A stretch of DNA of 64,000 bases from Schmidtea polychroa (Eukaryota), in assembly GCA_044892525.1 (NCBI GenBank), contig CM097888.1:12028001-12092000 (forward strand). The letters are read 5' to 3'. Below the pieces are notes generated by a model. It saw only the letters and a list, made by a program, of their open reading frames with translations. It was not told the DNA's origin and did no database searches. The position numbers were made by a program, and so were the translations under genes. This document shows positions 1 through 64,000 of this stretch, in pieces. Each line of letters begins with the position of its first letter. Positions within the stretch are counted from its first letter, which is position 1.

Positions 1-1209
1 ATTTTCTAAATCATAGTTACAAACTCAGCAAATGTTTGTAAAGAATCTGTAAATGGTCATCCAGGTGGCCAGAAAACCACAATGTCGTTGAGAATAGTGT
101 CGAACACATCGGCACTGTTGCTTAGAACACGTTTGCGCCACATAAACTCACATAATCACATAAATCACAGATAGCCTTAATAAATTCATGTTCAATAACG
201 TCATCAATAATGTATTCTCTCATTTTTTATATTGTTATTTTAATTGTATTTTATAATTTAATTTTTGGGGGTAAGATAACACGGAAGTACCTAACTTTTT
301 TTCGTGATAAAATAAGCCCCAGAAACCTGTGTAGGATCAAGACAAATGCTTTACCATAGGTTTTGTCCATAGGTAAGTCCAACTCAGTGACATAATAACG
401 ATTTATCTGAGTTGCAGTCTCTGCTTAAATTGAAGTAGGATATTAATTCAAGAAAATTCAAGAAATAATCAATTCTTTATCACGTTGACTGCCATATGCC
501 CCGTCCGCAGTACACAGTACATTTTTATACATATGCCACGTGTAGCGCCGGCGGTACATACATAATACTACTGAATAATCATGTTTTTCTTGTGGCAGTG
601 GGCTTAAACTGTTTATTTATATACAGTGGCACCTTGATAAAAGTAAATTAAGGTTTGAGAATAAGCGAACAAAGAATATAACGATTAATGAACATATTTA
701 GATATTTCCTGTTAGGTAAAGATCTGAAAGCATCTAATAGTCAGTTTAATAGCAAAGAAAATTATAAACTCAGAAAAATATTTTCGGTGAAACAAATGTA
801 AATTTGTCGAATGTAACGAAGTTCAAAGAAATATATCGTAAAAATTTTAAAATGTTGAACTTGACTTTTTTGAATTTTGATGAGGTAGGCTATTAAAATA
901 CGTATTTTTCATACTATATACGTTTCACAAGAGTATTAAATTATTATATTTTTATTAAAACCATAAATGTCAAAAATGCTTTAATTTTGCAAAATATAAA
1001 TATATTGAAATTACCAAGGAAAATTATTCTTTTCAATTAAAACTGTTTTAATAATAATTAAATTTTAAAAAATAATTATTGAATTAATCCAATTTTGATT
1101 AAAACAAACAAAAATTATGGAAAATAGTAACTTGTGTATAACTTATGTATACTTATTTGTATTAAACAAATATTAAACAAATAGTTAAAATTAAGATAGT
1201 TATGCTAAC

Positions 1210-1587
1210 CTCTGCCTTTTGAATCCATTTGGCTACTTCTCCTCGGCTTATGCCTTTTACAGATTTTTTATCTATTGCAGTAATTTCATCCCCAGATTCC
1301 AATGTGCCATCCTTAGCGGCTACCGTATTATCAAAAATCTGTACAATATAAATGCATGGACAGTACGGAATTCCTCCGCCAATACTAATTCCAATAAGAC
1401 TATGTTTGTCTTTATTTAAAACTACTGATCCACTTGTAACTCGGATTCCACTAAATAATAAAATAATATTTAAAAATGTTATTTATTACCATTTATCTTC
1501 TTGAGGAAAACTGTTCATAATATCTTCAAATTCAATCACTTCAAAATCCGGGTCCAATGTTTTTACATCCAAAAATTTATCTCCCAT
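1210..1587 (-). CDS. PICK1: PICK1 (PRKCA-binding protein), first two coding exons covering the N-terminus and PDZ domain; the downstream BAR-domain exons are not found in the window
   Basis: Exon 1 is 1587-1490, followed by a 39-nt GT-AG intron (1489-1451), exon 2 (1450-1210) and a GT donor at 1209. Spliced translation: MGDKFLDVKTLDPDFEVIEFEDIMNSFPQEDKCGIRVTSGSVVLNKDKHSLIGISIGGGIPYCPCIYIVQIFDNTVAAKDGTLESGDEITAIDKKSVKGISRGEVAKWIQKAE. This matches the PICK1 PDZ signature (LIGISIGGG..YCPC.YIVQ.FDNT.AA.DGT...GDEIT). The ORF track missed it. Confidence 0.9.
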
Positions 1588-1851
1588 ATTGAATAATATG
1601 AATATTTATATTGTAAACAAATAACAATATGATTTCTTCTGAATTAGTTTTTAGAAAATGTTACATTAAAGATTTTGCACATATAGCACTCAATTTAATC
1701 AATATCAATCCGACGCATTGCTGTAGTACATTGATAAATTAACCAATCATATTCTGCTATTTTCAATTAACTATTTTTTGCTTTTATTTCTTTTATTTTC
1801 AAAAAATCACCAATTAATTTTTCTATTTCATTACATAATTGTGTGTAACAA

Positions 1852-1858
1852 ATATATA

Positions 1859-1898
<40 letters not shown>
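1852..1898. repeat. (TA)n microsatellite at the left end of the hAT element
   Basis: About 23 TA units directly abutting CAGGGCCGGC at 1899. Confidence 0.95.
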
Positions 1899-1901
<3 letters not shown>

Positions 1902-4900
1902 GGCCGGCTTTAGTTGGAAGCGGTGGATGCAAAGCATCGGGGCGCCTCTCGGAAAGGGCGCTATAAAATTTAGAATTTTAGTTTCTTTTTAATATTTAAC
2001 AAAAAAGCCATTAACAAATTTTTTTTAATAAGAATTTTTTTTTTTTTAAATAAAATTTCCTTGAAAAACTACTGGCCTACTAGTTTTCGAAGTGTTTAAG
2101 AATTGTTTAATTATTTCGCAAAACAAAATAAATTATACATGCATAAATTTATTTTGAAACGGCCTGCTATATTCGGTTTAGTTATTTCGATTAAAAAAAT
2201 TAATGCTAAAAAAATTATTTTAAAAGTCTACCAGTTCTATTCAGTTTTCAATCAGTTCAGTTGTTATTTGGTAAACTTTTTTCGCTAATAAAAAAAAATT
2301 TAATATTAAAATTTTAATAGTAAAATAAAAAAGTGTTCAGTACAGTTTAATAGTAAAAAAGTGTTTTGTTTCAGTACATTAGTTATTTTGCGGAATTGAA
2401 TCATTGTACGGTGGTAGGTATTATTTAATTATTTTTATCTTTACTTCTAAAATTTATATTTTTTTAATTGAAAAATTTTTATTAGCTTACCTATATCATA
2501 AAATATGAATTCAAAGACAAAATTATCCGGGTGTGAAAATCGAAAACGAAAGGCGAAGAGAGAGTTGGAGGAACAAAAAAATCAGGGAAGCCTTAACCAA
2601 TATTTAAAAAAAGCAAATTTGACAATACCTACAATAACGTTAACGGATGATCAGATTATTCCAGAGGATAGCACAAATGGTGAAGTTAGAAATAATGCCA
2701 CTAATGAGACACAATCTATAAATTTACAAACAGAAATAACATCTTCATCTAACAAAGAGCTTCAAACCATACATTTAACTGAAACTATAAGTAATAGTGC
2801 TGATTTTCATTCAATTGATCCCGCAACTTGGCCTAAATTTATTAATGATAAAATTAGAAAAATTATTATTGAGCAAGGACCAATGCAAATAAGGAAAGAA
2901 GTTTATCCCCGTGATAATGATGGACGAAGTTTTACTAATTATTATTACAATCGTAAATTACCTAATAATGAAATTATACCAAGATCATGGTTAGTTTATT
3001 CAAGTTCAGCAAACCGTGTTTTCTGTTTTTGTTGTAAATTGTTTATAAATCAAATAGAAGGAAACCAGCATTTGATTATAAATGGTTTTAGTTGCTGGAG
3101 AAATTTGTCAAAAACACTTGCAGCTCATGAAGTTAGTACATTACATGTTAATTGTTTTTTAAAGTGGACTCAATTAAAAAAGAAAATGAACAACTTAACT
3201 ACAATAGATGCTGAACTCGTAAAAGTATACGCAGTTGAAAAGAAACATTGGTACGCTGTTTTGGAGAGAATTGTCAAAATCATAAAATATCTTGCCAGAC
3301 AATGCCTGTCTCTGCGTGGCTCGTCAGATACTATCTATGAAAAAAATAACGGTAACTTTTTAAAATTTGTAGAACTTTTTTCTAAATTTGACATAGTAAT
3401 AGCAAATCATTTAGCAAAGATACAAAAAAAGGAGACACAAACAGTTCATTATTTAGGCAAAACTATACAAAATGAAATAATATCGTTGATCTCTTCGAAA
3501 ATTTTGCAAAATATTATTCAAATGATAATTAATGCCAAATATTTTTCTCTAATATTAGATTGCACTCCTGATATTAGTCATAACGAACAAATGACATTTA
3601 TAGCCAGATTTGTCAATAAAGATGAAAATAATGAAGTTGCAATAAGCGAACATTTTTTGGGATTTTTAAAAGTATCTGACTCCACAGGAAAAGGTTTAGC
3701 AACTTATCTTATTGACAACATTAAAGATTTAGGTTTGAATATTAATGATCTACGTGGACAAGGTTACGATAATGGCGCAAATATGCATGGGAAAAATAAT
3801 GGGGTCCAAAAACGTATTTTAAATTTGAATTCTCGTGCATTTTTCGTCCCATGTGCTGCACATACACTTAATTTAGTAGTGAATGATGCAGCCAAAATTA
3901 ACACAGAATCATTTAGTTTCTTTTCCACTATTCAAACAATTTATAATTTCTTTAGCGCTTCAACAAAACGATGGGAGTTCTTAAAAAAAAATACTAAAAT
4001 TACAGTAAAACCTTTGTCAGCCACCAGGTGGGAATCAAGAGTCGATGCCCTTCGTCCACTTAGGTTTTAAATAGCTGAAATTTTAGATGCTTTAGTTGAC
4101 ATTTATGAAAACCTAGAAATAGATAATAATACAAAGCATGAAGCTAAGGCTGTGGCTTTCAAAATAAAAGAGTATGAATTTATATGTTCAGTGGTTATTT
4201 GGTACGATGTTTTAAGTAAAGTTAACGTTGTTAGTAAACTGCTCCAAAATCCAAATCAAAACTTAAATGTTTCTTCAGTTGCGTTAAATAGTCTTATTAA
4301 ATTTATTGAAGAATATAGATCCGATGAAAATTTTAGTCTTATTCTTCAAACGGCAGACAATATAGCAGCTGATTTAGAAATACCTGCGAAATTCAAAGAT
4401 AATACGTTACGAAGAAGAAAGAAAAAAATTTTTGGTTATGAATCTGTAGACGAAACGCCAGTTGATCCGATACTTAAATATAAAATATCATTTTTTCTGC
4501 CAATTTTAGATATTACTATCAATTCTTTAAAAGAAAGGTTTAATCTTTTCACAAAATATAGTGAAAAATTTGAATTTATACATAATATAAATATGAAATT
4601 AACAAAATGGATGATAATACATTAAAAAAACATTGTTCTGATTTAGAAATAATGCTAACCGATGGCGAGAAAAAAGATATATCTGCAACAGAATTATTTA
4701 ATGAAATAAAAATAGCAAAGGAATTTTTGAAAGACTTTGAAATCCCACTAAACATCTTGCAATATATATATATAAAAATCTACTGGATTCCATTTTTCCC
4801 AATTTTGTAATTGCTATTAAAATATTTTTAACTTTACCAGTTTCAGTTGCTAGCGGAGAACGATCTTTTTCGAAGCTTAAACTAATTAAAAATTATTTAA

Positions 4901-5303
4901 GATCAACAATTTCACAAGAAAGATTAGTTGGTTTAGCAATGATATCGATTGAAAGTGATATATGCGACAAATTAGATATACATAATTTAATTGATGAATT
5001 TGCCAGTTTAAAAGCTAGAAAAGTAAATATCTAGAATAATAGTTTTGTCAATTTTTATACAAAATATATGTATGTTATGTAATTTTTGTATATTATAATA
5101 TTGTTTCAATAAAATAAAAAAATATATAAACAAAATAAAACCTGTATTTCACTTGGAAAAGAATTATTATTAATTTTTTAATGTTTTTATTACAAATTTA
5201 ATATTGCAAATTAAATTACGTTAATTCCAAAAAACCAATAAAATAAATGGGCGTCTAAAATTAGTTTCGCATCGGGGCGCTACTAATGCTAGAGCCGGCG
5301 CTG
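1899..5303 (+). mobile_element. hAT DNA transposon (Tip100/ZMYM1-like), copy 1
   Basis: 15-bp TIRs CAGGGCCGGCTTTAG (1899) and CTAGAGCCGGCGCTG (ends 5303), with 2 mismatches, enclose a transposase. No clean 8-bp TSD (TATATATA vs CACACATA). Confidence 0.95.
2505..5034 (+). pseudogene. hAT transposase (TTF zinc finger, DUF4371-like DDE core, C-terminal dimerisation domain), disrupted
   Basis: Motifs WLVYSSSANRVFCFCCKLF, SLILDCTPDISHNEQM, LRGQGYDNGANM, TRWESR and LPVSVASGERSFSKLKLIKNYLRST. Lesions: an in-frame TAA at 4068-4070 (PLRF*IAEI) and frameshifts near 4600 and 4770. Confidence 0.92.
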
Positions 5304-5699
5304 CACACATATATACATATATGGATATAATTTAAATTAATAATATTGATGTCGTTTTCAGGGGGGGGGATGTTACTAAAAATAGATTTTAGTGATTTTC
5401 CGTAATTTTATTGGAAGATAGGGCCATTGAAACTAAATTTAGAGATAGGGGAATCCCAAAATCAATAATTTGTTTTATAATTTTATTTCCATGAAATAAA
5501 GATAATTNNNNNNNNNNNNNNNNNNNNNNNNNNNNNNNNNNNNNNNNNNNNNNNNNNNNNNNNNNNNNNNNNNNNNNNNNNNNNNNNNNNNNNNNNNNNN
5601 NNNNNNNNNNNNNNNNNNNNNNNNNNNNNNNNNNNNNNNNNNNNNNNNNNNNNATGTTAATAATTATAATAAATGTAAGTTTATATATTTTTATAAGAT

Positions 5700-7260
5700 T
5701 ACCACTTATGGGGGGAGGGGTCATTTACGAAAATTTATGAATTTATATTTTTAAATGAGATATAATTTAACTGTATATGAATAGGATATAATTCAGTATA
5801 CCTACGTAATAGTTAATGGCTACATGATTTGAGGGGGTCGGTTAAATAAAAATACAAGTTATATTTTTAAAGGTAATATAAGTTGAACATATCTGAAAAC
5901 AAATTAAATTAGTACTTTTGGGTAATCCTTAATGACTATATGGTCTGAGGGGGGTCATTTATGAAAATGTACAATTTATAGTTTTAAATATAATATAAGT
6001 TAAATATATATTAAGATAAGCTAATTTAGTATATTTAGGTGGTAGTTGATGACTATATGGTTTATGGGGGGGGGGTCTTTAATGAAAAATTTTCAACTAT
6101 GATTTTAAAAGTAATATAAGTTAAGTATATATATAAAATAGTCCAAATGAGTGTATCAGGTAGTGGTTGATGGTTATATGAATTAAAGGGGTCATTTATC
6201 AAAATTTTCCAAATTTATATCGTAAAGGTAATGTATTAATATATTTAGACAATGATTAATGGTTAGGTGACCTGAGGAATTATTAAGTTTGATAACTGTA
6301 CATATATAAGTTAATTTATTACTATATATATTGTTCTCGCCAAATGTATAGTTTGAGGGGGTATTTATGAAAATTTACAATTTATATTTTAAAATATAAT
6401 TTAAGTTAAATGTATATTAAGATAAGCTAATTTAGTATATTTACGTGGTAGTTGATGACTATATGGTTCATGGGGGGTCTTTATTGAAAAATTTTCAACC
6501 ATGATTTTAAAAGTAATATAAGTTAAGTATATATATATAAAATAGTCTAAGTTAATGCTTTAAGGGAGTGGTTAATGGTTATATGATTTAAGAGAAAGTT
6601 ATTTATGGAAAAATTATAAATTATAGTTTTATAAATTTGGTATCTGTACATATATATGTTAATTTCTATTGTTTTCGACTATTCGGTAACTTAGGGGGTA
6701 GTTAGGGAAAGTTTAATAATTTATAATTTTATGGATTTATTTTCAATTTATAAGTAAGTTAAATCAGCACTCTTGACATAAATTTGAGCTACCATACTAC
6801 TTGAGGTAGGCATCTGTGAAAAAAGGTAAATCATACTTTTATAAGTTCTAATATGCTTATATATGCTTTATATTATTAACATTAGCCCCTTTTGATTATG
6901 ATATAACTTAGGGGGGGGGGGGTTCTAATGAAAGATTACAAATTGTACTTTATAAGTTCAAAATGTGCAATTATAGTTTGGAATATTTCTTTGAACATGT
7001 GTTTTGGCTATTATACAACCTGAGGAGGTATTTAGGGAAAATTTTATAAATTATAGTTTTATGAGTTTTTTATACATGTATGTAGTTTAGATTAATATTT
7101 TTAACATTGATTTTGACTATACAATTTGAGAAAAAAAATAAAAAATAAAAATTTTCTTAGAAAATTAAAATACATACTTAAGAGAATCTAGTATATATAT
7201 ATAACTTATATTAATAATCCTAAGGTTTTTCTTATTGCTACACCTCTTAGGGGTGGGACA
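5700..7260. repeat. Degenerate ~116-bp satellite array with a ~410-bp higher-order duplication
   Basis: The motif (GACTATATG)..TGAGGGGG(G)TCATTTATGAAAATTT..AATATAAGTTAA recurs at about 5710, 5832, 5948, 6064, 6187, 6356, 6472, 6590, 6692, 6910 and 7022. Segment 5945-6200 closely matches 6352-6610. Confidence 0.7.
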
Positions 7261-9792
7261 GTTGTACTTGAAAGTCTATATTTTCCTTGGTTTTGATTTA
7301 TGCTTTATGTTGAAATAATATTTATGCTTGCAAGTTATCCATGTAGCCTTGTTTTGGCTATGATGGAGAACAATTTTAACGTAGATTTATTTTGTGGACC
7401 CCTATATCATATCTAGAGAAATTTATGCCTGTAAAATATCATTTCAACAACTTTTGAGTCGAATGAAAAGCACTTTTAGTGGAAAATTGTTTTTGTTATG
7501 AATCTATATATTGTAATTACATAACATTTGTGTCGACAATTTACTTTTTATAGCTATTCAACTTAGTGTAGAATAATGTGAAGATGTTGCCCGAACTTAT
7601 AAGTTATAGATATAATATTAGTAGTTTATAGATAAAGAGACTTTGTCAATATGTCTACGGGAATTCGCGCATACCAAGACCATTACGATAGAGAAATTTA
7701 GTTTGCATCAAAATAGGTTATTTTGTGGGCATCTATAGATATTAGTTCGCTTACCAGTGCGATTGAGAATATATCATCTTAGGTCCTACTCATCGCATGA
7801 ACTTTAGGTTGCAGTATTCTTACAGGGAATAGTTCAGAATTTTTAAGTCTTTAATTGCCTTAAAAAATTTTTGCGCAGGGATCTCCCTGTTATTTTGAGT
7901 TAATTAGTTTCTTAGGTTCACATTGAATTTATAGTTTAAGAGGGATTCGTTTAGAAATAACCAGCTACACTAGCATGTTGTATTGTGTGAAATTTGAGTC
8001 AGGGGATATTCCCCGTTTATCAGTTCCTAATGTTGTGTGCAAAATAGTATAATTTAAGTGTTAATTTAGGTATGTAAGTTAACGAAAAGGTCGATTTAAT
8101 TAAAATTTACCTACTTTCCCGACCACACTGAGTACGGTACGATAGGTCCTATTGTGTTATTTACCCGCGATTAGTATCCCAAAATTTGTTGCGTCCGCAT
8201 AGTCCCTACGACTATACCAACTACCAAGATGAATTTACTCGCCCTACTCATGGTTAAACACCAATAGTTCGTGGCGACCTCTGGTTAAGATTATGATTTT
8301 AGTGCATGTAGGGTCAAGGACCCGAAATCATTATGAACTGTGCATTCATAAATGATAAAGTGCATAGGTGCAGGTTTGGCTGGGATCTCGCTTCAAAATC
8401 ATTGATAACCGACGATCTCATTCAAATCTACACCTCTATAATTAAATAGAAATAATGAAAACAAGGTTTCAATAATAATAATTTATAATTCACAATGAAA
8501 TCGTCCTTACTTACAATCTCAGAAAAATCAAAATCAAAAATTTGGCATAAGAGTAAAAATATTCATTTTCATCATTTTTTTTTTCTTGCTTAAAAAGTGA
8601 CGAAATGTGTTAGTTTATATAGCCTCTGTTTGACGTGTAAGTATACATGCGTGCATTGATGCAGTAAAACAAATTCGGATTATTTTAATTCTCGAACATT
8701 CGATTTTTAATTTTTATCGATTTTGATGGCGATTTTTCAGTAAGAATTTTTGTTTTTATTTTTGGAATTTTGTTTTTGAATTATTTTTTATTAAATTTGC
8801 CTCCATGATGGATTTCAGCATTTCCAGAACATTCCATGCTAAATTCGATCTATTTCTTATTTTTAAATGGTTTTTTTATGATTTCTTTTCTAAAATATTT
8901 ATTATTTTAAACTAAAATATTTATTTTTTATAAATTTTATTGGGTCGTTTGGCGGTCATGATGGATTTCGCCATTTTTATGAATTGTTCTGGATTTTTAT
9001 TCAAAATATCGATATAATTTTCTTTACGTAAGATTTTATGAAGATTTTCTTTAATTTTCTTTTTTAATTTTTACTAATCGCCTTTATTCGAATTTGTTTT
9101 TTGTTGTTTTATGTCTTTCGGTTATATTTGAGTAAGTTTTCGTGTAATACTTCTTGCTCGTGTTTTATTTTATTTTTAATTCAGATGTTTTATTTTTGGG
9201 TATATTATCTCTCTATTATCATTGTTTACTTGGTGTTTTATATATTTTTATTTAAGTAAACTTAATGCTGGGTATGCGTGTTGTGTACTGACACATTTCG
9301 TCCCATTCCTAACTTTGGGTTCAGAAATCAGTTCTAGCCCAACATTTTACTTCATCTCTTAGTTGTTGCCATCTACTTTGGACTTCTATGTAAAAATTTT
9401 CCATGGAAAACAAGTTTTAAATATTCCAAAAAATACGATATTTTATGATAAATGCTTTCTGTCAAAACATCGGCGATTACTTTAACATATTATATTGGAG
9501 TTATTTGTACCATACAGATATTGATTTTAAAGTCGCTATTAATTTATATTACTCTCAAGTTCATTTTTAGGTTCCTAATTTTTCAAAAACTATAAATCTC
9601 TTGACTTCAAAATGAAAAATTGACTCCACATTTTGTCTGATTTTGTATATACCTATTTTAATTTTACAGCCCTTTTTTGTGCTCACCAAAAAAAAATTAA
9701 TAAATTAAATATTTAATAGTTTTTTATCCAAGGATGTTCTCCTTATCTTCTCTGATTTCATCATTCTTCTTAACGTTCTTTCTTTTATTTTT

Positions 9793-10055
9793 AATGCTAC
9801 AAAAATTGGAGAGACTTCCCGTCATCTCTGTATTCGAGCTCGAGAACATTGTAGACCGAAGGCTTTGACCCATATTGGTGAGCACAATAAGGGCTGTAAG
9901 ATTAAAATAGGTATGTCTGATTTTAAAATGTTATTAAAAATTTTCGATAATTATTGGGAACGTGTGATTTGTGAGGCGTTGTTGATAAAATCATTGAATC
10001 GAAAATCAATGTGCAGAATGCAGTAAATACTTGTGTTTTGAGTGTTTTCAAATAA
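9793..10055 (+). pseudogene. Penelope-like retroelement GIY-YIG endonuclease C-terminal relic
   Basis: Translates as KIGETSRHLCIRAREH..HIGEHNKGC..DFKML..YWERVICEALLIKSLN, then after a frameshift KINVQNAVNTCVLSVFK*. This is the typical Penelope EN end (IGET.R.L..R..EH; EALLIK..P.LN.Q). Confidence 0.7.
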
Positions 10056-10331
10056 GTTTTTAAATAGGTTTTTAAATAGGTTTTTTTAATATTGTATGTA
10101 TTGATTGNNNNNNNNNNNNNNNNNNNNNNNNNNNNNNNNNNNNNNNNNNNNNNNNNNNNNNNNNNNNNNNNNNNNNNNNNNNNNNNNNNNNNNNNNNNNN
10201 NNNNNNNNNNNNNNNNNNNNNNNNNNNNNNNNNNNNNNNNNNNNNNNNNNNNNNNNNNNNNNNNNNNNNNNNNNNNNNNNNNNNNNNNNNNNNNNNNNNN
10301 NNNNNNNNNNNNNNNNNNNNNNNNNNNNNNN

Positions 10332-10407
10332 TACCTTTGTGAGCAATACCCATAGGGGGACAGAATATCTTGTCGGATAAACTCGGAGTATATATAATAA
10401 TAATAAT
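10332..10407 (+). repeat. Putative 3' end of a non-LTR element with a short (AAT)n tail, at a gap edge
   Basis: TACCTTTGTGAGCAATACCCATAGGGGGACAGAATATCTTGTCGGATAAA is about 78% identical to the reverse complement of 53230-53285. Both copies end in TATATA(TAA)n. Confidence 0.45.
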
Positions 10408-11388
10408 CCCTGTGTTTCAAAGACCTTTATTTTCAAATAATAATATCTCTTGGCGGGAACTCTCGAATTTCAAATTTAAAAAAATTGAACTTTACATTAA
10501 AAAATTTGACCTTGAAAAGAATTTTAAAAATTTCCCCTAGGGGGGAGGGGTATGTGATCCATCTTCTGGCCTTTCGATTGGAGCATTTTATTAATAGGTA
10601 TTTTGATTATTTGGGGTTCTCATACAGTTCGGCTCATTACACAACTCCGGTTTTCTAAACTGCTCAGGTTTCCCATTAGCGAATTAATTAATTTTAATTA
10701 CTTTGTTATTTCGTTATAACTTTCACTAAATTTTTATCATCATATTTGAGTTCGCTTCATGATTCAGCTTTCAAGCATACCCGTTTCTCACGAACAATAT
10801 TAAGTTTTAATGAATTTTAATTAATTTTTGCACTTTTATTATTTTGGTTTTTTTTTTATGTTACCCTTGCTTCTATTTTTTGTATGTATGTTGTCTATTC
10901 TTATCATGTTAAAGTATTCAAAAGAACACCTTGCTCCTAAAAAATATTTTGTAACGTGCCAATGTCTAGTCTTCTCTATCCGGTTCATATTTCTGACTTT
11001 TCGATATTCAATTTGAAATATACAGAATACTTGCAGTACATAATTTTAATATTATTCTTGACTAACCACCATTTAACAAAATTCAGTAAATTTTACGATA
11101 TATCCAAAAATAATTTATAGAAAAACAATATTTAGATAAGCCTAAATTTAAGCAACAAAACATAAAAATTATTAATGCTACCAAAATGATTTATAGTCGC
11201 TAAATTCACGTAGCACTGTTACAGAAAATTACAGACCGGTGTATTGATTATTCTCTAAATGTCAGCACCACTCTCTATGCATACAAACCGTATCAAATCC
11301 GAAACAAACAATATATTTTACATAATTTTTATAAAATCATTTTGATTGTTCAGTATTGAATTTTACAATATCATTCGATTTTATAATA

Positions 11389-11785
11389 ATGAAAAATATA
11401 GGATTTACATTATCATTAATTATTTGTTTCGTTGCCTTTTTACATACAAATTGCCAAAGTGACTTAATAAAGAAATATATTGAGAAAACTATTGACAATG
11501 AAGTTTCAAAGGCCTGTGGAAAAATGGAATGTAATTTGAATAACCAAAGTAAGAATTATTTTTATTAATTGATTTATTTGTAACAATTTAGTTTTGGAAA
11601 AATTCATTAATGCTAAATGCTGTATTAATGGCGCCGAAGCAAGTTGTTGCTATGGATTAACAAAGTTAAGCATAATTATAATTTCTGTTGTGACAAGTTT
11701 TATTATTCTAATCATTCTTATAAGTATTTGTGTTTGTTTATTCCAAAAACGTTCGTCACCTAGATACCAAAGGGCAGCCTTTTAA
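11389..11785 (+). CDS. Small Shisa-like single-pass membrane protein (117 aa, 2 exons)
   Basis: Exon 11389-11548, 43-nt GT-AG intron (11549-11591), exon 11592-11785. Protein: MKNIGFTLSLIICFVAFLHTNCQSDLIKKYIEKTIDNEVSKACGKMECNLNNQILEKFINAKCCINGAEASCCYGLTKLSIIIISVVTSFIILIILISICVCLFQKRSSPRYQRAAF. It has a signal peptide, a C-C-CC-CC ectodomain, one TM helix, a juxtamembrane CxC and a short tail. Confidence 0.8.
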
Positions 11786-12251
11786 TTTTGGAGGATAATA
11801 ATTTTCAATTTCATTAAAAACAAATAGATTATCATCACTTTTTGTAATTGTTATTTTAATAATGTCTCGTGTCATTTTTAATAAAATATTTGTATTAAAT
11901 TTCTTTAATAAAATATTTTTGGAAATACCACCAATACTTGTAATAGTTTTTACTATTCGCAATATTTTTAAAATATAAATTGACCTATGTTCTTTTAAAT
12001 TTTGAGCTGTCTCAAAAATCATATATATATAGATATGCATCATAACAAAAATTAATATTAACATAATTTACTAAAATACATTTATTATATAAACTTTAAA
12101 AAGCAAAAACTGTGATCATAAAGTTTTACTACATAAAAGAAAAAGTAAAATCAAGCATACCTGGTTTGAAATTACTAAACTTCTCAAGTTAGTTTAAAAT
12201 TTAATCTTAAGTTGGCATGAAAAGTTGAAAAATTACTGCCAGAGCTGCCTA

Positions 12252-13060
12252 CACCAAACATCACTGAGAACCGTTTCCTATAATATAACAAAAAAATAAA
12301 TGATCTTACATTATAGAAACATAAAAACATACATGTTACACTATAGAAATCTAAAATGTGGAAGAAAAATTAAAAACTGCACACAAGCAAAACATATACT
12401 AAAAACACATACAAACTTTTGATTCATAGAAATGCACCGCTTAGATACGTTTCTATAACTTTATTTTAGAAAAAAAAAGATCGCTGCAAATTTTTAAAAA
12501 TATATTTTTAATGAAATTATCAAGAGCAGATGAATTTGGTTCAATGTCTTTTCAATCCAGATTTGATTTCATGAAAGAAGCCCCTCAAATTGAGCTCAGA
12601 AAAAAAATTACAAAAATTAAAAAAGTTATTTTATTCATATTCGTCGATTTTTCCCAAAATGTTTTAGAAAAATACATATTTTTGGTGATTGATTTATTTA
12701 TTTAATTATAATTAAAAATATATCTGACTCCCATTTTTTTGAAATAATTCCAAAATACATAAAGATAAATGTCATAAAATTCCTAAAAACATGAAAATTA
12801 ATTAAAAATAATTTATAATTATACTGTTGATTAAAAGTAATATTTAAGAACTTGAATAATGATCTCATATCTATATGGATCAAAATTCAAGTCTTAAAAT
12901 TTACTTAAAGTTTAACATCTTACCTGAAAGTCATTTGTAAAATGGCTAAAATAAATTTTCAAAATATGATGAGAAATCATGATTCATTAAATTGGTGAGT
13001 GAGCAATTGCTCTACATGTCAACCACGACAATTAAGAATGTATCTCAGTGGTGTTTGGTG
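12252..13060 (-). mobile_element. Non-autonomous TIR element L (Tc1/mariner-like, TA-flanked) carrying a miRNA-like hairpin
   Basis: 18-bp TIRs CACCAAACATCACTGAGA (12252) and TCTCAGTGGTGTTTGGTG (ends 13060), 1 mismatch, with TA on both sides (12250-51, 13061-62). The interior is homologous to element R in inverted orientation. Confidence 0.65.
12837..12906 (-). ncRNA. bantam: bantam/miR-80-family-like pre-miRNA hairpin, copy 1 (predicted mature 12868-12847)
   Basis: Minus strand reads AGTAAATTTTAAGACTTGAATTTTGATCCATATAGATA-TGAGATCATTATTCAAGTTCTT-AAATATTACT, a ~30-bp imperfect stem. The 3' arm begins UGAGAUCAUU (bantam seed GAGAUCA). It lies 18 nt downstream of a CAG/GTAAG donor at 12924. Confidence 0.7.
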
Positions 13061-13064
13061 TATA

Positions 13065-14052
13065 CACCTAACCGCGAAAGTTAACATTGTCTATAATATA
13101 CGTTGGTGTACACACCAGCTGAGGTGAGTCACCAATTATATGACAATGTTAACTTAATTTCATTTATTCAATTTTCCAAAATTCGTTTAAAGGTAAGTTT
13201 TTGAATTAAAGTAATTTTTAGGACTTGAATTTTGATTTTATATTATTATGAGATCATTATTCAAGTTCTTAAATATTACTGTTAGTCAGCATTTATAATA
13301 TTGATAATATATAACATTGATAATTAAATTTCAGGTGTTTTTTTAGGAATTTTATGGTATTTTATTTGGATTTATTTGGATTTATTTGGATTTATTTCGT
13401 AAAAATGTAAGTTAGATATTTTTATAATTATAAATAAGTAAAGTAATCACTAAACATTTATTTTTTAAAGACATTTAGTAAAGAATGGATAAAATATTTT
13501 TTAAGTTTTTGTAATCTTTTTTCGAATTTTGTCTATTTCTGTAATTCTATGAAAATATTAATTTGTTAAAATAATTTATTAAAATTTACGATTTGCGATT
13601 TTTTTCCTGCAAATTCAAAGATGTCGAAGGATCTTCTTCAATATCTGTAAATCTAAAGAAATTTTATATTCTAAATTATTTTTTAATTAAATCTTACGAT
13701 TTATTTACTTCTTTTTCCCTAAAGCTCAACGTAGAGCAGTCGGAATCTGATTCAAAAGTTTTTTTTTACATAATTTTTTAAATAATTTAAAAATATTGAT
13801 ATGTTAATTATATGTTAATCAATCTGAATTTCGCATGAAAAACACTTTACTTAATTTTGTATGTATTTTTCATTATGTGTGCTGTGCTTGTATGCTTTAT
13901 TATTTTCTCTCACTTTTTAGATTCCTATAATAAATATGTTAAATTTCGCGGCATTAAATTTCTACACACAGGTAAGTTTTGGTGTTCCTATAATATATAT
14001 TTATTGATTTTTTTTTTAGATTATAGATAATGTTATATTTCGCGGTTAGGTG
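13065..14052 (+). mobile_element. Non-autonomous TIR element R (Tc1/mariner-like, TA-flanked) carrying a miRNA-like hairpin
   Basis: 33-bp TIRs at 13065-13097 (CACCTAACCGCGAAAGTTAACATTGTCTATAAT) and 14020-14052, 3 mismatches, with TA on both sides (13063-64, 14053-54). Partial TIR copies occur internally at 13142-13155 and about 13944. Confidence 0.7.
13210..13280 (+). ncRNA. bantam: bantam/miR-80-family-like pre-miRNA hairpin, copy 2 (predicted mature 13249-13270)
   Basis: AGTAATTTTTAGGACTTGAATTTTGATTTTATATTATTA-TGAGATCATTATTCAAGTTCTT-AAATATTACT forms a ~33-bp imperfect stem with a 4-nt loop and ~10 bp of lower stem below the 22-mer. The 22-mer is identical to copy 1. It lies 17 nt downstream of an AAG/GTAAG donor at 13193. 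Confidence 0.72.
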
Positions 14053-14699
14053 TATATAATTATTCCGACCAAACAGGTGGGAGTATGATTCCATTGATCG
14101 ATGATCAGACTTGTTTTACTTCAAATATACAACAGAAATTTTCCTTTCTTTTTTATTCAATTTTTGTTTTAATATAATTTTACTTCCATTTTTGTTTATT
14201 ATTTTTATTTGTTTGTTTATTAAAAGATTTTTAATTAAAATTTGTTTACTTGATATTTTATTAGGATTTTAAATAAACTTGCGATTTTCGTGCTACGTGG
14301 CTTGCTCTGACATCACATAAAAATCTTAATTAATTTTACAATAATTTATTGGCCTTCTGGTCTAACAATATTGAGCACTATTCCGTGGAACTACGGAAAA
14401 ATTGATGGCACATACTCAATGTAATGCAAAATTTGGAAGTTTCAGAACGGTAACAATTACGTTGATTTACGAGCAAATGAGAGATTACTGTGAAATGACG
14501 TTGCTCAAGAAAATTACAGGATTTGTTTCACTTTACTGTTGTAAAATTCCTTTCCCAAAGAAAAATGATGAATTTGATAATACAAGTATTTTACCAAAAT
14601 TTGTTTTTCGTTTGTTTGAGTTTTTATTTGAAACATTCACTGTATTCTTTCTTGTGTTCTGGTATGATTGTTGTGTTTTTGTTGGGGGGTTGTGAAAGA

Positions 14700-16300
14700 C
14701 TTTGTTGGTTTGAATTTCGTTGTTAGAAATGTTGTGTGTTGTTTGAATGTTATATTGATATGGTTTTAATCTGCGAATTTTTCTGCTTTTTTTCTGTTTA
14801 TTAATAGTGTATCCACATTTTTGTTTAGATCGATTAGTTTGTAGGAGCCTTCGTATCTTGATTCGAAACCGCTAGTGTAAGGTTTTGTTATTAGTACCGT
14901 ATCAACGATTATGTTTGGTTGTAACTTTTGTTGTCTTTGTTTTTTAGCAGTGTTTTTGGTACGTTTAGATTGGTTTTTATTTTGTCAACAAGCATTTTGT
15001 TTGTGTTTTAAACTTTTCTATTAGATATGGGAGGTTTGTTGAATGTCTGAAAGTTAATTGGCTTGGGATTTTATTATTTATTGATGAAGAGTTATTTCTT
15101 AATTCGATTAGGATTTTTGGAAGTTTGTCTAACCAGTTTCTGTCACTGGCTTTAGTTCTAATTACTTGTTTTAAAGATAAATCTATTTTACCATTCCACT
15201 GTGAGTTGTACGCTGTTGTTCTGACTTTCTGTACTTTATATTTCTCGCAGAGTTTTTTAATATACCGGATTTGAATTGTCTGACTTGGCCGCTTAATAGT
15301 GTTTGGCGCATCCATATCTTGCGAACCAATTCAGTTCTCTGTTTTCGTAAACCGTCTTGGCGGTGGTTTTTTTGATTGGTATTATTTCGAACCAGTTTGA
15401 TCATTGTTAGTAAGTATTTGTAATTGTTGTTAAGTGGGAGCACTCCTACTATATCCACGTGAACGGTTTCGAATGGTTTTGCCTTTGGGAATTCAACTTT
15501 TGTTTTTGTAAATCTTTTTGTTGTTTTGTTTTTTCTGGCTTCTGAAATGATTGTATTGCTTCTATCTTAGTATTATCTGTTTATATGCCGTCTTTATTTA
15601 TTGTGTGCCCCAGAAACATCACTTCTTTCCTAAATATTTAACATTTTTCGGGGTTCAATCTTAGTCCTGCTGTTGAGATGTTCCCTAGAACTCTTCCAGA
15701 TACTTTATAGTGTTCTTCTTCTGTCTTTGTGAATATTAGTATGTCGTCTAAATATACCATCATCCCATCTTACCACAAATCTTTCAATACTTTCGTCATT
15801 AATTCTTGAAATGTTTCTGGTGCCGCTGCAATACCGAACGGCATCCGGTTAAAACAGAACTGTCCTTCTTTTGTTGAGAATGCTGTTTTCTCTTGAGATT
15901 CTTTATCCAACTTCACTTGGTAATAAGCATTTCCCAAGTCAATCAAGCTAAAATATCTGGATCCGTGTAAGATGTCTAAAATTTTTTCTACATTTGGCAT
16001 TGGAAATGCTTGTCTTTCTGTTATCTTGTTTAATTATCTGAAGTCTAGACAAAGCCTGATGTCTTTTTTCTCTTTCTTCCATACACAAACTAAAGGTGTG
16101 TTCCACGGTGAATTACACTTTATAATTATTCCGTTGTTTTCTAGATTTTTTATTGCTTCCTCAATCTTGTCTTCCAAATTTATTGGTTGACGTCTCGGTT
16201 TAATCATTATTGGCTCTCCTTTTGTGATGATCTTATGTTTAATCAGATTGGTACACCCAATATCCCATTTATCTGCCATGAAAACGTTCTTGTTTGCCTG
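14700..16300 (-). pseudogene. Degraded, internally deleted Ty3/gypsy pol (RT plus integrase fragments)
   Basis: RT fragments ADKWD..KPRRQP..SPWNTPLVCV..LCLDFR*LN..DLGNAYYQV..RMPFG..VYLDDIL are closely related to the RT at 29600-30300. They join directly to integrase fragments (FETVHVDIVGVLP; TTAYNSQWNGKI; RYEGSYKL). Many stops and frameshifts. Confidence 0.85.
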
Positions 16301-16379
16301 AAAAAAAAATTTACCTCTCTGTATTTTTGTTCCACAGAGCTCCTTTGCAATTATTGAGAATTTAAACCATTGTTCATTA

Positions 16380-16481
16380 AATTTATTAAAAAGAGAGTTT
16401 GAAGACTATAAATCAGTAATATATCGATGTTTATTGATATATTACTGATTTATAGTCTTCAAACTCTCTTTTTAATAAATT
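16380..16481. repeat. Palindromic mini-element, copy 1 (46-bp arms, 10-nt loop)
   Basis: AATTTATTAAAAAGAGAGTTTGAAGACTATAAATCAGTAATATATC, loop GATGTTTATT, then the exact reverse complement. Related copies at 53054-53107 and 58900-58992. Confidence 0.9.
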
Positions 16482-16937
16482 CAATGGAAAAAATAATCAT
16501 TGGTGAAATTCGAAGAAAAAAAAGTTGCGACTTTCCTTTTGAATAGTGCTTGAGCTCTTGCTAGGTTACGAATTCCCCATAATTCATTTGGGTTCACTCC
16601 ACTGTGTAGCAATTCATTTTGGAAATCATGACCCACTTCATAACAGCAATTTACTACCACTTTGATATATTAATGATAATCAACGAAAAGTTAATAAATG
16701 ATGTTCCACTGTCTCAGAAAGTTGAGTANNNNNNNNNNNNNNNNNNNNNNNNNNNNNNNNNNNNNNNNNNNNNNNNNNNNNNNNNNNNNNNNNNNNNNNN
16801 NNNNNNNNNNNNNNNNNNNNNNNNNNNNNNNNNNNNNNNNNNNNNNNNNNNNNNNNNNTAATTTTAGGAAAATAACGTTTGGCAAAAATATATACTATAT
16901 ATACATAATATATAAAATATACATACATATATATATA

Positions 16938-19900
16938 CAGCGGCGGCTCTAGCATTAGTAGCGCCCCGATGCGAAACTAATTTTAGACGCCCATTTATTT
17001 TATTGGTTTTTTGGAATTAACGTAATTTAATTTGCAATATTAAATTTGTAATAAAAACATTAAAAAATTAATAATAATTCTTTTCCAAGTGAAATACAGG
17101 TTTTATTTTGTTTATATATTTTTTTATTTTATTGAAACAATATTATAATATACAAAAATTACATAACATACATATATTTTGTATAAAAATTGACAAAACT
17201 ATTATTCTAGATATTTACTTTTCTAGCTTTTAAACTGGCAAATTCATCAATTAAATTATGTATATCTAATTTGTCGCATATATCACTTTCAATCGATATC
17301 ATTGCTAAACCAACTAATCTTTCTTGTGAAATTGTTGATCTTAAATAATTTTTAATTAGTTTAAGCTTCGAAAAAGATCGTTCTCCGCTAGCAACTGAAA
17401 CTGGTAAAGTTAAAAATATTTTAATAGCAATTACAAAATTGGGAAAAATGGAATCCAGTAGATTTTTATATATATATATATATATATTGCAAGACGTTTA
17501 GTGGGTTTTCAAAGTCTTTCAAAAATTCCTTTGCTATTTTTATTTCATTAAATAATTCTGTTGCAGATATATCTTTTTTCTCGCCATCGGTTAGCATTTT
17601 TTCTAAATCAGAACAATGTTTTTTTAATGTATTATCATCCATTTTGTTAATTTCTTTTATATTATGTATAAATTCAAATTTTTCACTATATTTTGTGAAA
17701 AGATTAAACCTTTCTTTTAAAGAATTGATAGTAATATCTAAAATTGGCAGAAAAAATGATATTTTATATTTAAGTATCGGATCAACTGGCGTTTCGTCTA
17801 CAGATTCATAACCAAAAATTTTTTTCTTTCTTCTTCGTAACGTATTATCTTTGAATTTCGCAGGTATTTCTAAATCAGCTGCTATATTGTCTGCCGTTTG
17901 AAGAATAAGACTAAAATTTTCATCGGATCTATATTCTTCAATAAATTTAATAAGACTATTTAACGCAACTGAAGAAACATTTAAGTTTTGATTTGGATTT
18001 TGGAGCAGTTTACTAACAACGTTAACTTTACTTAAAACATCGTACCAAATAACCACTGAACATATAAATTCATACTCTTTTATTTTGAAAGCCACAGCCT
18101 TAGCTTCATGCTTTGTATTATTATCTATTTCTAGGTTTTCATAAATGTCAACTAAAGCATCTAAAATTTCAGCTATTTAAAACCTAAGTGGACGAAGGGC
18201 ATCGACTCTTGATTCCCACCTGGTGGCTGACAAAGGTTTTACTGTAATTTTAGTATTTTTTTTAAGAACTCCCATCGTTTTGTTGAAGCGCTAAAGAAAT
18301 TATAAATTGTTTGAATAGTGGAAAAGAAACTAAATGATTCTGTGTTAATTTTGGCTGCATCATTCACTACTAAATTAAGTGTATGTGCAGCACATGGGAC
18401 GAAAAATGCACGAGAATTCAAATTTAAAATACGTTTTTGAACCCCATTATTTTTCCCATGCATATTTGCGCCATTATCGTAACCTTGTCCACGTAGATCA
18501 TTAATATTCAAACCTAAATCTTTAATGTTGTCAATAAGATAAGTTGCTAAACCTTTTCCTGTGGAGTCAGATACTTTTAAAAATCCCAAAAAATGTTCGC
18601 TTATTGCAACTTCATTATTTTCATCTTTATTGACAAATCTGGCTATAAATGTCATTTGTTCGTTATGACTAATATCAGGAGTGCAATCTAATATTAGAGA
18701 AAAGTATTTGGCATTAATTATCATTTGAATAATATTTTGCAAAATTTTCGAAGAGATCAACGATATTATTTCATTTTGTATAGTTTTGCCTAAATAATGA
18801 ACTGTTTGTGTCTCCTTTTTTTGTATCTTTGCTAAATGATTTGCTATTACTATGTCAAATTTAGAAAAAAGTTCTACAAATTTTAAAAAGTTACCGTTAT
18901 TTTTTTCATAGATAGTATCTGACGAGCCACGCAGAGACAGGCATTGTCTGGTAAGATATTTTATGATTTTGACAATTCTCTCCAAAACAGCGTACCAATG
19001 TTTCTTTTCAACTGCGTATACTTTTACGAGTTCAGCATCTATTGTAGTTAAGTTGTTCATTTTCTTTTTTAATTGAGTCCACTTTAAAAAACAATTAACA
19101 TGTAATGTACTAACTTCATGAGCTGCAAGTGTTTTTGACAAATTTCTCCAGCAACTAAAACCATTTATAATCAAATGCTGGTTTCCTTCTATTTGATTTA
19201 TAAACAATTTACAACAAAAACAGAAAACACGGTTTGCTGAACTTGAATAAACTAACCATGATCTTGGTATAATTTCATTATTAGGTAATTTACGATTGTA
19301 ATAATAATTAGTAAAACTTCGTCCATCATCATCACGGGGATAAACTTCTTTCCTTATTTGCATTGGTCCTTGCTCAATAATAATTTTTCTAATTTTATCA
19401 TTAATAAATTTAGGCCAAGTTGCGGGATCAATTGAATGAAAATCAGCACTATTACTTATAGTTTCAGTTAAATGTATGGTTTGAAGCTCTTTGTTAGATG
19501 AAGATGTTATTTCTGTTTGTAAATTTATAGATTGTGTCTCATTAGTGGCATTATTTCTAACTTCACCATTTGTGCTATCATCTGGAATAATCTGATCATC
19601 CGTTAACGTTATTGTAGGTATTGTCAAATTTGCTTTTTTTAAATATTGGTTAAGGCTTCCCTGATTTTTTTGTTCCTCCAACTCTCTCTTCGCCTTTCGT
19701 TTTCGATTTTCACACCCGGATAATTTTGTCTTTGAATTCATATTTTATGATATAGGTAAGCTAATAAAAATTTTTTAATTAAAAAAATATAAATTTTAGA
19801 AGTAAAGATAAAAATAATTAAATAATACCTACCACCGTACAATGATTCAATTCCGCAAAATAACTAATGTACTGAAACAAAACACTTTTTTACTATTAAA

Positions 19901-20334
19901 CTGTACTGAACACTTTTTTATTTTACTATTAAAATTTTAATATTAAATTTTTTTTTATTAGCGAAAAAAGTTTACCAAATAACAACTGAACTGATTGAAA
20001 ACTGAATAGAACTGGTAGACTTTTAAAATAATTTTTTTTAGCATTAATTTTTTTAATCGAAATAACTAAACCGAATATAGCAGGCCGTTTCAAAATAAAT
20101 CTATGCATGTATAATTTATTTTGTTTTGCGAAATAATTAAACAATTCTTAAACACTTCGAAAACTAGTAGGCCAGTAGTTTTTCAAGGAAATTTTATTTA
20201 AAAAAAAAAATTCTTATTAAAAAAAAATGGTTTTTTTGTTAAATATTAAAAAGAAACTAAAATTCTAAATTTTATAGCGCCCTTTCCGAGAGGCGCCCCG
20301 ATGCTTTGCATCCACCGCTTCCAACTAAAGCCGG
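16938..20334 (-). mobile_element. hAT DNA transposon, copy 2 (inverted, ~99% identical to copy 1; the last few TIR bases fall in the gap)
   Basis: Begins CAGCGGCGGCTCTAG at 16938. The reverse complement matches 1904-5303 end to end. The left flank is TA-rich. Confidence 0.95.
17207..19741 (-). pseudogene. hAT transposase, disrupted (copy 2)
   Basis: Same protein as 2505-5034 with few substitutions (E/D, N/D, A/T, I/K). It shares the PLRF* stop and has different homopolymer and (TA)n frameshifts. Confidence 0.92.
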
Positions 20335-20609
20335 NNNNNNNNNNNNNNNNNNNNNNNNNNNNNNNNNNNNNNNNNNNNNNNNNNNNNNNNNNNNNNNNNN
20401 NNNNNNNNNNNNNNNNNNNNNNNNNNNNNNNNNNNNNNNNNNNNNNNNNNNNNNNNNNNNNNNNNNNNNNNNNNNNNNNNNNNNNNNNNNNNNNNNNNNN
20501 NNNNNNNNNNNNTAAAAATATAACCACCTTTCCCCCTAAAGACCCCAAGTTGTATAATAACAAGATTGCTAGTCGTCCTATAATCCTAAAAATTTTTATA
20601 ATTTTGCAT

Positions 20610-20722
20610 GTGTTATTATTATTATTACCCTAGTGCTATTATTATTACTACGATTATTATTATCATTATTATTATTATTACTATTATTATTATTACTGCT
20701 ATCAATGTTATTATTATTATTA
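20610..20722. repeat. Degenerate (ATT)n microsatellite
   Basis: TTATTATTATT tract with interruptions. Confidence 0.9.
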
Positions 20723-20960
20723 TAAATAGAATAAAAAAGCATAAGAGTGAATGAATAAAAAAGAGAACAAAATAACTTAACAAAATAGGAACTTTTATTG
20801 TGCAAATTGTTCGTTTTGAGAGCCGATAAAATTCCAATAATGAATGGAAATTCACCTTTTCCTGAAAAGTTTACTAAGTAATTTATACCCGTGTGCTCCG
20901 ACTAGTATTTCTATTTTGGGTTTAAAATCGATTTCAGTTGTAAACTTTCCGTTCGAATAT

Positions 20961-21225
20961 TTAAAAATAAGCCTCTCTACAATCTACTAAAATAGCCACA
21001 GCGAGTGACCAGAACCTAAAAAAGGGAACAATTCCTGCTAACTTGTACCTGAAAAATTAGTGAAAATAAATGTAACAATATAAATTACCAAACTGAACGA
21101 GTATAAATGTGGATTGTGCCGCTGCTGACTGCCGCAACTGAGGAAGAAGCAAGCATTTCGAAAACAAAGTTCGATGCTAGTGCTTCTTTCTCAGCGAGGT
21201 CGCATACAGTGGCAATTTCATACAT
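20961..21225 (-). CDS. Possible small two-exon orphan ORF (74 aa)
   Basis: Exon 21225-21089, a 40-nt GTAATT..TTTCAG intron (21088-21049) of the host's typical size, and exon 21048-20961. Spliced in frame: MYEIATVCDLAEKEALASNFVFEMLASSSVAAVSSGTIHIYTRSVWYKLAGIVPFFRFWSLAVAILVDCREAYF*. No recognised family. Confidence 0.3.
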
Positions 21226-21335
21226 AATTACTTAAAAATTTAATTCCTAAATAAATATAAAAATTTAAATTCACCGCTTTGAGGTGATAAGTAAATGACT
21301 ATCACGTCATCATTTAAAACAAATATTTAATAATA

Positions 21336-21469
21336 TAACTTAATTTATTAATTTAAGTTAAAGATTTATTACTTTAATTTATTATAAAATTTTAATTTTT
21401 CACTAACTTAATTTATTAATTTGGGTTAAAGATTTATTACTTTAATTTATTATAAAATTTTAATTTTTC
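21336..21469. repeat. Tandem duplication, period 68 bp
   Basis: TAACTTAATTTATTAATTT..GTTAAAGATTTATTACTTTAATTTATTATAAAATTTTAATTTTTC occurs at 21336 and 21404. Confidence 0.85.
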
Positions 21470-22895
21470 CGATGGAATATTAGTTTTAGGCTAAATTAAT
21501 ATAAGATTAAAATTTAGACTAGTTGCAAATTTTCGTGGAATGGTGTGATAAGGCGGTCTAGGTAGCTTGTCGGGATAGGTTGACAGAGTGGACCAGACGC
21601 GATGAGCATTTAAACCATAATTAAGTAGGGCAATGGACAACTTTAGGTAACGAATCTCATTTAGATGTCAGACGCAAGGAGATCCAACGAAGACGGAAAA
21701 GTTGGCCCATCTTCAGGGAAGGTAGGACAGATTGACCCATGAATAATGATGATTTATACGAATGGTGGGGTGAGCTGACACTGTGGAAGAATACAAGACA
21801 CGTTAACGGGTTATCGGGAGCACTATCCGACGACAGGGACCATGTAAAGCGGACATAAACCTTCTAACGGTAGTCCGTGAACCCCAGTGGGTGCTAGACA
21901 ATTATAGTATGTTAAACGTGCTCACTTTTTGCTAGTACCCAAACCCTTGATACAGTACCAACGTTGATTGCTCAACGGGTATCAAGTGGTCAGCTATAAA
22001 TTGTATTCTGGGTTACGCTGGAAACAGCACTAAAGAGCAAAATATTTGATCATCAGTAACCCACCAAAAATATAAAAGGAACAAGAGAAAATGGGTGGAA
22101 TACCTTCTACAATAGACCATTAGGCCATAAGCAGTTCTCATCTTTTGGCGACATCCACCCGCTAAATTGCAATACCGTCACATGAGGCGGGTGTTTAGTG
22201 GCCGACTAAAATAATTATACGAGGTTGCCAGGGGATGTAATATAGCGAAAGTTTTGAACAGATAAACCGCTAGGAGTGAAAGATTTTCCGCACACCTAAC
22301 CCACTAGCTTTTTGGTGGTAGTCAAGTTTAGTGGTTTTAGTCAACGATCACAACCTTACCTTTTTTAGGTTAGTCCGTGTAACTAAATGCTTGTCCGTGC
22401 ATCAACAGTCCTTGAAATTGGGTTCACCTTTGGTTGATTGTCACTCACTTAAATTCAGTACCAACATCGTATGTGAGGGTCATTTAGCTATAATCAATAG
22501 TAATTCGGAGTTACGAATGGAAGACGGTGAGATATGGATAAAGACAGGGTAGCAAGAATATAAATGAGTACAGGCGTATTATTTTCTCCCCACTTAACCC
22601 ACAACTAGCAATACCTAAAATTTCGGGGATTTGATAATTCTGCTATAACTGATTAATGATTCAACTTAAGATTTTGTAAGAAAATGAAAGAGTAAATTAT
22701 TTTAGAAATAAAATTATATTTTTAGAAAATTTTTAGGTACTATAAAATGTGAAACCTTTTAAATAAAATTAAAGTGTTTTAAAAAAAGTATTTATATATA
22801 CAAATTGCAACATATATTTACAAATAAATATCCGCTAATTTTTGAAATTGAAAATAGATTTGTTTAAATCATTAAATACATAATTATTTGTGAAA

Positions 22896-23816
22896 ATGAC
22901 GGCATCTTATTATCAACCTTCAGTTTCATATTTTGTTAATCAAAGTCGTGATGTGTGGGACCCAGAGGCATCATCACAATTAAATATTTCTTCTTCATCT
23001 GCCATAAGGATAAAAAATGATTTAAGCAACATATATAAGTATTTTCAATGTAATTTGTTTAATTTAGAATATATTTTAAGAGATCCTGTTCCTGGAATTT
23101 TTGTCCTACCAGATAATAGAAATTTATCATGGATACATGCATTGGTTACTGGTCCATTTGAAACTCCTTATGAAGGTGGATTTTTTTACTTTCTAATAGG
23201 ATGTACTGCCGATTATCCACTGAAACCACCTAAAGTTAAATTAAAGACAACTGGTTTTGGTACAGTTCGTTTTAATCCTAATTTTTATAAAAATGGAAAG
23301 GTACATGATTTATTAATTTAAATTTAACTATTTTTTAAGGTATGTTTAAGTATTCTTGGTACATGGTCTGGTCCAGAATGGACTCCTGCTCAAAATTTAT
23401 CTTCTGTTTTGATATCAATCCAATCATTATTGAATGATAAACCATATTTTAATGAACCTGGTTATAGCCAAGAATCTCGCCCAGGTGATAGTGACAGGTA
23501 TAATAATATAATACAACACGAAACAATAAGATGTGCAGTTTGTGAAGTTATGGAAGAGAAAATGCAATTGCCAGATGATTTTAAAGCTATTGTGGAATCA
23601 ACTTTTCCTGATTATTATGATTATTATGTGAGTGTGTGTAATAAAAAGTTAGTATATGATGGGCAAGTAATGGAAGATCCATTCGGTGAAAAACGAGGAA
23701 TATTTCGATTTAAAGAATTACTTAAGTGTTTGGAATCTCTAAAACTTAAATACGACAAAAAATATTCTAAATTAAATATTAATGTCACTGATAAATCTTG
23801 TAGTGATGACTTATAA
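22896..23816 (+). CDS. UBE2Z: Ubiquitin-conjugating enzyme E2 Z (279 aa, 3 exons)
   Basis: Exons 22896-23038, 23081-23300 and 23340-23816, with introns of 42 and 39 nt. Spliced protein has [102 protein letters not shown], all UBE2Z hallmarks, including the catalytic Cys. Confidence 0.95.
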
Positions 23817-24686
23817 ATGTTTACAATTAATTATTTTTATATTAATTAAAATTATTAAAATTTGGTTGTTCATATAATTATAAAAATTTGTTTTTAATAT
23901 TTAAATCTCTTGGTATTGTTATAACATTTTATTGAAAATTTATCGGTATTTTCATATTTAAAATTTGTTGAGCAGTTTAATTGATTAGAACCTGTCAGTT
24001 TAAAAGTGCAACCATTTTCTGAGAACATGTAGGTATGATCTAATAGTATTTCGAGTTGAACTAAATAATTTCTAGAGGCCAAGGCATGAGAGTGGGTTTG
24101 GTGTCCGGAAGGGGATTACATATGCTATTACATCTAATATTCAGAAACAATCTGATGTAATAGTAGTCTTCAAGGTTGCCCCTATTATCAAATTTGTTCC
24201 TTATATTAATGCAGTTGGCTTCGGTAATATAACCTCCTTCGTCTTGACTGTTTTCTAAGTTGGTTTTAACACGCCCATTTTATTCACTATGATATGTAGT
24301 TCATTTATTAATTTCTTTTCGAAACAGTTGGGTCGTACTGAAAACAAAATCGCAGAAATGTCCAAGGGGAACACCGAGGTAATCCGTTGTCAGTTGATCA
24401 CATGATTATTGAAAGCTAACCCTCTATATACCCATGGTGACCAACTATGTTCGCACTAAAAAATCAAATTTTTTTCAATTCACACTGGCCGAAGGGGAGA
24501 TCGATTCTCGCACTTATGTAATCTATAGCTTTTATTCTTCTAACTTCGAATGCTAGAGTTAAAAACTCCCGCATTAAAAGGCATTGGAAGGTCTCATTCT
24601 TTTATTTATTTGGCGTTAATTGGTTACTCAACTTTATAAACGAGTAGTCGAGTTCATCATTCGATCAGCAGTTTTATTATTATTTT

Positions 24687-25674
24687 TGTTGAGGTCTGTA
24701 AATTTAAATTTAAATGAAATTTAGGATAATAATTCAAATAGAAAGTAAGCGAAGGAAAAAGACAAATAAAAGCAGGATCGTGCACAGAATCAATAGTAAA
24801 GGAAAGTGTGATGGAAACAGTATTAGAAAATGCCAAAAGCAATTACGAAAGGCAAGAATCCGGAAATCCGAGAAAAATCAATAAAATGAAAAATCATCGA
24901 AATCGAATTGGAAAAACGGGACAGGTATAGATTAGCTAATGGTCAACAAGATGATGATTAGGGATTTATCAGAAAATGGTTAGGAAGGGTCGAAAAACAT
25001 TCAAATGTATGAAAACAGAAAACGTTAATTAATTAATTAATTGGCTAATGGAAAACCCGAGCTGGGTAAACAAGAAGAAAAGCAAACAGAAGGGAGATTT
25101 GGGCCCATTAGCTTGACACAATGATTAATGGGAAAAGAGCAAGGAGAAGATAGCACGCGTAGGAAGACCGGAAGGGCCATTAATTATCTGGATTCGTTGG
25201 ACTATTATGGGTGACAGCCGAAGCAAATGTCAAATGAAAGATTGGCTCGGCAATAACCATTTGTCATCCTGATTTCGAGGAGTATATAAGAAAAGGGAAA
25301 ATCAGAGAAAATCCGCATTTTGCCTCAGCTAGGGTTCGAAGAATCAGAGCGTAAGAAAAGTTGTTAAACGAATTAGGGAAAGTAGGGAAAAGAAAAAATA
25401 GAATTAAGAATACGGAAAGGTGAAAAGGAATCAAACCAAACAGAAACCGAGGAAAACGAGAGTCAAGAGAATCTAAAGGACTAAAAGGTGAATATTATTT
25501 GTTTGCAAAGCATCAACGCCGAGCGGAGAATCGTATAAAACTTTGATTAGTAATTGTAGCATGGTGATAAATTGTGAACCTGTTGTTTCAATATACGTTG
25601 GGTCGTTCATTGTTTTGATTTAAAGAACACTGGGAGTCAGAGAGAACCGACTTAAAGGAATCCAAAACCCAACA
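24687..25674 (+). mobile_element. Solo LTR (988 bp)
   Basis: TGTTG...CAACA termini, flanked by TTTT on both sides (low-complexity 4-bp TSD). TATATAAG at about 25284. The 3' part (TTGGGTCGTT..GAGTCAGA..ACCCAACA) is shared with 43290-44125. Orientation is inferred. Confidence 0.7.
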
Positions 25675-25989
25675 TTTTGATCATCTAGAAGGGTAGTAAA
25701 TTGATGTAGGAAGACTCCATTTGTGAATTTTTATAACGATTATAAATTAATACTTATTATAGTATGTATTAGAAGGATTATTTCAGGATTAATTTAGTGT
25801 TATAAATATAAAGATCCATATAAAGATAGGAACAACTAAAAAGTATTATCAAAAATAGGCGGAATCCCTACAAGGATTCCTACATTAACCTATTGATAAT
25901 TGAGAAGAAAAGAAAAGGTTTAGTTACATCTCTTTTCTTCTTTCTGTTGTGGTTTATAAGTATATTATTCGTGGAATGGGTAGGTGAGG

Positions 25990-27040
25990 TGAGGTATGAT
26001 AAGGTAGTTTCAGTTCAGGTATCTGTTCAATACTTTTAAAATTCTTATTGCTAATCATATATAATATTATAATATTTTTTCGCTCTAAATAATCGCTATC
26101 AAGTGCTTCGACAATTTAATCTGATAAATATTGGTCGTAGGTTACTTTCATTAAATTTTGTTTAGTAAGGATTATTTCAAAGTAGAAATTCGCATATTCT
26201 TTTGTCTCTTGAGATTCATCGGTTATTTTTCTTATGTTGTTAATAATAGATTTTTTATACTTCCTTAGATTATTGACAGCATATTTCTTATAATGCTGAA
26301 ACGATCGTATTGTTTATAGATATTTTGTTCAAATTCTTCGGGTAGGTAATTGGTGGGTATTTGGTCTGATATATTTTTTTTAGTACATACGCCTTCGAAG
26401 AAGGCATTCTTATTCATCTTTTTACTTTCTACGCTGATCTCATACTTTTCATCAGACTTCTCACAGTCTGTATCATAGTCTGTAGGTCTATCAAATGTGG
26501 ATTCATCCCATATAAAATCTTCTTCCATATTTACGCTGATCTTAATTTCTTCATCAGACGTCTCATATTCATTATTGGGAGGAGTATGTCTATCAAGTAC
26601 CGATTCAACATAATTAAATTCATCGGATATTTCGTCATAACTTTTTTCCACAGTATTATTTTCAAATTTTTCACAATTATTTTCAGAGTTTATGTTTTCT
26701 TCAGGACTTGGTCCATCATCATTATTCACTTCAGGTTCATCAATAAGTGTATTTTAAAAACGCATATTTTTTAATTTTTCTCTTTACGTTCAAAAATTTC
26801 TAAATCTGTTAAAGGTTTTTTTCGAATTGGTATAGTATAGTATAGTGGTCTAGGTAAGTTTATATAGATAGTGTTTTTAGGTTCGAAAATTTTGACGGTT
26901 GGGATTGGTTCATATTTTCGGGGTTTAGGACAATTATTTGTGTTATCACACTTATTAGATTGGTACTTAGTTTTAATATCTGTAGTCATTGGTTTAAAAA
27001 GGGTTTTCCTAAGTTTTTCTTGTTTGTATTTTAAAATGAA
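25990..27040 (-). pseudogene. Intronless acidic low-complexity ORF broken by single-base homopolymer indels; function unknown
   Basis: Track ORFs 26771-27220 and 26265-26729 join by removing one A at about 26775 (RKEKIKKYAFLKTLIDEPEVNNDD). The frame continues with one added T near 26300 (RFQHYKKYAVNNLRKYKKSII..). The 5' side abuts the gypsy fragment at 27071. Confidence 0.35.
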
Positions 27041-27353
27041 AAAGAACTCATTAATAATATTATAATTAAATGATAGATCAAAATGGTATAATGATAGTAG
27101 AATCAACAGGAACGATATCGCATTGAAAATTGAAAGTAAAAGACAAAATGAGGAAACAACAACTGCAAGGAGGTTGGATATTGGAGACAAAGTGTTAATC
27201 AAACGAGAAATACGAAACAAGGATCAAGATAGATATGAAGGACCATACACGGTAACAAAACGAATACACGATCGCAGTTATATGCTGAGAGATAAAAGTG
27301 GGAAGTCTTTAATCAGGAATATTGAAAAGATTAAAGAATTTAAAGAAGGGGGA

Positions 27354-27691
27354 TGAAAGGGTAGAATTCACGTTTAAGTTAAAACTGGATACTGCTAATA
27401 AACATTTAAATTGTATATATCAGATTACATAAATTTTTATATAAATATTTAAATTAATAAATTAAAGTAAGTTTAAAATATAAAAATAAATAAAAATATA
27501 TTAAATATTAAAATAAATTAAACCAGCATTGAAATCAGCATCAAAATTAAAATAATAAAAAAGCCTCGAACAGATTGTTTGAATATTACAAAAAAGCGCA
27601 GTTTTGTGAATAAAATAAATTTAGTAATTTTATTTGTTTAATTTATTAATTATGGAGATTGAGAATGAATTCGACGTTGTTGCGGCTAACA
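27354..27691 (+). repeat. 5' LTR of gypsy B
   Basis: 338-bp direct repeat of 32111-32448. Confidence 0.95.
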
Positions 27692-28731
27692 TGGCGACCA
27701 CGCCAACAAACCTATTGATTAGCAGGTTGCTACCAGAAAGATTCCACAGAGACGACGACCTGGAAGAATTCATCAAAGAATGCCAAAATTTTTTTAATAT
27801 TACGAAAACATCTGTCAAGATGCAGATGATTCTGGTTACCACACTGTTGGAGAAACCATTATACGATGAATATGAAAAAGCAGAAGGAAAAACATTTGAA
27901 GAGAAGCTCAGATCGGCATTTTCGAGGCCAAAATCATTATTCGAAGACTTAAAGGAAGCTCTAAATTATGACCAAGGATCCGATTCAGCAGACCACTTTA
28001 TCGAAAAAGTAGAGAAATTAACCAAAAGATTACTGCGACATGAGTGGAACGAAGAAGAAATTAAAAAGTGCCTACTCATGAATGGGGCTCGAGAGAAAAA
28101 AGTTAAAAAGGAAATAGAAATGCAAGAACTAAAGACGTCAGAAGAAATTAAAAGCACAATTAAAAAAGTTGAGAAAGTGAATAAAGCTATAAACCATGTT
28201 AACTCCATCCGACCTATAACATATATGAAACCCGTCAAAACCTACAGAGATGCCGTTCAAAGACCCGCACAGACAAATACAATGCCAATGTCAAAACCAT
28301 TGAAAGCGACTAAGAACGTCGTATGCTGGACATGCCAAAAAGCAGGTCATTTAAGCCGAGAATGTACTATGAAGAGGAGGATTCAGTGTTTTGGATGTGG
28401 AGTATATGGACACGTACGCCGAGAATGTCCAAACATTCAGTGTAGGAGATGTCATCTACAAGGTCACAAAGAAACTGAATGCTATACAAACCTAGAAAGA
28501 TTTAAGCCGAAAATGAATCATTACGGAAGAAATAATGCAGCACACCGAAATAAAGGGGGCCGATTTCAACAGAACAATCAGTATAATAGAAGAGAGGTAG
28601 CAGCAATTGGAAATCAAGATGCAAACTATCAACTGAATTATTCAAGTGAAGCCGAAGAGAAATACGACGAAATGCAATACCCAAACGAGGAAGCTCCATC
28701 ACAGGAGGCGATGATAGGAGCCATTTATTAG
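27652..28731 (+). CDS. gag: Gag of gypsy B with three CCHC zinc knuckles
   Basis: Open ORF from the ATG at 27652 (inside the LTR). Knuckles CWTCQKAGHLSREC, CFGCGVYGHVRREC and CRRCHLQGHKETEC. Confidence 0.9.
   Translation: MEIENEFDVVAANMATTPTNLLISRLLPERFHRDDDLEEFIKECQNFFNITKTSVKMQMILVTTLLEKPLYDEYEKAEGKTFEEKLRSAFSRPKSLFEDLKEALNYDQGSDSADHFIEKVEKLTKRLLRHEWNEEEIKKCLLMNGAREKKVKKEIEMQELKTSEEIKSTIKKVEKVNKAINHVNSIRPITYMKPVKTYRDAVQRPAQTNTMPMSKPLKATKNVVCWTCQKAGHLSRECTMKRRIQCFGCGVYGHVRRECPNIQCRRCHLQGHKETECYTNLERFKPKMNHYGRNNAAHRNKGGRFQQNNQYNRREVAAIGNQDANYQLNYSSEAEEKYDEMQYPNEEAPSQEAMIGAIY
27692..27704 (+). promoter_or_regulatory. Primer-binding site, probably tRNA-Arg(UCG)
   Basis: TGGCGACCACG is complementary to the ...CGUGGUCG-CCA 3' end seen in animal tRNA-Arg(UCG). 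An identical 13-mer follows the LTR of gypsy C. Confidence 0.7.
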
Positions 28732-31700
28732 GTAATTTTGATTTTGATGAAAATGCTGGTTATAATAATGTAAATAATTTTTATAATGTAAATAATTTGA
28801 ATAATGTAAATAATTTGATTAGTGTAGATAATTTTAATATTTTTAGTAAAGATTTATGTAATAATATGGATGATAGGACTAATTTTAATGTTTATAAAAG
28901 TAGCAGTATAGATCATAGAAATGAAAACAACAAAATAATGTGTAGCGATGAAAGAACAGGAGAAAAGTATATAGTTTCCTAAAAAAGTCATTTGATATGA
29001 ATGAAGATAAGATTGAGTGGATTAATGAAATTTCCAATAGTATAAAGAACAAAGTGGAGCAAAATATATTTACGAAAGACGAATGGAAAGGACCTCGTAT
29101 GACTTATCATAAAATGCAAGGTAGACCAAGTATAACACTTGAAATTCAGTGGCGCGGAATTGAGTGTCTGTTAGATACAGGAGCACGAGTTAATGTAATG
29201 TCTAAAGCAGTACTGGATAAATTGGACAAAGTCGAGATAATAAAAAACAGATGAAATGCTAAGGTGTGCAAATGACAGTAAATTGGAGACTATAGGAAAA
29301 GTTCAAATTGAGGTAAAGATAGGGAAGCTAACAAAAATAGTGACCTTTACCGTCGTACAAAACATTGTCCCAGATGTTATTGGGGGTATAGAATTACAGA
29401 AACAATTCGGTATTGAATTAAGATGGATTCAAGAAGGTGAAATGATATCTAACGAACGTATATGTGAAATTGATGATAAATTTGGGAGGAATATTACAAA
29501 TGAAGAAAGATTCCAACATGCGATAGAGAAGTTGAAAGTAAAAGAAGATAAATTGCTTGTAGAAATTATCAAGAGAAATAAATGTGTTTTCATGGCTGAC
29601 AAGTGGGATGTTGGATGCACTGATTTAATTCAACATAAAATTGAAACAAATGGCGGACCAATAATGATAAAGCCCAGAAGACAGCCTATAAACTTGGAAG
29701 AGAAAATAAACATGGCCATTAAAAATCTGGAGGATAATAATATTATAAGGAAGTGTAATTCACCTTGGAATACCCCTTTAGTGTGCGTTTGGAAAAAGGA
29801 AAAGAAGGATATCAGACTCTGTTTGGACTTTAGACAACTTAACAAAATTACTGAAAGACAAGCGTTCCCGATGCCTAACGTTGACGAGATCTTAGATGCT
29901 TTGCATGGTACTAGATATTTTAGTTCTATTGACCTTGGAAACGCATACTATCAGGTGAAGTTGGATAGAGATTCACAGGAGAAAACAGCTTTTTCAACGA
30001 AAGAGGGACAATTCTGTTTCAACCGAATGCCGTTTGGCATCGCGGCAGCACCAGGAACCTTTCAAGAGCTCATGACGAAGATATTAAAGGATTTATGGAA
30101 AGACGGGGTAATGGTTTATCTGGACGATATATTAATTTTTACTAACACAATGGAAGAACACTATAAACTGCTGGAAAGAGTATTGCAGAAAATCGCAGAA
30201 GCTAAACTAAGAATTAATCCTGAAAAATGTCAAATACTGAAAAGCGAAGTGAAATTCTTAGGCCATATTATAAATAGAGACGGCATCCAAACGGATCAGA
30301 GCAAAATTGAAGCTATTCAATCATTTCAAAGGCCGAAATGTGTGAAAAATTTAAGGAGTTTCTTGGGTATTTGCAACTATTATCGAAAATTTATTAAAGA
30401 ATACGCAAAGAAGGCAAGAGCTTTAGAAAGTATATGTGGTAAAAATAGCGACAAAATAATATGGAATGAAAATTGTGAGCAGGCTTTTGAGAATATGAAG
30501 TTGGCATTAATAACCGCACCGATTTTGGTATTTCCTGATTTTAAGAAAGAATTCATACTGGATACGGATGCAAGTTTCGATACAATCGGCGCAGTCTTAT
30601 CACAGAAGAATGACATGGGATATGAGCAAGTTATCGCTTATGGCTCACATGCGATGAATGACCACGAAAGAGGCTATTGTATTACAAGAAAGGAACTCCT
30701 GGCTATATATTATTTTTGTCGGCATTTCAATCACTATTTATATGGAAAAAGATTTACACTACGTACAGATCATAAAGCAATAACATTTATGCTAACCACG
30801 AAGAAGCCAATTACAGCTCAATTCCAGACCTGGATAAACTATTTAAGTAGCCTTGATATAAAAATGGAATTTAGAAAGGGTACACTACATACTAACGCAG
30901 ACATGTTATCGAGGAAAACGTGTGGCACATGTGTACAATGTCTTATGGAACACGATAATCCTAAAATGGGAAGAATGAAAACCAGAATGTCAAATATAAT
31001 GACTGAAGACAAAGGAGAGAAATGGCAAATGAATAGTGATGAAATAGAGGAGATTAAAAATAAAATAAGAACGCAAAAGAGTGGAAGGTTTATAATAGAG
31101 GATAATATTATTTATACCAAAGATAAAAGAATATGGATACCAGAGAGCAAAATAAGAGAAATGATTAACAAAACACATCTATTACTGTGCCATGCTGGAG
31201 TTGACAAAGTTATCAAATACATACAAAACAATTTTGATATGAGAGATCTAATAAAGGAAGTAAAAACGACAATATCAAATTGCGAATCGTGTCAAAAAGT
31301 TAAAGTTGTAACTACAAAGACGAAAGAGAAACCAAAAGTACTTGAAGCATCCGAACCTTCGAGAAAATATATATGGACATATGTGGCCCAATGAAAGAAA
31401 CATTTAACAGGAAAAGATACATTTGCGCAATAATCGACCATTACAGCAAATACATCTCGTTAACAGCTATAAATAAACAGGATGAAGAGACAATTGGGAA
31501 GATATTGTTAAACAACTGGATTCTAAAATTTGGGGCACCCAAAGAACTACATGTAGATTGCGGGAAAACATTCGAAGCTAATAGCATAAAGAATATAAGC
31601 AAAAATGCAGGGTTCGAGATAGTGTATTCGAGTCCATATCATCATAATACGAATGGTATAATCGAAAGACAATTCCGGACAATAAGAGATTTTATTAATG

Positions 31701-32113
31701 CATCGCTGAAAGACGGAAATACAAAAGACTGGGCAGACCTTATCCCAGATATAGAATATACACTCAACGTAACCATTCAAAAAACAACGGGAGTAAGCCC
31801 AGCTGAAATTATTTTTGGTAGGAAAATTGATAGATCAAAATGGTATAATGATAGTAGAATCAACAGGAACGATATCGCATTGAAAATTGAAAGTAAAAGA
31901 CAAAATGAGGAAACAACAACTGCAAGGAGGTTGGATATTGGAGACAAAGTGTTAATCAAACGAGAAATACGAAACAAGGATCAAGATAGATATGAAGGAC
32001 CATACACGGTAACAAAACGAATACACGATCGCAGTTATATGCTGAGAGATAAAAGTGGGAAGTCTTTAATCAGGAATATTGAAAAGATTAAAGAATTTAA
32101 AGAAGGGGGATGA
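28680..32113 (+). pseudogene. pol: Pol of gypsy B (protease, RT, RNase H, integrase), reached by -1 frameshift; three 1-nt indels
   Basis: Motifs LLDTGARVNVM, YLDDIL, LDTDASF..AYGS..ELLAI..TDH, HLLLCH..CESC, DICGP and DCGKTFE..SSPYHHNTNGIIER. Frame breaks at about 28980, 29250 and 31370, each in a homopolymer. Confidence 0.92.
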
Positions 32114-32448
32114 AAGGGTAGAATTCACGTTTAAGTTAAAACTGGATACTGCTAATAAACATTTAAATTGTATATATCAGATTACATAAATTTTTATATA
32201 AATATTTAAATTAATAAATTAAAGTAAGTTTAAAATATAAAAATAAATAAAAATATATTAAATATTAAAATAAATTAAACCAGCATTGAAATCAGCATCA
32301 AAATTAAAATAATAAAAAAGCCTCGAACAGATTGTTTGAATATTACAAAAAAGCGCAGTTTTGTGAATAAAATAAATTTAGTAATTTTATTTGTTTAATT
32401 TATTAATTATGGAGATTGAGAATGAATTCGATGTTGTTGCGGCTAACA
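32111..32448 (+). repeat. 3' LTR of gypsy B
   Basis: Begins with the TGA stop of integrase, directly after the PPT. Confidence 0.95.
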
Positions 32449-33238
32449 ATATTTATTATTATTTTTCAGGTTTTTATGGATGTCAATAAATAACTTTTTG
32501 CTTAAATTATAGAGGTTGTAGAGGTTAATAGGGATTTTTGATTTGAAAGTTGTTAGAAAAGGTGGTGGGTGAGGTGGTTTCGTCGGATTAAGTATATTAA
32601 TAAGTTGAAGATATTTTAGATTCATGTCATCAAATAGCGTTTCAAAAATATTCATAAGGACATTTGGATGGTTATTTAATTTTTTAAAAATATTCTCAAT
32701 TTCAAAAAAAAATACATTTCTTATATGGTTAAGGTTAGAGATATAGTTATTACTATCATTAATATTGGTCGGTGTGACAATTGCCGTAAGTCGGCTGGAG
32801 GCCGACGAGCTGCGTATATTATTTTCGTCCTCCGCAAGGAGATCTATAATTTGGTGAATGTCGTAATAAGATTAAATATCAGGTCACTCACGACACAACC
32901 CTTAGTTACTATACTTATTTTTGGACTAAAACTGATTTTTGAATATAACATCAAGACGAGTTAAACTCAAACATCAATTAAACAAATAAATAGAATTCAC
33001 TCAACCCCAAAAATGGTTTCAAGGTCTGAATATACAACATTAGGTGTTCATTGCACTTAAGTCCAGTGGGCCGTGTTTTATGAACAATTTTCATTTTTTT
33101 CTGTAATGTAATGGACATATAGCGCATGAAAACTACATATATAAAATCAACATCCAACTACTGATTTCTGTTTTATGGTATAGGACACAAAGAGCTTGTT
33201 CTCCTAATGTCCAGTGGGCTATGTGTAACGAGCATTTA

Positions 33239-34370
33239 CAGGGTTTTGCATTTATATAATCACATGTTTGCATTTCTATAATCACATAAAAAATTTTGTC
33301 CTAAAAATAATTAATGGTAAGAAAGATGCGTGGAAAAATAACACAAGCAGTCATAGACATTGTTTTATCGATGACAAATAGAAACGAAACCATCAAAAAA
33401 ATATCCGAAACTGTTAATCTTCATAGAAGAACAGTTGGAGAAATTTTAAAAAAAATAAGAGAGTGGATCGTCCTTTACTTTTGCAACGGAAAAGTATAAG
33501 GAAATATGCAGAAGAAAAAGAGAATCTTTTACTGCCACAGAACAGGTAATATTCAATTCTATAGCTTGTGACAGCTCCTTAATTATTGATGAAATAAAGC
33601 AAAAAGTGTCTGAACAATTGGACGTTGATATTTCTAGTTCTACAATTTCAAGAAAAATGAAACAGATGAATATTACAAGAAAAAGGCTTGTTTTAGTGCC
33701 CAGAAAACGAACTACAACGGCGAGACTTGATGAATGAACAATATATGCTGCAGATATTAGTCGATTTTCAGATGAAAACCTTGTATTTCTTGATGAAACT
33801 TGATTTAACCAACATACTCATCAAAAATATGGCTAACACTGGTCAGCAAATACTGGAATTAACCTAAGTTTAATGTGTGTTATTAGTTTAAGGGGTTTAA
33901 TCGCATCAGAGTACAGGACAGGCTCATTTAATTCAAATTCATTCAATTCATAGAGAAAGAGCTATTTCCATATTTTAGACTAAATGCGAGAAAGATACTT
34001 ATAATGGATAATGCCAGAATCCACAAAACAGCTGAAGTATAGAGAACTTTAAGAGCAAATGGAATAGATTTCAAATTTTTAACTCCTAATTTGCCAGAAC
34101 TAAATCCGATTGAAGAGTTTTTCTATGATAAATGCAAGATATTATTCCGTTAAGAATAATAATCCCGAGATCTCTCTTGAACAATGTATTTCTCAGATTT
34201 CATGTCCTGATAATGATTATTCAATTCAATGTCAAGGATTTTACCGAAATATGAGAAGATGGCTTGATAAAGCAAGAATGAAAGAGATGTTTATCTGAAT
34301 AAATAATTTATTGAAATTTCTTTATTTTTTTGGGTTATTTTTTTTGTGATTATAGAAATGCAAAACCCTG
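33239..34370 (+). mobile_element. Tc1/IS630-family DD34E transposon relic
   Basis: ~26-bp TIRs CAGGGTTTTGCATTT(A/C)TATAATCACA, preceded by TA at 33237-38. Fragments: HTH (ISETVNLHRRTVGEIL), LVFLDET*FN, ILIMDNARIHK, then 34 residues to NPIE. Multiple stops and frameshifts. Confidence 0.85.
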
Positions 34371-34825
34371 CAAACTATTCTAGACTCAAATTTCTAACAG
34401 AACACAAAAGAAACATCATATGATACCAATCATATAAGTAGAAGTCATAGGTCAGACCATCAAGTTAAATGAATTGTTGGGCTAGAAAGAGTAAAACGTC
34501 TTTTTAATCAAACTTTCGAATTTTATTTTTAAGCTTAGAATCTTATATATTTCTTAGTTAGGGATTTTAGCATTGGGAAATCAATCAAAATATAAGAATG
34601 ATAAACTTTAGATTAAAAAATAATAATTAAAAGAAAATAAAATAAGGAAACTAATAAATAATAAAAATAAATAAAATTAGGAAAAGACGCAAAAATATAA
34701 GGTATCAATCAGGAGTAAGTCAGATAAAATAAATTAAGGAAAATAAAATCAAATAATTAAATTAACAAAAATAAAATAATTAAAATAATATAAAATGATG
34801 ATTGCTTGGTAGCAGCATTTATTAT

Positions 34826-34987
34826 TTAAAACAATAAAATGATAATTTAAGCCTTTTGCTGCAAATAATGTATTTAATGAAAGAATTTTCGACTATACTA
34901 TCGTATGGACTATCGTATAATCGAAAATTCTTTCATTAAATACATTATTTGCAGCAAAAGGCTTAAATTATCATTTTATTGTTTTAA
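34826..34987. repeat. Perfect inverted repeat (67-bp arms, 28-bp spacer)
   Basis: 34826-34892 is the exact reverse complement of 34921-34987. The spacer holds two ACTATCGTAT copies. Confidence 0.9.
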
Positions 34988-35463
34988 TTAAAAGAATAAC
35001 AGTAAAATAATAAATAAAATAGAAAAATGCGCAAATTGCACCAATACTTAATCCTGATTGGATAAGATCGTAGCAAAACCCGTATATATACGAGCATCAG
35101 AGATTGATTTTCCAATGCTATTTTTTACTTTACTTAGGTACTTAGGTAAGCAATATCAATAAAACCAATATATTTTAACATTTTGAGCCAATTTAATCGA
35201 GAAGTATAAATCGAATCGACCCAGTTTAACCTTTGGAGCCAGTATCTCGGAAAAATGTTATTATTCTTGTTAATTGTGAATGTGAAATGTTTCAAGTATA
35301 TTAATAGTAAAGTATTGTTTTTATAACTATTAAAATTTTTAAACAATCAAACTTTCTTTTTCCTCTCACAAGTTTATGAATATTTTATTAAAAGTAGAAG
35401 TAATCGTAACAATTTTCAGGATTTTTATGTTTTTATGAATAATTCAATTTTTACGATTTTTTT

Positions 35464-36380
35464 CTAATTTATTGATGCCCCCAGATTGAAAGATGTTTGT
35501 GAACCGTCGGCACTCGTGCTGATGCGACCGCGGATGTTGGAGAGTTTGGCGCACCGTTTTATGAATTTGAAGTCAGAGATAGGGTTGTTATTAGAATATA
35601 GAGTTATTTTTGACCGATTTGAGTAAAGTGACACGAGGTTTAAGTTGAATGTAGAGTTGTGGACGTAGGAGCGATTAAAAACTTCATCGTAGAAAATAGG
35701 TTTATCGACCAAATGGGTATGTGGAACAATACAGATCGAATCAATAGCAGTGATTATCTTAAATTCAAAGTGGTGAATTGGTTAGTTAAGGTTTTCAACT
35801 CATAGTATTAGTAGGGAAGCTAGCATAGTACGATGATGAAATTGATGAGGAAAATTCCGGCATAAGAAATGGCATAACTTCTTTTTTAGTAAAGTTGTGA
35901 TAGAATATTAGACCCGTTGGGTAGGTCGCCTGAAACAAGAATAAGATGATAATGGTTGTCAGTTTTATGTTTTCCTGAGATTATTTCCAGTAGAATGCTT
36001 GTCGAAAGCCAGAATTTGTCGAATTTCATTGTATATGTTAGTGAGTTCACACGATAGACGAAGTTGCACTGATATTTGTTGAATCAACAAAAAGTTTCCG
36101 ATCTAGAGAATCGACGTCACTTTGAATGTAAATAAAAGTTTCGAACCGACAAATAATGGATAAACAATATCTAGAGAGTGAGGTTTAATAGTGATTGAAA
36201 GTGATTGAGATCAGGTCGACAATCTATATAGCGTTGGCCGAATCAAATTGAAAATTCAGATTTGTTTATCTGTGGTTGACTATAAACTTTCCGAGTTTAC
36301 CATCTCAGTAGTAACTAAATTTCCGGTATTACCACGTATTTGTTTATAACCTCTGACAACACTTTGAAACATGAATTCCG
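35464..36380 (-). pseudogene. Degenerate intronless reading frame, unidentified
   Basis: Long, mostly open stretches (MFQSVVRGYKQIRGNTGNLVTT..; ..FEFKIITAIDSICIVPHTHLVDKPIFYDEVFNRSYVHN..) interrupted by scattered stops and frameshifts. No motif recognised. Confidence 0.25.
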
Positions 36381-37679
36381 TTGTACCTTACGAAATGGCA
36401 GCTAAGAAATGTAATTATATCAAACTCAATTAAACAAATTCAATTTAACTTATTATGATTCGGTAGTTCTTGTACTATAATCCAAATGACTCGCAGCTAT
36501 GGGCCTTTACTGCCAAGCGAAGCCTTCCCTTTCAGTCTTACATCTTCCATCGCTATTACTACTCTCTAAGGTATGCTGGGAAAGATTAAAATGGCACTCG
36601 TATTGTTGATACACTAGTATTATGAACACTATCTCGTCAATACTAGTCTTAACCAAACTTAGGAAGTGATCATTGTGTTCATTGAAAACCGTGAGGCAAG
36701 ACTATCCAACAACTTCTAGGCCTGACGATCTGAAAAGAGGCCCACATTTAAGACTGATAATGAGTAAATAAATGTTGCATCTATTTGTACAATTTCTATC
36801 GCCTGCAATACATATTGATGTTTTATGTCTTTTAATTTTACCTTTTATAACTTGACGTATCAGTGATTTAATTATTTCATAACCAAGTAGGAAAAGTTTA
36901 ATAATCTCGATTGGACCATAGATTTTTGCGTAAATGAATAATACAAACCATGTATGAGGATATACGACCTTATATCGGTCCTCCAGAACCCATACAGTTG
37001 TAAGGACAGCAGCTGACCTCCTTCATGAGTTTCGACAACTTGGGGCAGTACCATCATGGACGAACTTCCATGAGCACCTCGTCATATGTGAAATAGGCAC
37101 GAGGGATCTTCAACAGTTGATGGCGAGGAGTTAAATCAGTGAAAGATATTATCAGATTTGATGATGTGCAATCGCGAGCACCTATCCTAGCCAATGAAAT
37201 CGCATCAACTCCAGAGGAAACCGCAACAGAATAAAATAAGGGCAGATCCCTGCCAAAATTTTCAAAAGGTCAATTTTAACTTTAATTTTAAAGAAATATA
37301 TGAATAAAATAAAGGCGGATCCCTGTTAAATTTCAAAGGTTAATTTTAACTTTACTTTCAATCTCCGGGCGCTCAACTTGTTCTTGACTCTGTTGAGCTA
37401 GAACTGCCTTCTAGACCCAAAACTCTATTTTGTGACTGAGGTGTGATAGTACATAGCTCGCAAATAGCAATAAGTTTAGTTAAATATAAAAATACATCAA
37501 ATAAACAATATTAATTAAGAGGAAAACAGCAAAAATATAAACACAGAAATTAAATAAAATGATACAAATGAAAGAAGTATTGCAAGAAAACTAACTCAAA
37601 TATAAAAAAGAAACATAAAAATTACAAAAAAAAAGACTCGAATAGCTTCGAAAGATAGTAAAACATTAAAATTCTAGAT

Positions 37680-38540
37680 GAAATTCCAGAAATCAAAATG
37701 CCAGAGTGGGCCAAAGATAAACTAGATTTCGAAATATTAGGTGGATTATTGACCATGATCGAGAATTATGTAAATAGAGAAAGAACACATCCACTGCTAA
37801 GAGTAGTAAAAAGTCAGTGGCCTATTCTATTTACGGTAACTGACCACTACGGGATACGCCACTTCATAAACTAATAAAGGTGGGCAACAACAAACAAATA
37901 TTAGAAACAATAGATGCCTTCCACAATTGCAACATATCAACAGATCAAAAAAATAGCCGAGGGCATACACCATTAATGATAGCACCAAACCGAGATAAAT
38001 CAAAAGCCGTAATTGGAAACGTTGATTAAAACAGGATCAAAAATAAGTACAAAAGATCACGATCAGAAAAACGCACTACATCACGCAATTGAAGGCAAAA
38101 GCGTAAAAGCATTCACAGATCTCATGGAATTATTATCATACAGAGATAGGGCCAAGATTAGAAATATATACGAGGGTCTGTTAACAGCAATAAAGGAAAA
38201 ATTACACATAATTTCGGGGATATTAATCACATGGAGAGATCCAGTTAAAAACAATTTTATGATAAATGTCAATGAAACTTTCACTTAAGGTGAGAATACC
38301 TTGATGAGGGAAGCGATGGGAGGTCAACACTTATTTGAAATTCCAGGCCAACTACTGGAACGAGGAATCAAGTTTTCAAATCACAAGAATATGATCCAAA
38401 AACGAATTTCAGCTTTCAAAAAATCAATACTCCGTTTTACAGATCAAGCACGGAGCAAGTACTGGGATACATTGAATGTACCATTTACGATGGAGACACA
38501 AACACAACTTAGAGAAACGTATCTGTATATTATACAATAA
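37680..38540 (+). pseudogene. Intronless ankyrin-repeat pseudogene
   Basis: Joining frames gives three ANK-like repeats: TDHYG(N)TPLHKLI, KNSRGHTPLMIA and KDHDQKNALHHAIEG. Frameshifts near 37855 and 38010. Confidence 0.7.
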
Positions 38541-39155
38541 ATATGTGAGAGAAAACGCGAAACAACAGTAACTAATTCACTTGGCATTATCTAAAGATTA
38601 GGTCTCATAGATGCCACCAGTGTGCATTGAATCAACCAGCCGTGATCGAATAGCGTTAGACAGCCTAGGTAATCCAACTAATTAAGCCAAGTGTTAATTC
38701 ACATCATCGGTTATCGATGTGTTTGAGGTAGATCTTACTCATGAAAGTCAGGCTAAAAATTTTAGACATTAGTAGAATAAAAAATAGACAAACTACTTTA
38801 ACCCCTTACCTCGATAAGAATTGGTGGCTCGAGATAATCAATCGGGTGTTCGCGTAATTTCAATAAATGTAACTGTCGTACTCAATGAAATTAGTTTTAA
38901 TCAAATCAAACAAATTCCTTCGTGCTACGTGAGTGAGTGATAAATGTAGTTTGAGTATTCAAAACGTTAAGAACAATGACAAAAACCATTTTAAAATATT
39001 TTAAAGTTAAAAGTTAAACAATAATTACTTACGTTATAGATCTTCGAAGTCTCTAAGTAATTTAAATAATCGATGATCACAGGCTGGAATGTTAGAATTG
39101 ATGGGGTGATACCGGTTTGATTGAAGTAGTTTCAAGAATAAATAATGTATATATT

Positions 39156-39552
39156 CAGTGCTCGAAGTGAGGCGGGATAGCCGGGATATTATCCCGGCAT
39201 TGATTATGTAGGCGGAATTGCATCCCGGCACTTCATTTCATATAATCAATAGGTTTATCCCGGTACTTATTTCATTTTATAGGCACACAAATACTGCAAT
39301 TAAGGTCACACATAGTACATCCATATATCTATGTATATATATATTCTTTATTCTCTATTCTCTATTCAATTAAGAATTTCCCAAGCAGCAGTAATGGATA
39401 GGTAGGTATATTCTGAAACTTATGATTAAATGGGTGGACACCCCCAAAAGTTTTGCAACACCCCCAACTGAAAATTTCTGCATAAAAGCCTGGAATCCCG
39501 GGTGCCACAGCATGCCTATCCCGGCACATATTTTGTTCCACTTCGAGCACTG
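39156..39552. mobile_element. hAT-type MITE (397 bp)
   Basis: TIRs CAGTGCTCGAAGTG / CACTTCGAGCACTG; 8-bp TSD TATATATT / GATATATT (7/8); internal ATCCCGG subterminal repeats. Confidence 0.8.
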
Positions 39553-40151
39553 GATATATTTCTATTTTGAATAGGTTTAATGAATGCATGATGGACACAT
39601 TTCATTTGATTTTTTTGTTGTTGTTTAAACGATCGATTGACGAAATTCTATTTGCCTACTTTTAAGAACAAATGACACGATTCCTTTGAATTATTTTTTG
39701 TGATTGGGTGATATAAATTATTCGAATATTGTCGAGAATGACTGAATAATCTAATCTATTGGGACATTTTGAAGGACGTTTGAATGATATAATTTCTTCA
39801 AGCATTTTTTTTGCATTAAATAATTTATTTTAAATATTGTAATAATGGTAAATTAGATAAATTATTTAAATATTTCATACCTGGTCACATGTTATAACTC
39901 ATTTAAACCTTTCCTAAACTAGTAAGTTGAAATATCAACGTAGGATAAAATAATGCTTTTATTTTGGGAGGTATTTTATTTTGGCTAGTATCGTCAACAA
40001 TGCGAGATCTCTCATGTGCAAATGTATGGGGAATTCATTTTCTTTTCTCTGTCTGCTATCAACGATCGTAGAGAACAATCAAATACTATCACATTTTACT
40101 ATCTATAATTTCGTTGCATGAATTTATTATTACTACTTATTTACTTTAGAA

Positions 40152-40780
40152 ATGTCGAAAAACCCAACAACTACGACTCTTCTTCGGCCATGTTTTTTAT
40201 GTGCCGACAAGAACGCGATTATTAGAACGCTGCAGACCCAGATAGCCCTGCTGAAGAAGAAGACCGACTATCTTGAAGAGACATATTTCACGTCGCCCAA
40301 ATGAAAGAAATGCGGATGAAGTTGTCGCGAGCCGAGCACTGTCGCGATAGCCTGATCGAAGAGAGCCGCTCGTTGCGACTGCTAGTCAAGGAGCAGTCTG
40401 AGGCCTTGCACAAGGTCTACGTGCAGGCAACGATCACAAAAAAGATCGCCTCTATTCCAATCTCGGAAGAAAACAATGTTTTTCCGGGCCATCATCAACC
40501 AACACATCCAATTCAGTCTGAAGATCAAGCCTGCAGCAGTTGCGTGGACAATCTCTTATCTCCCACAATATCTGACGTTAACATCACTAGTGTCAGCCAA
40601 GTGGCCCCAAGGCCTACTGTACCCTCAAATCCGGTCCCTTCTCCGATATTAAAGACGACTTCTAAAAGTCGGCAACCAGCGCGGGCCGAACGGACTAAAA
40701 ACGGAAGCTGCTTCAAACTGGTCGCCGAAGCTATACAGATGCATCGGCAGGCGCCAACCGAACTAACAGTTCCATCGTAA
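40152..40780 (+). pseudogene. Coiled-coil ORF with an N-terminal CxxC, possibly retroelement ORF1-like; one frameshift
   Basis: MSKNPTTTTLLRPCFLCADKNAIIRTLQTQIALLKKKTDYLEE.. shifts near 40285 into HVAQMKEMRMKLSRAEHCRDSLIEESRSLRLLVKEQ, then a Pro/Ser/Thr-rich tail. GC is higher than the flanks. Confidence 0.3.
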
Positions 40781-41069
40781 AAAAAATCAAATTTTATTTT
40801 AACTGACAGTAAGGCCCGTCGGGAGTTAGGGGAGAGATTCTCGACCCTTCTTATGTCTGAAGCTTTTGAGTTGACTCCTGCGAACGCTGAGCCGGAACTC
40901 GAGCGTTAAACATTTGATTTGAGAAGTTTGATGGATTGATGTTTGAGAGCTTCCAGAGTTAAACGCCATTTAGATGTAATAAGTATATTGGATATAGATA
41001 TGGTTATGGACTGAAATACTATACTATATATAGGATATTATTCGTGAGTTTTGGTATTTTAGAGGTAGT

Positions 41070-41295
41070 GGTTAAAAGGTATAGGTTAAAAGTTATAGGT
41101 TGAAAGGTATAAGTAGAAAGGTATAGGTTGAAAGGTATAGATTGAAAGGCGGTGTTTGGTTGAAAGGCGGTGTTTGGTTAAAAGGTAGTGGTAGTGGTTT
41201 GAAAGGTAATGGTTTAGAGATATTGGTTGAGAGATATTGGTTGAAAGGTAGAGATTGATAATTATAGGTTGAATGGTTGTGGTAGAAAGGTAATA
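41070..41295. repeat. ~14-bp minisatellite (GGTTGAAAGGTATA-like)
   Basis: About 15 degenerate units, e.g. GGTTAAAAGGTATA GGTTAAAAGTTATA GGTTGAAAGGTATA. Confidence 0.8.
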
Positions 41296-41683
41296 GTGGT
41301 GGTGTTACTCAAATTACTCAAAGACAAAAAACAAAAAAACAATAAAATAAACAAAAGACACATGAGGTAATATGGCTGTTTGGTTGAATTGGTTTGATTG
41401 ATTGGGTTGGGCTTCCATTGAGTAAGTGTTTCACAAAAACATTGCAGTAGTATAAAAAAAGGCTCGTAATACAGTATTGGTTGTATTGGTTTGATTGATT
41501 AGTTTGAGAAATAGATTGTTTGTAATTCATATATCGTAGGGTTTGTTTTAGGATTGGAGTATTGAGTTTGCAAATTAGGGGTCTTGTGATCAGTATGCGT
41601 TTCTGAGTGTTGGACAGTAGGTGTTGATTCAGGAGCTTCAGCTGACCATGTTTTGAATGATGGTGTTTGAGGTAGAGTCTGGG

Positions 41684-41990
41684 TGTAGGAGGGTGTTTGC
41701 TTTGATGTTTTTGATATCTCTGGTTCCAGTGAGTATAGCGTGCTGTTGGAGATCATGGGAGAATCTTCATTTTCATAATCATTTCATTGGGTTCGTTTAA
41801 TTTGTCCATGTAATACAATATTCCTAACTAAGCATATCCGCTGGATCAAAAATCTTGTTTCTATTTTGGTTGTAGGAGGGTGTTTGCTTTGATGCTAGTG
41901 GTATCTCAGGTTCCAGTGAGTATAGCGTGGTGTTGGAGATCTTGGGAGTATCTTCATTTTCATAATAATTTCAATGGGTTCGTTTTATTT
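41684..41990. repeat. ~120-bp direct repeat (period 187 bp)
   Basis: TGTAGGAGGGTGTTTGCTTTGATG..GGTTCCAGTGAGTATAGCGTG..GGGTTCGTTT at 41684 and 41871. Confidence 0.8.
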
Positions 41991-43289
41991 GAACAGGGAA
42001 TACTAAATATATATATTAATAAAGCAAATCGGCCTATAGGCCGATGAGCTGCGTTAAAAATCTGAATTTCTAAAATATATAAAGATTTAAACAAAATAAA
42101 TTCCGTTACGTGTGATTCCGTCATCCAGTACCGACTGCTAGAGAATGCAAGAGATTTCTTCCATCTCGACACAATTTTCGCCGAAGCTTCCCCATCGACT
42201 CTGTGACCATGCGCATGGAATCTATATTGTGGATATCGAATGATCGAACTAGCTGTTATTGAATCTTTCGCTTAAATCTATTAGAATGTAGTAACTTATG
42301 TGGAGTACTTCTGGGTTGTGTAGTGAGCAATGTTCTTAAATGTATTTCTTTGAATAAATGTTGAGTAACGTAAAGATGGTGGTCCAATTTTCGGAGGTTC
42401 TCTGTGGCGTGGTTAAATCGGATAAGTGCATGATGAGGTATGGGTGATTAATAATGAAACCAAATAATATTGATCGGTGCTTCGAATAATGAACAAGACG
42501 TAGGTCCTTCTATCGGCCGTTAGGAACGGAGAAGTCGAGATAGGGTGAAGGAGTAGTCCTAAGTCAGGGGATCACCTGCTTCATCCTATCCCACCATCAA
42601 GGCACAGCACAAACATGATGTAAATCATGGGTGTCATGGTGAGAAAATGGACATGTAGGTTCTTGACTTGCGGTCAACTAAGAGTGTACGTTTGTTTTTT
42701 GGCCTGACTTTCATCCCCTGGTGACGAGTGAATGCTTGTTANNNNNNNNNNNNNNNNNNNNNNNNNNNNNNNNNNNNNNNNNNNNNNNNNNNNNNNNNNN
42801 NNNNNNNNNNNNNNNNNNNNNNNNNNNNNNNNNNNNNNNNNNNNNNNNNNNNNNNNNNNNNNNNNNNNNNNNNNNNNNNNNNNNNNNNNNNNNNNNNNNN
42901 NNNNNNNNNNNNNNNNNNNNNNNNNNNNNNNNNNNNNNNNNNNNNNNNNNNNNNNNNNNNNNNNNNNNNNNNNNNNNNNNNNNNNNNNNNNNNNNNNNNN
43001 NNNNNNNNNNNNNNNNNNNNNNNNNNNNNNNNNNNNNNNNNNNNNNNNNNNNNNNNNNNNNNNNNNNNNNNNNNNNNNNNNNNNNNNNNNNNNNNNNNNN
43101 NNNNNNNNNNNNNNNNNNNNNNNNNNNNNNNNNNNNNNNNNNNNATTATTTTTGTAGATTGTTAATGGTGAAATCTGAAATTAATAATTATCTTATTCAT
43201 AAATTAATTATTATTATTATCGTTATAGTAAATGGGAATTGTTATATACATGCAGATTCGAGGACGAATCTAAATTAAACAGAAAGATA

Positions 43290-44125
43290 TGTTGGGGTTC
43301 AACAAAAGAGTTACAAAAATGAGGTGAAAAATCAATAAAAACAATAAATTCACAATAATAATGAAAATTACAAAATATTAATTAAAAAATCAAAAAAATT
43401 AAAAAATTAATATTTTCCGGGGGAAACTCTTATAGCGGATGCCAAATAATGAGACGAGTTCAATTATAATAAAATAAAATCAGTGAGGTGTCCCTAAAAG
43501 AAATTAAGTACAAAAAAACTAAAATTAATTAAAAATTAATTAACTAATGGAGAACTGGAGCTAGTGGGAAACCCGAGCTAATGGGAAATCCGAGACAATC
43601 GAAAACTCGAGCGATGCGAGAGAACCTGAATTGTCAAAGACAATTAAATTAGCCTACTCAAAATCAAATTGGGGCAAGCCGTAAAAGGAGACGGGCAAAT
43701 TTCTCAAAGCGACAAAAGGAAGCCAGGGGCGATTGGATCGGAACTAATTTAACACAGCGAAATCAAATTTGGAGAGTGGTATAAACGCGACCGGCAAGAA
43801 AACAGAAGAAGAAGAGTAAACGAGAAATTTAGCGAGAGTAACAAAGAAAACTTTGAACTCAGTGTCAATTGAATATTTTAAATCGAGTGTACCAGAAAGG
43901 GACATCCCCCTTTGGAAGATTTATCCCTATGTAAGATTTACATTAGTATTGAAAAGTGCAGAGCATAAAAGGGTTGTTTCAAGTGTGGTTGAATCAATAA
44001 AAGTGTATTCAAAGTGTAATTGTATTAGTATCAAATAAAGATTTTTGTGTTGGGTCGTTTAACTTTATTTCAAAAAGAGCCAAAAGGAGTCAGACAGTGA
44101 TACGATTTGCACAAAATACCCAACA
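43290..44125 (+). mobile_element. Solo LTR (836 bp), related to 24687-25674
   Basis: TGTTGGG...CCCAACA termini and a shared 3' motif TTGGGTCGTT..GGAGTCAGA..CCCAACA. No clean 4-5-bp TSD. Confidence 0.65.
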
Positions 44126-44670
44126 ATATTTATTAGGATTCTCATCCGTGAGAACATCAGTTTTCAAATCACTAAATAATTCCATAAATTTTATTTAATA
44201 AATTATATACTCAAAAACTTGTCTCTTCTTATTTTTGTTATTTAAACAAATTTCAGTTTTTCTTAAAATATTTTTTGATAAAAATATTTTTAAAAAATGA
44301 TAAATTTCGTTCTTCTATTTAAAATAATTTTTCAATAAAAATATATTTTAAATTTTAACAATTAATCTTTAAGAATCTTTCAACTTCCTCATAATATTAA
44401 TTAAAAAAATGTTTAGGATTAGATTTCATTATTTAAAATTATTCAAATTTTGGAAAATTTAAAATCGTGCTTTAGTGAAACCGCAATATTCTAAGCTCTA
44501 ATATGCGAGTTATTTCTATACACACAAAAAAATAATAAAAACAATTTTCATATAAAATTCAAAATCAAAAAAATAATATTTAACACAGTTATGTAAAGTT
44601 TTGTTGTAATAATATTCGTTGTAGCGTGTTTTGGAAAATATATTTTAATTATTATTAATTTATTGATTTT

Positions 44671-45918
44671 ATGATTTCAGAAGTTGAAGACATCATAACT
44701 GGCGACCACGCCAAGGAAATCAATGCGATAGGAAAAAAGAAAGGAACTAAGAATATGTTAGATTCCTTGTCAAAACAAGCACGTGAGATGCTAAATTTTA
44801 ATGTAAGAAAGTTTGACGGTAAAGTTGGATCTGAAGCTGAACTTTGGCTAAAGGATATTATGGAATGGCTGAGAATAGAAGATCAAAGTCTAGTAGACGC
44901 ATTGGATCTTTTGTTGACAGATGCGGCATCGATGTTATGGGAAGCGGCGAAAATAACGAAGATGACCGATGAAATGGCAAAAGAGTGGTTTATAGAAACT
45001 TTTACAGTAAGGAAAACCATTACTAACAAGATTGTGGAACTAGCTCAAATTCAGCAAGAGAGAGATGAAAGATTCCAAGTCTTCGAAATACGAGTAAGAA
45101 GTTTAGTTAAAAGTGTATTTAGCTCTGGAATGTCTGATGAACAGATTGTTCGAGACATTATTTCAAACAGAGCGAAAGACGATAGAGTAAAAGAAATATT
45201 CTTATCAGGGAAAGTGACAAGTTTTGAAGATGCCAGGGATATGGCAAAAATTCAGGAGAAGATCGAGATGACGAATGACAATAAATTCAATATTGATGCC
45301 ATAAGAAGAGACTCTTACGCATCAGTGATGAAAAATGGTAAATTCGATGGTAGACGAGACCAAAGAACAATTGTGAAGACAGCTGCACATCAACGCGACG
45401 AACACCGAGAGATTAATCATGAGAGGAATAGACCTGGTAATGGTCGGTTTGTACCAATTGTAAATGAAGACAAGATTGAAAATGAGCGGTATAGAGGACG
45501 ATATGAGACAGGAGAACCCGAGAGAAGAATACCTACAGTATCGCTTAAAGATATTGCAAGAAGGTTATTTAATGACAGCAAAGGAAGAGATTCGCCTCAT
45601 CCAGTGAAACTGACATCAGGTCAGTGTTTTTGTTGTGGAGAAAAAGGGCGCCGGCGTTTTGAATGTCCTATGAAAGACAAATGTCTAATCTGTGGAAAAG
45701 AAGGTCATGGATTCAGAGATTGTTTTTTGCTTAAAAATAGAAAGGGATATCAGAAGAGAGTGGCATGTATTTACGAAGAAGATCACGAAAGAAATAATGG
45801 TGATTTCACAGAAGATTTATACAGTAATTACGAAGAAACGATAAAGAAATCAATGGATAAACCAAAAAACAAGGACGATCCCATTGCTTTCATTTCGTCA
45901 GTGGGGTCGACACAATAA
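44671..45918 (+). CDS. gag: Gag of gypsy C (two CCHC-type knuckles, the first with His replaced by Arg)
   Basis: Open 415-aa ORF from an ATG inside the LTR. Motifs KFDG..WLKDI..A..LL, CFCCGEKGRRRFEC and CLICGKEGHGFRDC. Confidence 0.88.
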   Translation: MISEVEDIITGDHAKEINAIGKKKGTKNMLDSLSKQAREMLNFNVRKFDGKVGSEAELWLKDIMEWLRIEDQSLVDALDLLLTDAASMLWEAAKITKMTDEMAKEWFIETFTVRKTITNKIVELAQIQQERDERFQVFEIRVRSLVKSVFSSGMSDEQIVRDIISNRAKDDRVKEIFLSGKVTSFEDARDMAKIQEKIEMTNDNKFNIDAIRRDSYASVMKNGKFDGRRDQRTIVKTAAHQRDEHREINHERNRPGNGRFVPIVNEDKIENERYRGRYETGEPERRIPTVSLKDIARRLFNDSKGRDSPHPVKLTSGQCFCCGEKGRRRFECPMKDKCLICGKEGHGFRDCFLLKNRKGYQKRVACIYEEDHERNNGDFTEDLYSNYEETIKKSMDKPKNKDDPIAFISSVGSTQ

Positions 45919-48900
45919 TCAGTAGAAAGAAGCGAAATGAAGACATGATGCAGAAGATGTATGAGACGACAGAGAGAAGAAAGTGGAGTAAGATTGTAAT
46001 AAACATGACGGCGATTGACATGCTTTGGGACTCTGGAGCGTCAGTATCAGTTATGAGTGAAAAAAGTTGGACAAAGATCGGGAAACCGAGGTTGAAGCAG
46101 AGCACAATTTCTCTTTGTGGAGTATTTTCGACGGGAATGGAAAGACCGTTAGGAGCAATGAAGATAGAAGCTGATTGGAATGGGAAAAAAAGAATTATTA
46201 ATGTTATAGTTGTCAAAGATATACGTCCAGATTTCATTGGGGTGTAGATACAATGGAGAGATTTGGTATTCAACTGGTAGAGGTAGACAATATTGAAGCG
46301 TCACAAGTAGGGAGGACATATGTGGACTCACAACGAGAAGAGAAAGCATCATTAATGCTTGGAGACAGGAAGAATGAACAGTTAGACATATTGCTACGGA
46401 AGTTCAAAGGTATTTTTATGGATTCAACTTTTGATCTCGGGTTTACGAAAGTTGTTCAGCATGAAATGAATATAGTAGGTGGGCCTGTAATGTTACAGCC
46501 AAGAAGACAACCAATGCATTTGGAACAAAAGCTTGACGAACTTGTCACAAACTTATTAGAAGCGAGAGTTATTAGAAAATGCAAAAGTGCATGGAATGCG
46601 CCACTAGTGATTGTGGCTAAGAAAGATGGATCAATAAGGATGTGTGTCGACTATAGAGGGTTGAATGCGATCACTGAAAAGATATCTTTTCCAATGCCAG
46701 ATACACGATTTCTACTGGATTGTCTGGCAGATTCAAAATATCTCACATCCATCGATCTAGGTCAAGCATATTATCAAGTTGGAATGGCGAAGGAAATTCA
46801 AGAGGTCACGGCTTTCAGTACAAGGCAAGGACAGTTTTGTTTTAACCGACTTCCTTTTGGACTAGCAACCGCCCCTGCGACGTTTCAAAGAATGATGCAC
46901 TCAATGTTGGATGGAATATTATTTAAGGGTGTTGTTGTCTACCTCGAAGACATTCTTGTCTATGGAAAAGACATAGAGGAACACAATAACCGATTAGAGG
47001 AAGTATTCAGAAGAATTCAACTAGTGGGGTTGAGAATTAACCCAGAAAAATGTAATCTGTATAAAGAAGAATTGACATTCCTAGGGCACACTGTAAGTGC
47101 AAGTGGGATAAAAACGAACGACAAGAAGATTAAAGAGATTCAAGATGCAGAAATACCAGTATGCGCCAAATAATTAAGATCCTTTTTAGGTATGACCAAT
47201 TACTATAGGAAGTTTATAAAAGACTATGCGAAAATTGCGGAACCTCTACGTGCAGCTACGTCCGGCTGTGATAAAAAGATTAATTGGTCAGAAGATTGCA
47301 ACAATAGTTTTGAATTACTTAAAACAAAGTTGTGTGAAGCTCCAATTCTAGATTACCCAAGAATGGATAGAAACTTTATTCTGGATACAGACGCTAGTTT
47401 TGGGGCCATCGGAGCAGTTTTATGTCAAGCTAAAGAAGATGGTAATTGTATAAGTGAAGTGGTAATTGCATATGGGTCGAGACACTTGACCGCACATGAA
47501 AAAGGTTGTTGTGTGACTAGGAAGGAGTTACTTGCTATACACGAATATGTAATGTATTTTAAACAATATCTATACGGAAAGTCATTTGTAGTACGAACGG
47601 ATCACAAGGCGTTGGTTTTCATGAGATACACAAAAAAACCGATAAGCCCGCAATTTCAAACCTGGCTAGCCAACCTTTCCGGATATGATTTCGATCTTCA
47701 ATATAGGAAGGGAGAGGAACATGGAAATGCGGACGGAATATCAAGGATTAAAGGGATGTTATGTGCACAATGCCAGACTAGACATGAAGACGCAAAAGAA
47801 GAAAAAGCCAGAGTAAGACATATCAGCTCATTACAGAAGACTGAGTCGATGACAAAACTCTTAGAAAAGCAACAGGATGATGTAGATTTCATTCACATGA
47901 CAAGAGTGTTACAGGGAGAAGAGAAAAAAGATGACTTGAATAAAAAGAAATTTCCTTTCAATTTGCATAACAACATAAAATTAGAAGATGGGTTTTTATT
48001 ATTAGAGAAGAATGGTAAAGATATCATCCTGGTGCCGATAGACTACTCAAATACGTTAGTTAAAGGAATACATACTGAAATGTGTCACATTGGAGTAAAG
48101 AAATTAATTAGCTATATGAGCAACATATTTTTTTGGCCAAACATGCAAGAAACTATACAAAACTGTTTGAGAGTATGTGAGATATGCTGCAGAAGGAAAA
48201 TAGTGCAGGAGAAGACAAAGGAACGATTGTTGCCGATAATAAGTTCAGAATTTTTAGAACAGTTGGTCATTGATATAGCACACATGAAGAATGGTGGAGT
48301 GTACAAGTATATGCTAGTTATCATTGATCGTTTTAGCAAAATGGTCAGTCTAACCGCACTGGAGAGACAAGACGAGAGATCGATTTTCAAAGCCATATTG
48401 GAGAAGTGGATATACCGTTTCGGAAAACCCCGAAATTGTCTGTCAGACAGAGGGAAGAACTTCGATAGAGGTTTTATGAAAACAAATCTAGGAAGACTGG
48501 GTATTACGCAACAGTTCAGTTCACCATATCAGCATCAATCTAACGGTTTAGTTGAGAAAACAATACGGACAGTCAGAGACTTGCTGGCGACATCATTAGC
48601 AGGTGGAATAGGAGAGCGAAATTGGGCGGAGTTACTTCCTCGAGTGGAATTTTGTATCAACGTGACACAACAGAGCGCGACGGGATTTTCTCCATTTGAA
48701 ATTGTTTTTGGGAGGAAGATTAACCTTCATTCAACATTGCCTCAGACGACATTGGATACAGTTGAGATACATAGATTGGTAAGAGAGAACAGTGAGAAAG
48801 CAGCTAAACGAATGAAAGAGATGGAAACAGAGAAGAGAACGAATCGATGTTTCACGGTGGGGGAGAAAGTATTAGTTCGGAAAGAACCACAAAATCGCGA

Positions 48901-49033
48901 CAAAGATGGACTACAGTATGAAGGTCCGTTTGTCATATCAAAGTTTTTGTCAGAACATCAGGTGGAATTGAGTGAAGGGACGACAAAGAAACTCAGACGA
49001 ATTGAATGGCTTAAGAGATGGGCAGTTCCTTAA
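45864..49033 (+). pseudogene. pol: Pol of gypsy C (PR-RT-RH-IN), inactivated
   Basis: Motifs LWDSGASVSV, RLPFGL..YLEDIL (the YxDD is altered), LDTDASF..TDH and IDIAH..SDRG..NGLVE. Lesions: a 1-nt deletion in the G-run at about 46240 and an in-frame TAA at 47171-73. Confidence 0.92.
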
Positions 49034-49406
49034 AGAAGGGGAGAGTTAAGTAAAGTTTTGTTGTAATAATATTCGCTGTAGCGTGTTTTGGAAAATATAT
49101 TTTAATTATTATTGATTTATTGATTTTATGAATTCAGAAGTTGAAGATATCATAACTAACACAATCTAAAAGGTGAAATTTTCCTTACACGTTACTACGA
49201 AATTTTTCTGCAATACAATTAAAGATTCTGTTAAAAATGTCACACATAAAAATGTTTTTAATTAAAAACTGGCTAATTAAAATATATAAAAAATATATAA
49301 TTTGGATATATAAAAATGATTAGTATTGAAGTTAAGTATTGATTTGTGTTTAAACAAGTTAAAATCTTGTTAACTAATTAAAATTATTAGACATCTTAAT
49401 AAATTT

Positions 49407-51778
49407 ATGGATAAATTTAATAATAATTTGAGTAATTTAATACCAATAGATAGTGGTGGTCAAAGTAGAATTTTACTGGCTCGCATGAATAGTAAAGAAT
49501 TAAAAAAAGAGATACAAGTTATAGTGAAAGAAATCGAACATCAAAACGAAGAAAGTTTACTAAAGGAAGTTGATAGTATTATTATTTATTGCGTAATTCA
49601 TTGTATGATATTTATAGTTGAGATGTCTAAAGTTAAGTCATGATAATATTATTAAAGTTTATGGTTACGAAAACTCACCAAATCGAATCATATTCGAATA
49701 TTGCGAATTAGGAAATTTAGAAAATTTTATCGAGAGAGACTATAAAAGATTGAAAGTGAATATCATTGAAAAAATTAAAGGATTGATTATTGGTTAAATT
49801 TTAGTTATTAATAAAATTTTAAATTTAATCAAGGTATCGATTATATTCATCAAAACAAGATTTTACACATGGATCTTCATCCAAAAAATAGTATTAATTA
49901 TATTCTACAATATTATAAATTATCAAGTATTAGTTCTGATTACAGATACAACAGAAGCAATTTTGACATTTAAAGTGTTTTCAGATAAAATGTTTAATTA
50001 ATTTCTCAAATTTTAGATATGTGATTTTGGATTATCCGAAGAAGAAGCCACAGACATTAGGCACCGTAGTCCGATCGGACGACCTGGATATGTTTCTCCT
50101 GAAGTATTTAATAAATAAATGTCTTAAACTATTAAACTAATTCATCTTTCACTATGTAAAATGTTAAAACTTGATGGAGTGTTGATAGTATTTACATCTT
50201 AAAAAGTGAGTTATTACTGCTTACAAATCATTGTCCAGTTTTTTAATCAAAATTTAGAAAAATTCACTTTAAATTATTGTCTGATTATCTATGTGCATTT
50301 TAATGGATTTTTAATCTATAAATGCAAGTTATTTTTAATTAATTTTACCTAAATAATTCTATATAACATTAGTATCCAGTTGTTGCTTTGGAAAATCGTT
50401 TCTCTAAATTGGTCAATCCATATAATTAATTATGGTTAACGCTGTTATGATGTCCTGGAATTTTTTCATATATTTTTTTCCTTTCTGTTCAGTTGAATAT
50501 CAAGATTTCGAAGTTAAATTCGATTTATGGCAAATAGAAGTTTTATTTAAACATTTACAAGACAACAAAATAATGCTTATTTACTAGTACACCAAACCTG
50601 TCAATCGTTTGTACTTGCTCCCCATTTTGTAAAGTTATTTAAAATAAATTAATTGGAAATTTATTTCCACTATTGTCATTCGGAAATACGTTGGGGTACT
50701 TAACAAGACCTAATTTTATTGTATTCTCACTTGAACTGATATACAACATTCCGTTTCAAAAACACCTACACCATAAGAATCAATTAATATATGGTGCGAA
50801 GTTATCCGATCTCTGAATCTTCTGTTACATCGGTGGACTGCAAATCATCCTTTACAACTACAGATATATTTTCTTGAACTTGCTGTACATTCTTACTTTG
50901 GAAGTGTCATCAAAATTTGGTAAAGCCGATTTGGTATTTCTTGTGCTTCCTGTAAATCCTAAAATTTCCAGAGTTTTTTGATTCTTATTTCTTTCTCGTT
51001 CTTTCAAATCATTTTCTTTACAATTTTTTGCTCCTGATTTCTGCTTGTAAGTTGAAAATTAATTTTCTAAAAAAAGTAGAAAAAAATAATAAAAATAAAA
51101 TCATACATATTTAGTTATAAAATTTTCAATTATTTTGTATTTGTATAATAAACATGATCTGAACATATAATAACAATAAACTAAGTACACACACTAACAT
51201 GAACTCCGAGAAAAAGTAGTCAGTAGTTATGAATTATTATAAATAGTTAAATTGTAAATATAAATATTTCTATATCCCGTTAAGTGATGAAAAAAATAAC
51301 AAAAACACTCCGTGTCCAGGGAATTTTACATCCTTCCCCTTTACTCCACGACCTCTATATACATATAAATATCTGAGATAATTTAGAACTTAGTGAAAAC
51401 CTGTCAGATCTTTTCAAAATTTGGTTGTAATAAATTTAAATATTTAGAAAATAATTGATTATTTTTCTAATGTCTACTTAATTATTTTAAATAATTTTAG
51501 AAAGTAAGGTCCGAGGATATAACAAAATCTAGTGATATATGGGCCTTAGGTTGCATTTTGTGGAAAATATTTTCAACTAAAGAAGCTTTTGATGATGAAC
51601 ATTCTTATGCAATTTATTATAAAATTGGACGTGATCTCGTTAGTACTTTATTGCTTATCAAAATTTGCTAAAATCGACTTATTTTATCTCATTCGTAGCT
51701 CCAGTATTGGTGGATATCAAGGTTATCCGTCGTGTGCGATTATTTAATATTATTATGACGCCAGAGCTATTTTTTTGA
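49407..51778 (+). CDS. Divergent protein kinase, TKL (MLK/DLK-like), non-RD; 3' end uncertain
   Basis: Exons about 49407-49568, 49618-49792, 49834-49890, 49928-49974, 50017-50103, 51501-51642 and 51699-51778. Introns are 49, 41, 37, 42, 1397 and 56 nt, all GT-AG. Motifs: IDSGGQSRI, VIVKE, LSHDNIIKVYG, FEYCELGNL, HMDLHPKNIL, ICDFGLS, GRPGYVSPE, SDIWALGCILW. Confidence 0.78.
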
Positions 51779-52006
51779 ATTTTGCCACCATTTTCAAATG
51801 ACGAACTAATTTATACTAAAACTTTTTTCACTAAAACTTCTCACGATGCGTTGTTATCGTGATTATAGTTGTAAATATATATCCACGAGTATCCCATCAT
51901 GATAATAAAAAATATGGATACATAAAATTTTTTAAGGTTTCAATAGTCACAGGCTTGCTATCCCTGTAATAATAGAATATATGATTACTTGTTTTAATTT
52001 TTAACT

Positions 52007-52898
52007 AAAAAATTATTAAAAAATAAAATTGTGTTACATAGAAAAACTATTGTGATAATATATGAAATAATATATGAAATGTTAATAAATATGGATTAAT
52101 ATCACAGTTAAAAAGTTTCCTATATTTCTCCAATTCAATGAATTGGAGTCGGTAGATTTTTAGTTTGGATAAACCATGTACTGATTGTCCCATGTAGCTG
52201 CGTTTATCCAAACATACTGAGTCTTTATTAAGATGCGCAGCAAACAGATCATCCGCTATTTCAATTAACTTTTCAACTGAATTACATAGCCGCAAATTCA
52301 TTCTCTTATTAAGGTTCTCAAAGGATTTACCGTATACGCCGTATTATATAATTTAAATAAATCTCAGTACAGTTCATTAACAGCATTTGTACGCAAATTA
52401 GTGTTTGTGTTTATATATTTTATTTAGAAATTGGTACCTGTTTGTTTTTTAATTTTTAAAAATAATAGAAATATAGGAAACTTTTTAACTGTGATATTAA
52501 TCCATATTTATTAACATTTCATATATTATTTCATATATTATCACAATAGTTTTTCTATGTAACACAATTTTATTTTTTAATAATTTTTTCAATGAATTGG
52601 AGTCGGTAGATTTTTAGTTTGGATAAACCATGTACTGATTGTCCCATGTAGCTGCGTTTATCCAAACATACTGAGTCTTTATTAAGATGCGCAGCAAACA
52701 GATCATCCGCTATTTCAATTAACTTTTCAACTGAATTACATAGCCGCAAATTCATTCTCTTATTAAGGTTCTCAAAGGATTTACCGTATACGCCGTATTA
52801 TATAATTTAAATAAATCTCAGTACAGTTCATTAACAGCATTTGTACGCAAATTAGTGTTTGTGTTTATATATTTTATTTAGAAATTGGTACCTGTTTG
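52007..52898. repeat. X-Y-inverted X-Y local rearrangement
   Basis: X (52007-52129) is inverted at 52467-52589, and Y (52135-52444) is directly repeated at 52589-52898. Both appear identical by eye. Confidence 0.9.
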
Positions 52899-53053
52899 AA
52901 TTTTATAATCCAATGTATATTTACAACTTTTGTCCTAAGAGATAATTAGTCTGAGAAGCCTCCAATGAAGAAAATTGTTCTTTTTGGACCAATGCGTAAG
53001 CATCAGCTGCTCAACTTTTGAATTGAAAAAGGCAGTGCCGAAAATTCGTGAGT

Positions 53054-53107
53054 ATCAACAAACATCGATATATTACTGATTTATAGTCTTCAAACTCTCT
53101 TTTTAAT
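53054..53107. repeat. Palindromic mini-element, truncated copy 2 (loop inverted)
   Basis: ATC-AACAAACATC-GATATATTACTGATTTATAGTCTTCAAACTCTCTTTTTAAT, then the same right flank as the copy at 16380. Confidence 0.8.
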
Positions 53108-53156
53108 TCAATGGAAAAAATAATCTGTGGTGAAATTGGAAGAAATAAAAGTTCTT

Positions 53157-53159
<3 letters not shown>

Positions 53160-53207
<48 letters not shown>

Positions 53208-53302
53208 GTTTTATACTTATAAAGTTTTTTACTTTATCCGGCAAAATATGTTATCCCCCTATGGGTATTAGTCATAAGGGTATTGGTCACACTCAACATG
53301 TC
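53160..53302 (-). repeat. Putative non-LTR 3' end with a long (AAT)n tail, at a gap edge
   Basis: Reverse complement is homologous to 10332-10407 and ends in about 12 TAA units. Confidence 0.45.
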
Positions 53303-53986
53303 NNNNNNNNNNNNNNNNNNNNNNNNNNNNNNNNNNNNNNNNNNNNNNNNNNNNNNNNNNNNNNNNNNNNNNNNNNNNNNNNNNNNNNNNNNNNNNNNNN
53401 NNNNNNNNNNNNNNNNNNNNNNNNNNNNNNNNNNNNNNNNNNNNNNNNNNNNNNNNNNNNNNNNNNNNNNNNNNNNNNNNNNNNNNNNNNNNNNNNNNNN
53501 NNNNNNNNNNNNNNNNNNNNNNNNNNNNNNNNNNNNNNNNNNNNNNNNNNNNNNNNNNNNNNNNNNNNNTTTGTCACTATATATTTCGATAGCATCAATA
53601 TTAGCATCAATAGCATCAGGTTACCTACATTTACGACAGATGAATAATATATAATATATAAACAAATATATAAACAAATTATAAAATCTATAAATTTTTA
53701 ATTATAAATAATAATTTCAAACAATTATTTTTTTAAAAATAATTTTCAATAATCAATAATATTTAAACTTTTAAAATTATTTAAAAATATTATTTTAATT
53801 ATTTTTTAATTATTTAACATAACTATTATTCAATATACATAAACATACAAAAATTTTGATTAAAAACATTCAACACACGTATTCACTGCATTCTGCACAT
53901 TGATTTTAGGTCCTAAAATTTAGGATTAAAAGTTCTTCTCAATATTGCTTCACATATCACACGCTCAAAACAATTATCAAAATTAA

Positions 53987-54092
53987 GAATGTAAATTGAC
54001 TGATATGTCTGTATGAAATAATTACGAATGTCTGATTTTAAAATCAGACATTCGTAATTATTTCATGTAGACATATCAGTCAATTTACATTC
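53987..54092. repeat. 106-bp loopless palindrome
   Basis: Centre at 54039/54040 (TCTGATTTT-AAAATCAGA). The 53-bp arms differ at only 2 adjacent positions. Confidence 0.92.
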
Positions 54093-55368
54093 ATTCATAC
54101 TACGATCCTTAGCATTATTCATACATTTATCAACAGTCTCTTTCAACGTTAACAATAAAACCGTTTTGAGTAGCCATTCTTCACCAGTAATTCAACTAAT
54201 TTATCTACACTTTTTACTGAATTTTTAAAAGTGGAAGATAAGCACCATGATCGATAAACCAATCCTTTCATCATGTTTCTTTTATATTTAAATTTCACCA
54301 TGCATTAAAAAGTTCTAAGTGACCCTTGCAATACCCTTGATTATCTTTGATCACCATAATAAATATTTGATTACTCTGAATAAAACCATTTGAAATGAGC
54401 CATTTATTACAGAAATACAATGTTAGCAACTTTGAACCAGCCGTGGTATGTTTTTTTAGTTAATTTTACTTACTTATTTTTGATTTGACTTACATAAAAC
54501 TGAAAAGATTACGTGAAAATACTTTGAATATCGTGAAAAATCATAAAATTTGAGTTGACCTACATAAAAAATAATAGGAATGTTAGAAACAAAATCCTCA
54601 GCAGGGGGTTATTGATCCAGCGGTGGTCAATCCATCTGCTCTTCTCACATGTTTATGCTTCACCACGGTAGTATTGTATTTAACCAATAATTCCATATTT
54701 GTCTCTTTAAAACCACATTTCTGCAATATCAGCACTATTATAAATCTGACTCACTTTTCGATAAATTGGTTTCAGTTTTTAATCTTATACCGAAATTTAT
54801 AAAAAATCTAGTCCTCCAATAATAATTTTGATAATATCTCCTGAGCTTCGAAAATTCAATCATCTTTGATTTTTATACCTCGAATTTGAACGAACACGCT
54901 TATTTTACTTAATGTTTCAATCGGTAAATCATTAGCACATCTGAATTTATTATAACATTTCTCAAGGTGCTGTGATGAAATTGTTCATAATTTCAGAATT
55001 TTATTGGCAATAGATTTGACCTTAAATCAGAGTTTTGTTTTTTTGAAATACAAGACAATGCCAAATAAGGGTAAAGATTTCTTGTAGACCGCGACGATGT
55101 CGCAATAACTATTTTCACATGCATCATCTTACAAAATTTTGATGGCACATAAGAACTTATATGCTATTTATTATATATTGCTTTGCTTAGCATTTTAAAT
55201 TATATTTTTTAGCATCCAAGTGTCCCACTTAATTGGCCAATACAAGTTCAAAAGCTTTTGTTTCATTGTTGGGATATACGGTGTACAACATCAATGCTCT
55301 TAGAGATTTTTGGTGTGTCAAGAAGAAATAGTAATTTTAATTTTTTTTAAATAACATTTACTGTCGAA

Positions 55369-55628
55369 CAGTGGCGTAGTCAGGAATTTATGAAGGAGGG
55401 GATTTGGAGCTGAAAAATATTTATTAATATTATGGCCAATCGTTTCAAGCGTGGACGAATGAGGGTGCTGGAGACGCAAAGTCCCTCGTGATTAAGGTGA
55501 CTGATACTATCAGACTGATAGATTAAAATAGTTTAAATTGTTTAAAAAATCTTTTGGCACTTCATGTCGGCAAATATTTGTACATGAAAAATCCAATAAA
55601 CAGCCCCCCCCCCCTGGATACGTCACTG
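55369..55628. mobile_element. hAT-type MITE (260 bp)
   Basis: TIRs CAGTGGCGTAGTCAGG / CCTGGATACGTCACTG; perfect 8-bp TSD CTGTCGAA at 55361-68 and 55629-36. Confidence 0.9.
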
Positions 55629-56403
55629 CTGTCGAAGTCAATTTAAATCTCATTTTAATTATTATTTATGATTGTTTTTAACTGACAATAAAGTTGCTTA
55701 ATAAAAATTTTTTGAATTTAGAGAATATTGACTGTTACCTTATAAAAATCTTGTCTTTTTATTGTATTCTTGTGATTTCTCATTTTGAAGACACGATTTT
55801 ATAGTTTAACTTATTATTATCTAATTTCATGATAATAGGTTTATTTAGTACAATTTGTCAAAATAGAACTGGATATTTAATGGTTTGTCGAATGGTTAGA
55901 GCTATCTTGTTTAATATTAGGGATAGTTTTTTTAGTCCACTTATTGAGGTGAACTATATTGAGGTGATTTTATTAAGGTAGTAGATTGTGTACGAAATAG
56001 AAAATGAAGTATGATCACTTTATAATTTATATATATATATATATATATATATTCCACTATATATTCAACACTATATTCCAATCTTATTCATTACTCGTGA
56101 TTATTAGGACATTATTATGTTTATATACTTTAGAATTCTTTATATTCAACGACTGTATTGTCTTGAGCAAAATTCACTACTTGAATTTCTACCTGCTTCA
56201 GAATCATAACTTCAATGATCTACTGCAGGTATGGCGAACTTTTTTCGCGTACCAAAAATCCAAATATTATTCCTTGACTGGCGTGCCCAAAGAGTAAAAA
56301 ATAAATAATTATTTAATTTTAATTTTATTTACAAACTTAAAAATTACAATAGAGTTTCTTACAAATAAAGTAATAATCAATAAAAACACACATTAGTTAT
56401 TTA

Positions 56404-57720
56404 TCAATGAGATTTTAGCTGTTGTATATTCGATGACAACTCCTTAATATCTGGTTCATATTTTGTCACTTTTAGTAATATACACGACCAACTTAATTCA
56501 TCAGTCATTCCCTTGAATTACATTCTATGAAATTCATTTCGGAAAATAATGATTCACAAGCAATAAGAGAAAATTAATTATATTGTTCTTGCTAGTTTTT
56601 ATTAAATTTCTGTAATGGGGTTCCGATTTCTCATTATTTCTTCTTTTGCATTTTTATTATTTATGTTCTTTAATCGATTACTTTCAATTATTTCCAAATA
56701 AATTATCAAATTAACAAAATTTTGTTTCCATATTGAACTCGATTGAAACTCGATAAATTGTATTTCAATGTCTTCCAGATTTACCCACTCGAAAATCTCC
56801 AAATTGAGGTCATCTGTTGATAGTGTCTGTATATAAAATAAATTTTGATGTCTTTTCAAATCTCCTGAATTGTTTGAATCTTGAAGAAAACTCGTTGATT
56901 ATCGATTGAATAACTACAGAAAATTCTTGTGTTAATTTGATTTGATCTGGCTTTTCTTCTGCAAAATATTTGAAGGTGTTAGATACGACGTCACGATCAA
57001 AAATTTGTAATTTAGCTTGAAATGCTTTGATTAAATCAAACATAACAATAATTGTTTTGTTAAAACCTTACAGTTTAATATTTAATTCATTTAAATGTAA
57101 GCACAAATAAGTAAAAAACAATTATTTTGAAAACCATTCGAGGTCTAGTACCTCATATTTTTCAATCAGATTTTCGTTAATTAAAAAAAGCTTAACTTCA
57201 TTCAAACACTCAACGAATCTTTGAAGAACTTTTCCATGATTTAACCATCTCAGATTGTTTTACATACGTAAACCATTATATACTGAGTTTACTTCATTTA
57301 ATAGTTCTAGAAATTTTCGTTTATTTAATTCGCGTCAAATTGACCAATTTTGTTACAAGAATTATAACATCCATGTTTTCATTCTGCGAGCACCGTCTGT
57401 CGTTATTGATACAATTTTGGAAAAATCTTTCTCTTTCATTGAGTTGTTGTTGCTAATGATATTAAACCGATCAATTATTCTTTGATATTATTTCTATTGA
57501 GTATAGAGTAAAAATTGCTAACCGAGCTGATCCAGTTATGTCAGTACTTTCATCAAGACAAAGGGAAATTTAATCTGAAGACTTTATATCTATGTTTTCC
57601 TGATGAGTTACATTTTTGGTCATTTCTATGATTATATCTTTCATCGTATTTCTAGCTAAAGGCATATCATTTATTCTTTGAATAGTTTTTTCTTTGATTT
57701 CAAAATCAAGAATACCGGTC
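56404..57720 (-). pseudogene. Buster/SPIN-type (GTF2IRD2-like) hAT transposase relic
   Basis: Fragments DMPLARNTM..SLCLDESTDITGSARLAIF, RWLNHGKVLQRFVECLNEVKLFL, FDLIKAFQAKL..EFSSRFKQF and KYEPDIKELSSNIQQLKSH*. Confidence 0.85.
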
Positions 57721-58899
57721 TACCACTATACTAACGGTTTATAAAAAACTAAAAATAATGAAAACTAGAAAAGTTCATTAAAAATATAAAGAGAACATTT
57801 AATTTAGTAAAATAAAAGTTCACATAGTAAATTATAACAATGAAGTAATAAAAATATGAATAAAAATTTATTTTTTTTTAATAAAATAAGCAGTTAAAAA
57901 TAAAAACAAAGTTTTAAAAACTTTTGTGAGAGTTGAGGATTCCTATAGGATCTGGACTGCACATTACTATCTACTCACGGTTAATTAGTTCCTGGTTATT
58001 TACAGTTGTGCTATACAAAACTTGAAATTTTTGAAAAAATTAAATATTTTCAAACTATATTCCAATTTATTTAACCATAGTCAAAAAGAAAGGAAAAGAA
58101 ATTATTAAAAAAAATAAAGTAGTGTTATTCGATTGTTGCTTGTAGAAGCATAAATAGTTATTAATTCAACATTATTTACCACCGAAACAACTTAATAAAA
58201 ATAAATATCAATTACAACTTTGAGTTTGAAAAAGTTTTTACCAATATCTCAAATCGTTAAACTAATTCATGTATCATGAGAAGGATATCGTTTATAGGTT
58301 AAAATTTCCAAAACACTTGAAAATTCTGATTCACGGAAATAAATAGATGAAATAATACTTTTTCAGATTTCACACTTTTATGATAAAAATCTTTTTTTAA
58401 TTTTCTTTTGCGAACACTTATGCTTTTTGAGCGGTACATCCAATCATTTCACAACCAGTCGAGCTTTTTAAGTCTCCAAATAGTTGTGGAGTGGTCCATA
58501 TTGAAGTCTTTAATATTCTTCGACAACCACCAATTGTACCTGGGAATCAAAATTTTCTGGCAGTCCTCTTTCTGAGCATGTTTCAGCAGATTTGATATGA
58601 ACAAACCTCTACTGACAATGACTATCGATAATTATTTCCCCCCAAAAAATTTTAATGAGATCATGAAATGTCTGCCATTTTCCATCCTTTTTGGTAGTGG
58701 TAGAGAATAATGTGACAAATATGAATGTGATTATCGATACTCATTTTTATTAACTAAAACAAGAATATTTTTATGGAAAAGTAAACAAAACTGACAATTT
58801 GTTCATAATTAAATTAATTTTAATAATACCGTGTAATTAATTCTATTATAAATTGAACAATTTAATACCAAATTTTGATATTCATGACAACAAATTAAA

Positions 58900-58992
58900 A
58901 TTTATTAAAAAACTTGAAGACTATGAATTAGTAAATATATCGATGTTTTTGATATATTTACTGATTCATAGTCTTCAAGCTTGTTAATAAAT
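58900..58992. repeat. Palindromic mini-element, copy 3
   Basis: ATTTATTAA..CTTGAAGACTATGAATTAGTAAATATATC, loop GATGTTTTT, then GATATATTTACTGATTCATAGTCTTCAAG..TTAATAAAT. Confidence 0.85.
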
Positions 58993-59569
58993 ACAATTTC
59001 AAAAAAAGTTCTTATAATAAAAAATTAAGTAATTTTTCCTAGATATTTTTATAGATTTAAAATATAAATTTTCATATTTTAGATGTTTCATAAACTATGC
59101 TTTTCATTATTTCAATTTTAAAATTCTTATCCTTCACAGTTAATCTTTATTTAGAACAAACTGGAAATTTGCTTCAGAAAGATATGCCTTTAACTTATGA
59201 AAAGCGATACATGTAAGAAATTCTGAAAACCATTAATAGTTGATTATTTGTTATTTTTCATAAAAATATTATTGATAACAAGTCTGAAATATTCATATGA
59301 TATTAAATGCCGTGTTAATGACCTACAATATTAATTAATAATTATATATTTTATTAATTATTTAATTTCATATATTTTTTTATTTTTAATTAAGTAATTT
59401 AATTTTTTTTTCAATTATTTAGTTTGTTCTAAGTAAGGAATCTGAATTTCCTTGATTTCAGATTACCCGGGTATCTTGATAATAAATATTTAAATAGAAA
59501 AATAGTGAAATTAATTAAAAAGTTTGATTTTTATTGATTTATTGTTCAAAAAAATTATTATTTATTTAA

Positions 59570-60260
59570 AAAATATTGATTAAGAAACATAAGTCTATTT
59601 TGCGTATCAGTTTTCATTGATAACTTATTTTCGTTATGAAATCAGAAGCAACTAAAAAGACGCATTCGCTGTTTGTGGAATTGTAATTAATGCTTGGAAT
59701 ATTTTTTCATTGCTTATTTACAGTCATTATCACTAAATTATTAAAGCTCTTTCTATTAATGAAAATTTAGATGTAGTTATTGAAACCACCATAATAGTTT
59801 TATGGTTTTTTAAAGCTTATCGTAGACTGAATTCTTCACATTTGTATCATTATCTTTTAATTCTTCCTAGCATTGTCCTTCTCACCATTATTATTATTTA
59901 ATAACCTTTCAAAAATTTTTTTAGCCAATGATTTGATTACGCATTTTGAGGAGTAAGTAAAATGTACATTAGATTGTGAATAAGAACCTGTTTTCAAAAA
60001 CAACATAAATGAGACTATATTTTTGTTTCTTTCAGCCTTTCACCTTTTCAAGGCATTGTTCATTTCAGCGGTAAGATCATTTTTGCTTCTTGTAAATTAT
60101 ATAATGGCAATCTACAAACACCCTCAGCTTTCAGTAAATTACTGTCTGCCTTACTCAACTCGGTTACAACCAGCTCTATAGGACCTAAAACAAAATATAA
60201 GCTTTGTAATTTGTAAGCCCAGGTATTTTCAATACAAAATCCGGCTGTCGCTAAAAAGCC
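59570..60260 (-). pseudogene. Degraded hAT transposase C-terminal half (another family)
   Basis: Fragments LGPIELVVTELSKADSNLLKAEGV..DLTAEMNNALKR*KAERNK..LFL and FQALITIP..ECVFLVASDFITKI resemble the hAT LL.IP.TS..ER.FS region. Confidence 0.5.
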
Positions 60261-60654
60261 ATGGTATTTTGTGGTCCTAGAAAAGTAGTATGTAGTGAGG
60301 ACTTTAACCCACTTTCAAGTTCAAGGTCATGAAATGTCAAGATCAAATATAAACCAATCGAATAATTTTTTTAAATTTAAATTTATATTTGATACATTCT
60401 ATTTAATTATTTGATTTNNNNNNNNNNNNNNNNNNNNNNNNNNNNNNNNNNNNNNNNNNNNNNNNNNNNNNNNNNNNNNNNNNNNNNNNNNNNNNNNNNN
60501 NNNNNNNNNNNNNNNNNNNNNNNNNNNNNNNNNNNNNNNNNNNNNNNNNNNNNNNNNNNNNNNNNNNNNNNNNNNNNNNNNNNNNNNNNNNNNNNNNNNN
60601 NNNNNNNNNNNNNNNNNNNTATACGTTTTACAAATTATTATGAGTTTTCACATC

Positions 60655-62245
60655 CAGTGGCATACGCAGGGGGGGTTACTGGGGGTTTAACCCCCCATGA
60701 TTCCAACAACAATATAAAAAACTATCATTAATAAATATATAAACTTAAAACAATTTAAGAAATATTCCGAATGCCGATATATATACAGGCCCGACAAGAG
60801 GGGGGGGGGGTTGGATGGGAAAATACCCGGGGCCCCTGGGCTCTAGGGGCCCCGGAGAAAAAATCTATCATGATTTAAATCACTTGATTTTTTTATGAAA
60901 AAATCATGATTTCAATTTGTAGGAACTATGTTCCTCCTTTTGTAGTGCGTGTGTGTGGGGTACGTCTGGAGAGTGTCCGTTGCCAAGATTGCTTTCGGAA
61001 CCCCCGTTGCGTAAAAGTCTACACGGCACAAACGCATCTTGCAGTAATGGTAAGCACATGTGGCAATATTTTGTTTGTCAAGAGTCAAGTGCTTTCTATC
61101 ACTAGTTTTTGACATTTTGAGCCTGTTTCATTATTTACAAACTCTATTATTATTTAACTAAAAGAAAAATTACAAACATTAATAGTGTAGTAAGTGTAGT
61201 TGTTTGATCAATGTGAAAATCTCCAGGAAGAAGCGGATAAAGTAATCGTGTTTGTGAACTAAGCCGAAAGTGAATAAGAAATTAACCTAAGCGTTGGGCT
61301 ACAAAGCATTTCTTTACCGGTGCTGGAGTGCTGAAGTCTAATTTTCGATTATTAGTAATTAGCAGTCAATGGGAGACCGCCATCGACTCCGATATTCGCG
61401 ACGTGGATGAATTAGAAATGACAACAAGTGACGAATTCAGAACAAATGTTTTCAATGTTTTCTTAGATTGTATTATTGGAAATATTGCAAGAAGATTTAA
61501 TGCGGCTAAAGAAATTGATTCGTTATTTAATGTATTATGGTTATTTCATAACCTTAATGATGAAGAAATACAAAAGAAGTCCGAAAAATTACAAAAGGTA
61601 TATGAAAATAATATTGACCATAATCTTGGTGAAGAAATACTCCATTTAAAATCAATTTATGATGCCAAAATACAAAACAAATCTCTCTCGCCCATTGAGT
61701 TACTAAACATCATTAAAAAAATGAAACTGGATGTATTGTTTCCCAACATAATAATAGCAATAAGATTATTTTGTACGATCCCTGTAACCGTTGCTGAAGC
61801 AGAACGATCCTTTAGTGTTTTAAAAAGGATAAAAGATGTTTTGAGATCCACAATGTCACAACACCGATTGAATGATTTAGGAATGTTGTCGATTGAATCT
61901 GAAATGGCTAAGAAAATTGATTTTCAAGACGTAATTAATTTGTTTGCTAGGCGCAAGGTTCGGAAAGCAACATTCTAAAAAATAATTTGTTTTTTGTACT
62001 TTTTTTGTAATTTTAGTTGTAAACGTTTTCATTTTTGTAAGAGAATTTTTGATGAATACATTGTTCCAATAACAATTAGGACATTTTTCAGTTTCCCGCT
62101 TCATTTATAAATAGCCCAAAGTCGGAGGGGAAAATTTTTTTTCACGCTCTTGGCAGGGGCCCTCACAAGAAGTATATCCCCGGGCCCTAAAAGTCCTCAA
62201 TACCCCCCCCCCCCCCCCCATGGATTCATCCTGCGTACGCGCCTG
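60655..62245 (+). mobile_element. Internally deleted hAT element (1591 bp)
   Basis: TIRs CAGTGGCATACGCAGG / CCTGCGTACGCGCCTG (13/16); perfect 8-bp TSD TTCACATC at 60647-54 and 62246-53. A second CAGGCCCG-type end occurs at 60786. Confidence 0.88.
61328..61978 (+). pseudogene. hAT transposase C-terminal fragment with dimerisation domain
   Basis: LFPNIIIAIRLFCTIPVTVAEAERSFSVLKRIKDVLRSTMSQHRLNDLGMLSIE..FARRKVRK. The N-terminal DDE part is absent. Confidence 0.88.
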
Positions 62246-64000
62246 TTCACATCATAAAAATGATAATAAATTAAGACATTAAAAATAATTTAAAAAAAGA
62301 TATATTAAATCACAGGTCAATTCAATAACATTACGTCATCTATATCAATATCATTGTCATTTTTATCATCATTGTCATCATCGTCATTGCAATCTGGACT
62401 TAGACCTCCAATTAGTGGACTAAATTTCTGAAAATACTTGATCAACATCTATTCCTTAATATTGCCCAATTGAGAGACTGAAATTTTCCCCCCACCCTTA
62501 ACCTTAATATAACTATAGTTTCCATGTGACTGTCTTTATTAGTCAGTGCTTTGTCAACATGCACTGAACATGTACTGAACATGCACTGACCATGCAACGA
62601 GCATTAAATTTTAACTATACTCTATGTTAATATAAACTTTAAAAGTAACTTTAACCATTCCAAAAATACTAAGTTATTATGAAACCATGTGTGTGTAGAA
62701 AATTCAAAAGAAACATACGCAAATTTTAATCTAGCTATTTTATATAACAAAGAATTGCATTCCTACAATATGATAATAAAAAAGTTATATCTCAATAAAA
62801 AGGTTTATTAACGTATGACGTTAAAAACAATTTATTTTTCCCTCCAAAATTTGAAAATTCCACCAGAGGCCGCATTTGACCTGCTTAAGGGCCACACTTT
62901 GGGGACCCCTGAAATAAAGAATTTAATGATCCACAAAAAATTAAGTTGGGTCTCCAAAAAAAGTACTACTATAGACTGTACTAACCGTGTCTATTTTTTG
63001 ATTTAATTTGATGTGACCTATATAACATTTGAGTTGACATACATATAAATAAAATATTTAGCAAAATAATTTTTAGCTTAATAATTCTTTCCTCGACAGG
63101 GGATTGGGGGGTACTGTGCCATAAGTGACCTGTTCTAGCGATTACCAATCCTTCTACTATGGCAGTACCGTAATTAATTATGATAAATTTAAAACAAAAA
63201 TATTTATATGTCGTTAATGATTAATAATTACAAATTTAAAATAATGTTATTCCAATTTTTTATATAGTAAAATAGATGAAAAAAGAATTGTACCTCCGAT
63301 AATTTGGGATTCATTAGATAAAAATGATAAATTCTCACAGTATCAATTTCCTCCGAAAGAACTTGAAAAATTGAAGAAAACCTATGAGAAATATCTATGT
63401 TTAAGAAAATTCAAAAAAGTATAGTATTAATAAATTTAATAAAATTGTTATTTAAAAAAAATTTTTAACATAATTTTCAATATTTAATTTTAATTGTGTG
63501 ATCAAAAATGCTAAGAATAAATTGGAAAATTGTATTATTTTGAAAATGATACAAAATAATAAAAATAATATAAAATAAAAATTTTTTTCTACTATAACAA
63601 TAGAAAAAAGTGAATTTCGTGTATTAATAAAACATTGTTTATTGATCTTAGAAAATACGATAAAACAAAGGAATAACTTGATAAATATTATAAGAAATTT
63701 TCAGCAGAAAAATCATTTGTTATTTATTGGAATAATGGATTTAAACATGGTCGTACTAGAACTATAGATATTAGGCATACAAATACACACACATGCTCTG
63801 TGTGACACTTTCTTATTTTTAAACTGAAAGTGATCGCTTACAGGTTGAAATTTCAGTCAATTGTAGATTTGAAATGGTAAACAGATACATATTTTGGAGT
63901 CTTCGATAAACAATATTTTTCTGATAGTAATCAAAAACTTGAAAACCATTGGATAACATGTACCAATTTATAGAAAAAAATTTCCTTGATGTATATCACT

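Follow-up and report, generated by a model that had tools for sequence, protein, structure and literature searches.

Two abutting TIR-bounded non-coding elements with internal mir-753 hairpins as candidate transposon-borne microRNA genes in Schmidtea polychroa

The window analyzed here, a 64,000-nucleotide stretch of Schmidtea polychroa DNA (GCA_044892525.1, contig CM097888.1, positions 12,028,001 to 12,092,000), contains two adjacent non-coding units bounded by terminal inverted repeats (TIRs), designated L and R, each of which holds one hairpin of the mir-753 family; their features are listed in Table 1. This overall anatomy, which had been proposed in an initial annotation made from the sequence alone, was confirmed, as was the extent of L with its 18-bp TIRs. 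The boundaries given for R also held, but its repeats, described as 33 bp, measured 36 nt. As had been noted, there is no transposase inside the pair: the longest open reading frame (ORF) within L or R is 64 aa, so neither element holds one. Both elements display MITE-like features, namely, TIRs at both ends, no coding capacity, small size (809 and 988 bp), and homology ending at the termini.

Table 1. Coordinates of the features of elements L and R in the window
Feature	Position	Strand	Remarks
TA at outer edge of L	12250..12251	.	Read directly
Element L, TIR-bounded non-coding unit, 809 bp	12252..13060	-	Strand from its miRNA; longest ORF 64 aa
Outer TIR of L, 18 nt	12252..12269	+	CACCAAACATCACTGAGA; 17/18 versus inner repeat
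Intron-like unit of L, 141 nt around hairpin	12783..12923	-	CAG|GTAAGA donor-like, TTTTTAG|GAATTTTATG acceptor-like
mir-753 family hairpin of L	12841..12901	-	Rfam RF04089, 65.2 bits, E = 1e-12
3p-arm 22-mer of L, presumed mature miRNA	12846..12867	-	TGAGATCATTATTCAAGTTCTT; identical to R copy
Conserved TCACCAATT block (CCAAT motif) upstream of donor-like site, L	12990..12998	-	Identical in L and R
Inner TIR of L, 18 nt	13043..13060	-	Reverse complement has 1 mismatch to outer repeat
TATA junction (TA of L side and TA of R side)	13061..13064	.	Same 4-mer as beyond far end of R
Element R, TIR-bounded non-coding unit, 988 bp	13065..14052	+	Longest ORF 62 aa
Inner TIR of R, 36 nt	13065..13100	+	32/36 versus outer repeat
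Conserved TCACCAATT block upstream of donor-like site, R	13129..13137	+	Identical in L and R
Intron-like unit of R, 154 nt around hairpin	13193..13346	+	AAG|GTAAGT donor-like, TTTTTAG|GAATTTTATG acceptor-like
mir-753 family hairpin of R	13215..13275	+	Rfam RF04089, 57.6 bits, E = 2e-11
3p-arm 22-mer of R	13249..13270	+	Identical to L copy
Third, internal copy of R repeat core (CCGCGAAATTTAACAT)	13936..13951	-	94 bp inside outer repeat, orientation unchanged
Outer TIR of R, 36 nt	14017..14052	-	32/36 versus inner repeat
TATA at outer edge of R	14053..14056	.	Read directly

The two arms of L are separated by 773 nt, and in shuffled sequences a pair with three or fewer mismatches was expected 0.02 times by chance. 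Between the arms of R lie 916 nt; with the flanking TATA included (13061-13100 versus 14017-14056), these arms span 40 nt at 90% complementarity, or 32/36 when counted from CACC, and the chance expectation from shuffles was 0.00 matches. The core of the R repeat matched three times in the window, each time within R, the internal copy among them. Repeated binding sites inside the ends have been described in the IR/DR group of Tc1/mariner elements (PMC5224488). Two further sites were taken as chance occurrences: at 55298, a sequence close to the L repeat but without a TA flank, and at 50588, a third TACACCAAAC site, which has no partner end.

All four ends read CACC...GGTG and share the start CACC(A/T)AAC at seven to eight of its eight positions, and the two elements meet at GGTG-TA-TA-CACC with TA on four of four flanks, exactly as the initial annotation had described. 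TA accounts for 10-11% of the dinucleotides here, so that the TA flanks fit a TA target and by themselves carry little weight. An identical TATA 4-mer stands on either side of R; the 4-bp flanks of L read CCTA and TATA, so that only 2 bp (TA) agree. These flanks are consistent with target-site duplications, TA/TA for L and either TA/TA or TATA/TATA for R, in a region where TA is common.

L and R are homologous in inverted orientation along their whole length, with 67% identity over aligned positions and 52% when gaps are counted (MAFFT); the inverted homology previously reported for the interiors is therefore real but not confined to about 450 bp. By blastn, positions 348-749 of L aligned with 13523-13110 at 70.5% identity (E = 1e-55), and positions 27-167 of L aligned with 14026-13853 at roughly 75%. 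An ungapped comparison of L and R that started at the outer ends and ran inward gave agreement at 54 of 80 positions, compared to 17 of 80 for one that started at the flanking TA and ran outward. The homology does not extend beyond the TIR termini, and the homologous unit is the TIR-bounded unit. The pair is mirror-symmetric about 13062. When the ends of L were compared with those of R, 8 of 18 positions matched; the first 8 nt are common to all four ends, and positions 9-26 agree at only 5-7 of 18. Ends that are alike within each element and unlike between elements support an assignment to mobile-element subfamilies, which would be expected to look this way.

The two hairpins are members of the mir-753 family, whose name was originally given to a microRNA of the planarian Schmidtea mediterranea. 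Each aligned across the whole 62-position Rfam model (RF04089); with a gathering score of 62 bits, the L hairpin lies above the threshold and the R hairpin below it, but the latter is a full-length match. Folding energies were -27.2 kcal/mol (z = -7.8) for the L hairpin and -32.4 kcal/mol (z = -8.3) for the R hairpin, and their consensus fold has 28 pairs, in which the sole changes go to G-U pairs, so that pairing is preserved despite the 5p-arm changes between the two copies. The 3p arm is far more conserved than its surroundings, matching at 22/22 positions versus 66% for the rest of the element, with variation in the loop and 5p arm; the initial annotation had suggested comparing the 22-mer with the rest of the element across copies. 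The 22-mer lies inside a 34-nt run identical in L and R, and a run of this kind would arise anywhere with a probability of about 5e-4 given a 66% background. This conservation pattern resembles that of a selected canonical miRNA. The 3p arm is also the conserved arm of the Rfam family, whose description covers the hairpin alone, and in the literature searched no description was found of a TIR-bounded setting or any other genomic context of mir-753.

Several other classes were considered for these hairpins and rejected. The hairpins are internal 61-nt units 150-220 nt from the inner ends and unrelated to the TIRs, in line with the earlier reading of an internal conserved hairpin; a TIR-fold-back miRNA of the Made1/mir-548 type was rejected because the hairpins are internal and not formed by the TIRs. 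A mirtron was rejected because the hairpin ends do not coincide with the donor-like and acceptor-like sites in either R or L. The description as a bantam-seed miRNA stood at the seed level only. Against the bantam model (Rfam RF00727), the hairpins scored 26.8 and 24.0 bits versus a gathering score of 61, and in the cmscan alignment matches to conserved model positions were confined to the initial 10 nt of the 3p arm, so that the bantam link comes down to these 10 nt, and the family is the curated mir-753. The well-conserved sequence that follows the miRNA contained no second conserved hairpin, and no other credible Rfam miRNA family was found in the window; sub-threshold Rfam matches at 16380 and 53996 were rejected as perfect fold-back palindromes.

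Each hairpin sits within an intron-like unit. The R hairpin is preceded by the donor-like site at a distance of 22 nt and followed by the acceptor-like site at a distance of 71 nt, and L is laid out in the same manner. Consensus-like splice signals kept in both copies suggest that these units may be introns; the transcription unit and splice sites proposed for L and R are putative and consist of consensus matches only. The conserved TCACCAATT block might be part of a promoter.

Sensitive blastn searches with L and R revealed no third copy in the 62 kb of the window that lie outside the pair, where only AT-rich noise near 60% identity was returned, and no empty site was found in the window, in which the flanks of L and R are unique by blastn. 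Exact-pattern scans gave 0 matches for the 22-mer and for the R repeat in a metagenome collection, and 0 matches for the 22-mer in prokaryotic genomes; protein searches with ORFs that span the hairpin region of L and its body returned no matches, and exact-product look-ups of the hAT ORF, a retroelement pol ORF, and an ORF inside L found no record. No transposase with ends matching those of L and R was found in the window, where the sole DNA transposase among the 24 ORFs scanned against Pfam is a hAT. The flanking hAT copies were rejected as an autonomous partner, as hAT ends (CAGGGCCGGCTTTAG) are unrelated to the ends of L and R.

We consider it somewhat probable that L and R are transposon-borne carriers of mir-753, that is, that a non-autonomous cut-and-paste DNA transposon is present here in two copies. 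These would represent two diverged subfamilies placed head to head, 2 to 4 bp apart. A transposase supplied in trans would recognize inverted repeats ending in CAC...GTG and insert the elements at TA or TATA, and a small miRNA gene would make up the internal content of each copy. This gene would run from a short upstream segment with the CCAAT-containing block, through the donor-like site and an intron-like stretch of 141 or 154 nt harboring the hairpin, to the acceptor-like site. The hairpin would be processed as an ordinary intronic pre-miRNA and would yield a 3p species of 22 nt that has a GAGAUCA (bantam-type) seed and acts on host mRNAs. What the sequence shows directly is the anatomy, the family to which the hairpins belong, and the far stronger conservation of the 3p arm; past mobility, the transcription unit, processing, and any host effect are inferred. 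More broadly, a family of flatworm non-autonomous DNA transposons might bear as internal cargo a complete canonical mir-753 gene under selection, equipped with an intron, a bantam-type seed, and perhaps a promoter of its own, and might have multiplied this gene by transposition; this claim is tentative and may well prove too strong. The suggestion in the initial annotation that the elements could act as selfish regulators of host growth or piRNA pathways is speculation.

The transposon reading has its weak points: the copies are two and adjacent, the L repeat is short (18 nt), and TA is common here. A head-to-head pair is also expected from inverted local duplication. L and R could be a host mir-753 gene pair that arose by local inverted (palindromic) duplication, with terminal matches that are not transposon ends, or one ancient element could have landed once and its locus then been duplicated in place without transposition, in which case gene conversion, or a function that the ends serve in the host, would have preserved the similarity of the ends within each element. 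miRNA families often expand through local duplication, and this origin would suit two adjacent copies that mirror each other about 13062, with hairpins 153-221 nt from the junction on either side and no dispersed copy in 62 kb; a palindromic origin would also shrink the four TA flanks to two independent observations. We nevertheless judge it unlikely. Neutral duplication predicts that the ends diverge as the bodies did, to about 66% identity, yet the ends match at 17/18 and 32/36; given one local duplication followed by neutral decay at this body identity, the probabilities of these values are 0.005 and 0.0015, respectively. Local duplication further predicts that L ends resemble R ends as closely as the bodies resemble each other, whereas 8 of 18 positions matched. 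Because the ends agree within L and within R but the cores differ between them, two subfamilies would fit better than a simple local duplication. On either outer side, moreover, the limit of the duplicated unit coincides with the repeat terminus, and gene conversion between tracts of 18 to 36 nt lying 0.8-1 kb apart, sparing the sequence between them, would be an ad hoc assumption.

We regard as very improbable that 12252-14052 is a single long fold-back (palindromic) element with L and R as its inverted arms. The arms are homologous over their full length, and the outer ends both begin with CACC(A/T)AAC and are TA-flanked, as this arrangement would have it, but agreement between these outer ends is only 8/18 and 21/36, a much better partner for each arm lies at the center (17/18 and 32/36), and the center consists of two complete termini with TATA between them, as two abutting elements would give, and not of a loop. 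Another reading accepts mobility of the elements but places the birth of the hairpin inside the element: no host cargo would have been captured, mir-753 would be a family of small RNAs born in transposons, and its bantam-type seed would be coincidental. The bantam model scores of 24-27 bits versus a gathering score of 61 would agree with such an origin, and transposon-born miRNA families are well documented (PMC1784062, PMC9641971). In the known transposon-born hairpins, however, it is the inverted repeats of the element that fold back (PMC1784062), whereas here the hairpin is a separate 61-nt internal unit, and an intact 3p arm beside a variable loop and 5p arm looks like the signature of a selected canonical miRNA; we therefore find a birth within the element distinctly unlikely.

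As to the transposon superfamily, the Tc1/mariner assignment made in the initial annotation appears insecure: it was drawn from TA alone, CAC...GTG termini are a hallmark of Chapaev/CMC (PMC4079192), and R is flanked by TATA. Non-autonomous Tc1/mariner elements, including the IR/DR subgroup (PMC5224488), resemble L and R in their TA flanks, short to medium TIRs, and lack of an ORF, and R has an extra subterminal core; L and R differ in that their termini begin with CAC and could not be linked here to any Tc1/mariner element. Chapaev/CMC (Chapaev-Mirage-CACTA) elements have invariable 5'-CAC...GTG-3' termini and a 3 to 4-bp target-site duplication, and the species in which they are listed include Schmidtea mediterranea (PMC4079192). 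Like them, L and R carry CAC...GTG at four of four ends, and TATA on either side of R fits a 3 to 4-bp duplication; L differs in that its matching flank is TA only (CCTA versus TATA), and the window contains no CMC transposase.

Links between transposons and miRNAs are well known, and in the documented cases, to our knowledge, it is the element's own inverted repeats that become the hairpin. The precursor hairpin of human mir-548, which derives from Made1, is formed by the inverted repeats of that element (PMC1784062), and plant MITE-miRNAs are linked to miRNA via transcription from introns (PMC9641971). Like these MITE-derived miRNAs, L and R tie a short non-autonomous TIR element to a miRNA precursor; unlike them, where the element is itself the hairpin by TIR pairing, L and R have TIRs 0.8-1 kb apart and a precursor that lies apart from them in the interior and belongs to a curated family. 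Pack-type transduplication, in which non-autonomous DNA elements carry captured fragments of host genes, likewise involves a TIR-bounded non-autonomous element with an interior that resembles a host-type gene; the Pack-type cases known to us carry protein-coding gene fragments, as opposed to the putative miRNA gene in L and R.

If the transposon reading of L and R is correct, cut-and-paste elements would copy and move working miRNA genes, unlike in a TIR fold-back origin, and this would constitute a route of miRNA-family expansion in animals distinct from both local duplication and TIR fold-back. It would bear on how miRNA families expand and how seed dosage evolves, and it would raise the question of whether the miRNA cargo serves the element or the host. 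If the pair is alone in the genome, it would be an ordinary mir-753 pair produced by duplication, although its history would be unusual.

The window is transposon-rich overall. Other TA-flanked TIR elements lie at 9652-9911 and 39152-39556. A Pfam scan that took in 24 ORFs of the window, including all of the longest, detected only hAT and retroelement domains and one ubiquitin-conjugating enzyme domain. The best match of the hAT was at 59%, and the best named matches of a UBE2Z-like exon were to flatworms at about 60%.

Read directly, the region 12250-14056 is laid out as TA, L, TA TA, R and TA, where L and R are two units bounded by terminal inverted repeats (TIRs), and this structure is confirmed. 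It had been described in the initial annotation, made from the sequence alone, and that description held as written, with TIRs matching at 17/18 (L) and 32/36 (R) positions, TA on the flanks and no open reading frame (ORF) above 64 aa in either unit; the lack of a transposase in L and R was likewise upheld. Against a background of dinucleotide-preserving shuffles of the window, matches as good as these TIRs numbered 0.02 for L and 0.00 for R. Including the adjoining TATA at each end lengthens the arms of R to 40 nt at 90%.

Features of the microRNA locus and of the surrounding window
Feature	Position	Strand	Details
L	12252-13060		809 bp; first 18 nt CACCAAACATCACTGAGA, far end its reverse complement with 1 mismatch
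R	13065-14052		988 bp; 36-nt terminal inverted repeats, 32/36 matching
mir-753 hairpin in L	12841-12901	-	Rfam model 65.2 bits, above gathering score 62
mir-753 hairpin in R	13215-13275	+	Rfam model 57.6 bits, E = 2e-11; gathering score 62
Intron-like unit in L	12923-12783	-	141 nt, donor-like to acceptor-like site
Intron-like unit in R	13193-13346	+	154 nt, donor-like to acceptor-like site
hAT copy 1	1899-5304	+	inverted relative to copy 2, 98.7% identical; the pair flanks the miRNA locus on both sides
hAT copy 2	~16940-20334	-	
Small two-exon candidate gene	~11389-11785	+	read by eye only
Reverse-transcriptase remnant, degraded retroelement	15770-16000	-	Pfam RVT_1, E = 1e-13
UBE2Z-like ubiquitin-conjugating enzyme gene	~22896-23816	+	two introns, ~40 nt each
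Gypsy-type LTR retroelement	27068-32448		624-bp LTRs, 99.7% identical
Second LTR-type retroelement	~44587-49157		reverse transcriptase (RT), RNase H, integrase; 114-bp direct repeats, 95.6% identical
Short TA-flanked TIR element	9652-9911		260 bp
Short TA-flanked TIR element	39152-39556		405 bp
Isolated ORF	61328-61978	+	hAT C-terminal dimerisation domain, E = 1e-10; beside N stretch

The inverted homology previously noted between the interiors of L and R proved to extend from end to end. By blastn, L positions 348-749 matched 13523-13110 at 70.5% (E = 1e-55), and a further alignment, at about 75%, paired the outer 140 nt of L with 170 nt at the outer end of R; with MAFFT, reverse-complemented L was alignable to R over its whole length, at 67% identity in aligned columns, or 52% with gaps included. 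Starting at the outer ends, i.e., those away from the TATA junction, and going inward, 54/80 positions matched ungapped, compared with 17/80 outward from the flanking TA. Together with the end-to-end alignment, this indicates that what is repeated coincides exactly with the TIR-bounded unit.

CACC(A/T)AAC is common to all four ends, at 7-8/8 positions. Within an element, the first 18 nt of the two ends agree (17/18 for L, 16/18 for R), but any L end matches any R end at only 8/18, and at positions 9-26 the corresponding values are 12/18 and 15/18 within and 5-7/18 between elements. A simple palindromic duplication, in which one element was duplicated in place and both copies then decayed, is the less favored account, because at the 66% identity of the element bodies the within-element matches of 17/18 and 32/36 would have probabilities of 0.005 and 0.0015. 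A third copy of the R repeat core lies 94 bp inside the outer end of R, in the same orientation, an arrangement reminiscent of IR/DR-type elements, in which binding sites are repeated (PMC5224488). Since the ends agree within and differ between elements, and given this third core copy, we favor, from these two copies, two insertions that would derive from two mobile-element subfamilies. A transposon origin is in our judgment the best explanation of L and R, one that we hold with modest confidence. Amplification of the miRNA cassette as a transposon-borne system, and a selfish role for it, are candidate interpretations from the initial annotation. Neither a third copy nor an empty site of L or R was found elsewhere within the 64-kb window; pattern scans of metagenome and prokaryote collections and protein-level searches with ORFs from L gave no match.

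Of the earlier Tc1/mariner assignment, the TA on the flanks stands, but it was the sole basis, TA makes up 10-11% of dinucleotides in the window, and the termini of L and R are 5'-CAC...GTG-3'. Such termini, with 3 to 4-bp target duplications, are a hallmark of Chapaev/CMC elements (PMC4079192), and either superfamily may apply; R has TATA at each of its flanks, and L has matching TA only. The sole DNA transposase found in the window, a hAT, was rejected as a partner because its ends do not resemble the L and R termini.

Each unit carries one hairpin of mir-753 (RF04089), an already curated miRNA family; no other Rfam miRNA family reached its own cut-off anywhere in the window. Folding energies were -27.2 (L) and -32.4 kcal/mol (R), with z of about -8 for both. 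The 22-mer of the 3p arm is the same in both copies, within a 34-nt identical run, and the whole hairpins match at 53/61 positions compared to 66% for the remainder of the element; substitutions in the 5p arm retain pairing via G-U pairs. The "bantam seed" label is valid at the seed level only, as the first ten 3p positions match in the bantam-model alignment but both hairpins reach just 24-27 bits, where the gathering score is 61. A miR-753b-3p with the seed GAGAUCA is listed in a study of Toxocara (PMC4842261). We found no published account of the genomic context of mir-753.

As had been proposed, the hairpins are internal and not TIR fold-backs: each lies 150-220 nt from the inner end, which adjoins the TATA junction (13061-13064), and bears no relation to the TIRs. 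Retained in both copies are a donor-like AG|GTAAG, about 22 nt before the hairpin, an acceptor-like TTTTTAG|GAATTTTATG downstream and, further upstream of the donor-like site, a TCACCAATT block. We read this as a candidate small intron-hosted miRNA gene wholly within each element. A mirtron was rejected because the hairpin ends stand off from the splice-like sites, and the well-conserved 120 nt downstream of the miRNA hairpin held no second hairpin. Transposon-derived miRNAs as such are already well known; in Made1/mir-548 (PMC1784062) and plant MITE-miRNAs (PMC9641971), however, the hairpin comes from the repeats of the element itself, a defining feature that the L and R hairpins lack. A separate, selected miRNA gene housed within a TIR-bounded element would depart from these classical cases, and the finding would gain interest if a census showed dispersed hairpin-bearing copies.

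The window (70% A+T) is rich in transposons. The hAT copies encode a DUF4371 / ZMYM1-like transposase and have CAGGGCCGGCTTTAG ends; the transposase frame is broken at least once in each, and copy 2 extends into an N stretch. In the Gypsy-type element, a gag-like ORF with a zinc knuckle accompanies RT, RNase H and integrase domains spread over two successive ORFs, and the second retroelement has three successive ORFs, the last two containing the pol domains. The nearest end of the RVT_1 remnant is about 1.7 kb to the right of R. The UBE2Z-like gene had its best named matches in the flatworms Trichobilharzia, Schistosoma and Spirometra at about 60% (best overall, 71%); these matches and the presence of mir-753 point to flatworm DNA, probably from a planarian. 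The two-exon candidate gene starts like a signal peptide and has a hydrophobic stretch at the C terminus; it stops about 460 bp before L and converges with the L miRNA.

The ends of the two short TIR elements bear no relation to the L and R ends; in the second element they start ...CAGTGCTCGAAGTG. Near-perfect fold-back palindromes of 90-170 nt lie at 16375-16486, 58900-58992 and 53064-53153, which are mutually related, and at 53987-54092 and 34822-34991; they gave sub-threshold Rfam matches to the unrelated miRNA families MIR1878 and mir-4536 and are of the TIR-fold-back hairpin type, unlike the L and R hairpins. A fifth TACACCAAAC site, at 50588-50609 (about 0.17 expected by chance) and with no partner end within reach, may represent a solitary end from a related element or a chance match. 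A compound repeat at 52007-52905 combines perfect 123-nt inverted repeats (52007-52129 and 52467-52589) with 318-bp direct repeats (52134-52451 and 52588-52905) that are 99.4% identical.

What the first reader, a model, noticed from the sequence alone, without database searches (positions are those of the whole stretch)
12837..13280. Pair of head-to-head, intronic bantam-family-like pre-miRNA hairpins with an identical 22-mer
Seen in the sequence: two ~70-nt hairpins on opposite strands (12906-12837 minus; 13210-13280 plus) share an invariant 34-nt 3' arm, while the loop and surrounding AT-rich DNA differ by roughly 20-30%. The 22-mer UGAGAUCAUUAUUCAAGUUCUU sits in the 3' arm with about 10 bp of lower stem beneath it, the canonical Drosha geometry. 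A G-U pair in one copy is A-U in the other. Each hairpin lies 17-18 nt after an AG/GTAAG donor. Established: bantam (Drosophila UGAGAUCAUUUUGAAAGCUGAUU) and C. elegans miR-80/81/82 start UGAGAUCAU, are 3p products, and are protostome-specific. Inference: these are functional, duplicated bantam-family miRNA genes in a compact-intron protostome, invisible to the ORF track.
Basis: partly seen in the sequence, partly recalled or inferred. Interest (0 to 1): 0.9.

Follow-up and report, generated by a model that had tools for sequence, protein, structure and literature searches.

The report
Known planarian mir-753 microRNA gene pair
The two hairpins are real, selectively conserved microRNA genes. 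They belong to the already catalogued planarian mir-753 family, which shares its seed with bantam, so this is a correct but ordinary annotation and not a discovery.

Summary
The 22-mer UGAGAUCAUUAUUCAAGUUCUU occurs exactly twice, at 13249-13270 (+) and 12867-12846 (-). Each copy lies in the 3' arm of a stable hairpin (-32.4 and -27.2 kcal/mol, z about -8).

Rfam identifies both as mir-753 (RF04089). The left copy scores 65.2 bits, above the gathering score of 62. The right copy scores 57.6 bits, E 4e-12. The bantam model reaches only 24-27 bits against a cut-off of 61.

mir-753a to d are catalogued Schmidtea mediterranea precursors, and miR-753b-3p carries the bantam seed GAGAUCA. The 22-mer matches Dugesia bantam-c at 18 of 22 positions.

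The hairpins sit in an old inverted duplication (12599-12956 and 13162-13523, 74% identical, with outer homology out to 12278-14026). Its one significant invariant run is the 34 nt covering the mature strand and lower stem (p about 0.002). All three stem substitutions keep pairing.

Best reading: two functional paralogues transcribed outward from the middle of the palindrome. "Intronic" is plausible but untested. AGGTAAG lies 17 nt upstream of each hairpin and U-rich AG sites lie downstream, yet the two cannot share one host strand.

No relatives could be fetched, and no small-RNA data are available here. Novelty is low.

The parts
12835..12906 (-). Left mir-753 hairpin (pri/pre-miRNA stem)
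   Evidence: MFE -27.2 kcal/mol, z -7.7. Rfam RF04089 65.2 bits at 12841-12901, above the gathering score of 62. Pair table.
12846..12867 (-). Predicted mature 3p miRNA, seed GAGAUCA
   Evidence: Exact 22-mer. 3' arm position. 21/22 match to the mir-753 consensus, with the one difference compensated in the 5' arm.
12874..12893 (-). Predicted 5p (star) strand, inferred from 2-nt overhang geometry
   Evidence: Derived from the pair table. Inference only, no reads.
13210..13280 (+). Right mir-753 hairpin
   Evidence: MFE -32.4, z -8.3. The antisense strand reaches only -15.5. Rfam RF04089 57.6 bits, E 4e-12, below the gathering score of 62.
13249..13270 (+). Predicted mature 3p miRNA, identical to the left copy
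13222..13242 (+). Predicted 5p (star) strand
   Evidence: Derived from the pair table. Inference.
12599..12956 (-). Left arm of the inverted duplication
   Evidence: Local alignment to 13162-13523: 386 columns, 74% identity. Also.
13162..13523 (+). Right arm of the inverted duplication
12957..13161 (.). GC-richer middle (35% GC against 18% in the arms). Candidate site of divergent transcription starts.
   Evidence: Composition. The promoter role is inferred only.
13078..13155 (.). Inner palindrome / third hairpin with a 14-bp perfect basal stem
   Evidence: MFE -34.9 (+) and -36.4 (-), z about -6. Self-hit. No Rfam match.
12919..12925 (-). AGGTAAG, candidate 5' splice site 17 nt upstream of the left hairpin
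   Evidence: Function untested.
13191..13197 (+). AGGTAAG, candidate 5' splice site 17 nt upstream of the right hairpin
   Evidence: Function untested.
12783..12789 (-). TTTTTAG, candidate 3' splice site inside a 17-nt block shared by both arms
   Evidence: The block length is within chance expectation.
13340..13346 (+). TTTTTAG, candidate 3' splice site (right arm)
12826..12829 (-). CNNC (CAAC) starting 17 nt after the 3p end
   Evidence: C frequency in the arms is about 8-10%.
13287..13290 (+). CNNC (CAGC) starting 17 nt after the 3p end
12278..12418 (-). Outer segment of the same inverted duplication
   Evidence: Aligns to 13853-14026 at 83% identity, score 74 against a shuffle null of 32 +/- 3.5. 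Also.
13853..14026 (+). Outer segment, right side. Holds a third outward-facing AGGTAAG at 13970-13976.

Best explanation
The locus holds two paralogous genes of the planarian microRNA family mir-753, a lineage-specific offshoot of the bantam seed family. An old inverted duplication placed them head to head.

Each hairpin is read on its outward-facing strand, minus for the left copy and plus for the right copy. Transcription most likely starts in or near the GC-richer middle of the palindrome. Drosha would cut about 10-11 bp above the base of the stem and Dicer near the small AU-rich loop. The 3' arm would then yield the same 22-nt RNA from both genes. Loaded into Argonaute, this RNA represses mRNAs carrying matches to the seed GAGAUCA, the same target class as bantam.

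Shown here: the hairpins, family membership, strand preference, and selective conservation of the mature strand.

Inferred: outward transcription from the middle, splicing of the primary transcripts, the exact cleavage sites, and the targets.
For: Family membership:
- The Rfam mir-753 model matches both hairpins end to end, at 65.2 bits (above the gathering score of 62) and 57.6 bits (E 4e-12).
- Relative to the family consensus, the one change in the mature strand (C to U) is matched by G to A in the opposite arm.

Strand:
- The model scores the outward strands 21-24 bits higher than the antisense strands.
- The right hairpin folds at -32.4 kcal/mol on its outward strand and -15.5 antisense.

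Selection:
- The only significant perfect run between arms that are 74% identical is the 34 nt covering the mature strand and its lower stem (p about 0.002).
- All three substitutions in the 28 paired positions keep pairing and none breaks it.

Processing context:
- Both copies have CNNC starting 17 nt after the 3p end, with different middle bases, in DNA of about 8-10% C.

Separate transcription:
- Folded as one transcript, the whole palindrome becomes a long foldback (-301 or -255 kcal/mol) in which neither small hairpin forms. Separate outward transcripts therefore fit best.
- Three of the window's ten AGGTAAG lie in the palindrome, all facing outward.

Literature:
- sme-mir-753a to d are catalogued precursors.
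- miR-753b-3p has the seed GAGAUCA.
- dja-bantam-c is 18/22 identical to the 22-mer.
Against: - No small-RNA reads, RNA-seq or orthologous loci could be obtained. Expression, 5' end homogeneity and the 2-nt overhangs are therefore untested.
- The right copy falls 4.4 bits below Rfam's gathering score and relies on several G-U pairs.
- The predicted pre-miRNA is short (about 49-51 nt) with a small AU loop.
- The left hairpin folds almost as well antisense (-25.7 against -27.2).
- The middle region is largely itself palindromic and not a clearly unique promoter island.
- The 17-nt and 14-nt shared blocks are within chance expectation.
Confidence: 0.85

Rival explanations
1. The whole palindrome is transcribed as one RNA that folds back on itself. 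It acts as a long hairpin source of endogenous siRNAs and not as two separate microRNA genes.
For: A single transcript of 12590-13535 is predicted to form a long foldback (-301 kcal/mol on the plus strand) in which the two small hairpins pair with each other.
Against: The arms are only 74% identical with 52 gap columns, which makes a poor Dicer substrate. Conservation is concentrated on one 34-nt block and is not spread along the arms. Both small hairpins match a curated miRNA family model on specific strands.
Confidence: 0.05
2. The identity of the 34-nt block reflects a recent short gene-conversion tract in a neutral palindrome, or a repeat or transposon remnant, and not selection on a functional microRNA.
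For: Inverted repeats do undergo conversion. The window is rich in transposons. Only two copies are available for comparison.
Against: The tract coincides exactly with the mature strand plus lower stem of a hairpin that independently matches the mir-753 model. Stem substitutions are all pair-preserving. The 5' arm and loop differ, as expected for a miRNA conservation profile. No further copies of the arm occur in the 64-kb window.
Confidence: 0.05
3. Only the left copy is a working gene. The right copy is a weakened duplicate on its way to loss.
For: The right copy scores below Rfam's gathering score (57.6 against 62). It replaces two C-G pairs and one A-U pair with wobble pairs.
Against: Its hairpin is the more stable of the two (-32.4). 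It has kept all 34 nt unchanged while the flanks diverged, which needs constraint in both lineages. It keeps CNNC at +17.
Confidence: 0.1
4. The hairpins are mirtrons or tailed mirtrons, released by splicing and not by Drosha.
For: Candidate donor 17 nt upstream and candidate acceptor 60-70 nt downstream of each hairpin would define introns of about 141-154 nt.
Against: Neither hairpin end coincides with a splice site. Each hairpin has a 9-10 bp lower stem and CNNC at +17, the features of a Drosha substrate.
Confidence: 0.04

Closest known systems
mir-753 microRNA precursor family (Rfam RF04089; miRBase sme-mir-753a to d of Schmidtea mediterranea)
   Same: Full-length match of both hairpins to the covariance model. 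3p mature strand 21/22 identical to the consensus. Same short hairpin with an AU loop.
   Different: One base pair differs from the consensus (G-C to A-U, compensated). The right copy is 4.4 bits under the gathering score. Whether these two loci are themselves among the catalogued paralogues could not be checked, because no miRBase sequences or coordinates were available.
bantam family (Rfam RF00727, clan CL00091; Drosophila bantam; nematode miR-80/81/82; planarian bantam-a/b/c)
   Same: 3p origin and seed GAGAUCA. The first 12 nt are identical to dja-bantam-c and 18/22 overall, without gaps. Weak but non-random hits to the bantam model (E 0.014 and 0.076 in the 1.3-kb search).
   Different: The bantam precursor model scores only 26.8 and 24 bits against a cut-off of 61. 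The 3' half of the mature strand has diverged (UUCAAGUUCUU against GAAAGCU...). The hairpin is shorter.
Intronic miRNAs and mirtrons
   Same: Splice-like motifs flank each hairpin at short range.
   Different: The hairpin ends are not the splice sites. No host gene was identified. Splicing is untested.
Inverted-repeat hairpin RNA (endo-siRNA) loci
   Same: A 925-nt palindrome that could fold back if read through.
   Different: The arms are too diverged, and selection acts on the small hairpins only.

Membership tests
mir-753 (RF04089) | Covariance-model score at or above the curated gathering score (62 bits) | tested here: met
   The left copy scores 65.2 bits. The right copy scores 57.6 bits, E 4e-12, just below the cut-off, so taken alone it would be inconclusive.
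mir-753 (RF04089) | Mature 3p sequence matching the family consensus, with the hairpin register preserved | tested here: met
   21/22 identity to the consensus, and the single change is compensated in the 5' arm.
mir-753 (RF04089) | Origin in a planarian (Schmidtea) genome | not testable with these tools
   The source of the window is not given. About 29% GC and abundant gypsy and hAT elements are compatible. A look-up of a window protein found no record.
bantam (RF00727 / seed family) | Seed nucleotides 2-8 GAGAUCA on the 3p arm | tested here: met
bantam (RF00727 / seed family) | Precursor matches the bantam covariance model at the gathering score (61 bits) | tested here: not met
   26.8 and 24 bits.
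bantam (RF00727 / seed family) | Sequence similarity beyond the seed to an accepted bantam member | tested here: met
   18/22 ungapped identity to dja-bantam-c, whose sequence is printed in the supplement of PMC7722302. Compared by eye.
Bona fide animal miRNA (general criteria) | Hairpin with at least 16 bp between the arms and no large internal loops | tested here: met
   28 consensus pairs..
Bona fide animal miRNA (general criteria) | Reads from both arms with 2-nt 3' overhangs and a homogeneous 5' end | not testable with these tools
   No small-RNA data available.
Bona fide animal miRNA (general criteria) | Mature strand conserved above its flanks | tested here: met
   34-nt invariant run in arms that are 74% identical, p about 0.002.
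Mirtron | Hairpin ends coincide with the 5' and 3' splice sites | tested here: not met
   The candidate donor is 17 nt upstream and the candidate acceptor about 60-70 nt downstream of the stem.
MITE / transposon-derived repeat | Multiple dispersed copies with terminal repeats and target-site duplication | tested here: not met
   No other copy of the arms occurs in the 64-kb window, and homology continues beyond 12599 and 13523. The genome-wide copy number could not be tested.

The most novel reading that the evidence does not exclude
The 1.75-kb palindrome may be more than two catalogued miRNA genes. Its inner 78-nt palindrome (13078-13155) could serve as a shared bidirectional promoter, with mirrored TATA-like boxes that each fire across the centre. 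It could also be a third, uncatalogued small-RNA hairpin. Occasional read-through would then switch the locus from miRNA production to a long foldback RNA.
Probability: 0.1. Interest if true: 0.4.

Novelty: already known. Interest (0 to 1): 0.15.

Why it matters
The result confirms that reading raw sequence can recover real miRNA genes that an ORF-based scan misses. The family, however, is already in Rfam and miRBase, so nothing new is learned about miRNA biology.

The modest remaining value is descriptive. The locus gives a clean example of the miRNA conservation profile between old inverted paralogues. It also has an architecture (divergent pair, splice-like motifs, CNNC at +17) that could guide annotation of planarian primary miRNA transcripts, which are poorly described.

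Tried and rejected
- **Relatives in public collections.** The 22-mer (C or T at position 18) gave no hit in metagenome contigs. It gave one viral-contig hit (L001) that lies in non-hairpin sequence with no mir-753 match. A looser 5p-gap-3p pattern gave 15 metagenome loci, none folding into a mir-753-like hairpin. A 27-mer gave nothing in the bacterial and archaeal genomes. No comparative test across species was therefore possible.
- **Organism identity.** The exact-protein look-up of the hAT-like ORF is not on record.
- **Literature.** The original planarian miRNA papers (PMC1557691, PMC2714757, PMC2703670) are not held. Searches for miR-753 and for the mature sequence returned only a Toxocara paper and unrelated papers. 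The names sme-mir-753a to d came from a supplement.
- **Host gene.** ORFs between 10.4 and 15.3 kb gave no Pfam match above cut-off.
- **Other miRNAs in the window.** None were found. Sub-threshold hits at 16380-16479 and 53996-54083 are perfect palindromes matching unrelated families. Three further TGAGATCA sites do not fold.
- **The 17-nt shared block as evidence for a conserved acceptor.** Rejected as significant, because runs of about 15 are expected at this identity.
- **Assembly artefact.** Rejected, because the arms differ by 26%.

Full report
**Observation.** The region was read directly. The 22-mer UGAGAUCAUUAUUCAAGUUCUU occurs at 13249-13270 on the plus strand and 12867-12846 on the minus strand. 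It occurs nowhere else in the window, even with three mismatches allowed, and about 0.01 matches are expected by chance.

Each copy lies in the 3' arm of a single-stem hairpin. The right one (13200-13290, +) folds at -32.4 kcal/mol with z -8.3. The left one (12827-12916, -) folds at -27.2 kcal/mol with z -7.7. No shuffle does as well.

In a scan of all 80-nt windows on both strands the mean is -8.9 and the first percentile is -23.4. The two hairpins are therefore unusual but not unique, since several perfect palindromes fold better.

The pair table gives stems 13210:13280 and 12906:12835. There are 9 bp plus a small bulge below the 22-mer, and a small AU-rich apical loop.

**Identity.** Rfam's gathering-threshold scan of the whole window returns a single hit: mir-753 (RF04089) at 12841-12901 (-), with 65.2 bits against a cut-off of 62. 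The sensitive scan adds the right copy at 13215-13275 (+), with 57.6 bits and E 4e-12. It also shows that the antisense strands score 21-24 bits lower.

The bantam model (RF00727) reaches only 26.8 and 24 bits against a cut-off of 61.

Against the mir-753 consensus the mature strand differs at one position (C to U). The opposite arm carries the compensating G to A.

The names sme-mir-753a, b, c and d appear as Schmidtea mediterranea precursors in the supplement of PMC7722302. That study lists no Dugesia japonica miR-753. PMC4842261 gives the seed of miR-753b-3p as GAGAUCA. The Dugesia bantam-c mature sequence printed in the same supplement is identical to the window's 22-mer at 18 of 22 positions without gaps, including the first 12.

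The hairpins are therefore members of a catalogued planarian family that is best seen as a diverged bantam paralogue group. That mir-753 was first described in S. mediterranea is my own recollection. The 'sme-' prefix is consistent with it.

**Genomic setting.** The hairpins are not isolated. They lie in an inverted duplication whose arms are 12956 to 12599 (read on the minus strand) and 13162 to 13523. The alignment has 386 columns, 74% identical overall and 86% identical in ungapped columns.

Homology resumes further out, 12418 to 12278 against 13853 to 14026. Identity there is 83%, with score 74 against a shuffle null of 32 +/- 3.5. The duplicated region therefore spans at least 12278-14026.

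No other copy of the arms exists in the 64 kb. The 26% divergence rules out a fold-back assembly artefact.

The middle (12957-13161) has 35% GC against 18% in the arms. It contains its own 78-nt palindrome at 13078-13155.

The rest of the window is mostly transposon sequence:
- two near-identical hAT-like (DUF4371) ORFs in opposite orientation;
- two gypsy elements;
- a further hAT dimerisation domain.

This content and the 29% GC fit a planarian genome, but the source could not be confirmed.

**Evidence of selection.**
- The longest perfect run between the arms is 34 nt (13247-13280 = 12869-12836). It covers two loop-side bases, the 22-mer and ten bases of lower stem. Shuffling the match/mismatch vector gives p about 0.002.
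- The next runs are 17 nt downstream of the hairpin and 14 nt in the 5' arm. These are about what chance gives at this identity, so only the mature-strand block is statistically meaningful.
- Within the 28 consensus pairs, three positions differ between the copies and all three keep pairing (G-U/A-U and twice U-G/C-G). None is broken.
- Because these are wobble changes, they hold only on the proposed strands. This explains the right copy's -32.4 against -15.5 asymmetry.
- For two sequences to be identical, neither lineage can have changed. Both copies have therefore been constrained since the duplication, unless a conversion tract happened to coincide with the mature strand.

**How it probably works.** Both genes face outward, so they are transcribed divergently.

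Folded as one RNA, the whole palindrome becomes a long foldback (-301 kcal/mol on the plus strand, -255 on the minus strand). In that fold the two small hairpins pair with each other instead of forming locally. Canonical processing is therefore best served by separate transcripts that start in the middle.

I infer a bidirectional promoter there. The inner palindrome carries mirrored TATA-like runs, but this is untested, and such runs are common in AT-rich DNA.

Both copies have CNNC starting 17 nt after the 3p end (CAGC and CAAC), in DNA of roughly 8-10% C. From my own knowledge, this matches the position of the Drosha-enhancing motif described for many bilaterians.

The predicted Drosha and Dicer products would be the 3p 22-mer and 5p strands at 13222-13242 and 12893-12874. 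That gives a rather short pre-miRNA of about 49-51 nt.

The mature RNA would repress mRNAs with GAGAUCA seed matches, overlapping the bantam target set. In S. mediterranea, bantam-a was reported to fall when stem cells are depleted (PMC5671611). Nothing comparable could be found for miR-753.

**The 'intronic' claim.**
- For: AGGTAAG sits at 13191-13197 (+) and 12925-12919 (-), 17 nt before each stem. A third, also outward-facing, lies at 13970-13976. That makes three of only ten in the window.
- For: a U-rich AG (TTTTTAG) follows each hairpin at 13340-13346 and 12789-12783. These sites would define introns of about 154 and 141 nt.
- Against: the block holding the acceptor is not longer than chance allows.
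- Against: no coding host gene was detected.
- Against: two opposite-strand hairpins cannot be introns of a single gene.
- The picture is compatible with spliced non-coding primary transcripts. I put it at roughly 35-40%.
- The hairpins are not mirtrons, because their ends do not coincide with the candidate splice sites.

**Rivals.**
- A long-hairpin siRNA locus is disfavoured by arm divergence and by the focal conservation.
- A neutral palindrome with a conversion tract, or a transposon remnant, is disfavoured by the coincidence with a curated family model, by the pair-preserving changes, and by the absence of further copies.
- A decaying right copy is disfavoured by its intact 34 nt and its stable fold.

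**Limits.** No orthologous or paralogous loci could be fetched. The metagenome, viral and prokaryote-genome scans returned nothing or chance matches. The founding planarian miRNA papers are not held. I could not check whether these two loci are themselves among the miRBase entries. The compensated difference from the Rfam consensus leaves open that they are additional paralogues, or orthologues from a sister species.

**Verdict.** Interest is low.

Noticed in passing
window 13078-13155: A third strong hairpin lies between the two miRNA hairpins. It is 78 nt long with a perfect 14-bp basal stem and folds at about -35 kcal/mol on either strand (z about -6). It has no Rfam match. Its centre (about 13117) differs from the centre of the large arm alignment (about 13058). 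This suggests a 116-nt indel in the left arm and not a unique spacer.
   Followed up: partly
window 13061-13100, 13920-13951, 14017-14075, 12243-12290: A short module recurs here. A TATA-like run is followed by ATGTTAANTTTCGCGG, and in two copies by GGTTAGGTGTATA. 13061-13100 and 14017-14056 are 90% identical in inverted orientation. The motif has 3 matches where 0.24 are expected. It could be a regulatory element or a duplicated exon fragment. The copy at 14017 has no hairpin partner.
   Followed up: partly
window 2505-4810 (+) and 17466-19741 (-): Two near-identical hAT-like transposase ORFs (DUF4371 at residues 192-433 in both) lie in opposite orientation, bracketing the miRNA region at about 8 and 4 kb.
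   Followed up: partly
window 27634-32113 (+) and 44671-49033 (+); 14977-16279 (-); 61328-61978 (+): Two gypsy-type retrotransposons carry zinc-knuckle gag, RT, RNase H and integrase domains. There is also a decayed RT/integrase fragment and a hAT dimerisation domain.
   Followed up: partly
window 16391-16470, 54001-54080, 58901-58980, 34866-34945: Perfect or near-perfect 70-80-nt palindromes (MFE -39 to -54 kcal/mol). Two of them give sub-threshold hits to unrelated miRNA models (MIR1878, mir-4536). They are probably repeat-derived.
   Followed up: no
window 11356-11785 (+): Two adjacent short ORFs. One has a signal-peptide-like start. The other has a cysteine-rich stretch and a transmembrane-like segment, with weak sub-threshold glycophorin-type hits. 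They may be a small two-exon membrane protein gene about 1 kb from the palindrome.
   Followed up: partly
window 5508-5653, 10108-10331, 16729-16858, 20335-20512, 42742-43144, 53303-53569, 60418-60619: Seven runs of N (130-403 nt). They were left untouched, and none touches the miRNA locus.
   Followed up: no
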